Shown piece by piece: positions 1 through 64,000 of a stretch of DNA of 64,000 nucleotides. The stretch's first letter is position 1. Every line of letters starts with the position of its first letter. The translations under genes were made by a program, and so were the position numbers. The notes beneath the pieces are model-generated. The model was not told the DNA's origin. It searched no databases and was given only the letters and a program-made list of their open reading frames with translations. The DNA lies in assembly GCA_951406725.2 (NCBI GenBank), contig OX597816.1, forward strand, positions 96,038,001 to 96,102,000. Reading direction: 5' to 3'. The stretch comes from Octopus vulgaris (taxonomy: Eukaryota).

Positions 1-370
1 CCTTGTACTTGTAATGTACGAATCAGAAAATCCCAGTTTATCTAGATTCTCCTTTCAGCATTTACGAACAAAATATAGCGCTTCAATTATTATTGGTATG
101 AATATGAATTCATAGTCTGGATATAGAAGCTGGAGGTTTCAAAGTAGTTGTCCATGGATATCTTCTTTTTCTTTGATTTTCAAAGAGATATTTATATCTG
201 CAGGGCAGTTAACCTGAATGATGGTACATACATTTGTCCCTTTGTCCCAAACTACAATATCCGGCCTGTTATTCTTACATTTGACAGCAGTTTTGATGAG
301 GATATTTCACCAGTATTCCTTGAGTTGGTGTTTATGAATATAGTTCATAACAGAGGGATTTTCTAAGTTT
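1..370 (-). mobile_element. Fragment of RLE-type (R4-like) non-LTR retrotransposon, endonuclease C-terminus
   Basis: Minus-strand translation gives NNRPDIVVWDK...CTIIQVNCPADINIS...LQLLYPDYEFIFIPIII, a PD..D/E restriction-like endonuclease signature; interrupted by stops. Confidence 0.7.
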
Positions 371-3300
371 ATTTCAGGACAGCCTTTTAGCTCATGAACA
401 GGAACAGTGGAGGAGCATCACAACCAAGTGCTTAAGGGGATTTGAATAAATGTAATAAAAACAAAAGCTGAAAGAAATATTATCCATTTTTCACACTTTC
501 TAGGGGTAAGCATATAGGAAATAATAGTTGCTACCCAAGGACAAAAATCGTACTACACAATGTACTATATTTACTAACTAGGTCTACTTCGACATACCCA
601 ACCATCTCTTTATATAGCAATTGCTTACTTAAAATATGGGTGTGGGAGGCTCTGTGTAGAGCCGTCTGTTTTCAGTTGCCCGGTGTGTTTGAGTACACCG
701 CGTAATTAATAACAATTCTATCATGAAGTGATAAGTATAAATCTTAAGCGTTCTATAAAGAACACCTACCTATCCATGAGTCTGGTGGAATAGTCAAATT
801 TGTGTAGGGATGAGCCGATCCAAATTTACTTCTCATGCCCTTAAAGTTTTCAACAACATAAGCAGTGGTAACATAACTTTGATAAAAATAGGATAGTGTT
901 GAATCTCTCTCCCACTCGCTCTCTTTGTCTCTCTCTCTCTCCCGCTTTCTTCCTCCTCTCTCTCTCTCTCTCTCTCTCCGTAGCATTTTAATTGATCAAA
1001 TATGGGATCGATTAAATATGCATAATTGATGCACATGAGATAACATCTGTTTTACTTTATTATGGAACTGAGATTATAGGTCTAAAGGAATAAATGTTTG
1101 AACAACAGAGAAACATCGGATAATCTTCTGTACATTACGCTCTACTGAGCCAGAAGAGACTGTTTGTAGCTACAGTCATAATGTTTTGCTTTTGTCGATA
1201 TACCGACCACCTCCCGCTTGGCATATTATCTACTATTCTACTAGGTTTGCTCATGAAAGCAATAACATTTTAGCAGGGTATTCACAAACACCCACATGCA
1301 CATACATACACACTCATATACATATACACAGATATGCGATGATAAAAACAGTCGGTACTTCGCAGTATAGAGAAATAAACAGTAATAAAACGAAATTATT
1401 GCAGATGGTAAATTTATGTAAAATGAAATATTTTTAACGGCTGTTTTATACAAGAAACTGTTGCATCAGAGAATTACACCAATATTTAACTGCAACATTA
1501 AAATATCTTCGGATAATTAATGATAATTTCAAATATTAGACATGTTAATTTTAGATTCACAATTTCTATAACATCTTTTGAAAAATTTTGAAATGTAAAA
1601 TGAATGTTTAGACACTGATTTATGATATTTTAATAACCTGGAACGAAGGCAAAATGCGTTAACTCTGTTCAAACTAACAAGTTTATTTTTACGAATGTTA
1701 CGAATGTCTGAATATAAAACATAATTCAATGTTTAATTTTTAATTTTAATTCCTTATGTATTTCAAACTTAACTACTTGGTCACCATTCCCAATTGATTA
1801 GAGAATAGCATTTATTAATATATTTATTGTGTAAATGAAAACATTTGTCTCTACGTCAGCATCACAAATCAGCCATGATTCGATATAGTGATAATTTTTG
1901 GTTCTTCAGCACACAGTAGGAGAGTTGAGTAATTTATTCATCACCGTCGATACTCTGGACAAAATGTAATTAAAGTAGAAATTGGCTGGTATTCAGTAGT
2001 TACCACATGCAGCACCGATTTAAACTATGAAAGCTTAGTGTTTGGACAAAGAAATGAATAATAAAGTGCTGTAGGGCATTGCTCGTGAGTTCATAAAGGA
2101 CGAACTGTGGATGAAGGCTTTTACTGCAGACTAGTTAGTGAATTATTCGGCAGAAAAGGCACTTCCAGTAAAACGAATACTAAGACCTGGGCTTAAAGAG
2201 TGAATCGCCCTTTCTCTTGAATCTATATGTTTGACACACAAAATGAACAATAGTTCAACAAATCACTCACTGTCAGTTGTTATTTTAAATATAGCTTAAC
2301 AAAAGCTATAGCAGAATGGTCAGAAACACAGTGAAAGGCCAGTGGCAGGATTGAACCTATAAACAATAGGTAAATAGTCCAATTCTTTATCTATCAGAAA
2401 ATTACCCTTTGCAATAACCATGTTATTAAATGTATTTACTGGCAGGAGCGTCTGCCGCAACGTTCTGAGTTCAAATTCCGCCATGGTCGACTTTGCCTTT
2501 CATCCTTTAGGCATATGAATAATGAAGGACACATTGGGCAAACAAATTGCAATTACACAGTAACTTGGATGATCAATGGTGCATTCTAATTAGAGTGACC
2601 GGGTGTTAAAAAATAAAACAAAAAATATTCAAATAAGTATCAACAGTTTGGGGCATTCCACCTATGACGTAAACATGACGGCACATGCAATGAAATCTGT
2701 TCTACACAAGATTCAATTTCTATTGCATACTTGATGATATGGAAATATATGAGGAATTTATCAGAAATACGTGGGAACTGTTTGAAGAGGCCGTAGTTGG
2801 ACACAGAACGGATTAAATATCACAATACCCTATCAATTGATGATCATTAAGAATGTGATCATCCCACGGGCACTTATAAATAATGTTCAGATTAGAGAAC
2901 AGTGTTGATTTTAGATAAATTGGAATTTTCTCTGTTGTCCTCAACTATTAGCATTTGATCGATAGCTAAAACCCGAAAATCAATTATTTAACCCTCTTGT
3001 TAAACGACAAACAGACAAACGATTCGCTAACAGAAATAAATATTTCTTCAGTGTCAATGATCATTTTTTAAATATATTTTTGCTATTAATTTTTCAATTG
3101 TCTATTGGTTCATTCCATTTTTTTTATTTTGGCTTCAGAAAACTTTTTTGCGAAGCTCTCAATCTTATTGAGTTAACCAGGATGTATTTCTTCGTTTGTT
3201 TGTTTTTTGTTCTTTTTATCGAATCAAACACTATTGTAACATTTGAAAACTGAAGCAAGAAATACTGACGAATGTCCACAACTTGTGTAAATATCGAATT

Positions 3301-3649
3301 ATTTGCTGTCAATATCAGAATGTCATCGTGAAAAAAAGCGGTAGGATTACCGTTATACGGATATAAAGTCAGTTGAATACATCTGATTTCAATTCTCACT
3401 TGGTCACATTTCATTTCTATTTTTCTCTCACTCTGCTTCTCTTTCTGTTTCTCCCACTTCACGTATATGTATGTATGATATATGTATATATATATATATA
3501 TACAAGAAGAAACATACACACACAAACACACACACACATATATACTTACTAGCGGTAGGATTACAGATATACGGCCAGTCAAATACATCTGATTTCAATT
3601 CTTTTTGGGAATTTATATATATATATATGTATGTATGTATATATACGCT

Positions 3650-3952
3650 ATGTACTTAATTTATCGACCCCGAAAGGATGAACGGTAAAGTCGACCTCGG
3701 TTGAATTTGAACACAGAAAGCCAGACGAAATACCTATTTCTTTACTACCCACAGAGGAGACAAACAAGGATAGACAGACGGATTAAGTCGATTATATCGA
3801 CCCCAGTGCGTAACTGGTACTTAATTTATCGACCCCGGAAGGATGAAAGGCAAAGTCGACCGCGGCCGAATTTGAACTCAGGACGTAAAGACTGACGAAA
3901 TAACGCTAAGCATTTCGCCCGGTGTGCTAACGTTTCTGCCAGCCCGCCGCCT
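3650..3952 (-). mobile_element. SINE family A (tRNA-like head, Meta-like central domain) with duplicated core
   Basis: Reverse complement reads GGCGGCGGGCTGGCAGAAACGTTAGC...GAGTTCAAATTC (B box)...GCCTTTCATCCTTCCGGGGTCGATAAATTAAGTACC; about 10 homologous copies in the window. Confidence 0.85.
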
Positions 3953-4284
3953 TGCCAAGATATGGAAATTGTTAAAGTATAGTACAACGGTTTAGCATTT
4001 TTCAAACGTGTAGTAAGACTCAAATACGACAGTTTTTCCAAAAGTATTTCTGACTGAAAATATCATACATGCATAGAGTTACGACTGTATGACCCAACAA
4101 AGTATTATTGTTAAGCTGAAACTGTTGCTAATGTAAAAAGAAATGGAATGGTGAAACTATTTTTTCATTTTCTGAAAAAGTAACATTTTGGGCTTGACTT
4201 ACGACACTCTTGCATAAAAGCAACGATATATATATATATATATATGTGTGTGTATGTGTGTGTGTGTGTGTGTACAGTTCTCTA

Positions 4285-4772
4285 CTTCTAACGAATGAAG
4301 ACATCACGAAAATTCATGAACTGATCCTGGAGGACCGTCTCCGAGCAATTTATGAATTTGTTCATATTTGTTTTTTGACTGGTTCGTCCTCGAGCGCCTG
4401 CGAACGAATTTTGAGTGAGGAATTGCGAATGAAAAGAGTTGCAGGAAAATTTGTGCCTTGCTTGCTCACGGAAGATCAAAAGCAGTCATGACTGAATAGG
4501 TGTCGTTAACTGAAAGAACGCAGGTCATCACTGGTGGCAAAAGCTAGTGATACGGAATTTTCAGATGTGGAAGAGGTGAAGAAAAAAAAAACACGCAGGT
4601 GTTAAAAGACATCACGCCGCAAGAGTTCCAGTACTGCTTTGAATGGTAGAAAATGTGCCTGGACCGAAGCATTGCTTCAAATCGAGAATACTTTGAAGGC
4701 GATCAAAATGTAAACATGTAAAACTAAGTGAATATTATTGTAAAATTCTGGTTTCTTTTGGTTCCCCTCGTA
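4285..4772 (+). mobile_element. Internally deleted mariner transposon relic
   Basis: ILSEELRMKRVAGKFVPCLLTEDQKQ (WVPxxL-type motif), C-terminal CIASNREYFEGD, right TIR-like end TTTTGGTTCCCCTCGTA. Confidence 0.85.
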
Positions 4773-5899
4773 TATTATAATCCATAAATCCATAATCTTA
4801 TATAGTTTTCCTTCCATGCATGCAGATGATCCCTGATAACAAATAATCTTATATTTTACTTCATTCTGCAACCTGATGAAAAACAATTCTGATAACAGCC
4901 ATTGTATGCCTTACATGTTTGATAATAGCCATTACATTTCCTGCATTAACCACTCCTTTCGCCTTTTCCCTTTACAAGACAACAATTTTCATGTGGCTTT
5001 GGAGAATAATTGTCATAGATAGACACGTTATGTAGATTGAGTAGTTATGTTCAATCAGTGATTTAGTTTTATCTCATGTGCTATAATTGAAGAACCTTGA
5101 ATATGATATATGTCTTCTTATATATAAATAAGTTTGACCCCATTACTGCGGTCTACAGGTTGGTGGTGACAAGATCGATATACAAAATGGGGCGTAAGCA
5201 AAACGGTTGAGGTGGGGAGACCAAACTAGAAATGGAAGATATGATAGATACTGTGCAAAACACATGAACCAACCATGGGACGGATAAACGAAAAGATGAT
5301 ATCCTGACTGAAAAATAAATACAGCGTAAAGGGAAGGAGCAACATGCGGTAAAAGAAGTAGGGTTATAAGAAAGTTCAGCAAAGGAAGTTATCCTGGAGA
5401 ATGTTGTAGAAAATTGAACCAAGCAGGTTACACTTATTTTCACGGCGGTATACGGTGAGCTTTTAACCACAACAGATGGAGGAATTGTGTTGATATTATG
5501 GTTACCAGTATGGAGTCTATGAATTGTTGAGATAGATTATGATTACATGTAAATCATTGCTTGCAGTGTATGCCTGGCAGCGTAAAAGGAGATCGAAACA
5601 GACGTAATGGAGAAATGTAAACAAATGAAAACCAAGACTTAGACCTCTGAACCGGCTGACTCGAAGTTGTAAGGGGATTTGAAGAAGCGTTCGTGAATCC
5701 TACCCACATTAAAATAAAGGAACAACTTCTTCGTAGTAATGTATGATGTAACTTGATAAAATATCTTGATGTTGAGATGACAGTGCCACGAGAAGGCAGT
5801 ATAGAGGGGATATATGAAATAATGCATTTTGAAATATGAAGTAGGAAATCGAGAGGTGCATGAAAACAGCAGTGAGAGGTACTTTTATTTCATTCGAGA

Positions 5900-7350
5900 T
5901 GTTGTGGCTTTATAGCCACCATATCTTGCTTGGATGGAATGAAACTTAAGAAAGATACCAGAACATTGTTTTCCGAACTGCAGGAGGAGCAGTAAATGCT
6001 TGAGAATGGTTATAATGGCATGTGGAAAATTAACAAAACGGAAAACAAATTGCAAACCCTTGGAAAAAATTCAACAAAATAACAATTACATCATTAGAGA
6101 GTTTATAGCAGCAACTAATTGATGTGGCTCCCTGAATAACAGAGGAAGATAATATATTTTACAGTGGAGAACAAATAAACTATACATTCCGCAGTAGCTT
6201 TTGTGCTACTCGGTCTTACTAGAGAAAATGATTCAGTCGGAATATATGAAATTGTAGTGTTCTCTAGTCGATAGCTGATGAAGGGAATGTCCCGCAAAAC
6301 AAGCTGCGTGAAAAATACAATATAGTTACAATAATAGGTCACTTGTTTACAAGAGAGGAAGGAAAGGGTGTAATTGAATTGTCTTTCACAAGATGATTAG
6401 ATGCGTTACGATATATCCCCAGTCAGATATAAAATCTGTAACAATTGTCAGCCGTTTTCCTTTACTATTTAGCAACAGCACGATAGTGAATTGTTTGCAT
6501 CGAAATATAAATGCATTCGAACTAAACTGTGTTCATGTTGATAATGGATAAATTCTGGATAGTGTATAATCCATTGACAATGGATAATGGAACATATAAA
6601 GATTGATGTTTTCTGATATAAGCAAGATAATATGGTTTGACGAGAGACAGGAAATCTTTTATTCATTAATTTCTCATGATTCACCTAACTGTTAGCTCAG
6701 AAAAATATAATGTGAGGTCAGGAGAGTAATACTGAAAGAAGAAATAAATATATAATTTTACGCTATTCTTTGGGCTGTTAGAGCACCAAAGATGACTTCT
6801 TTATCTTATGAATCACGGGAAAATACGATGGCATAATTTCATCCTATGTGTTGAATCGTACCTTTTCCCAGGAAATTACTCATTGGTTGATACGTCGTTA
6901 CAATCTCACTTAAAAACGTTTAAGACGACTGAATTCCTGCTATATATAAACAAGTTCTGCGCTTGGAGCGTGTGTTGATTTTTACGTCAATATTCATTTC
7001 GTTCTCTGTATAGAAACCTTAAGCTGTCACAGGTTTTATGCATAAGGGAGATTTTAAGTAAATTGTAACACTCCATGACATTTTACCTTCTGAAATACTT
7101 GGTTTTAGTAAAATATATTTGCTATGAACACCGTTAATAAAAGCTACCTCACATACTGTACTTCCTTTTATCTGAATATTCTGAATCTGGATATGCTGAA
7201 TTCGTTCAATGAAATATCTAGTCAACACGGAGTCAGCAGTATACGAAAAATTGAATCTTACGGTTTCCACATCCGAACAAGAATTTTCCGTCTTAGCTTT
7301 GGAAGTTCGTCACTGAGGAGACGAAATCAAGTTGAAACATTGTTTTGACA
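5900..7350 (+). mobile_element. Highly decayed Penelope-like element (tentative) ending in a hammerhead-like motif
   Basis: Faint RT-like remnants (GxxMG-, DD- and YRKxTH-like codons at ~6580-6900) and CTGAGGA...GAAAC motif at 7309-7349; boundaries approximate. Confidence 0.3.
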
Positions 7351-8295
7351 GAAACATTGTATCTGTCGATCTCCCGATGCTCTGAGCAAAGTTCTGTACT
7401 TTTTAGCACAAGATCATCTTGATGAGTTTCTCGGAGACCAAATATTACTCGTATACACATTACAAATAGAGATACTGGTATTCAGTCGGTAATTTGACAT
7501 TTACTGATCCAACAATTTGCGACTGCTTACAATTCTTAATCATGCAAAGATATTAGCTAACGGTGGAATACATCACACATACAGCATTTGGCAGAGAAAT
7601 ACATCACGCATCACATATCTCACAGTGTAATACATCATAGGTAATTGTCAATCTGCGGAATGATTTACCGAATAAATTTTACATAAATCCAAATATGTTA
7701 TCGGAGAAAAAAAAACATACTCGCTATTGGCATTTAACAGAGAACAACTATAAGAATATGTCATGGTATGATTGAATATGTAGCAAATTGTATGTTGAGA
7801 TTAGATGATTGGGGAAAAGGAAAAGAAACAAGAATTAAACTGAGAACACTTGAAAATGTTCTCTAAAAGTGATTTACAACATTATTTATAGATGTAAATG
7901 AATAAGTATGTAATCAATATAATACATTTAATTAAAACCAGTGTGTAAACTTCAAACGTTAAGATATTTCAAAGTCTCTTTTGAAGCTGTCCAAAAGTTT
8001 TAAAAATGGTGAAATCACTAGACTTAGAAATATTAGAGTTGTTTAGTGGAGATAACCGTATAAATGACTGAATCATTAATAGCTTCACTCTAAAATTCTG
8101 ATGGGGTTCTTCGTGAGTTTCACCCTTCCTGGGTTAATATAAAGAGAATACGAAAGTCAGTGTTTAAATAGGTTTTTAAATTAAGACAGTTTGAATTGAT
8201 TATCTGACTTTTATTCCTACCAGAACAGTAGTCTCATGTAAAGCCAACGAGTAAATATTTAGTTATACTTGACTGCATTCAATTCTAAAAATATT

Positions 8296-8523
8296 TGTTT
8301 ACTACCCACAAGGGCTAAACACAGAAGGGACAAACAAGGACAGACAAACGGATTAAGTCGATTATATCGACACCAGTGCGTAACTGGTACTTAATTTATC
8401 GACCCCGAAAGGATGAAAAGAAAATTCGACCATGGCGGAATTTGAACTCACAACGTAGCGGCAGACGAAATACGGCTACGCATTTCGCCCGGCGTGCTAA
8501 CGTTTCTGCCAGCTCACCGCCTT
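8296..8523 (-). mobile_element. SINE family A copy
   Basis: Colinear with the 3650-3952 and 47612-47995 copies. Confidence 0.85.
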
Positions 8524-10679
8524 CTTCAATTCTAAATAACGTGTGCTTTCTTTATAAAAGTCGTGTGCAATATCTGTCTGTGAACTTTTCAACCTTTATT
8601 TTCTCTTCATGTGCAAATGAAGATTAAAAGCTGTCTGGAGTCTTAATTTAGTGCAGTTCTTATAACCAAATTCCTAAGCTTTTCAGAAAATTTAAATTTT
8701 AGAATTTATTACAAGGTGTGGATGGGTGCTTGATATGAAATTTTAACCAAAAGATATAAATCCTGTATTTAATTTTCACTGCAATACAAGCTAATATTTC
8801 ATTTGGATACTGTTTACGCAATGTTATGAAATTTTTACGGCTCCAGAAAATGTGAAGATTGGCAATAATAGCAGATTGTTGGATTAATCTTCTTGCACTA
8901 TTAAAATTATTCTACCTATATTTAGAATCGAAACCGCTTGAATCAACTTTATGAAGTATTAGTGACTGCCTGTAGCTACTTGCGTTTCCTGTGGGCTCTC
9001 CATGGTTTTGTAAGGTCCTGAAAATGTGTATGTCGTGTAACATCTAAGATTTACAAGAAATATTTTAGTATATTACTTATTGGCTTTTGTAAAACTTTCG
9101 CAAATTTTCGTTGCTTAACTGCTTTCCAGTGTCGCGATTTAAAGGTTCGTCGTCTGGTCTTTTGTAGTGATTAGTTGAGTTGATAAACGAAAATATGTTT
9201 CATTGGCTGCGTGTTGTAGTCGCTGAACAACACCTGCTAACATTTAACAGATGCTTTTATTATCATATATAGAGACAAACTGTGTTGGCTTTTAGAAATA
9301 AGAACAGCAATAATTACATAATGGGAAAGAGATTGCTTGGTGTTTATGGCAAGCTATTGATACGGCAACATGTGGCTTGTCCAACATAGCTGGAAATAAT
9401 CGTGCTGTATTCATGGCGACAGAGGTTCGTGTCATCTATCTGTGCCATCTGTCTTATTGTCTTCCTGGATCGTCTGGCTGATAAAAATGCGCGCCCAAAA
9501 GTTTTTATAGGAAACCGGACGTTTAATTGTAGGTTGTTTGAAAAAATCTGTCCACGATATCACGTTATGCAGATTGGTCAGTTAAAAGATCGATCATGTG
9601 AAACTGTGGTGGTTTGGTCATCATGTCTGATCGCATATCCAGGCCATCGATCCTTCTTACATCAGTCTGTGTGATAAAGACAACTGCATTAGATGCAATA
9701 AACATTAAACAGAGATGGTTGTATATGTAATTCAAGATTCATATTTATTTTGATATGTTGCCTTACATATTATTTGGAGTATATTTTAGTTTGTATAACA
9801 TGACATATTTGTGTGAGTGTGTGCGTGTACATGTGCATGTACGTGTGTGCATGAGTGTGTGTGTGTAAGTGTGTTAAAGTCTATTTCCACATATATTTAT
9901 AAATTTAAAATATATCTGGTGCAAATACATAATTTAACATATCGATATAAAATGTGTTACACCACAAAATATTCTTCAGTTGTTACACATGTTTTAACAA
10001 ATAATTAAACTTCCATGCAGAAAATCCGTTTCTCTTCGCCTTTATTATTCAACCGGTATTGTCTCTTGCCATTTTTTTTGTCAGATTTTGTTTCGAATAA
10101 TTTTGATCCGATGATATATGAATTTTACACTGTTAATTTTAACATTATTCAATCTTGTGACTACATGATGAGTGAAATTAAAAATGCATTATTTGCTTCC
10201 TTACAGTAAATACGCTCATATCATACATCAACATGTAGCTATGTAGCTTTTTAGAGACTAAGCATTGGCAAAATTCATTGTATATGAACATACATATGAA
10301 TATGCATACATATCTACTTGCAGTCGTGCATGCATTCATACATATATCATGCATATAAGACTACCCTGTTGTCTATATTCCATCTTATAACATATATAAT
10401 TGTAATGGTAGGGTGGGCTGTTTTGGATAAAATGAAAAGGGTGCAAGAGTATTAGTGTGAGAGAAATGAGGTGGCATAGGGAGAATGATTGATATCAGGG
10501 AAAGGGAGAACAGATTTGTGTAAGCGACAAATATGGAATAGCAGTGGGATGGTAAAGTTAATATAGCTGTCATTTAGGGACACACACGCGCGCGCTTTCA
10601 ATCATTTTACAAAGCCAAGTCATAATAAAGAGGGGATAACTATTGAAAACAGTGTGTGTGTGTAGGGGGGAGTTCGACT

Positions 10680-10852
10680 GTCTGTCTGTATGTATGTATG
10701 TGTGTCACACGCTGTCACCTTTAAGGAAACGAATGATTTAGATCAACGATTTACTCTATTAACATATATACCCTTATGACATTACGCACATGGATGGAAG
10801 TGACTTAATCATATTTGTGATTAAACCAAACTCATTCTTTTTTCTGATCCCT

Positions 10853-10890
<38 letters not shown>

Positions 10891-11324
10891 ACTCACACAC
10901 ACATCTTTCATATCACGCTCTTTCTCGCTTCGCAATCTCTGACTATCTCTCTCTCTTTCTCTCTCCACACACGTCTTTCACATCACACGTTTTCTCACTC
11001 AGCTGAGAGTTTCGTGTTAGCACTTAGGGTTACAATTTTGAATTAGAATAAGGATTACGTTTAAGCAGAAACTGAAAAGGGGACTCAAAAGATTTGAAGT
11101 TGTGTACAGATTTTTACAGAACTGAGGTTGCATATGTTTAGAATTTGGATATCAAACAAAAATATATTAAATGAAGAAAAAAAAGGTCTACAAAGTATTC
11201 TTAGTCCGAAATTTTGCGGAGTGTTTTTTCGAAAATATTTATTATAAGTTAGATAAAGAGCTTTGCAGTGTTACTGTTAATTCTTTGAATCATTAACTCG
11301 GGCAACGCCGGGTATTTCAGCTAG
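10680..11324 (+). mobile_element. Non-autonomous Helitron-like element (3' end clear, 5' end approximate)
   Basis: Hairpin ACTCGG-GCAACG-CCGGGT at 11296-11313, then CTAG|T at 11321-11325, the canonical Helitron 3' terminus; TCTG/TATG tract upstream as in the 32316-33151 element. Confidence 0.6.
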
Positions 11325-12011
11325 TATAGTATATTTTTAGACGAGAACATTACTATTTATCCATTGGTGAGAAATTCGAATCCTCTGTTGTAATCCCCTG
11401 TCGGACTATTATAAAGCGCACTCCGGTAGAGCAGTATACTTAGACAAGACCAGGACTATCTATGACCGTCTACTTCGGTACACTCTCCTATACTGCCACT
11501 GACTGACAGTATTGATAACGACCAGCACATATCACTCCTCACGTGCGAGGGGTGTTCTATTATTACTATTGCAATAACAATAACGAAGAACGAACATACA
11601 TATACTCCCTTACTTGGCTTACACAAGATGAGCAAAAACTGGAATCCTTCGTATTTTTTATAATATTATCGACCTACACCTAAACTTTTCCTATCAAATT
11701 CGCTACTTGAGCAAGGTTATATATATTATATGAAAAGTCAGGATGCATAATGTCGTCTTGCAGGAATAGCCGCTAGGATATCGACAGGCTGAAGTCGGAC
11801 CAGAATATTTGAGCCTACCGGGTGTAACACTGTCACCATCAATGGCTCCAGTTTCACTACCACCGTTATTCCCAATATGTTCTTTTTTCATTGTCACTCA
11901 GGTTGCGCAACTACCAGTGTTTTTATTGTGATACCATCACTAGATTAATCAGCTCATGAGGAGGGGGAGGAGGAAGCTCCACCAGTTTCCTTTTATTATT
12001 ATTATCATTAT

Positions 12012-15000
12012 TCTATGTTTCACTTTTGCTTTATAGTTGTACAAGTTGGCTCCAAGTCTCACCCAGAGACCTCAAGAGACAACAGGTTGGAAGTTCACGT
12101 TGTTGTTGTGCCTAGTGTGCCATATATTTGGGGTTTTTGGTGTTGTACTAGTGAATGTCTAATAAATAAATAAAATAAAAAATTAAAATAAAATAAATAA
12201 ATAAATTAAAAATTGCTTGTTTTAAACCTTGAGATTACATAGAAAGTATTTTGCGTAGGATATGAGCAGTTCCCATGAGCACTATCTTTTGAATTTCTGC
12301 CATTTCGAGGTTTCCTGGTATCTGAGTTAGGTAGCAATTAGCCCCTTTCGCTATCATTCCCAGGGCACCTATGACAACAGGTATTGTTTTAGTCTTCAGG
12401 TTCCACATTTTGCTGATTTCTATTTCTATTTCAAGCACTGGAGGTGGTTTGTATTCCCACCAGTTTTTTTTCATGGGGCAAATCTAGGTTTTTGCAAATT
12501 ACCCAGTGAATATATTGTGCAGCTCTATCATGCCTGTTGAGATACTCTGTATGCGCTAGAAGACTGCACTTGGAGACAACATGATCAATGGTTTCATTTT
12601 GTTGTTGACATACACGACATGTTGGGCTACTGCCGTTCTTTAATATGTTGGCCTGGTAGTTTCTAGTTGGTAGGTATTGATCTTGAGCTGCTATGATAAA
12701 CCCCTCTGTTTCAGATTTTAAGTCAGAGGCCATTAGCCCTTGATGGGTTAGGGCTTTGTCAATATCTGCATTATTCGCTCTCTTTGGGTATTTGCTATAG
12801 AAAGGTTTTTCTTGCCATTTATCATTCAGAATATCTAAGGCCGCAGTTTTAGCACGGGTTTCCATGCGCTTAGCTTTTTCTGTGCTTGTTTCTTGTATAT
12901 CTATCTCTAATTCCGAAATTTGTTGTATTCGGAATTCACTTAGATATTCCTTTGCCTGTTTTGTTACTGAGTATGATGCTTTCTTGTTTTCATGTTTTGA
13001 GACAAGTTTTAACATCCAGTCCTCAAACTTTTTCAGGTAGGTGTCTAGGCCAATTGTAGCAATCTTCATTGTTATTGCCAGTTGTAAAACAACAACGGAC
13101 TCCCTCTTTTCTTGGCAGATAAAGTCGTTCTGTATCTGCCTTAGGGTGGTGCATTCTATGCATAGTCGACAGTTTTCGTATTTTTCTGTCGAGCTGACAT
13201 ATTTCAGTAATTGACCAGTTAACGATATTGAAACTGTAAGTCACGACTGGTATGGTTAATGCATAGATCGCTTCGATCCTGTTTCTCGCATTCAGCTGTC
13301 TTGAGTATTGCTCTCACTCTTCGATAGCATTCTCTCCTGATCCTTTCCTTCATCTCTGAATGCCTTATTCTGTCCCCTTCAATTACCCCTAGGTACTTGT
13401 AGCTCTCCGCTGGGTCTAATTCTTTTATGACATTCTGCTGGTCAAGGTTAACATTGGATGTTTCTGTCATTTTTCCTTTGATAAAGGTAGCTTTTGCACA
13501 TTTATCGAGGCCAAATTGCATTCTGATGTCGTCACTGGATTGTTTGACTATCGCTAGTAAGCCCTTGAGTTGTTGGTCATTTTTTGCAAAGAGCTTTAAA
13601 TCATCCATGTAAATGAGATGATTTATATTTTTATCAAACATTTTATATCCGTACTGCGCGTCATTGAGCAGTTTTGAGAGAGGTATTAAGGCTAAACAAA
13701 AGAGGAGTGGTGATAGTGAGTCACCCTGGAAAATGCCACATGAAATTTTTACATCACCAGCATTTAGAGATTCATTTTCACTGTTCAAAGTTAGTGTGGT
13801 TCTCCATGATCTCATACTTACAGTCAAAAAGTTTCGCAGAGTAGGTGCTATCTTATACATTTCCAGGCATTTCTTAATCCAGCTATGTGGTAGGCTATCA
13901 AAAGCCTTTTTATAGTCTATCCAGGCTATTGATAAGTTTTTGTGTCGTTTGTGACAATCTTCTAAGATCATTTTATTGATGAGTAGTTGATCTTTACAAC
14001 CGTAGGATCCACGTTTATCCTTTCTGTTCATTAGGGAATATGCTGCTGTCTGTTAAAAAACTATAAGTATATTCCGTCAGGACAGATGTTAGCGTTTTAT
14101 ACATAGTTGTTAAGCAGGTTATGGGTCTATAGTTTTTTGGTTCATTTGTTTCTTCACTTTTTGGAAGCAGGAATGTTAACCCATTAACTAGCCAAGGAGG
14201 CATCCTACTAGGGTATTGCAAAACATCATTGTAAATTTCTGTTAGCAGTTCATGGCTCTCTGGGAAGGCATTCAACCAGAAGTTAGGAATTTTATCCTTT
14301 CCTGGAGACTTCCATTTGCTTGACCTCCTGAGAGCAGATCTTATATCTTCTACCTTGACACTCTCCCACTTTTGCTCTTGTAAGGAGTCCAATTCTGTAG
14401 ATATTCTATCAATCCAGGTGGCCTTTTCGTTGTGTGTTTTTTCTTCTGCCCAAATTTTATTCCAAAATCCCTGCCCTTCTTCTTTTGATGATACAAACTT
14501 TACAGTAACTGCTGTTTTTCCTATCTTCCTGTAAAAATTTGTGGGGTTATTTCTAAACATGTTGTTGTCCTTGAAAAATCTAACACGCTTTTCATACCTC
14601 GCTATGCGGGCAGATTTAGCAGATACCTTTTGCTTGATGGTTTCTATGGTGGCATCAATATCAAATATAGTTTTCATATTATATTTTTTTCATTAATTAT
14701 TGGGTTTTTGTAGGTTTGGTAGTCTTGTGAACCTTAAGTTTTTTCAAATAGTCAATGTCAGATCTAAATAGTTTAATTTTTTGTTGCAGACGCTCTTGCC
14801 AAGAAGGCTTTTTGTGGGAATGTTTTCTAATCTTTACACCTCATAGGATCGTTGAGATTTTCGCGGATGCATAGTATAGGTGGTTGAGATCTGTGATATC
14901 AATATCATTAGCTGAAATTATATCCTTAAGTGCAAGCCGGATTTTACTAATTATTTTCATGTTTTGGTTAGAGTTGCGGATTTTAGGGAGTGTATCGCGT

Positions 15001-15951
15001 TCATCCATGCTGGTTTCCTTAATTTTCAGCTATTCAATCATGATTTGATTTTTTAGCTCATGTAGTTCTGTTGGGTCAATATTTATGTGACTTTCTTTAT
15101 CTATTTGATCTTCATCTGTCTTAGTGTTTATGATTGGTTCAGGGAGTATTTCACTTTGCCTATCACTTATACTAACTCTTTCAATCCTTACTTCGTTTTT
15201 ATCAGCCCTGGGCTGGTCTATAATTATTTCCTCTGTATTATCTTCTCTAGCTGCAGCTTCGTTCATTTTATCCGTTACTGCTTGTCTAATTTGATCAATC
15301 TCTACTTCAGTCAGTAATTTTTTTTTATAATGTTTCTTCTGACGTTGGCAAGTTTGTTACTGTCTATGTAGGGTCTTGCTTCAGGGTGTTTCTGTCTCCA
15401 GTTTAAGTATGTTTGTACAGTGCTCCATTTATCTGTGGGGAAATATATGGCATGGTAGAAGGCCGCAAGAACTTCTTTATTATCTTCCCAAGACCATTTT
15501 TCCTTCTTTTTCTTTTTATGTTTTGGTGACGAACATGGATGGCCATCTGTTGGAATATTCCGGTTGTGGGGTACGTCCAGCTCCTGTGTGTTGGGAAGAT
15601 TTGATCCAGTAGCTGAATTTTTCAATCAGAATTTGGTTCAATTTTTGGGTACGTGGTCTTTTGTAATCCGCGCGATGACCATTGCGGTTTGTAATTTGTT
15701 TTGTTGACATTGAAGAATGACGAGCTTCGACTCTTACATTAGGAGACGGATCTGTCAGTTTAGGGTTCTCTGCACGTAAACATTGCTCGTAGCGCAGCTT
15801 CTTAAGGCTAACAGATCTGTATTCGTCTGTAATTCTTTTGTTGATAGATTTATCTCCGAACATAGTTTTCTTTTTAAACTTATGAAAGGTTCACTCTGCC
15901 TGTATTAGTTCGAAAAGATGAGAATAAAATACGGAAGAAAAGGATCTGTCA

Positions 15952-15952
<1 letters not shown>
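12012..15952 (-). mobile_element. Near full-length R4/Dong-clade non-LTR retrotransposon in a (TAA)n microsatellite
   Basis: Single ORF architecture RT + CCHC + RLE; ~90-bp 5' UTR; 3' UTR 12012-12235 shared with the 44957 copy; (TAA)n on both flanks. Confidence 0.9.
12235..15863 (-). pseudogene. Disrupted Dong/R4 polyprotein (reverse transcriptase, zinc knuckle, restriction-like endonuclease)
   Basis: ORF pieces with KSPGKDKIPNFW, NYRPITCL, WIDYKKAFDS, GIFQGDSLSPLLF, HLIYMDDLKLF, YKYLG, CRVCQQQNETIDHVVSKC, RHD, PVVIGALG; several frameshifts and a stop at ~15030. Confidence 0.9.
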
Positions 15953-16009
<57 letters not shown>

Positions 16010-16158
16010 GATATCACTGATACTATGGCTTTTATATGCAGTAGCAGCAGAGGTTGCAGCGTCAGCAACAGTAGCGTGGGTGGGAGTAGTGGTAAGAGTG
16101 GTAGTTGGGCCTCAGATACCTGTGCTATCATAAAAGTAGTAGTTGTAGTGTTAATTTA

Positions 16159-16205
<47 letters not shown>

Positions 16206-16206
16206 T
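15953..16206. repeat. (TTA)n microsatellites
   Basis: Direct reading: arrays at 15953-16006 and 16160-16204. Confidence 0.95.
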
Positions 16207-16925
16207 GGGGTGGTGATCTGGCAGAATCGTTAGCATCCCCCCCCCCCAAATGGATCCCCTTGTGGCAAAATTTATTATTATATCATTTTTACTATTATTA
16301 TGAGAGAGCAGTGCATGCCATCAAAATGACACTGGGGAACAAATATACGAAACCCAGTATTACCCATCATGATTAGCCACATTTCGTTCATCTTTACGTT
16401 CTGAGTTCAAATTCCGCCGAGGTTGATTTGCCCTTCATCCTTTCAGTGCCAATAAAATAAGTACCATTTGAACGGGGATCGATGTGATCGACTTATCCCC
16501 TCCCCCCCCAAAAAAAAATGGATGCCCTTGTGGCAAAATTTGAAACCCTTATTATTATTATTTTTACTATTATTATGAGAGAGCAGTGAATGTCATCAAA
16601 ATGACACTGGGGTACAAATATACGAAGCCCAGTATTACCCATCATGATTAATCGTCTGATAAGGGTACACGAGGCGCATGCATCACCACCATATGTGCGC
16701 GACATGGTGATCTCATTTCATTATTACTATTGCCGAGGCGGCGAGCTCAGTGAATCGTTAGCACGCCGGGCAAAATACTTTGAGCTATTTCATGTCTGCG
16801 CGTTCTGAGTTTAAATTCCACCGAGTTTGCCTTTCATCCTTTCGGAGTTGATAAATTAAGTACGAGTGAAGCACTGGGGTCGATATAATCTACTTACTCC
16901 CTCCCCTGAAGCTGCTGGCCTTATT
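16205..16925 (+). mobile_element. Scrambled SINE A copies plus two reverse-oriented ends of the (AAT)n-tailed repeat found at 53630
   Basis: SINE head and core motifs; ~140-bp local duplication (16237-16375 vs 16501-16650) containing GAGAGAGCAGTGCATGCCATCAAAATGACACTGGGG. Confidence 0.7.
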
Positions 16926-17953
16926 GTTATTACTGTATTTATTTTACATTATATCGGCACAGTTCTATCCATCCCCCACATAATGTTATTGACAGTTGGT
17001 ATCATTAAACTGCAGCAGGCGTAATACAATAGCAGCTTTTATATGCATATTCAAAACGTTGCCCGTAAACGCACCAAAAGGATGTGTGACGGTTTCTGTG
17101 TCTATACGTATATATGCAGGAATTTGTATGTGGTGTGTATGTATACCTTTAGAACGTTGATATAAACGGATCGAAAAATATGTAAATAAATCTTTATTAA
17201 AGATATGTCCCGAAGCAATAAGCTATACCTAATAGCTTAAATACATTAAACCAATTTGGATAACGTTGTATGTTCATTTCTGTTATGGATATACTTTATT
17301 TAAAAGCACAACTAACATCGGAGAGAGGCAAAAATGGAACCTGAAGTGGCTTGTGAGAACGTCAGACATGCTACTTCCTCGTTGAGCACTGTTAATAGTG
17401 TGTACTCAAAGCCAACGGAACACTTTGGCAAAATTTGTCGACATCGATACACACGAAAATAATGAATAAACAGGGACTGGGGTTGTGAATACCTGCCCGG
17501 CAGAATAAATATATGATATATGTAATAGTAGCATCATTAGATTAAAATAATCATCTACATATCATACATAATTAAAATATATTGTGAAAGGCAAATTTGT
17601 TCTCAATACGTATGTATGTATGTATGTGTGTTGGTATATATAGATGTATCTATGTATCTCCCTCTCATTTTCTATATGCATGTCTGTGTGTATGTGTTTT
17701 TGTGTGTGTATATGTTTGTGTGTGTGTGAATATATATATATATATATATATCAGTTTTATAGAGACTATATTAACCTCATAAAGTGATGATTACATCCGA
17801 GAAAACTCTAGTTTTATACCAAATATATTTTTGGGAAATACGATTTCCCTAAATCAGTAGGTAAATATTATGCGTATAATCCGTATTCGCTTAATAGCAG
17901 AACACAAAATGGAAAGTTAAAAGTTAATTATTTTTTAATAGAATGGTACTTCA

Positions 17954-18044
17954 TTCTTCCTACAGCTGTTTCAATGAAATAAATTACAAATTTATGGTTT
18001 AAATTTGCATTTACTAGGTATAACACAATATCATCAGGGCAAAA
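17954..18044 (-). ncRNA. Degenerate type I hammerhead ribozyme motif with long stem II insert
   Basis: Reverse complement TTTTGCC-CTGATGA-(~60 nt)-GAAAC-AGCT-GTA-GGAAGAA; stem I mostly pairs, stem II decayed. Confidence 0.55.
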
Positions 18045-18204
18045 GATACACGGTAAAAGTTTACATGTTGACATCAAGGTTCATACTAGCACACTAAGTA
18101 TATGGAGTTATTTTATTTTTTATTTATGTGTGTGTGTGAGAGATAACGGATTGATTTTAATATAATAGGAAATCAAGTAAAATAAGTAATAAGATAGAAT
18201 AAAT

Positions 18205-18958
18205 TAATGGGAGGGCTGCAATCAGAAAATCACTACTTTCAAAAACAAGTGTTGCAAAGCGTTTAGAGTGGAGTAAAAACCTACAGAATTGGTCCCCAGA
18301 GCAGTCGAAGAATGTTATTTTCTCGGACGAGTCATTCTTTACCTTATTTCTGACCATAGGCCGAGTATACGTGTGGAGACAGGCAAAAGAAGTATTTGAC
18401 CCAGACTGCCTTCTTCCAACTGTTAAAAATCGTGGAGGATCTGTGATGATCTGGTGGGGGGGCTATATCTTGGAAATTCGCCGACGCAATGGTTTCCCTT
18501 CATGGCAGAATTAACAGTCAAGACTATTTAAGCATCTTATCTGATCAAATTCATCCTATGGTTGCGGAATTGTTCCCCGAGGGAAATTCAATTTCAAGAT
18601 GAGAGTGCATGAATTCACACAGCTTAAGTTGTTACTGAATAGCACAAGGAACATTCTAGTGAAGTTGAGCATCTTACCGGGCCAGCACAGTCCCCAGATC
18701 TCAATATTGTTGAAAATTTATGGTGCATTTTAGTAAAAAAAGGTAAGGAGTTGATACCTTCTACCATCATCAGTACAAGAACTGGAGACTGTTTTAGCTG
18801 AAGAACAGGAAAAATTCCTTTGGAAACAATTCAAAGTTTGTACGAGTCCATGCTTCATATAATTCAAGCTGTTATTACAGCCAAAGGCCGTCCTACCCCG
18901 TACTTAAATAAATTTGTTTGAAATTTTAAGGTGTTCCCATTATTTTGTTCAACCCCTG
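18205..18958 (+). mobile_element. Tc1-like (DD34E) transposon relic, 3' half
   Basis: VIFSDES, LPTVKNRGGSVMIW, QDES, QSPDLNIVENLW, ITAKGRPTPY*; right TIR-like TTTTGTTCAACCCCTG. Confidence 0.9.
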
Positions 18959-18989
18959 CATATAAATAAAAAGATATATAAATAAAAAG

Positions 18990-19231
18990 ATATATATATA
19001 TATATATACACACACACAAATGCGTTCTTACATGCACAGACTTACACGCTATTATTTAAAAATACGTAGTTATATATATTAAGCGAATATGGATTGTATA
19101 TATATATATATATGTGCATACATATATATACATATACATGTCTGTGTATATATCATATACATATATATTACATATATACATATATATATATGTGTATATA
19201 TATTATATATATTCGATATATATATATATAT

Positions 19232-19290
<59 letters not shown>

Positions 19291-19601
19291 TATATATATA
19301 TATATAACTACGTACATTCAAATATATATAAGTATAGATGCATATCTGTATTATATATATGAATATATATATGTGTATGTGTGCCTGTTTGTCTCTCTGA
19401 GTATGCGTGCACTTCTCTTTGCTACGTGTCTGTGTGTGTATCTGTGTATGCGTGTGCCTGTGCGCGTATGAATTAATAAAATGTTATATAGACTAACTGA
19501 ATTAGAAATAACTCGAGGCATATAGTTAAAATTTATTCTGGCTATACCAACCCACACGCGCACTTACACGCACACACACTCTCTTTCTCTTACATACACA
19601 A

Positions 19602-19655
<54 letters not shown>

Positions 19656-19722
19656 TTACATATGTATATATTCACATATATTCATAGATACATACATACA
19701 CACTCACACTCATACAATAATA

Positions 19723-19789
<67 letters not shown>

Positions 19790-19925
19790 TGTTGATGATG
19801 TAGGAAGTTGCAAACTGAACCAGAAGCTTCTACAGGCATATACATTGAAATATATGAATATTTGTTCGCTTCTGTATATATAAAAGCATACATTCATATA
19901 CACATATGTACAGAAATATACATAT

Positions 19926-20021
<96 letters not shown>

Positions 20022-20052
20022 ATATATATGTATGTATATATATATATGTATA

Positions 20053-20096
<44 letters not shown>

Positions 20097-20099
20097 TAC

Positions 20100-20142
<43 letters not shown>
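18990..20142. repeat. Compound microsatellite field: (AT)n, (CA)n, (AAT)n
   Basis: Direct reading. Confidence 0.95.
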
Positions 20143-20145
<3 letters not shown>

Positions 20146-20217
20146 CGGTGCTCCAGCATGGTCACAGTCAAATGAGTGAAACAAGTAAAAGAATAAGATA
20201 ATAGAATATATATATAT

Positions 20218-21222
20218 CCCTCACTAGCTATGCTGATGACACAAAGGTAGCACAGGCAATCAAAAACCCAGCTGATGCTGACCTTTTACAACAAGATCTG
20301 GATGCCATATACAAATGGGCTGAAGACAACAACATGCAATTTAATGCTGGTAAATTTCAAGCCTTACAATATCAAGCTGTAAACACATATACATTACAAC
20401 ACAACTATACTGGTCCAGGAGGGATCGAAATCCCAGTATCGAAATCAATACGGGACCTGGGGATAGACATGAGTGACGATGCATCTTTTTCTTCACACAT
20501 CGCGAAGGTGGCGACAATGTGCAGACGACTCACTGGCTGGATCCTGAGGACATTCCGGACAAGAGACTGCGAGACCATGTTGACACTATGGAGGACATTT
20601 GTCCTAAGCCGCCTGGACTACTGCTCCCAACTGTGGTCACCGCATAGTGTCAAACTAACCACAGAGCTTGAGACAATCCAAAGACATTTCACCAAGAGGA
20701 TTTCCACCATGAAAGAAAAGAACTATTGGGAGAGGCTTAGGGAACTCAATTTGTACTCCTTGGAACGAAGACGAGAGAGATATGCAGTGATATACATATG
20801 GAAAATCCTGGAGGGACTAGCACCAAATTTTGGAATTGAGAGCTGTTCCAATCCCCGTACAGGACGTCACTGTGTGGTGCCAAAGGTCCCGTCTTCCACA
20901 TCCAGGGTAAGGAGCAGATACTGTAATAGCCTGGGGTTCAGGGGCCCTCAGCTTTTCAACAAACTGCCAAGAAAACTAAGAGATCTACATGATGCGGATG
21001 TGGACATTTTCAAAAAACATCTAGACAAGCTGCTTTCCGGGATCCCAGATGAACCCACTGCAAGGTACGAAGGTAACCTAAGGGCAGCAGCTACAAACTC
21101 TCTCTTAGATCAGTGGCCAGCCACGGCAAACTGGACTTAGAGAGGGTAGCAACAAGGGCGGTGCCCCAGCATGGCCTCAGCCGGATGGCTGAAACAAGTA
21201 AAAGAGTAAAAGAGTAAAAGAG
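20218..21222 (+). mobile_element. 5'-truncated CR1-group LINE, RT C-terminus and 3' tail, embedded in (AT)n
   Basis: YADDTKV, LQQDLDAIYKWAEDNNMQFNAGKF, RDLGI, LDYCSQLWSP, YSLERRRERY; frame open from ~20220 to 21140; tail ends in (GTAAAAGA)3. Confidence 0.92.
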
Positions 21223-22104
21223 TATATATATATATCATTATACACACACATATATGTATATATGTCATTATTCAGTTTATTTCAATGTATCTTGCCAATA
21301 GAGAAAGAACCGTTTTCTAACCTAGGTCAAGGCTCCTCAATTGGAATTTCAACATGTATGTATGTATGTATGTATTTTAGATGGTGGTAGGATATACAAT
21401 ATTTCCAGAGAAGCAGTGAACCCGAACTCTTGGCTATCAGCACTGTCGGTTTCCAGACTAATGCCGGAATTCTTCAAGTGTAGAAAATTCTGGTTTCACG
21501 ACAGTCACACCGTAATGTGGATTCGGCGAAGAGTAAGTTATAACCCAAATAATAAAGGCAAAGAAATACTTCAACACATCGGTAATGATTCGTTGCAGCT
21601 GTCCCTGTAGCAACTCTACTTGCAGCGCCAGTTTACACAAAAATTCGATGTGAAAGTTTACGTAATATTTTCAGTTTTAGACATTATTACGCCCTGAGAA
21701 AATGCCAGACGTTATTACTGGCACTTTCACAGACTTGTATCAATGATGTGCTCTCAGCTTTTGTGACTTCCAGACATTGTTGTTTTGTTTTGTTTCAGGG
21801 TGAAACAAAAAGTAAATATAATTGTGGTAACTAACGTAGAAATCACGCGGTGTGGTGGGCGAGACAGATATAGAGGAGAAGGAGGAGGAGGAGGTGGTGG
21901 TGGGAGGAAGAAAAAGAAGAAGAAGAAGAAGAAGAAGAAGAAGAAGAAGAAGAAGAAGAAGAAACTAACATTAATAAATTAGGTGGCGCCACATATACCA
22001 AATCACTATATCTGAACTAAGGATTTTCATGATATATATAGACACTCACATACGCATGCGAGTGCTCACACACACACGCACACACACATATTATTCTAAA
22101 AGGT

Positions 22105-22260
22105 CTGCCTGTGTGGTAAGAAATTTGCTTTGCCACAATATGGTTCTGAGTTCAATCCCACTGCGTGGCACTTTGGGCAAGTGTTTTCTACCATAGCCCC
22201 CGAGCCGATCAAAGCCTTGTGAGTGGATTGGCAGGCGGAAAATGAAAAAGCCTCGTTGCA
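22105..22260 (+). mobile_element. SINE family B 5' half (tRNA-like head)
   Basis: TGTGTGGTAAG...GAGTTCAATCCCACTGCGTGGCAC; homologous to the 49597-49995 copy. Confidence 0.8.
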
Positions 22261-22644
22261 TACACACACACACACACGCATACACACACACATACACACA
22301 CACACACCCACCCACACACACACACACACACAAGAGCTCAGATGCTCTAACGCTGTAGTCAAAGCACATAATTGTATGGGATTGTAATCGTCCGAAAACA
22401 CCGATATTTTCGGACAATTACAGTCCCTGTCCGTATACATGTGCTTTGACTACTATATTAGAGTATTTTAGCTCTTACTTCTAGCAATGTAGGTGTTTCT
22501 AACACACTAGTCACATTTAGTGACAATTATAATTTTCCTTTTTGGTGAAACATTGTAAACTTCTGTCTATATTAATTTTCTGTATACACATTAGCAATTC
22601 GTAGAATTATCCATTGATTTCTATGATGGAAACATATATACTGA

Positions 22645-22885
22645 CATAGCTCTTCAATATCCTACCGAAGGACCTGAAAGACCTACATGGGATGGATGTA
22701 GGTGTTTTCAAAACGAAACTGGACACCTTACGCTCAAGTGTCCCAGATGAACCAACTTCACAACAGGAAGTGCAGACGAGGGCAGCGGCATCAAGCTCCC
22801 TCATGCATCAAATGTCAATTTCTAAAAAGAACTAGTGAAGTAAAATTATGTAGCAACACCAAATGTTGATGCTCCAGCATGGCCT
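22645..22885 (+). mobile_element. Short 3' fragment of the CR1-group LINE
   Basis: LFNILPKDL.DLHG..V.VFK..LD..L..VPDEP, homologous to 20950-21110; ends GCTCCAGCATGGCC. Confidence 0.8.
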
Positions 22886-22907
22886 AGATCAAATCAAATC
22901 ATATGTA

Positions 22908-22968
<61 letters not shown>

Positions 22969-23085
22969 AAAGGAATTCCAACCTTGTCTGATTTCCATGT
23001 TTTATTTTCAATCTTATAATGATATAATATAAGATAAAATAATAGAATAAAATAAAATAGTAGAATGTTAACTGTTCATTCTGAT

Positions 23086-23130
23086 TGAACTAGTACTTTC
23101 ATGCATTAAATTCTGCAATCTTCAGGTTCA
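23086..23130 (-). ncRNA. Minimal type I hammerhead ribozyme (left arm)
   Basis: Exact reverse complement of 23216-23260. Confidence 0.8.
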
Positions 23131-23215
23131 TGTAGTAGTGGTGACAGTCATGCTTCACAATTTTTGACTGAAAAATTGTCAAAAATTGTGAAGCATGACT
23201 GTCACCACTACTACA

Positions 23216-23260
23216 TGAACCTGAAGATTGCAGAATTTAATGCATGAAAGTACTAGTTCA
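23216..23260 (+). ncRNA. Minimal type I hammerhead ribozyme (right arm), PLE-type
   Basis: TGAAC-CTGAAGA-tTGCA gaatttaa TGCAt-GAAA-GTAC-TA-GTTCA: 5-bp stem I, intact core, 4-bp stem II, palindromic stem III loop, UA cleavage site. Confidence 0.8.
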
Positions 23261-23494
23261 ATCAGAATGAACATTTAACATTCTACTATTTTATTTTATT
23301 CTATTATTTTATCTTATATTATATCATTATAAGATTGTAAATAAAACATGAAAATCAGACAAGGTTGGAATTCCTTTTATTAATATATTCTTCTATACAC
23401 AATCACACACACCCGTATATATATATATATATATATATACATACATACACAAGCATTCATACGCACACATATTATACGTATATATATCTATCTG

Positions 23495-23695
23495 TGTGTC
23501 TTTGAGTTTGTGCTTGTCGCACGCTATAGATTGACAACCGGTGTTGGTCAGATTTCGTCTCTGAAACAAAACAATTCGGTAGAAAAAATACTAAACATTA
23601 AAAAAGAATTAGTACTGGGATCTATTTCTTAAAACCTTTCAAAGCAGTGCCCCAGCAAGGCTTCAGTCCAGTAACTGAAACAAGTAGACGATAAC
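23495..23695 (+). mobile_element. SINE family B 3' half (decayed)
   Basis: TTGACAACCGGTGTTGG...GCAGTGCCCCAGCAAGGCTTCAGTCCAGTAACTGAAACAAGTA. Confidence 0.7.
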
Positions 23696-25662
23696 ACATT
23701 AGAAATGAAAAGTAGAACAAATATAAGACAATGAAGTTCCGTTGACTGACACACATATTCTTGTTATAAATATATGTTTACAAACATGTGTGTGTATGGT
23801 GTATGTATAACAACGAAAACAACAAGTCTATAAGCACCTGTAATTCGAATAATTACACTCATAGTTCGAACAATCACATTCACAGAGACGCTCACTACCA
23901 TATATATGCACATCTATCAGCGTCCTAATTTCATATACAAACACAATTACTTAAAATGCACCTCACCTACACAAGGAAGAAAAGCAATTGCAGAAAACGG
24001 TTCACATTTATAGGACTACAGTAATATAGTGAGACACCCTGACAAACTAATCAATAAGCAATTACTTAACTAATTAATTGATTAACAAGAAAGAATGTGA
24101 ACAAGTGTGTGTGTCTTTTTTTAGTATCTCTTTTAAAGTACAATATACACACACAGAGACGCGAAAACACACATGCCCAAGTACATACACGCACACAGAT
24201 ATATATGCACGTATATGTGTATATATACATATGTGTGTACATTATACTATTATATGTGTGTGCTGAATATTTGTAAATACACACACCTATAACACATATG
24301 TGTGTGTATGTATATATAGATATACATAAGTATCTTCATATACACACATATATATGTACACACATACACACACTCACATATATCGTTATAAGTTTTGTGT
24401 TACCAGACATTACAATAAATAATAGATATAGAATTAACGAAGTATTACAAATATATAAAACTGTTGTGTTTAGAAACAGACGGAGTATTCAATCACCGCA
24501 CCTCTCTCTGTTGAACCAACAGCTTACTTCACAGTAATCTGCCGTTCATGGCTGCATATATGTTGTTGTTTTTTTCCTTTTCTTGTTTTGATTGTCAGTT
24601 TTGTTCAAATTATCTTTTTCTTTTTTTGTTATTGCTATTGTTGGCAAATGCGGTTTCTAAAGACGAACGTATCAACATTTTACAGGACTGAAAACAGATC
24701 ATAATATAAAAAGAGCATGAGGAAACATCGCTTTATATAGTAAAAAGTATAATAGCTATATAATACGCACGTATTGTGTTTTGATATTTTTATACTCACC
24801 ATTAGCGCATTTTTCTGTCTAATCTCAGTGACAGAACAATAGGCATTGGAAATAAAAGAAATATTGTATGAATCTTATTTGCTGCCCAAATGATCCGTCT
24901 TCCTTATTGTTAGATAAGGAAAAGCTGAGAAATTTCAGCTGTGGCTGCTGTTATTGTAAAGCTATTGTTTATAGCTGTTTTGTTCAAAACCCGTCCGTTG
25001 TTTGGTAGGTGTCATTGATGTTCAGTATTGCCATCGCAAACAGTACAAAGAAATGTTAAAATTTCATGGCTAGATTCATATTTCTAGGCTCAACAACCGG
25101 AAAATATTGACAGAAAATTGATATATTGTTGAAATCGTTAATACTTTAACCTGCATCAATACTACATATGTGATATTTAAGAACGTTTATGTAAATATTT
25201 GGTAGTGGTAAAAGAAGATAGCGAGCCGGAGAGAGCTAGGTTAGTGGGATACCGGAGTAAATGCAATACAATATTTTGAAGTTTACTAAGTTAAGTCTAA
25301 GTGTTCAAATCGATCAAGATCGACTTGCTAAACAGAGCAAGAGTGATCAACCGTTTGAGTACCAACAATATTCTTGTTTCGATTAAATAGAATAAATCAC
25401 GTTACCAGTGTTATTCAGTGATGTGAAAGCAAGAAATAGAAAGAAATCAACATCTGGTCTCAGATACTATTGCATATATTGGAAGTTTCTTGCTAGGAAG
25501 TTCTTATAAGCTTTGTATTGTTTATTTCTTTCTGTTCTTGTTTTAAACGAGAACAATGAAATATTTGATGTAGCCAACAACTCACTTTCACCAGACGCAG
25601 TGGAATAATGTCAATTATCAATTTCATCTCATATTTAATACCCGATGAAATTAATGAATATT

Positions 25663-26560
25663 TTATACGTGGGTTATACCGAATGTAATGTAAATGTGAG
25701 TAATAGCTTTTTATTAACTGCCATTGTTCCTTCATGTACTTGTTGCATGAGTAACTCTTCTTCGATACAGTAGCAACTCTTCCCGATTGAAGCAAATGAT
25801 GGGATTCATGCAGAAGCAATGTGCCATCATTGAGTTCTTGATAAAGGAGGTTACTGGCTACCCAGGAGGCACAAAACACTACAGTATGTTCATGGGGATG
25901 ACACCATTGACAAAAACAATGTTCACATAAAGATGAAGAGACGTAAAGAAGAAGAAACGGACAATAAAGAAAAACCACGCAGTAGGAGACCATCATCTTG
26001 CAGGGTATTCGAATCGATCTCTGAAACGAATTGTTAGCGAGTGGATGAAATGCTTCGAGCGGACAGACGAGGCACATTCCATGAGTTTATTGCACAAATA
26101 TATTGTTGTCACAATTCATTGCAGAAGATGGCGAAAGATTTTAGGTATCGGAAAACGTATGCAAAGGTATCACTTCAACAGTTGACATCTTATTTGAAGA
26201 GGAGAAGGGTAGAAATCTGCTCTGATTTGCTGGAAGCATTTGAAGCCAGTTAAATCGTCTGTTTTTCCGATCTGGTGATAGAGGATAAAACGTGAATGCC
26301 TCTTCATGATCTGGAAACCTAACCTGTCCAAGGAATCACGTCATACTTCTTCTCCGAGGCCTAAGGCGTTCAAGATCCAGCGATCAGCACAAGAAGTCGT
26401 GGTGGCTGTTTTTAGGATCACAAGGGTGTCATTCACCTTGAGGTTTTGGAAGATTGCTCTACTCTGAACAGCGAGAAAAATACCGAGTCACCAAACACTT
26501 AGAGAGACCACTGGAAACTATGATGAGTTATTCAACCAACATGTAATATGAACGACCTGT
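25663..26560 (+). mobile_element. Decayed mariner transposon
   Basis: Left TIR-like TACGTGGGTTATACCGAATGTAATG, QCAIIEFL, DKT*M..HDLET (DETW..YDPE-like), VF.DHKGV. Confidence 0.7.
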
Positions 26561-26612
26561 GTCAGTTAACAGTTAGGCCCATTTTTGCATCACTTTTCTT
26601 ACAATCCACGAA

Positions 26613-26799
<187 letters not shown>

Positions 26800-27179
26800 G
26801 ACATTGTTGGCGAAATATGCAGGTTTTTTCTATTTAGATGTCATCGATTTTCCAAAACTAAAAGCTTCATTTTGTTGTTTTGTCGAACGAAAATTGACAA
26901 TGGTTAATCCGTGTCAATTGTTACTGATTGGAATATCGAGGCATCAGGAAAAGGAGCATGCATTTTACATGTTACGTCAATTGATTAAAAATTATATGGT
27001 AATAAGTAGTGGTATATATTTGTGTGATGTTACCACCCCACTTCCTGTGGTATTTATACCACTTTTGTGTGGTTTTACGAATCTCATTATTTGAGAATAC
27101 GGTATTATGAATATTTAACTACCCAATTATTCCTATTATTTAAAATTTCTTTTGCTAAATAAATATATTCCAATGTTTT

Positions 27180-28200
27180 CATAGCTCTGATTTCACTGTA
27201 AATTCGGATAAACCTTTATAGTATAATGCCCTATCTCGTGAAGCATTCCCAGAAGACCTGGTAAATTCTCTCATAATCAATATAAAAAGTGTGTTGATGA
27301 ATTTAACATGAACTGATAGATTCATAGAACTCAACACCTTCAGAGATGGAAGTCCATATTTCAATATTGCTTTTTGTTGGTTATAAACACCTACACATTA
27401 CAAGATGCTTTTGGCAACAATATTTTGCACATTAAATCTTTCTTATATCGGCTTCTTTCACTCTACCGAGGCTACTGCCTTGTGTTTGTTATTTAGCTAC
27501 TGATAAGGGCTATTTGAACATAGATATTACCAAATACATTGTATCATGACGATGTCGTTTTGTTTTCAGGTTTAAAGTACCTAGAACCTCATTATTCTAA
27601 GAGGACTATAAAATTATATTTAGCCGCTATATTTTGCAGATCGAGCTACCACATAGCTTGGAGGCATCGACTTCAAGTGTATAGTCGATTAGATCTACTT
27701 CGGTGCAAATTTCATAGACAAGAGCTTATTATGAAGACCGCTTAAGTTTGAAATGCAAATTGAGTTTGTACAAGATTTGAACACAAATAGTAGAAATGTA
27801 AAGTGTTGAGCTCTATGTATGTATCAGTTGACTTTAAGTTATGTCAGATTTCACCATTCATCCACCTGCTTGCGTGGCGGTTGTTGTAGCTATTGTTAAA
27901 AGTTGTTGCATTCTGTCTAGAAACTAAACGTGATATTTCCAACATGGAATGAGCAGACTAATCGGATTACTGAGTTACTTAATATAGGATTGACGAAGGC
28001 TATTGGAAATAATAAATAGAAAGTTGAAGACAGAAAATTACGGGACAATTTAATAAGGGCTAATGATATAAGATTAGAGAGAGAGAGAGAGAAAGCAGTT
28101 AACAGACTATAATAGGTTTGTAAGAAAGGCATGAAATCTGACACGTCAGTCGCAAAAATAGACATGGCGATTTGGCGATGGGAATACCTTTCGATAATTT
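27180..28200 (-). mobile_element. Very old Penelope-like RT remnant (tentative)
   Basis: Weak VY.K.T and RDRA-like codons on the minus strand; many stops. Confidence 0.25.
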
Positions 28201-29021
28201 CTTCGCTTCTCGAAACAAATATAATTTTTGTCTTAACGTGCAGAGTGCTGTTTAACAGATGCAGTAAGAAGTGTTACAACATATTATTAAAGCCACTGTG
28301 AGACGTTTGACATGCCTGTGCTGTGTTCAATTCTTTCTAAGTACATCTGGATACAACCTGCAGTATTAGATAATGAGGAGGAAGAAGACTTTAAGGTCCA
28401 AATCGGCAGTGTACCATACAAAGTCCCATAACAATATTTAAAATATGAAAAGTATTGAACGGTTGCATAATAAATTACCAGGAGTAGATAGTTTGTCCTG
28501 AGATACTTTATTTGAACATACCAATGTTTGCTCGTACCTTCGTTGGTTGGTAGATACAATTACTGGTTGTAGATTACTCATATTCCCAGTTGCATTAGTT
28601 GGAAATCAGTCACGCCGCTGAAGAGTAGCGCAAAGAGTATTATAAAACATAATTACATAATTCTGAAAAAGAATTAGTGTCTGGCTAAATCTACAAGCTA
28701 AAAGACTGATATTTGCTTCTGTGAAGAAACAATTATGAGCGCAAATATATGTAATTTCGAAAGTATATCTTAAGTGCAATATTTATTTCATGAGTCAAGC
28801 GAAAGCTAGGTATATAAAAAGTTTTATAGAAGATCTGATTAATTTACAAAACGGAAAAACATTGAATATTTGGCAAATATATCAATAGAAGCCAGGTTCT
28901 ATCTCGTCTTTAAGGATGAGATATTCATTACGCAGCTATATTTGACTGTGATTTTGCTTGTCTCTAAGATTTAGACGTTATACATTAAAACATACATGCG
29001 TACAAATGCGTATATGTGAAT

Positions 29022-29161
29022 GTAGGCGTGGTTGTGTGGTAAGAAGTTTGCATCTCAAAAACATAGTTCCGGTTTAAGCCACACTGCGAGACACCCTGAA
29101 CAAAAATTTTCTACCATAACGTCCAATTGACCAAAGCCTTGTGATTGGATCTGGTTGACGG

Positions 29162-29163
<2 letters not shown>
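29022..29163 (+). mobile_element. SINE family B 5' half
   Basis: GGCGTGGTTGTGTGGTAAGAAG...GGTTTAAGCCAC...CCAAAGCCTTGTGA. Confidence 0.75.
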
Positions 29164-29225
<62 letters not shown>

Positions 29226-29226
<1 letters not shown>

Positions 29227-29430
29227 CGTGACCTCGTGAGTACCACCGGCGATTTTTTTCCTCTGTCTTCCCTTCTCGGGATCTTTCCTTCTCCTATGTT
29301 GCCGACGAAGAGCTCCGCTCGAAACGTTAAACCCTCCTTCTTCTCTTCTTTCCTGAGCGTCCAATAATACTTTATTTGTTCCACGTCCTTGCGTTGTTGT
29401 GTTTTTTGTTTTCTTGTTTGGATTAACCTT
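29226..29430 (+). mobile_element. ~200-bp hammerhead-bearing repeat (solo PLE pseudo-LTR-like) flanked by (TA)n
   Basis: GTTG-CCGACGA-A-GAGC tcc GCTC-GAAA-CG-TT-AAAC at 29298-29332; sister copy at 32102-32290 on the minus strand. Confidence 0.7.
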
Positions 29431-29525
29431 ATATATGTATATATATGTGTATGTATGTATATCTATATATGTGTGTGTGTATGTATGTATATATATATAT
29501 TATATATATGTATATATATATTATA

Positions 29526-29580
<55 letters not shown>

Positions 29581-30036
29581 CCACCCAGCGGTGGTTATAT
29601 ATAACCATATATATATATAACCACCCAGCGAACTTCCACCATGGGTCATCACAATTGCTTAAGGTAAAAATGAATTCCTCGCTCTTTCGGAAACATCAAT
29701 CTTCTGTATTGACCGCTTTCCACCACTTTGATCTGTTTTTTGTATTGAATACGTATCGCCACCGTGGGCCACTGCATCGAACACTTTGAACATATACTTC
29801 AAACTATATATCAACTATACATGAACTATATATCAACTATACATGAACTCTAAGATGTCTGACTCCGTTGTGTATTATAAATGAATTTCTTGTGTTTGAC
29901 GGCATGAGCTGTCTCTTTTTTTATATATAACTTTTTTTGATAAGGTTCATTTCAGGAACTGAAACATGTTATAATGTATATATAAAAATAAAAAATTGTA
30001 TAATACAGCAGCATTTTCGAACTTCATTTTTTACAA

Positions 30037-30085
<49 letters not shown>

Positions 30086-30120
30086 TGTACGTATGTATGT
30101 ATATATACACACACACATAC

Positions 30121-30988
30121 ACAGGATGCGATGGGTAAATTGTCGCCATTTTCTATTTTTAATTTCGTGCATGTGTGTTGTTTGTCTTTGATTTTGTGAA
30201 CTACAAAGTATTGTCTAGTCAGTTGGGCACCGTCTGTGAGAAAAGCAGCACCATGACGTAATTCACTCTGCCAGAAATTTGGAAACGACATGTACTGCTT
30301 GACATTCGTGCTGAAAGCTCAAATACTAACATTTCAGAGTGTTTGGGTGTCAATCTGAGGATAGTGCAATCTGAGGACACGTACCGAATGTGATAAAAAT
30401 CAAATATCCAGTCAACGCCAATGTGTTTCGAATGATAACTAGTGATGATGACGTTATGCCTCCATTCATCTTCCCAAACAGCCTCAGATTCAGCACGGAG
30501 GCCTACATCAAGTGCCTGGAGGAGTTACTGCTGCCCCGATCAAAAGGGTAGCTACTGGAAGACCCTATGTCTGGCAACAGAACTCTGCACCATGACACAC
30601 AAACAGGAGAACCCAGTCATGGCTGCCAACAATTTCTGCGACCACATCACCCCTAACATCTGGCCATCTAACTTCTCAGACTTATGTAGGGAGTGTAGTT
30701 AAGCGAGAGTCCAACAAAACTCCTTGTAACACCAAAGATGAATTGAAGGCAAGGATTATGGCAGCACCAACCAAAGTAATTAAGGAGACCGCCCAGAAGA
30801 GTTGCGGGAGATTCCGAAGTCGTCTGCAGGCTGTGGTTGAAGTCAATGACGATTTTATTGAATAAATTTACTGTTTGGTGTTTCAAGATATTTTATGTAA
30901 TTTTGGTAAATATATCTGTTCAAATGCGATGTCAGCGTTATTTTCATTTTTGCGTAATTTAGACGACAATATATTCATCACACCCTGT
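30121..30988 (+). mobile_element. Internally deleted Tc1/mariner-superfamily transposon with both TIRs
   Basis: Left ACAGGATGCGATGGGTAAATTGTCGCC matches the reverse complement of right GACGACAATATATTCATCACACCCTGT; FCDHITPNIWPSNFSDL (WPP.SPD-like). Confidence 0.85.
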
Positions 30989-31419
30989 GTATATATATCT
31001 TTTAAATTTGTTAATGAAAACTGTTTTGAATACTCATAGAGAGCTCCTATTCTATTATGCTAACCATAGTCTAATGATGTTGACTGGTGAACCAGTTTTT
31101 CGGGATTGCATCGAGCTATACCAATGTAAGATAAATATAATATTAATAGCAATATTCCTTGGATGGAATTTATAAGCATTTAATGCATCGCTGCTCGCTT
31201 TTTCACGAATCACATGTCTCTTAAGATCGTAAGAGACATGTAGTTTGTGGAAACGCCCGTAGCGATGCATTAACTCTTTATAAATTCCATTCAAAGATTA
31301 AGGTTGTATAACATAGGGAAGGACCTTTATATGTGTTTGTGTATGTGTATATATATATATAAAGAAAATTCACGGGAATTTTATGTTGGAAAAAATATGT
31401 ATGAAATAAATATATTTTT

Positions 31420-31850
31420 GAAATCGACCGGTTTCGCTTCTGCAATTCATGATTAAATATTGATAATGTTATAATTTCATGCTATTATAATAAGTTTTCA
31501 TTTCATGTTAGTAGAAGGGCAGATATTCTGTAAACAAATCGGAAGCTAAATAAATTTCAGGAAGGTAATCAGTAATTATTATTATTAGAAGCAGGGGAGC
31601 TAATTATCTTTATCTTTGGAAAGTAAACTTATTATATATGTATGATAGATGACAAAGATATATATTTATGGACTCAAATATTTATATTGTCCAAAATTGG
31701 TTATAGGTTCATATTAAGGCGAGATTGTTCAAATGCTGCTTCATTGCATTTGTATATAGGAAATATTTGAAGTTTTGTTGGAGAATCTCCGACGTCTCTC
31801 TATGTGTTCACTTAGAGGTATTTATCTATATCTCGGGAAACGGATTTGTT
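31420..31850 (-). mobile_element. Decayed PLE 3' end with relic hammerhead (tentative)
   Basis: Reverse complement AATC-ATGAATT-GC agaa GC-GAAA-CCGG-TC-GATT at 31422-31454; 5' core mutated. Confidence 0.4.
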
Positions 31851-31911
31851 CTGTATTCAGTGTTATTCTCTGTTATTCAGTGTTATTCTCTGTATTCGGT
31901 GTTATTCAGTG

Positions 31912-32043
31912 TTATTCGGTAAAAGAGACCGACAGAATAGGTACCAGGCTTTAAAAAGTAAGTACTGGTGTCGATCCGTTTGACTGAAATTCTTTAAGGC
32001 AGTACCTTAGCGTGGCTACAGTCTAATGACTGAAATAAATAAA

Positions 32044-32046
<3 letters not shown>
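31912..32046 (+). mobile_element. SINE family B 3' end
   Basis: TTCGGTAAAAGAGACCGACAGAATAGGTACC...CAGTCTAATGACTGAAATAAATAAAAG. Confidence 0.75.
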
Positions 32047-32101
<55 letters not shown>

Positions 32102-32106
<5 letters not shown>

Positions 32107-32290
32107 ATCCAAACATGAAAACACAACAACGCGAGGACGTGGAACAAGTATAGTATTATTGGACGCTCAGGAAAGAAGGAATGAAGGAGGGTTTAACGCT
32201 TCGAGCGGAACACTTCATCAGAAACATAGGAAAAGGAAAGATCCAAAGAAGGAGGAAAAAAATCGCCAACGGTACACACGCGGTCACATT
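32102..32290 (-). mobile_element. Second copy of the ~200-bp hammerhead-bearing repeat, flanked by (TA)n
   Basis: Reverse complement GTTT-CTGATGA-A-GTGT tcc GCTC-GAAG-CG-TT-AAAC at 32191-32225; colinear with 29226-29430. Confidence 0.7.
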
Positions 32291-32315
32291 TTGAATGTAT
32301 ATATACATATATATA

Positions 32316-33151
32316 CTAGCATTGAAGACCCGTCGTTGCCAGGTCATAGTGCTAGTGCATGTATATATGTGTATATATATGTGTACATATTACATGTACA
32401 TCTATATATATACATCTACACATAAAATGCAAAATACAAAGTTATATCTTGATATCGCTAGTGATAACAATACAGCTCTTCTTTTTTCTCTACATTGTAT
32501 ACTTTATAGACAATAGTCTTCTCTTTAATTTAATCTTTTATTATCCATCTGGACTATTCCATTTCTGCACGCTAATTTTATTTTTAATTTAATTCCCATT
32601 CATGTGAAACAACTTATTCAAGTTCAAATCATTGATGCAATTTTATACCAATTGCTATTTTTACTTATATTATACTTTAGTCTGATTTTAATTATTACTT
32701 ACTACATATAATTCAAATGTTATTATTATTTTTATTGTTAAAGTTAAAGCATCTGACATAAAATAGAGAAATATTTTTGATTCACTTTTAACACGTAATA
32801 CTGAAATAGTGGAGAAGATATGATATTGCTATGGGCTCGCTCTAGGCAAGATGTTGAACATTTTTTTTTGCCCATGAAACTACATGGACCCTAAGTAAGG
32901 CGTGTGTAATATTTGAATGAAATTGGCTGTGTAGTTCTCAAGTTTTAGGGAATCGTAGTGGAGAAGATATGATATTGCTGTGGGCTCGACCTAGGCAAAA
33001 AGTTAAAATTTTTTGCCGATGACACTCCCCGGACCCTAAGTAAGGCATATGTAAAATTTGAATGAAATTGGTTGTGTAGTTCTCAAGTTTTAGGGAAACA
33101 CACAGGCAGAAAGACAGACAGACACACATTCTCAGTTTTTATATATAAAGA
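32316..33151 (-). mobile_element. Complete non-autonomous Helitron-like element
   Basis: 5' A|TCTTTATATATAAAA, 3' hairpin-like CCTGGCAACGACGGG then CTAG|T; A|T insertion site without TSD; internal ~149-bp tandem duplication (32807-33097). Confidence 0.8.
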
Positions 33152-33153
33152 TA

Positions 33154-33226
<73 letters not shown>

Positions 33227-33641
33227 ATAAATATTTTCATGCATGCATGCATACACAAACACACACACACACACATATTTTTGAGAGAATATATTGAAGC
33301 AAAAATATCATATTCCTTTATTTCATCTACGTGTTTCTGCGTTCGACAATCGCTTTGTATCTCAGGTATTTATACGCTTGTGATTCATAATTTGACTCGC
33401 ATTTAAAATTGCCGTCATCGATTATCAAACGCAATATCAAAATATGAGTAACAGATTCAATAAAGAAATACCAAATTTCATACGTTTTTTCTTTAATAAT
33501 AGAAGTGCTCTTTATAATACGTAATAGTACAATGCTAGTCGCATAGAACACAACATGATCACGTTGCCTAGCGTGGTTAACGTGAACACTATATAGAGTC
33601 AATAAGATAATGTTGTCCTGCTTCAATTGCATCCATTTGCA

Positions 33642-33695
<54 letters not shown>

Positions 33696-35069
33696 AGCAT
33701 ATCTGTGTGTTTGTTTGTGTGTACACACACACACACACGCGCAAAAGAATAGTTGAAAGTGATATTGAGGTTTCTGTAGCCGTAGAGTAAAACAAGCATA
33801 ATTTGTAGATACATGAAAACTGAATTAAGAGAATTTTTACTGACTGGAGCAAGGCAGTTTGTGGAGCTCAAATTTAATTTTGTGTAGGCGAAAAGTTCAG
33901 CAGTTGTAGGGCTTCATAAGAGCCAAGACAAAATGGTGCAGACAATTTTAGAATGGGAGTCAATAGCACTGAGTGTCAATTTATAAACAAAATTAAAGCG
34001 TGTAATGAATGCTCGAGGTTGTGAGGAGGGCGCAGTTTATAGTATATGTGAGGAAGCACGTGCACACACACACACTCACACATACATACACACATATACA
34101 TGCATATATACACGCATAAGTATATAATGCAATCGTCCATTCGAACACACACATACCTATATATGTAGATATATACATGTGTGTGCGTGCAAATGAATAA
34201 AGTATTTTTAAAGCATGTATGTAAACACACACAGGAGTCAGAATGCTGGAACCATAGGTTTTAAGTTGCCCATTAACGCATTTGTGCACCATCCGTCCAA
34301 CCAGAAATGCCTTGACTAATACACTTCCAAAATACCATTTAATTAAATATCAGTCCAAACATATCTGACCAAAGCAGCGATTATTACCAACAGAAAACCT
34401 ATGGTCTCAGTAGGAATAATTATTAATGACGTCATAATGTTGATTGGCAAAATCATTAGTCTATGTGCGTATATACCTGTGTGTATGTTTTATAATTGCA
34501 TATGCACATGTGTTCTCTATGCGTGTCTTTGCATTTGGCATTTCAGTCCCCTTCAAATATTTTACAATTCTGTGTCTGTGCGTGATGTCGTTTGAGAGCT
34601 CTACTGGTAACATGTAACCCAGTACAACCTCTTATACTGTTGCTTGGTCGGATCATTAGCGACTGAAGTAGCAATCTTGTCCCGCGTGCTTGGTGAAGAG
34701 GATTTTGTACAACCGACAGGATGAAAAACAAAAAGACCCTTTAAAAAGATCAATAGTGATCCAATGATGTTTACATACATACATGAAGTATGTGCATGTA
34801 GGCTTAACGGCATGCTTTTATTTCGTTCAAATAGCGCATGATAAAATAAATAACCTTCATCTCTGAAGATCCGAAGCTAGCTGTAGGAAACCGGCAAGGG
34901 ACACTGATACAGGTGGAAATATACCGTCATGCTAAGCTGGGAACCATGGTGCAAGCATATATCTGGAATAAGGTTTTAATATCCTGGAGATTCTAAGTTA
35001 GATGGCGCTACGAAGTCTGAAGATCCATCCTATTGACTTTGAAAAGTGTCCTACATTCTCATAGTCTTT

Positions 35070-35182
35070 TCTACTCTAGGCACAAGGCCCGAAAATTTTG
35101 GGGAGGGGGCCAGTTGATTAGACTGACTGCAGTATGCAACTGGTACTTAAATTATCGACCCCGAAAGGATGAACGGCAAACT
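35070..35182 (-). mobile_element. SINE family A 3' part
   Basis: TTTCTACTCTAGGCACAAGGCCCGAAAATTTTGGGG...ATCGACCCCGAAAGGATGAA. Confidence 0.75.
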
Positions 35183-35189
35183 GGGCAAA

Positions 35190-35760
35190 AATACTACAGA
35201 AACTAACTAAAAGAGCCAGACTCCTTATGTACTAGCTTGTATGAGCCGAGCATCTGGTACAAAGGGCCAGACAAACCAGATTCACCGGAAAGCTCATGGT
35301 GTTTCCCTTTTTCGACATTATCTATATTCACTGGGGTCCCTCTGGTCATATTTACATGAAGGAATTTTTTAGAGAGTTCAGGAAGAAATTTCGTCGCAAA
35401 AGACCAGAGCACCTGCGTCAGAATAATCCACCAGTCCATAATTCCCTCCTGGAAACCAACTACTTGACAGAGATGGACATCAAACTAGTCCCTACCCTGC
35501 CTACTGTCCAGAAATTGCTCCCTGTGAATTTTGAATTTCTCACAAGCTGAAGGAGAAGATGAAGGAGGCTGTGACAAGGTTCCTGCACACGTTTCCTTTG
35601 GAAGATTGCCATGGAACTTTCATGAAGTGTCCGGAGCGCTACAATAAATACATTGGAATCAGAGAAACCTGCTTTGAAGGAGATTAGAGTTTTGTATTTC
35701 TTTGAAATTAATAAATGTCTCTCCTAAAAAGGTGTCAAAGTTTCTGGAGTGCACCTTGTA
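35190..35760 (+). mobile_element. Mariner transposon relic, 3' half
   Basis: FREFRKKFRRKRP, QNNPPVH (HQDNAP-like), PY.P..AP.EF (YSPDLAPCDF-like), C-terminal FEGD*, right TIR-like end GAGTGCACCTTGTA. Confidence 0.8.
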
Positions 35761-35989
35761 ATTTCATTCAAATCTAGAATGGATTTTATTAATAATTAGT
35801 ACATCTGTTCATATTTGACCGGTATTTCATTTTGTCGACTTGGACAGGATGAATTAAAAATCTAACCTCATTTTATCCCATTTACCTCCCGAATTCATTT
35901 TCACCAACTTTAATTTTACTTTTCCTTTTTCTGTGAGGTGCAAATATAACTTAGTCCTAAGAATAATTATTAATGATGTCATAAAGTTA

Positions 35990-36175
35990 ATGGGCAGAAT
36001 CATTAGTGCATCTACAGTATTTCTCTTGAATGTTCTGAGTTCAAATCCGCCAAGATCGACTTTTCATTTTATTCTTCCGGGATTGATAAAATAATGAACG
36101 AATCAACTACATATATTGATTAATCAACTGTTCCCCCACCCTAACATCTCAGGCCTTGTATCTATTTTAGAAACA
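35990..36175 (+). mobile_element. Decayed SINE family A copy
   Basis: GGCAGAATCATTAG...TTCTGAGTTCAAATCCGCCAAGATCGAC. Confidence 0.7.
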
Positions 36176-36236
36176 ATTATTGCTTACGTCATAATCAACT
36201 TTATTTCGATATTTCTATATCACTTTTTTTCCACTA

Positions 36237-36306
<70 letters not shown>

Positions 36307-37049
36307 TATTAGTTGCGGATTAGTCTTTAATTATTGTATTATCTTCTGTATTAAATTATGGTTTATAATGTCCATGTTAAATGAAGGGTTATATCCCAAT
36401 TTAGAAATATTCGTATAATTAAGCACAAATTACGTGTCATTTACTGCATTTATGCAGTCAAAATAAGCTATTTAACAACATACTTTTTTTCTAGCGAATT
36501 CCATCTGTCAAAAGACGAAGAAGATAACACTTTAAAGCCTTCCGGTGGTTCTTAACATTACGGTAGAATCCTGAATTAAAACTGGTTAGACTAGCGAGGA
36601 TCTGAGAGAAAATTAAACAGAGTGATTTTATTGATTTGCAAGTAACTCAGTCAATCCTCCCCGATCTTAGTGTCACCTTGGATTAAAGACACATTATCTG
36701 AGAGTTATTATTCTGTTAGTGATTATAATTTCGTCAGAAGCAAAGAGATTAAAATTCTGAAGGTTAAAAATTAAAGAACCTGGCTTCGTCTTCAACTGAT
36801 ATTGATTTCAACGGAATTCAGCAAGATAGCCGAAATAGAAATGGTAGCTTTGTAGGTGAATCAACAGTTGTAATACCAGAATCGAACTTATTAATTTTAT
36901 TCAAAATATAACACTATTCCTGTTAAAATATTGCATTTGAACATATATACTTTTATGTTTCCACGAATGTTTGTTTCATTCCTCATACGCACATGAACAG
37001 GTATGCATGCATACATGCATATAATATGAACTGAAACGTAAGATTCTTT

Positions 37050-37178
37050 TCTAACCTGATGACGGAGGCTCGATTTATCCTATGTTTATTTGCTTCCATT
37101 ACGGACTGCATATTTTGGTGAACTACATTTACCAACAAGATGACGGATCTCCGATCACCCCGAAACAGCTGTTAGACA
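37050..37178 (+). ncRNA. Degenerate type I hammerhead motif with long stem II insert
   Basis: TCTAAC-CTGATGA-CGGAG...(~90 nt)...CCCC-GAAAC-AGCT-GTTAGA; stem I out of register. Confidence 0.45.
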
Positions 37179-37336
37179 TATAACACCTTACGTCTTTCCT
37201 TTTTATTTTCTTTGTCGTTTGTACGCTGCGTAGGTCTAATGTAATAATATATAATATCTACATATCAGTACTTCAATATTCATCAACTGAAAATCTTCAG
37301 TCTTTGCTTTCTTTCTGTTTGCATGTATATATACAT

Positions 37337-38135
37337 ACTCCTTTACTCATTTCGGCCATGCGGCCGTTGTCATGCTGGAGCACCATTATGATCTTTCTGA
37401 CTTCCTCATCAGCCTGGGTGTTTCACATTACCACTCCTGTATGTGCCTTTGTACCAGCTATTGGTACTTTGGTGTATAAGTGAGTTTGATTCCGCTGCCC
37501 TCGTCTGTACTTCATGTCGGGCTGTTGGTTTAACCGGTATTGTGTAGAGGAGGATGTCTAGTTCCTCTTTTAAGTCATCTAATTCCACCTTATGCAAATT
37601 TCTTAATTTTTGTGGCAGAGCATTGAGGAGCTGTTGGCCTTTGAACCCTAGATTATTGCAGTATCTGGTCCTGAATTTAGATAGAGTGGATGGTACTTTG
37701 GTACAATATAATGACAGCCAGTTCTGGCATTTGTATAACACTCAATGCCAAAGTTAGGTACTAGCCCTTCTAGGATTTTCCATATGTACATTATCACATA
37801 TCTCTCACGCCTTCGCTCCAAAGAGTAAAGCTGTAGTTTTCTCAGCCTATCCCTGTAGCTCATCCGCTGCACTGGTTCAATTTTTTGAGTGTAGTGGCGT
37901 TAGACTGCTTCAAGCTCCGCTGTTAGTTTGGCACTATGTGGTGACCATAACTGGGAGCAGTAGTCCAGGCTGCTGAGATCAAAGGTTCTCCACAGGGTCA
38001 ACATAGTTTCTTGGTTTCTTGTCTTGAAGGATCTCAGTATCCATCCTGTCAGATGTCTGCACTTTGCTGCCATCTTGCTAATGTGCATATAAAATGATGC
38101 ACCATTGCACATACTGATCCTCAAGTCTTTCATTC
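37337..38135 (-). mobile_element. 5'-truncated CR1-group LINE, same family as 20218-21222
   Basis: LTGWILRSFKTR, LDYCSQLWSPHS, YSLERRRERY, RYCNNLGFKG; homologous 3' stem-loop tail. Confidence 0.9.
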
Positions 38136-38819
38136 ATTGCATATTCTACAAGGTGCAGACTATTCTTATTTGAACAATCTAACATTCTGATGTTTAAGGT
38201 AAATTACTTTAGAAGTTATAGTGCCTTCCCTCTAAAGAAATTGTACAGTTCCTCATGTTCAGGTATATATTTGTGCCTGAAACATACGACTCGGATAAAT
38301 ATGTTTTCTTTCAAAGTCATTCCGTTGATTTCAATTCGCACACATTTATAGTTTTTAATAATATTATTGCGATCGAAGCTGATTAGCTCTGACGCATCGA
38401 GGATGAAACAAATTCATAATCAACGATGTTCCATCAGCGAAAACAGCCGATTTTAAGGGCATCTAGACCTGCCATATCTAACACATCCTGTTGTTTTTGA
38501 AGAGGAAAAAAAATAAGGTGTGTCATGAATGCGATTAACTACTATTTCTAGCAACTCAAATGACGATTGAAAGGATCGCTGAATGGTTGTTGTGGCGCTC
38601 ATTTCGCATGTTTCGACTTTAACGTTTTTCTTTTCTAAATATTCTTTATTGGACGCTCAGATAAGACAGAAATAATGTTATCATGATGTAGTCATTTAAT
38701 AATTCTTATTCTCCCCTTTTCCCTTTCTTCGTTTCTTATTTTTATCGTTATATTTCTTCTGTTTTTTCATGTTTCTTTCCTTTTCTCACATAACATGCTA
38801 ATTGAACCGATACCCAAAC

Positions 38820-39121
38820 GACACACTATGACTGTACATTTACACACTGTCACGCACGCACTCACACACCCATGCTCGCATACACACACACACACACACG
38901 CACGCACACACGCACTCCCTGCTATTTCTCTAACTCACACTCTCTCTCTCACAAATTAGCTCCATACATACACAACAGAATGACAGAACACATATACACA
39001 TACACTCCCACACACATGCATACAAAGAAGCAAGCCCACAAGCATGCACGCATACTTTCGTATACGCAGTCACAGACAGCTATCAAGTATTTAGGCGCGT
39101 GACATTTACAGACATTCATTA

Positions 39122-39178
<57 letters not shown>

Positions 39179-39638
39179 ACCATGCACATACACGTTTCAT
39201 TCTTACACACTGTCACTCAAGTTTAAAAAAAAACAAAAAAAAACATGCGCATACACGAAATTCTATATCCGTCACACACACACACATATTAATACATTCA
39301 GAAACACACTTACACATATACTCACACGCTCAAGAAAACAAGATGCTCACAAGCAAATGCATACACACTCAAGCTATACTCACACCCACTTCCACATACA
39401 TACGTTCACATACCAACTCACATACGCATATATATCGTCATACGTTTATAGAGATCTACTACATATACGCATATGCAAATACTTATTCAAAATGTACATA
39501 TATTCATTCATGCACACACAGGCTCAATTACAAACATAATTTCCTCACCCTCACCTCACTTTCTCTTTGTCTTTCTGTCTTTCTCAATTCTTATATACAT
39601 TTCTCTTTTTCCTTTTTCTCCTTACTCCCATAATCACA

Positions 39639-39675
<37 letters not shown>

Positions 39676-39834
39676 ACTCCACCCTTTCTCCCTTTCTAAA
39701 TGTTGTTTTTTTTTTCTTTCTTAATCTTCTATCCGTTTCTATCACGAAAATTTATGACTCCTCTCACAATTTATAACCCTGCTTATCTCACCCGACCACA
39801 CTGATTGATGAACGCAGCACACACACACACACAC

Positions 39835-39909
<75 letters not shown>

Positions 39910-41645
39910 AACACAGAGTAGTCCTCTTCTGCGCCATATGTGACAGAAATCATCGCAGCCACAAGTATTCACACAGTTTCACCAATCGAGTAATAATCTT
40001 CCACGCACGTCTGTCACACGTCCAATGCGTCAAGATGCTATGACGTTCCACAAATGACTATCACTCCTTCAGCCATCAAAGTATCACTATACCCATAATT
40101 GCAGCTCATAACCAGTCCTATGAATGCACTCCTGCACACACACACAAACACACACACACACTCACGCGCGCTCGCGAATGCCATTCACACCCATAAATAA
40201 ACGGATCACCATACCTACAAATGCCTCTACCACCTTCACCCATGGAAACCCCATACTGACCTTCCTTACTGTTGTATCATCATAACCACAACTGACTATC
40301 ACATCTTCCTTCATCACAACAACATCATATCACAACATCATCATATTTAGTGGTTATTCCCACAATACCCCACAAAAATTGACCATCACATCTACAAATG
40401 ATACTCATACAGCCGAATTTCAAGCTATAACTAAATTAGCTATTTTTCTTCTACGTCTGCCTATATTCACGTCTCGGTACTATCTCAGGCTCACGTGTCC
40501 GTTATTCTTTACCGATCGAAGTACCTTTTAGAAGCATGATTGCCATCAAAGTACCCGAAATTGCCACTGCACCTTCACCGAAAGAGCTTTCGTCATATTC
40601 ACAGTTGTCACTTCCACTCCCACTCCCACTGTTACCCACCACCACAATTTCCACTCCATTCATCCAATTATTATCACATCAAATGTGTTCCTCACATCGC
40701 ATTCCTCAAGTTAACATCTCACACACACACAAATGTCATACATATCCATATCCATCGCAGTATCAGTAAATTCTCTTCACATTTCTATAAAACCATAATA
40801 GTTCCTTTCGTAATCCACAGCCCATTATTTAAATCGTACATCAGCCCATATATCTTTTTTTCCACAGCTACCCTACACACAACAGAACGATCAAGACCCA
40901 CTCTCCATTTCCATTAAGGTCTTGTCACGCACGAAAATCCTTAAATAGCTATCCACCTCTTGTAATCTAATAGCCCATTCTACCTGTTCTCCTAAGCCTC
41001 TGTCTTTCATAGTTCCACAGACGCACACACTCCAGTGGTTATGTATAATCTAATCCAATTGCCATTTGTCATTCAAAGCATCCCTATCTCCCCGCTCTCT
41101 CTCTCTCTTACTCACAGCCCCCCCCCCCCCCAACACACACAGACGCATACACGCTCACTGCAATTTCTACCTAGACACTCCAGTATTCACGCGCCCACTC
41201 CAATGGCCGCCAACTCATCTGAATTCACCTGCATATGAAGCCAACAGCCATTTACCATACACTTCATTCATACCGTATACACACACACACACACACACAC
41301 AGAAGACGCCCATATACTACAAGAGACTTATGCAGCACACTCCAGTATCCACCCACGCAACTCAGAAACCACCTACACTCTCCTGTTGCTACGCATACTC
41401 TACTCACACTCCAGCTGTCACCCCACACACCATCAATCATTCACACGCTTCAGTAAACCATGCACCTTCCCCACTATAGCCCACCCAGATTGTCATCCAT
41501 AATCTTTCGTTTAATCTCTAAGCCTCTATAAAATACACACACACACACACACACAGAATCCCGTGGCCATTAGGACTATAATCTAATATTCCTCCAAGCC
41601 TGCCAAGACACACACTGGTTCTTTCTCCCGTTCTCTCTCTCACTT

Positions 41646-41679
<34 letters not shown>

Positions 41680-41830
41680 TAGTAAATACGGGTCTCTTCG
41701 AAAATTCTCGCCCCTTTCCATCAACTCTTTAACCCAAGTTTTCTTTACGCACTCTCAAATCCGAGCCAAGCCCTCTATAATCCTAAATTCTTGTTAACCT
41801 AAATGGCTGGTCCCACCCATACCCAGTCTT
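38820..41830. repeat. ~3-kb C/A-skewed low-complexity field with (CA)n and (CT)n tracts
   Basis: Plus strand visibly depleted in G; many CA and CT arrays. Confidence 0.75.
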
Positions 41831-41874
41831 TTACGTTCCTTCTTCATTCTCCTCACTCACGCTCTCTCGACTAA

Positions 41875-42020
41875 TATTCTTTTCTACTCTGGGCGCAAGG
41901 CTCGAAATTTTTGGAGAGGGGGCCAGTCTATTAGATCGACCACAGTACGCAATGAAAAGCAAAGTCAACCTCGGCGAATTTGAACTCAGAACGTAACGAC
42001 AGACGAAATACCGAAATTCC
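41875..42020 (-). mobile_element. SINE family A copy with internal deletion
   Basis: AAAGTCAACCTCGGCGAATTTGAACTCAGAACGTAACGACAGACGAAATACC. Confidence 0.75.
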
Positions 42021-42728
42021 TGATACTCGGCTTCATTCCAGTCCAGAACGTCAGCAATAAACAAACAATTAAAGCTGTAATTTAGCTTACGTCACTTCTG
42101 ATCAGCCATTCCATCCATGATCAGCACAACTTTTTTTAATATCGTATTATGCAATGTTTTAAGGCGGTGATGATGTAATCATTAGGATATTTGACAGTTT
42201 GAACCATCTTCGATACAAATAATTTCATTTGATAGTGATCGTGTTGTTACTGTTCCTGTTGTTCAACCTTAACTTAGCATTGAGCGTCTCATCATTTAAT
42301 ATACTCAGGACCATATTGTCAAATGCGACATTCCTTATCTGAAATCACACCCTACTATATTCAACAAAGAGGGAGACATTGATAGAATAGTTCGAGATAC
42401 GTTATGCCAAAAATATGTTAGGTGAGTTATGACAAGAACGACAATTAAATAATAAAATGTCGGAATAATTGTTGTTGGTTGTGATTTTTTTGTTGTGGCC
42501 CGAGATCATGACCGATCTAACACAGATGTAAAATGGAAATAGTCAGTGTCTATACTAGGTGTCATTGACATATCCATTTAGTTATGACATTTCACTTTTT
42601 AAAGAAGTACTTTTATATTGCTATCAGCCTTGCCATGGTTTACAGTACGAAGTGTTACCGATGAGTCATTCGCTTTTTCTAACACAGACCAGTCTGTTTT
42701 TTTATATGTTAATAATTAGGTCGTGGTA

Positions 42729-42950
42729 AGGCGGCGAGCTGGCAGAATTGTTTCCGCACCGGGAAAATGTTTGGCAGCATAGCAGCATTTCTTTCGACTT
42801 AACGTTCTAAGTTCAAATACCACCGGGGTCACCTTTGCCATTCATCCTTTTGGGTTGATAAAATAGTAACAGTTGTGCATTGGTGCCGATGATATTTTCT
42901 TACCGTCTCTCTCGAAATTATTGGCCTTGTGCCAGAATCTGAAACCAATA
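42729..42950 (+). mobile_element. SINE family A copy (older)
   Basis: GGCGGCGAGCTGGCAGAATTG...AAGTTCAAATACCACCGGGG...TTCATCCTTTTGGGTTGATAAAA. Confidence 0.8.
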
Positions 42951-43149
42951 ATTATGGTTGTGGTGAACTAAACAGTGAATGCAGGTGTTACGAGCTCAGT
43001 CGGGGAGTTATAATTGTCGCACTCTGCATTTACACTCGTTCTTAGTATCCTAGTACCACCAAGTTGCTATTGTGTAGTCCAGGTCAGTCCTGATCGATCA
43101 GTCCTTCAGTATGTCATTCAGATACCCGACCAAACGACGGGGTGCTATG

Positions 43150-44750
43150 CATATCTATTTTCACATTTATATCATGACTTCATTTAAGCGGGATCATACC
43201 GCACACGCTGAAAGGAATTATATTGGATTCAACTTCACCGTATTGACAGTTTTTTTTTTTCCACATCCTCTGTATGCCGCAATTCTGGTGGTAACCAAGG
43301 CAAAGTCGGGCAAAGTAACCTCGGACAGATCGAGGCAGTTGCTATTCTTCAAAATTTATTGTTTGGAGGATTGTGCAGTGAGGGCATTGGTAGTGAAGTT
43401 ATTTCTGTTATGTATGTGTACCTTATACTTGTATAGGCTGAGTAGGAGAAGCAACGCTTTGAAGACGTATCTTTACTTCGTGATGATGTATGTATGTCTG
43501 TTTATCTAAAGGTGATTTTTGTGTTGTAACAGGAATTGGAGAGGTTGAAGCTTGCTATGACAACACACTGCACTCATAAGAAAACACTTTAACGTCCAAT
43601 AGACCTTTCATATTTTGTATTATAGTTTGTGTGTATAGCTCTGGTCTGTGTAGTATGTACACAATTTGCTATGGTGCACACTTGTGCAGATTTGTCTTCT
43701 CTGTAGTTTGTTGTGGAGAGATTGGGACCTATGCAGAACTGGAATTGTCAAATGTATAATTTACACATCATTATAGATACTTTATGTTGACCAAAAATAA
43801 TACTGACAGTCGCTCTACGTATATTTGTACGTCAGGATTCTGAATTATATATATAGGCTGCGGTAGTTGCGCAGCAATACCTGGAGAATGCAGGCAATAT
43901 ATGAGTATGATGTCACCTGAGTGTGTGGCTTCTGTTTCTGAAGAGATGAGGGAAATCATGTAGGTACAGGTCGAAAACATCGGTTGAGAGAACGGATATT
44001 TACTGAGTACTGAGTTAAGGAAATTATATGTTCAGGAAGCATTCTACAGACACTTGACGGTCTGACAGACAGTTTCCAAGCCAGTGTCGAGTATGTTTTA
44101 GATGAGTGGATGGCAGTTAATGGAAACTGAAGCGTTTATATATGTCTATGGTTGTTAGAACGGAATATATGTGATATTTTTTGTTGTTGAAGCTATCAGG
44201 TATTTTCTGTGTTAGTTTTGTGAGTCTGTGTAAAACATTCAGTAATAAGCTGAATTCACGTTGTGATCTAGGAGCGATAATATGTGAGTGGATGATGTCG
44301 AGAATTAACCTTTGTTCCGGTTTTTTGAAGATGGCTTATATGTCTGTATGATGATAGTATTCTGCATAATGTTAGTATTCTAGTTTTAGTTGGAGCTTAG
44401 AATTGTTATCATTTTGGGAATTTGACTATATTCATATTAGTAGTCACTTTTATAAAATAGTCAACGCAGGGATTCTTTCCGGTCTCTGCTGTGTCAGACG
44501 TATATTTGTGATAACGTGATATATATATTAGTGATAACATCAGATATATACTTGTAATATCGCCTGTTTTTTTACATTTTAGATTTCCATATCATTATGT
44601 GGGTGTCTGACGGAAGGTGAATAATTTTAGTTTAATATTTCAGTCTTCTTTGTATGTTTTTTTTAATGGCTTATATTCGAAAATGCTTGGAAAGAGTGTT
44701 TCCATGGTGTTGCATTATAGGTATACTACTTGAGATATGATATGTGATGT
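43150..44750 (-). mobile_element. Old Penelope-like element remnant (tentative)
   Basis: Minus strand shows FLDII-like codons (~44295) and LIYCLH...IYI (GIY-YIG-like spacing, ORF 43771-43980). Confidence 0.4.
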
Positions 44751-44836
44751 GGCTGTTGTTAGTGGTGGGGGAAGCTAATTTCTTTATATAATGTTAAAAT
44801 TTTATTTGGCTATGAATGGAACTACTATTTGACATT

Positions 44837-45828
<992 letters not shown>

Positions 45829-45849
45829 ACGAAGAGCGCAATTCGATTG

Positions 45850-47500
45850 CAATTTATATTTTATTCGTTGAACGATATTTCGACAGTAAGTCTGTCTTTG
45901 TCAATTTCAAAATAAGAAGTGACAAAAATTCAAAATTATAGAAATTTAAATTAAAAGTATGAACGAGAGCAACCAGCGTACACATGTTGATGGAATGACA
46001 TCATCAGTCTTCAAGTTTCAATTTTATAACAGGCGAAAAGAAAAAGACGGAAAAAAAGGGGAAAGAAAAAAGAAAAAGGTGTATTTAGTCAAACAGTTTT
46101 GTATAAATTTGATGATAATCTCCTGTCATTTTATTCATTCCTCCAGGGTGTGATGTTCATAACCCGCAAGCATATTTCTCCACATGTATTCTGAGATGTG
46201 AATACAGAAAATAGATGACAGAAAAAAGACAGAAAAAATGCAGAAAAAAAAAGGAAAGAAAAAGAAAAAGAATATTTAACCAACCAGCTTTATGCTAATT
46301 TGAGGATATTCTCCGATCATTCTCCAGGGCTTGATGTTAATAATCTGCAAACATGTTTCCCCTCATGCATTTTGAGAAGTAAGTGAAGTAGATTCAGAAT
46401 ATTTTCTGAGAATATGCACTTTCAAGTCTTTTTCAAAATTGCAGCCGTTTGAAACGAAATGTTCAGCAAGTTCTTTCAAACTACTCTTATTATGCCTCAC
46501 GTCGAATCTGTGCCCATTATTTCGCTTCTATAATTGTTCTGTTGAACAACCAACATATATCAAGATGATGTGTTTCGTGCATTCTGCCGCGTACACCAAA
46601 TAGGAATCACTACATGTCCTACCTTCTTTATAAATCATAACACTTCTGTTATGATTCCTGATGGAATTCACTTGACTCATGTTGTTGCACAATGAACAGG
46701 GCTTACCTCCCTTGCGGCTGTTTTTCAAGGTACAGCATGCAGATACTCTAATGTTCGTTTATTTTTTGGAATCAGAAATATAATTCTGTTATATTCTTAT
46801 TCCGCCTATTGGCTACAAGAATCGGCTGAGGGAATATCTGTTTGAAACGAGGATGTTTTTTCGCCACATTCTGGTAGCTTTCATGCGACACTTTTGAAAT
46901 GCCAGCGAAATTTAGGTGCCAGTTGATCACTTAATGAATTCTGTCATCTATTGTATTGCATTTGCTAAAATAATGTGTGAATGTTTGACTATCTTTGCTA
47001 ATCTTAGCTTTTTCATTTGCTATTTCCTTTAATCGGTATTCACTGAAACCGCGTTTGACATAATGATGTACAAAAGTATTTGCATGTTTCCAGTAATCTC
47101 CTATGTCAGTACAAATCCGTTTTATCCTAAAAAATTGGGATTTAGTATTTGACCGAATCATATGATGTGGTTGATCTGAGCGGTAGTGGAGATAAATGTG
47201 CGGTGACGTGGCTTACAAAATAACTCTGTCACTATTCTGCCTCCAGGAAACTTAACTTTTGTGTCCAAAATTTCAACGCTAGTTTTTGTAAAACTAGACG
47301 TAAATTTTATGTTGTACTTAAAGCTATAGTTTTAGTATAACAGTGACAGAAATGCAAAAATTCAATTAAACTATCCAGTGATCATTCCCAGTCAAAAAAG
47401 ACGTCATCAATGAACTGTAACCAGAGTATTTGTTGATGGACATGAAAGGATTTGATTGTCTTCAGTAACTGTGTCTCAAGATACAGTTACTGAAGACCTG
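45850..47500 (-). mobile_element. 5'-truncated Penelope-like element: RT C-terminus, GIY-YIG endonuclease, pseudo-LTR
   Basis: WLQFIDDVF (47397-47423), KSQFFRIKRIC, CSLC...C..SYLVYAAECTKH..IYVGCST, EKYACGL.T.HPGGMN; duplicated ORF end (46040-46200 vs 46225-46380). Confidence 0.85.
45869..45909 (-). ncRNA. Decayed minimal hammerhead in the PLE 3' pseudo-LTR
   Basis: Reverse complement TGAAA-TTGACAA-A-GACAG actta CTGTC-GAAA-TA-TC-GTTCA; core is two transitions away from CTGACGA; perfect 5-bp stem II. Confidence 0.6.
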
Positions 47501-47611
47501 TCCTCTGTAGCCATTGGTGCATTAGACTTTGATCAATGTTTGGCGTTGACAGGCGGTTAGGGTATTTTCCATGCATATTATTTATTATTACCATTATTAG
47601 TATTATTTTTA

Positions 47612-47995
47612 TTGGCGAGCTGTCAGAATCATTAAGAATGCCGGGCAAAATGCTTAACGGTATTTCGTCTGCCGCTACGTTCTGATTTCAAATTCCGCCG
47701 AGGTCGACTTTACCTTTCATCCTTTCGGGGTCGATTAAATAAGTACTAGTTAAGCACTGGGGCCGATATAATCGACTTAATCCGTTTGTCTGTCCTTGTT
47801 TGTCCCCTCTCTATTTAGCCCCTTGTGGGTAGTAAAGAAATAGAAATGGGTATTTCGTTCGACTTCACATTCTGAGGTCGACTTAGCTTTTCAACCTTTT
47901 GGGGACGATAAAATAAGACTAGTTAAGTACTGGGGTCGATGTAATCAAATTACCCTCGCCCTTAAATTTCAGCTCTTGTGCCTTTAGTAGAAATG
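47612..47995 (+). mobile_element. SINE family A with duplicated core
   Basis: Head plus core twice, same junction GTAGTAAAGAAATAG..GTATTTCG as the 3650-3952 copy. Confidence 0.85.
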
Positions 47996-48743
47996 ATTAT
48001 TATTGTTGTTGTTGTAGCTGCTACTGTCTTTTTTTTTCCAGTGTTGTTTGATGCTGAGATTCATTGCAGTTGTGCATGATTCCTGACTTTTATGAAGTTG
48101 AATGTTTGTATTGTGTGACGAAAGGTTTGAAACTTTATGTTGATATACATTATATTGCTAGTTTTATCACGGGAGCGTTCCTTTCTTCGAAGGCCTTCAT
48201 TTCTGGTGTAGTACTTTTCCTTATTTTTTAACGAATGTTATTAATGTACTTTTTTCTATATAAAATGCTCCTGTTGTATAGGGATTTGTCTCGTACGATT
48301 TGAGTGTTATTAAGAATCGTGAGAGTTCGGTTTTGGTAGAAAGAATTATTGCTACATTAATGCCATGGGATAATAAAATCATTTATTTCTACACACACAC
48401 ACTCACACACACAGACACACAGACACATACACATGCGCACACACACAACATACATACATATATTTAATAGTGTTAGTCTTTTATGAATAATTTTTTTAAA
48501 GATTTATTTTATCCTTTTACAAAATTTATTTTTGCGTGCTTAAAGTATATTTTCAAATTTATTCCTTGCGGTAAAATAACAGCATTATAATTTTGATTTC
48601 CCTTGTAAAGTAGTGTATACACACACACACACACACACATGCCCGAAACATCAAAGTCCTTTTTCCTTCTTTTCAAATGTTAAACTAACACCTTTATCAA
48701 AATTTGTCTCTCTTCTTCCGTGTTTCTTTGTTTCTGCTCAATC

Positions 48744-48781
<38 letters not shown>

Positions 48782-48913
48782 TAATCGAAAAATCGCAAGT
48801 AACGACTAAAGAGGTAGACCTCAATAACGTTGGAAATAGAGGACTATATTTATTGAATGACACAGTTGAGACATGCATACAAGACTCCAACAATACAATT
48901 GTAGGCGTATCAT

Positions 48914-48948
<35 letters not shown>

Positions 48949-49596
48949 TAATGAAGTCAACTTTTTGCAATATAAGACCAAAAAACAAAGATTTAATTCT
49001 CACCAGTTGTGACTGAGGATGCCGAGTAGCACCTATATTGTTAGAAATAGAAATTAAAAATCCTTAGAGCTGCAAGAAAGCGCATTTTCACATACTGACA
49101 GGGGAGATAACCGCTCCCCAGTGAAGCTAGATTAATATACTAGACTAGTTTCGCTTGAAAATTACAATCTCCTGAGTAGTGACTTCTCCATCGTTGGATG
49201 GTTTGGCTAAATCATGACACTCAGTATATATATATATATATATTTATCGTATAAATGTAGTATGGCTGATTCAGAAAAATGTTAATGTTAAAATTATAAT
49301 ATATATGTAAATATTTTGTCAGAGTTTTAATATTTTAAAATATTTGTCAGAAAAATACCTTAATGAGGATTTTAGAGTTCGCTTCTTGCGAAGTTATTTT
49401 CACTGTCGTTCTCTGAAGGAGTTCAGTTAGATAGATTTCCGTGTGACTACGATTTTCACTTGTTCTATATTGTCTCCATAACCAAATCGTCTTTCTTTCT
49501 GTCGAAGGTTCGTTTTGTTTGAGAAGGAATTGGTAACCCCTGGCTCAAACATCATAGCATATCCAGACTGGCAGCCTAATTAATAACCATGCCAGT

Positions 49597-49997
49597 TTTA
49601 CTCTCTTTACTCTTTTACTCTTTTACTTGTTTCAGTCACTTGACTGCTGGCATGCTGGAGCACCGCCCTTAGTCGAGCAAACCGACGCCGGGACTTATTC
49701 TTTGTAAGCCTAGTACTTATTCTATCGGTCTCTTTTGCCGAACCGCTAAGTGACGGGGACGTAAACACACCAGCATCGATTGTCAAGCAATGCTAGGGGG
49801 ACAAACACAGACACACAAACACACACATACATATATATATACGACAGGCTTCTTTCAGTTTCCGTCTACCAAATCCACTCACGAGGCATTGGTCGGCCCG
49901 GGGCTATAGCAGAAGACACTCGCCCAAGATGCCACGCAGTGGGACTGAACCCGGAACCATGTGGTTGGTTAGCAAGCTACTTACCACACAGCCACTA
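49597..49997 (-). mobile_element. Full-length SINE family B
   Basis: A box TGGCTGTGTGG, B box GGTTCAGTCCC, central microsatellite, LINE-like tail GGCGGTGCTCCAGCATG...CAGTCAAGTGACTGAAACAAGTAAAAGAGTAAAAGAG. Confidence 0.92.
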
Positions 49998-50071
49998 CTG
50001 CTGCTAATTGATTTTAACACGTCAGAGTAGGGACTAAACGTCATGAATTAATTTTGCTTCCAAGCAGCGGT

Positions 50072-50299
50072 TACTCTTTTATTTGTTTCAGTCATTTGAC
50101 AGCGGCCATGTTGGAGCAGCACCTTTAGTCGAACAAATCGACCCTACAACTTATTCTTTGTAAGCCTATTACTTATTCTATAGGTCTCTTTTACCGAACC
50201 GCTTAGTTACAGGGACGTAAACACACCAGCATCGGTTGTCGAGCGATGGGGTGGGGTAGGGACAAATACATACACACACATACAAACATACATTCAAAC

Positions 50300-50344
<45 letters not shown>

Positions 50345-50502
50345 TACGACGAGCTTTTTTCAGTTTCCGTCTACCAAATCCACTCACAAGACTTTGGTCG
50401 GCCCGTGGCTATAGTAGAAGACACTTGCCCAAGGTGCCATGCCGTGGGGCTGAACCAGGAACCATGTGGTTGGTAAGCAACCTACTTACCACTTAGCCAC
50501 TC
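50072..50502 (-). mobile_element. Full-length SINE family B, adjacent copy
   Basis: Colinear with 49597-49997. Confidence 0.92.
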
Positions 50503-52863
50503 ATTTATTAATAATGTAATTGTAAGCATCATTACTATGTTTGAGATGTCTTGGTAATCTAATAAATATTTGGACTCCTTAGTTGTACACATATAGAGAT
50601 CTGAGACTTTGCAAGCATCATTAACAAGTATACGAGTTGTTTATGTAATATAAGTTTCTATAATTTATCAAGGATATTGAAACATCGAATGAATTATCTG
50701 CCAGAATAAAAGACAAAATTCCTCATCCTGTCAATAGTTTATTGTCGGTAGCCCAGACTGTAACTTTCAAATAATAACGCAGTCGGTGATAATATATTAG
50801 AATGTAGTAAGGCAAAAAAATTTTAGATAACTTATAACTGTAACCAAAGCACGAAGAACTACTCATTATCTTAATGATTAAGTTTAATAAAAAACCGTGG
50901 AGACAAACTTTGAATTTAAATTAATTTGTGTTAATTAAAAACTGAATACTGTAGAGATTGCATTTGATCATTTGTGGTATGATGACATTTCCCAATTGAT
51001 GACAAGACCAGTTCACTTATTTATATGTAACACAACTCACTTCTCTAAGTAGCATCATCCGTGGGTCCACTATAAAATTGATACATGGTTCGTTAGTATG
51101 CAGGGCTACATACAAGTTCTATGGTTCTTTGTCGTTTAATAAAGAACACGTTTCCAGAAGCTGACTTATCTTTACTGGTTTTAATTCAAAATATAGCGTT
51201 TACAGTAAGAAAGAAGACGAAGCTGTATCTGAAACAGTAATAAATACTGATCTCAATTGTAAGTCAATATATTACATACACACATGCACACACATATATA
51301 CATGGTGACTGTCTACTTGTAAACGAGTATGCCCATCTCTGACATATTATCTTATTTCAGATGTTAAAGATAATGGCTGTTAGTAATACTGAAATTCAAA
51401 GTCAATATCAGCTGGCACAACGGCGTTAAGACTATGACCTACAAAACCAAGCAGCCCAGAAACAAGCAAGGTCAAGATATCCAGTTTTACAATGATTCGG
51501 ATATTATTTCAGAATTCCCTTCTGGAGTAGTGTCTAAATAAAGACAAGGGTTCTTTCAGCACCAGCTGTGAGGTGACCATTGACTCTACTGAGTGCATCC
51601 GTTCTTTGACAGACTTTATTTTGCCTCGTGCATGATGTCCGATAAAACTACCCTCCTTATCAAGCAGGCCTGGAAGAGTTGGCGATTTTCTTGCCGACCG
51701 CCCGACCATGTGACCGGTTTTACAGTGTTACGTGTTACCAGTAGCACAGAGAATGGCCTGACATACAACACTATAATATACATACATATATATGTCGGTG
51801 TGCGTGTATGTGTGTGTGTGCGCGCGCGCGTACGTGTGAGTATGCGTGCGTATGTGTGTGTGTGTAACTTGCATAAAACAGGCACGTTAACTTTTGGTGT
51901 GATTTAAATAATACTACAGATCCTATGCATTCAATATAGAGATATTGAAAACTTGGAATGATCACGCTCATCTTACATAATCGCCAACACAACTACATCA
52001 TAAACAATGTTACAATATGAATTCATTATCACCAACATATTACTATCCACTATCCTCACTGTTCTTGTTACTATGTTACTATCACAACTCTATCATAATC
52101 ACCAAATTACAACCGCAAATACTTCACCCAGAGTACCGCCATTACTAGTACACCACTAACACCATTTAATTCCCATTATCATGATAGCCATCATCCCGTC
52201 ATTGTTATTACACCTTCAATACCAACCAAACCCTAGCACTGTTTCCATCACCTGTATCACTTCTAGCGCTAATAATTCTCAAATTCAATTCGACGTCATG
52301 ACAAAGACAACTTAAATTCCAGCAATTACCAAAATAATACAATAATCTAACAAAACTACTCTCCACTTTGCAATCTTGTTTACATTACACTGTATTATCT
52401 TAAACAAAGGACACATTAGATGGTGTAATTCTCGCATATAATGTGTCACAAAATAGGAAGAGGTGTAATTACTACGTTTTTCATCATACACATGATTGAT
52501 CAGTACTGATCGGGGACCAAACAATCACTATAACACAAAAATATCCCCTAGCAATAACAATGGTGACAATAGTAAGTACTAGAAACAATGACATGATATT
52601 TCAATGGCGCAAGAAATAATGTAGTAATATTCATATAGTTCATCCCAGAAACCCAAATACACCCCATTTCCGAACACATACGCACTACCATTTAATGTAA
52701 AGTCTTATAACTTACATAATATTTTGCATTTAATACGTTGATGACATTCAAGCTTTAAAGGGGTATGGCAACATATCAAGAATACAAGTATTAAAAATTA
52801 ATAGGCATAATGGGATGAGTTAAGTTATTAAAAACACGCGTACACAAGCATACACTCACACAC

Positions 52864-52911
<48 letters not shown>

Positions 52912-53089
52912 CTTACAAACAGTTATTTCTAATTACAAACTTCATTCATAAAACCCGGGAGCACTCAGAAAGAGCTAGGGAGATCAGCCGTTAATAGACA
53001 TCGTCTTCATGTCTTGGGCATGTTGTTCTTTTTTTACTTTCACTACTGCTGGTTTATTTCTTTTGGCTTTCTTTATCTTGCAGGAATAA

Positions 53090-53560
53090 GACCATCACGT
53101 GGTTTAACTACCAAACATGCAGCAATGATATATTTCGCCCTGCGCCGCTAAGTTTCATTGATCGCTTCGTTACTCCCTGAGGGTGATACAACGGCAGGAT
53201 AGCTCTATGATATTTAGAAATCCTTAGCGACCGAATACTCACACAGATCCCACCCAACTACATGCTGTAGATATCCTCTTTGCTCACCTCATGAGCGTAA
53301 TATTGCGGAAAGTTGACAACCTAAATGCCATCCTCCACGGAAACATATCTCAACACTCATATATTTCTTCATATTACGAAAATAGCCTGTGATCAACGAA
53401 TGGCGATCCAACAACACCATCTCTCTCTATATTTCTTTCCGTGTCATAAAAATCACACACATACACAGTCTACCTCAAACCTTTCCAGTGAAATACACAT
53501 CCTGTCACTGACATAGCTTGATCTATGCTTCCTCTTTCGAGGCAATATAGAAGGTAACCC
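53090..53560 (+). mobile_element. Old Penelope-like RT remnant (tentative)
   Basis: AAAATCACACAC...TACCTC...TCCAGT...CATCC resembles K.TH...YL...S.HP. Confidence 0.3.
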
Positions 53561-53629
53561 CACTTTATTGGTTGTTTTTTGGAAAAACATATACGTCACC
53601 TCCTCTATCCGTCTTTCTAGGATAAAATC

Positions 53630-54199
<570 letters not shown>

Positions 54200-54229
54200 C
54201 TTTTCTACTATAGGCAGAAGGTGCATCAA

Positions 54230-55835
54230 AAGACTTAATTAAAAAATCAACTAATTAAAATACTCCCACATACAACATCTACACTCAACAAAAACGAAAA
54301 GGCTGGAGTTGGAAAAACTTCATCTGTAGACCAACATGAAAACCTCCTTTGAAAATCAAAGAGCTGCAGAGGAACAGTGGGTAATCAAAAAGATGAAACA
54401 GAACCTAAAAGTATTCTATTCATATGCAAATAAGCATAGGGCTGCTGTCTCACCCGTTGGTCCATTGATCGATGATAACGACATTCTCCAACATGACGCT
54501 AAAGAAATGGCAGAAGTACTGCAGAAAGAGTACTGCTCTGTCTTAAGTGAACCCACTGATATTGACGTAAGGGATGTGAACGAAGTCGATTCCGAACATA
54601 TAATCTCGGACATAACCTTCACTGTTTCAGACATCATAGCAGCAATAAATGAAATCAAATACTATTCTGCTGTAGGCCCTGGTAGTTTCCCCGCTAGTCT
54701 CCTGAAGGAATGAAGACACTAACTTGCAGTCCCTCTGAACAACCTCTAGAGAAATTCTTTATAGACTCAAGTTATATACCGAAACAGCTCCTATCCCAGT
54801 CTGTCATCCCGGTTTTCAAACAGGGAAACAGAACCCACACAGTCAAATATCACCCAATCTCACTTACCTCCCATATCATTAAAGTGTTTGAAAGGGTGGA
54901 GATATCAAGGATAACTGGCTTCCTGGAGATCCACAAACTCCTAAATTCAAACCAGCCTGGATTTCACTGCAGTAGGGACTGTCTAATACAGCTCTTACCC
55001 CATACCGATGATAACCTTAAAGCCTTGAGATCAGGTTCGAACTCTGATGTCATGTATCTCGACTTCAGTAAAGCGTTCGACAGAGTTGACCATAATATCC
55101 TACTGTCTAAATTGTCAAACGTTGGAATTCGTGGAAAACTTCAACACTGGATCGAGTATTTCCTGGAGAACTGAACATAACATGTTGTGATCGGTGGAAT
55201 CCCCGCAAGTCCAGCAAAAGTCACCAGTGGTGTCCCTCAGGAGACTGTCTTGGGCCCGCTCCTCTTTATAGTGTATATAAACGACCTTTCCAGCATCATA
55301 AAACACAGCAAATTGAAAATATTCGTTGATGACTCCAAGCTCCAGAAATTTATCAATGAAGAAGACCAAACTGAACTCCAGTCTGATCTACATTTTGTGA
55401 GTCAATGGGCAGACAAAAACAAAATGCGACTAATTGAGGCAAATTTGAGGTGAAGCATTTTGAAAGAAAGACTATGCTAAAACAGTTATATTCTCTTCTT
55501 TCAGGGGAACCGCTCACAACCTCTAATAACATCAGAGACCTAGGAATAATTGCTGATAATCTCAGCTGGAGTGGCCATATCAACAATAAGGTCGGTATAG
55601 CTCGTAGGATGAGCTGCTGGATCCTAAGAACTTTACGGTCTAGAGAACAAGGTGTCATTATTCCTCATTTCTCCTCCTTTGGACGGCCACACCTCGAATA
55701 CTGCTGTCCCCTGCAGTCTCCCCATATAAAACAAAACATCTCGAAAATTCAACCACCCAAGGGGTCAATCACTAAAAGAATTAAAGGCATGGCTGATCTC
55801 GATTATTGAAATCGCCTTAAAGCATTGAAACTCTC
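54230..55835 (+). mobile_element. Frameshifted CR1-group LINE ORF2 fragment (RT domain)
   Basis: NLKVFYSYA, SAVGPG, YHPISLTSHIIKVFER, YLDFSKAFDRVDH, SGVPQETVLGPLLFIVYIND, FVDDSK, RDLGI, RPHLEYC. Confidence 0.92.
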
Positions 55836-55842
55836 TTTCTCC

Positions 55843-55897
<55 letters not shown>

Positions 55898-56200
55898 GGT
55901 GTGTGTGTGTATATAAATATGCATATATATACATGTACACACACACATACATACACACACGCACAAACACACACACATATATATACACACACATATACAT
56001 GTGTGTACTCGTGGAGAAAGTTACGTAAATTATGATTAAAAGGAAATTTAAAACAAAAAATAACATCCCTAAAAGTGTGCATTCACCGAATTGTATTTAA
56101 GAAATCATCTGAAGTCTGACACGGACAAAGAAATAAGCTGTACAAGTGATATATCAATGTCAACGCTATCACCACCACTACCACCATCACCAACCCTTCC

Positions 56201-56237
<37 letters not shown>

Positions 56238-56718
56238 AACTACTACTACTAAATTTTTGCTTTCCATTTTTCTGGTATTGTCGTACTAAGTGACTAATTG
56301 ATTATATCTCGAGTTCTAATCAATATGATTAACACGAAACTTCCTTGATTGATTAAATCTTACATTTACCCAAATCCTTGATCGGTTTCTAGTGACAAAT
56401 ATGCAAAAACAAAAAAGAAAAGAATCTATGCTTAGCATATCCTTTTTTTTTGTCTTTTGTCTTTTATTTAAATCTATTTATTATTTTTTTTTTTAGAATG
56501 TGCAATTATAAAGACATTTTTCAAAGCTGTGAAGACTATTTACAAGATCGATTAATTAATAAACTGAAATCAAATATATGCACTCACAAATTTACGCACT
56601 CACACACACACACACTCATCAATATATTGTATATATGTGTATATACTATATATATGTATATATGTGTATATATGTATGTATATATATATATATTTATATA
56701 TATATGTATGCATGTATG

Positions 56719-56764
<46 letters not shown>

Positions 56765-56959
56765 GACACACAGACATACACAGACACACACACTCAAACA
56801 TATGCGGGTACACATAAAAGATTTCTTCTGTTTCACTGAAAATACGACTATATTCCACGTTTGATATTTTTTATTAAAGTTGCATTGTTTAACATATCGT
56901 CAAAAGTCCTTCTTTGGAAGAATACATTTTCGGGATCTGTCGATATTTCATCTATCTCC

Positions 56960-57865
<906 letters not shown>

Positions 57866-59009
57866 GGATTGATAGACATGCATATATACATACATATATA
57901 TATATTATAACTAAATTTAATTTGTAATATTTTCTTCTTCTAAATGAAGCTATAAATATTACTTATATTATCGCTAAAGAGTCTAGAATACTGTGAATTT
58001 AATCGTTTATTCTCCAATCCCTTTCACGTTACTGGATTAAATGAATATTTATTAATCCTACACACCGAAAAAGATTTTATAATATAATTAAAGGTTTCGT
58101 GATAAGTTATTGATTTGTAATTGAAGAGCCTTAGATGGGAATGAGGCAAAAAAAAAATAGAGTGATTTGAAGTGAGGCTGCAATAATGAAGGTTTAATCC
58201 GGACTGAGCAATTTTAAGCTAAAGGAAATTAAAATTAATTCTTTTGACTGAGAGCATGCGGTTCTGGGAGAAAGAAGAAAAATGACTCGAAAATACTTTG
58301 GTCACGTGATCAATATGACTTCCTCTCCTTTCTTTGAGCTTAAAAAAAAAAGCTTATATATTTATAGAAAAATACTATTAATTTCGGAATTTAATGCAAA
58401 TGAGATTATATGATGGTTATCCATTTCTCAGTTGCCATAAGCGACATTGCTGAAAAGAATTTATAGTTATTTTCTTTTACTTGATTTTCATGTGTCCCAA
58501 TCTTCTATAATTATACCTTTTAACGTATTTTCTTGAAGCATTCTTTTAACTTTACTTACACTATGTAGTCATCTTATTTCCTTAATTATTAATTCCCATT
58601 TCAGTATTTCAATCCGACATTATATCATCATAACGAGCCAATTAACATTGATTATATATTAGCATATCAGCAATTAATTAACCTTTTGGGATTAAAATTG
58701 AATCCTTCACCTCCACTCGCTATTTACCCTCGGCTTCACCATCGTTACAGAATCCATAATATCATATTTTCAACGATATTTGGTCATCATGCAATTTCAT
58801 AATAATCTTGTCGTTATGGGGCACTATTAATCTCTCCTTTTTTTTTCTCATAACCACTTGCATTTCTCTCCGCAAATGATGCAATAAAATTAACACACCC
58901 GCAGATAAAATTACTGATGCTCACAACCATAACGCCAATTCTATCACAAATCAACATACTGCACATCATTATCTCAAGCATATAACTTAATTAAAATTTA
59001 TAGTTGTTT

Positions 59010-59038
59010 CATCATCATTATTATTTTTGCTGCTGCTG

Positions 59039-59079
<41 letters not shown>

Positions 59080-59106
59080 GTTGCTGCTGTTACTGTTGTG
59101 CTGTTG

Positions 59107-59183
<77 letters not shown>
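59010..59183. repeat. (GCT)/(ACT)/(TTA) compound trinucleotide array
   Basis: Direct reading. Confidence 0.9.
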
Positions 59184-59499
59184 TAAGTAACCTTATTTTT
59201 ATTTTGTACTTTGATTACGCAGCCGAACGCATCCCTGCGTACCTTGTGTACGTACAGTATTTTATTTTTCTATTCTATTGAGATTACTCTCAGTAAGATG
59301 AGCACAGGGCTGAGTAGTGCTATTCTTCGCATGTTGCATATAAGTCCAATAATTTTTCCCTTATGTATGTGTCAGTATCTTCAATTGCCATTACTGGTTA
59401 TCCAGACTTTTATATCAAAATAGTTTTTCTATTTGAATAGTTTTTCTGTTTTACTTAGAGGCACGTTGTTACATATTAGACCAATCACCTTAGATCACT

Positions 59500-60450
59500 A
59501 GCTTCAGAATTAATAGCCATCGCTGGGACGAGGAATTCCGACACACGTGCCTTAATACCATTTTGGAGACTTTGAGATCTTCGCATCTTTAATTCAGTCT
59601 CATGTGGGTGGGGTCAGAGTGGCGATGTTGTTTTCAAAAACTTGTACTTTGAGATACTGTTGAATTCCTAGACCCGGGTGGCAGGCTGGCCGTTCTGGTC
59701 ATGATTTGAAATGAAGGTGGCTCTTTCAGTTTTTGTGTATGCTCCGACTACGACAGAGCGGCCAAATTTTTTCTGTCATCTAAAGATTCCCCATTATGTG
59801 CTCGGTACTGACTTTAGTGCCACTACTGCAAAAACGATACTGAGGGCGTTCCATTTGAACTGGGTCGCAAAAAGGTTGTCAACATATGCAGGACAACTCA
59901 GAAATCTAGATGATAGCCACCATCATAAAGGAATGTAGATTAAGTCGGATAAATCAGTGGGCTTGCAGCTCGGTAACTGGAGAATCAAATGCATGTCGCC
60001 AGACAGCGTCGTAGGTTGCTTGACGTATAGCCAGATTAAGTTGCTATAGGTCTAGAATAGGGTGATATTTCGAGTAGGGTGACCTGTCTTACTTTGAAGT
60101 GGGTTGTGAGTGAGCTGTCTCTGAAACTTCGAGCAGAGATGAGATGCATAGATAATTTCCGTTCGATACTATTGCCTAAGCCGTTTCTTTCCCGGCTTTT
60201 TACCTTGCCACAATGGAGGTTTGCTCGTCATGTTAAGAAGAGAGGCGTTCTATTTATTAGCTAGCTCGTCTGCTACCAGCACTCCTTGCGCAGAGAGCTT
60301 GGTATGACGAGGTTGATGATGCGTAGATATGAGTTAAGGCTGCGGCATCTATAAAGATTCATCGATGGTGAACAGATAAGTGCAACGTCTTCCAATAACC
60401 CATCACTTTGACAAAGTTAGAGCTCTGAGTCAAAAGAAGACAAAGGCTGG
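59500..60450 (+). mobile_element. Decayed L1/Tx1-type APE endonuclease region
   Basis: VFVYAPTTTERPNFF...VLGTDFSA resembles the (N/V)YAP...R..FF...GGDFN motifs. Confidence 0.5.
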
Positions 60451-61349
60451 ACACTAGAATATTGACAGGTGATGCCAGCCATCAACAATTTGTACGATTT
60501 GTAGACACCTGCCATCCACAAATCATTTACTGCTATCGGTGAAAGCTCTATAAAGGATAGGGGATGGGAAAGAGCGGCTGTATTCTTTGGGGAAAATCTG
60601 GGTATTAAATCACCTGTCCATTTCTATTTTAATCCCATGTAATTCCATCGTGGTTCCAAGCCTTATACTACGTACATTTATACATTCTGCATTTAGTACA
60701 ACTATATCTAGCGAAGAATAGGAAAGGAAAACGTCATTCATTTTGATGTTTGTGAACACTGAGAAAACTGTTTTTAACACAAAGTCTCTCTAATGCATTT
60801 TTAACTCACTTCTTCAGGAGAGGCTAAATGTTGAAAGGGTTTTTAGTTTTCAGTGCTTTTTGTAGGTTTCTGTGACCCATTGTTTAAGAAGATTGTCTGG
60901 TGTGGTTTGTAGAATTTCTTCAAAATACTCCCCAAGTGAAACCTGTTTTTGTTATTTACTACGTTCTCCGTCAAATTGCTGCCTGCTCAATCAACGACAT
61001 TTAAATTTAGGAAGGGCTTTCATGCTTGTGTGATCGGTTGTTGGTCTTCTTATTGCTTTTAGTTCTGCAGTTGGTTTTACTAGTTTTTTTCGTTCTTTCT
61101 TTTGTGATTGTTTTTATGATTATATTTGCGGCTTTTGTTTATATAGTTTTTTCTTGCTACTGCTGCTGCTGTAGTTGCCACATCTGCTGTTGTATTTGAA
61201 GAGTCAACATGTGATTCGTGGTACTGCATATGCGATACATTTTCCCCTCCACAAACAGCTAGGCTCCGTTTGATAATTCGATCAGATCAGAGATACTGTC
61301 AATTCTCCCTGTTTTGCTGGGACTAAGGAATTCTATGCTTATCTCCAAA

Positions 61350-61815
61350 CAAGTTTCTTTTTCTGTCTTTTGTATTACTAGAATGCTAATTTTATCTGCA
61401 TCAGACAACCGTTATCAGCAATCACTTGCTTATATGTGTCATTCGCCTTTTTCACCCGTCTCTTCAGAGACGGCTTCTTCTCCGGCCATTTCTGGGTGAG
61501 ACTGACCACCCTGCTTGTTACATCTCCGTAATTCTTTTCCATCTGGAGGTCCGGAACAAATATGACACCGAGCGTTTTAACCGCCACAGTTCTCAGCATT
61601 GGAAATTTTCCCAGGGGTAGACATCAACCAAGAGGTCACCGAGCAAGTCTGGCATATGAAGATCAAGCTCGAAGGGCAGACCATCCAATCTCGGAGACTT
61701 CTCCTTTTTCAGATAGTCATCATGTCCCGTAGGTCTTCAACTGTTATCGGCATTCCGCAGAACATCTCATCCCTGTCCGAAAGGTGAAGTGCGCCGTCGA
61801 GGTAGGAAGTAAGGA
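61350..61815 (-). mobile_element. Tx1/L1-type RT fragment
   Basis: KTLGVIFVPDLQMEKNYGDVTSRVVSLTQKW..K.SLK.R...AN, typical of the L1/Tx1 post-YADD region. Confidence 0.65.
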
Positions 61816-62268
61816 CCTTTGTGGTTTTCGTCAATGTTTACAATTTTGTTACAAATGTTTTCAAATTCGGTATATGGATTAAGTTTTGTATGATAATTAT
61901 GAAAGTGAAATTCATTTTTTCTATAAATCTATAATTAAAATGTTATTAGCCTTTAAAATTTGCAAAATAGGAGTATTTTAGCCAATCAAAAGTGAGTATA
62001 TTACACATAAACGTGGCGAAAATTTCTGAGTCCGTAGTAACCAAAGATGCTGCGCATGCACACAAGGAGGAGAAGGAGATACGAGAAAGATAATCTACTA
62101 TAATAATACTCTTGTGTTTTTCTCTGTCACAACATATGAATGGGAAAGGAAGGGATGATAGATGAATAAGGAAGGAAGGGGTGATGGCAAACTTTTAGTG
62201 GGAGCGTTTCAACTTTGTATGAGTGTATGTGTGTGTATGTAAAAGGGAGGTATGTGAATGTTTGTGTG

Positions 62269-62311
<43 letters not shown>

Positions 62312-62639
62312 AATGGAAGTGAGATGGTGAAATTCAACGCTGAAAAGAGAAATCAAACAGTGTTTCAACTCTGTGTGCTTAACATTGAAGAATTGATCAA
62401 GATCCAAACTCGCTGCCAGCATGTTGTTCTCTATACCTCTTCTAACTTCCTAACCGGTCCCCCTCCATTCTATATTCCTCAAGCACTTTTTGTTTATTAA
62501 ACGCTACCGACTCTACTCTAGTAGCCCTTTTCAGGGCCAGACATATGTCTTTTAATAGGATATACATTCAATACAGTTCAGATCCTTTAGCAGCCGTTAC
62601 TGCGAATGTATTGCAGTCGTTCTTGTTGTTGATGTTGTT

Positions 62640-63850
62640 ATTGCTATTCACGTTGGAAACATTGCTGCCATGTGTGTTACCGAGACTACGGAATTACAAC
62701 CGTGTTTCGTGGTCTGCTGCCACAACAGCTCCTTCATAGGATCCAGTTAGCTCAAGACATCATCAGGAGGAACCACGTCCGGTTTCGGCCCCTACTTCTC
62801 TACCGTTTTGACGTGGCGGGGCCCCTCTTTCGGAAGTGTCTTCAGCTCTGGTGTTGCGTGCATGTCTTCTTTCTTCTTCTTTCTTCTGTTCCCTGGCCTC
62901 TTCGATGTATCGTCAGCGAGAGTCCGCCGGTGACTGACTGACTTGTCAAATTTTCCCCTTTAAATACCTGCCGACACGCTCCAGTAGTCAGCCACAGCAA
63001 TTTGTCACGTGACACTGTCTCACCTTAACTGACTAGTGAAGGCGCGTAGTTTTAGCCCGTGCATTCTCTAAACGATCGTCACCTGTCAGTCAGCGAAGCT
63101 GATTCAGTGTCAGCTTGTCTCACCTAGTGATGTTATTTCCCGCTGGCATGTTATGACTTTCAAGCCATTTTCGGTTTTCCCGTTTCAGCTATATATATAG
63201 AAGCTGGCTTTTTCGACCGCCTCCTGTACTCTCCTTATTAGTTTTCGCAGCTCGGAGCTAGAAAAAGCAAATCTTCTTTTGAAAAGCGTTGTCATTTTCC
63301 TTTCAATGAAGCTTCTAACCCCCACTGCCAGGTGATAATATTCGACATTCCATCCCTGTTCTCTGCATTCTTCGATTAGCTTTTCGCACCTCTTCTCCTT
63401 TCGTTCCTCTGCATTACCGATGTTCTCTTCCCAAGGTACTGTCACTTCTAGTAAAATTCCTATTCTCCGGTCTCTGTTCCATAGGACTAAATCTGGTCTT
63501 TTTGTTGTTTTTATTAGTGGAAATATTACTTGTCTTTCCAAGTCCGTGGCCAACTCCCAGTATCCCTTCCATCTTTCGTCTATCTCGTATACTTTACTTG
63601 TAGGCCTGGTTTTATATCCTTTTCCCTCCTTGTGGAAGTATACTTTCCTGCGCTTTTCTAGTTTTGTTGTTATTTTTTCCTTCTATCATTTTTTGTTGTT
63701 GCAGTGGGAAAGGTGATGGAGTTTGGGAAGGCTGCGTGGTCGTATTGTTAACCTTGTTGGTTGATGTTTGTGGTATTGTCACTTTCATTAGGGCGGAAGT
63801 AAATTTTAGAGTTGGAATTAAATTCCGTGCTGTGTTATTGTTGTTGCTGC
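62640..63850 (-). mobile_element. HERO-like RLE non-LTR retrotransposon, 3' end and UTR
   Basis: ORF 63185-63553: RPDLVLWN....ILLEVTVPWEE....AEERK.K...L..EC.EQGW......VGVRSF; GC-rich 3' UTR ending near a (CAA)-like tract; upstream boundary approximate. Confidence 0.8.
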
Positions 63851-64000
63851 TGGTGCTGTGAATCGTCTAAGCAGTAGCACGATCCACTAGACTTTGAACT
63901 TGATGCGTGTTTGCCTCCCTTCCATTTGAGGGTTAAAGGCGGAGGACTCTGAAATGTATTGCAACCCACTATCAAAGCTACCTCTGACTTCTCTCTCCAT

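Follow-up and report, generated by a model that had tools for sequence, protein, structure and literature searches.

The palindrome at 22964-23415 of the window (the whole stretch of DNA analyzed, 64 kb in length) has, at the DNA level, the marks of an insertion by an EN+ Penelope-like element (PLE). Within a (TA)n microsatellite, two copies of a high-copy repeat, each represented by its 3' part, are joined head to head, and it is very probable that this arrangement is a product of PLE machinery. With regard to mechanism, we favor, with moderate confidence, a single truncated insertion by PLE enzymes that involved priming on two strands. The layout is already published, and the repeat is a further PLE-type example that is ordinary in kind. 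The locus is retroelement debris of a described type and bears, as a single example, on two questions about PLEs, namely how their head-to-head inversions form and whether cleavage by their hammerheads is necessary, the latter in view of an expanded subfamily of the repeat that carries a substitution in the hammerhead core (U4C). The points of note are this subfamily and a recurring junction with a 1-nt loop.

Layout of the palindrome and its repeat family

The top-listed inverted repeat in the window comprised a left arm on the minus strand (22964-23168) and a right arm on the plus strand (23178-23382), each 205 nt in length and separated by a 9-nt loop (23169-23177). Only three of the 205 arm positions are mismatched, at offsets of 97, 161, and 174 from the loop, and comparison of the arms bore out the original description of a palindrome with ~205-bp arms, a 9-nt loop, and an identical inner 96 bp. 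Every reading frame in the arm is interrupted, in agreement with the claim that the unit contains no ORF. The left arm forms a short end that lacks a tail and adjoins a (TA)n tract (22901-22965) that is the likely insertion target, with the boundary of the arm uncertain by ~2 nt. The right arm forms a long end, where a 33-nt tail (23383-23415, plus strand) of 70% A+C precedes a second (TA)n tract (23416-23439). No such tail is present on the left. The original prediction placed the unit beside (TA)n, which holds for the left tract, but it overlooked the tail and the second tract on the right.

EN+ PLEs are described as leaving an inverted 5'-truncated copy and a one-sided tail of 30-40 bp, with a bias toward microsatellite targets, and palindromic head-to-head junctions are described as standard for them (PMC3846280; PMC8557442). 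The locus has an inverted 5'-truncated copy in head-to-head orientation, a tail of 33 nt at one end, and (TA)n on both sides, in which a target-site duplication would be unreadable due to the microsatellite itself.

The surrounding window is animal DNA that is rich in microsatellites and retroelements. Broken ORFs of non-LTR retrotransposons were identified at 12431-15890 (-), 20205-21140 (+), 54330-55809 (+), and 63185-63682 (-), with RVT_1 matches at 13222-14052, 20205-21137 (under the cut-off), and 54698-55171, and none for 63188-63682. A two-copy tandem repeat of 145 nt, with copies 86% alike, occupies 32807-33097. Two other imperfect palindromes were also observed. One is an older palindrome (22332-22476; 72% self-identity) that adjoins (CA)n ~500 bp to the left of the unit, and no hammerhead core was found in it; the other (31153-31300; 80% self-identity) is without an intact hammerhead core.

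Parts of the stretch were present in 20 of 24 listed public sequencing runs, from 12 studies and six organism labels, and the repeat family was analyzed in the assembled contigs of six of the 24 runs (X1, X2, X4, X5, and X7 among them). Summed contig depth on the arm reached 4e5-9e5, compared with 48-64 on the unique right flank (X1 and X2). This corresponds to rough bounds of 621-18,070 arms in X1 and 305-8,095 in X2, where contig depth is not to be equated with copy number. Relatives of the repeat extend upstream of the arm without forming a palindrome, from loose ends at 23178 and 23183 that share a consensus (30 letters visible) and that were counted in 6+19 contigs of X1, 19 of X2, and 14 of X4. 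Since this upstream sequence is shared and non-palindromic, the arm represents the 3' portion of a longer sequence. At the other end, family sequence runs beyond the arm to at least about 23395-23400 in all four runs compared, with the last 14 nt of the tail masked, which shows that at least part of the tail belongs to the element. The base at 23348 is A in both arms but G in 98-99% of depth in four of four runs, and this shared rare base points to a single source copy or to conversion between the arms. Depth arithmetic with hand interpolation suggests that palindromes with a 1-nt loop, described below, account for at most about a quarter of the arms (16%, 27%, and 17%) and that most depth fits non-palindromic copies. 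The literature covered contained no paper on this repeat family in octopus or on a palindromic double-hammerhead unit; the family may nevertheless be catalogued in Repbase or Dfam, or in the supplements of PMC4209133 or PMC8557442.

Hammerhead motifs and their predicted masking

Each arm carries one minimal type I hammerhead motif, and the two are identical. The plus-strand motif (23216-23260) has a 5-bp stem I (23216-23220/23256-23260), a core that begins at 23221, a U.U apposition followed by a 4-bp stem II, GAAA at 23246, and a stem III formed by a self-complementary hexamer (23249-23254; predicted duplex of -4.8 kcal/mol), with A17 at 23255 and a predicted cut after this position. Its mirror on the minus strand (23086-23130) has a core that starts at 23125 and a predicted cut after 23091. 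The individual parts first noted in each arm (stem I, core, palindromic stem III, and UA site) are present as claimed. These parts conform to the CUGANGA / GAAA / UH pattern with a stem I of 4-5 bp, and to the short palindromic helix III of minimal type I hammerheads in PLEs. The description of the ribozymes as intact holds for the core letters alone, and they are to be regarded as candidate ribozymes.

The proposed type I motif scan was carried out with a descriptor of our own, which was composed after the motif had been seen and permits an unpaired first position in stem II. It matched twice in 64 kb, at the hammerheads of the two arms and nowhere else, compared with a mean of 0.017 matches in 60 order-3 Markov surrogates and 0 under stricter limits. 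The covariance-type check that had also been suggested, made here via Rfam, gave a different outcome: none of 69 matches at E <= 5 in 20000-26000 was to a hammerhead model, and hairpin-like miRNA matches fell under their gathering scores.

The G10.1-C11.1 pair of the published consensus (PMC4209133) is replaced by U.U in both copies and family-wide. We considered U.U at 10.1/11.1 as a product of decay and rejected this, since the state is family-wide and is shared by 14 of 25 families of the Hydra clade (counted by eye in File S2 of PMC8557442). Only five positions in 23140-23300 vary at >=3%, and 23245 is not among them. In the core, no letter besides U4 is variable at >=3% in three DNA-type runs. 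At U4 (window position 23222), C accounts for 62% of summed depth in X1, 31% in X2, and 45% in X4. The U4C subfamily is very abundant, with 3-36 high-depth contigs per run, but none of the 43 depth units in X7 belongs to it; one relative in X7 has an 8-nt palindrome in the place of stem III. U4C is reported to reduce hammerhead activity in vitro (PMC3088659), and minimal PLE hammerheads are reported to cleave weakly and as dimers (PMC4209133). No cleavage assay of a Hydra-type U.U stem II was found in the literature covered. Another repeat is represented by two solo copies beside (TA)n, at 29230-29428 (+) and 32103-32290 (-), in inverted orientation and separated by 2.7 kb; in the former, a palindromic stem III accompanies a hammerhead-like core that carries U4C (29302), and the core of the latter is decayed.

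Folding predictions for the monomer hammerhead were no more stable than those of shuffled sequences. The predicted pairing probability of stem I ranged from 0.07 to 0.93 depending on the RNA ends chosen. It was about 0.26 in the construct first proposed for cleavage tests (23205-23275) and 0.93 when the RNA was cut at 23263, and the low value is explained by competition from 23268-23272, a copy of the 5' strand of stem I. A 2-bp stem III with a 2-nt loop is beyond what the folding model can evaluate. A read-through RNA of the whole unit is predicted to fold at -316.6 kcal/mol with probabilities of 0.0 for stems I and II, and such an RNA would be predicted to mask the ribozyme completely. The antisense arm would be transcribed first on either strand, and the duplex would be expected to win as the sense arm emerges. 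Antisense masking of this kind had been put forward at the outset; the masked duplex is indeed predicted, but the wording that it competes with self-cleavage appears too mild. The two motifs cannot dimerize in cis, being on opposite strands. Because of this placement, the predicted need for a dimer, and the predicted masking in read-through RNA, the hammerheads are probably passengers at this locus. In X7, which is presumed to be of RNA type and provided seven contigs, the sole A>G site was 23235, which is also a DNA variant; X7 therefore says nothing on editing or transcription. A scan for bacterial promoters gave matches at chance level and was judged irrelevant.

The central junction and its proposed origin

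The centre of the palindrome carries an exact 9-nt duplication (23171-23179 = 23181-23189), which supports the early suggestion of a templated scar such as that left by a template switch. The loop can be described as a 1-nt-loop form to which an 8-nt copy (23171-23178) of 23181-23188 has been added; when eight of these nine loop letters are absent, the palindrome is perfect. The 1-nt-loop junction was recovered in one X5 contig at a depth of 175.6 versus 5.6 on the flank (about 31x, or ~30 copies) and in one X7 contig. Across the family, depth is high up to 23170 and then 0-55 within the loop. At least eight other head-to-head junctions, in which the minus-strand arm is joined to the plus-strand arm at other offsets, were identified among the matches listed. 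These join 23048 to 23229, 23109 to 23237, 23123 to 23198, 23152 to 23216, 23164 to 23196, 23164 to 23198, 23170 to 23217, and 23183 to 23241. The last was present in two studies, and most of the listed junctions occur at about single-copy (flank) depth. Some of them may be deletions from symmetric palindromes.

In the mechanism that we favor, a PLE endonuclease would have nicked both strands of the microsatellite, and reverse transcription would have been primed at each nick, with internal starts on the RNA of the element at 23382 and 23415, a spacing of 33 nt. Synthesis of the two short cDNAs would then have ended near 23176, some 40 nt upstream of the hammerhead, where a 5-nt near-palindrome could allow them to be joined. 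The 8-nt templated copy within the loop may stem from a slip in the course of joining or in later repair. In vitro, a purified PLE protein has been shown to cut both target strands and to extend them, with reverse transcription starting at two internal positions of the RNA that delimit the tail within an AC-rich stretch; ribozyme activity is not required for these steps (PMC11167929). The long and short ends of the locus fit the two start sites observed in that study, and the one-sided tail fits two-strand priming better than a simple fold-back. Against the two-strand route, the symmetric arm starts are equally predicted by snap-back, and the 1-nt-loop junction recurs identically.

Snap-back would share the PLE origin and would differ in that a single cDNA, begun at the long end, turned back on itself in two steps, which left the 8-nt copy, and was self-copied to 33 nt short of its start. 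This is unlikely, although it accounts for the symmetric arm starts and for the rare base at 23348 that is common to both arms. The segment 23150-23179, moreover, is predicted to fold as a 9-bp DNA hairpin (-5.9 kcal/mol) that could serve as an intermediate, and self-priming has been suggested for head-to-head junctions (PMC3846280). Snap-back alone gives no reason for copying to stop at an offset of one tail length, several of the other junctions are asymmetric, and the extension of both strands in vitro (PMC11167929) argues in favor of the two-strand route. In addition, a 1-nt loop, such as that which recurs here, is too tight for intramolecular priming. A fold-back artefact of sequencing or assembly would also yield a palindrome, and it is in keeping with this that no listed piece covers the whole locus and that the exact loop is thinly supported (depth of 10.3 in X1; 0 contigs across the loop in X4, an absence that carries no evidential weight). 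However, the arms differ at three sites, the ends are asymmetric, one of them bearing the family tail, an X2 contig that is one A shorter crosses the loop at a depth of 55.1, diverged contigs bridge the centre in four of four runs of one set, and the 1-nt-loop form is present in two runs. The arm differences, asymmetric ends, and related junctions therefore make an artefact highly improbable.

The recurrence of the 1-nt-loop junction raises the question of whether the palindrome itself is a non-autonomous element copied as a unit, such that the locus would be a daughter with an 8-nt slip at its centre. The identical junction in X5 and X7 and the up to about a quarter of arms that depth arithmetic allows in such palindromes are compatible with this. 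We nevertheless regard it as improbable, since most depth fits non-palindromic copies, at least eight other junction positions exist, the long and short ends fit assembly at each landing, and a junction hot spot at the near-palindrome or at an RNA start would account for the recurrence; furthermore, a 205-bp duplex RNA would presumably be a poor template. Somewhat more broadly, the 1-nt-loop junction could mark either a palindromic double-hammerhead element that is complete in itself and is copied whole by PLE enzymes or a fixed 5' end of a PLE RNA where both cDNAs run off, and together these possibilities are still rather unlikely. If true, the dozens of identical junctions, the catalytically odd U.U stem II, and the expanding U4C subfamily would amount to a direct genomic test that bears on how PLE inversions form and on the importance of the ribozyme. 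A further alternative concerns the parent and is compatible with the two-strand mechanism: the source of the arms may be a retrozyme-like unit without coding capacity that depends on the enzymes of PLEs, rather than an autonomous PLE. High copy number, the large U4C subfamily, and the report that animal retrozymes are PLE derivatives (bioRxiv 10.64898/2026.07.22.740005) lend this some plausibility. Conversely, the window is without a tandem unit, no head-to-tail joint occurs among the matches listed (a unit longer than the stretch would escape), and the hammerhead is minimal rather than canonical, such that a retrozyme-like parent appears possible but doubtful. We retain two-strand priming by PLE enzymes as the preferred reading of the locus.

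Parent element and comparison with known systems

An ORF for a parental reverse transcriptase with GIY-YIG domain was not found, and pattern scans of metagenome contigs (twice) and viral contigs returned 0 matches. A frameshifted element at 46020-47500 (-) contains pieces that resemble RT and GIY-YIG domains, together with a CxxC linker, and a lone CTGATGA lies near 46008; five of its pieces are without Pfam support. We take this element to be Neptune-like by its motifs. The decayed PLE-like element at 46300-47500 was rejected as parent, having no blastn similarity to the arm. Hydra-1_Obim was likewise rejected, since its hammerhead and 3' end differ. The balance of the data inclines slightly toward a source PLE of the Hydra clade, which is delimited at the protein level by RWK, DKT, and no CCHH. 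The (TA)n target and stem II match this clade and the start of stem III differs from it; (TA)n targeting is common to Neptune and Naiad as well (PMC8557442). Of the original alternatives, a PLE terminus or a retrozyme-like unit, that of an ORF-less head-to-head Penelope-type terminus stands, and that of a retrozyme found no counterpart in a tandem unit in the window.

The Hydra-clade C-terminal EN+ PLEs (Penelope-13_HM, Penelope-5_HM, Hydra-1_Crog, and Hydra-1_Obim; Craig et al., 2021; PMC8557442) resemble the locus in their insertion into (TA)n and in a hammerhead near the 3' end. As here, U.U beside a short stem II characterizes 14 of 25 families, in eight of which stem II starts with UGC, and Penelope-13_HM likewise combines an inverted 5' copy with one hammerhead per strand. 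In contrast to these elements, the locus is without an ORF, and its stem III starts A-G within a hexamer palindrome, compared with A-C in 25 of 25 families as counted by eye in the material covered. Four of five arm words (10-12 letters) were without a match at a hammerhead in the portion of the supplement covered, and the fifth matched Hydra-1_Crog (PMC8557442).

Pen2a of Adineta vaga (PMC3846280) and Poseidon PAc of the anole (PMC11167929) share with the locus head-to-head arms of ~200 bp, a palindromic junction, an optional tail of 31-40 nt, and an AT-rich target. They differ in that both halves here are trimmed to the terminal 205 nt, and the locus is without an ORF, a direct pLTR pair, or a readable target-site duplication. 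The tail stretch of Poseidon PAc is an AC-rich stem-loop (PMC11167929), whereas the tail here has no stem-loop beyond those of shuffled sequences when the flanking TA is excluded, which speaks against a close resemblance to the anole element.

PLEs have been reported with paired minimal hammerheads on opposite strands at distances of 100-700 bp, and those of Schistosoma mansoni (Cervera and de la Pena, 2014; PMC4209133) resemble the locus in two minimal type I motifs that lie on opposite strands, no more than a few hundred bp apart, and in a short palindromic helix III. Unlike these, the locus is without G10.1-C11.1, and its stem II comprises 4 bp rather than 7-8. The non-LTR retrozymes of animals (PMC7229834; bioRxiv 10.64898/2026.07.22.740005) are similar in that they are non-coding, AT-rich, and present in high copy number, with a type I hammerhead and a link to PLEs. 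They are, however, defined by repeats in head-to-tail order that are cut twice on the same strand, with circular RNA as a second defining property, whereas head-to-tail units with two same-strand hammerheads are absent from the locus, where each strand carries a single motif.
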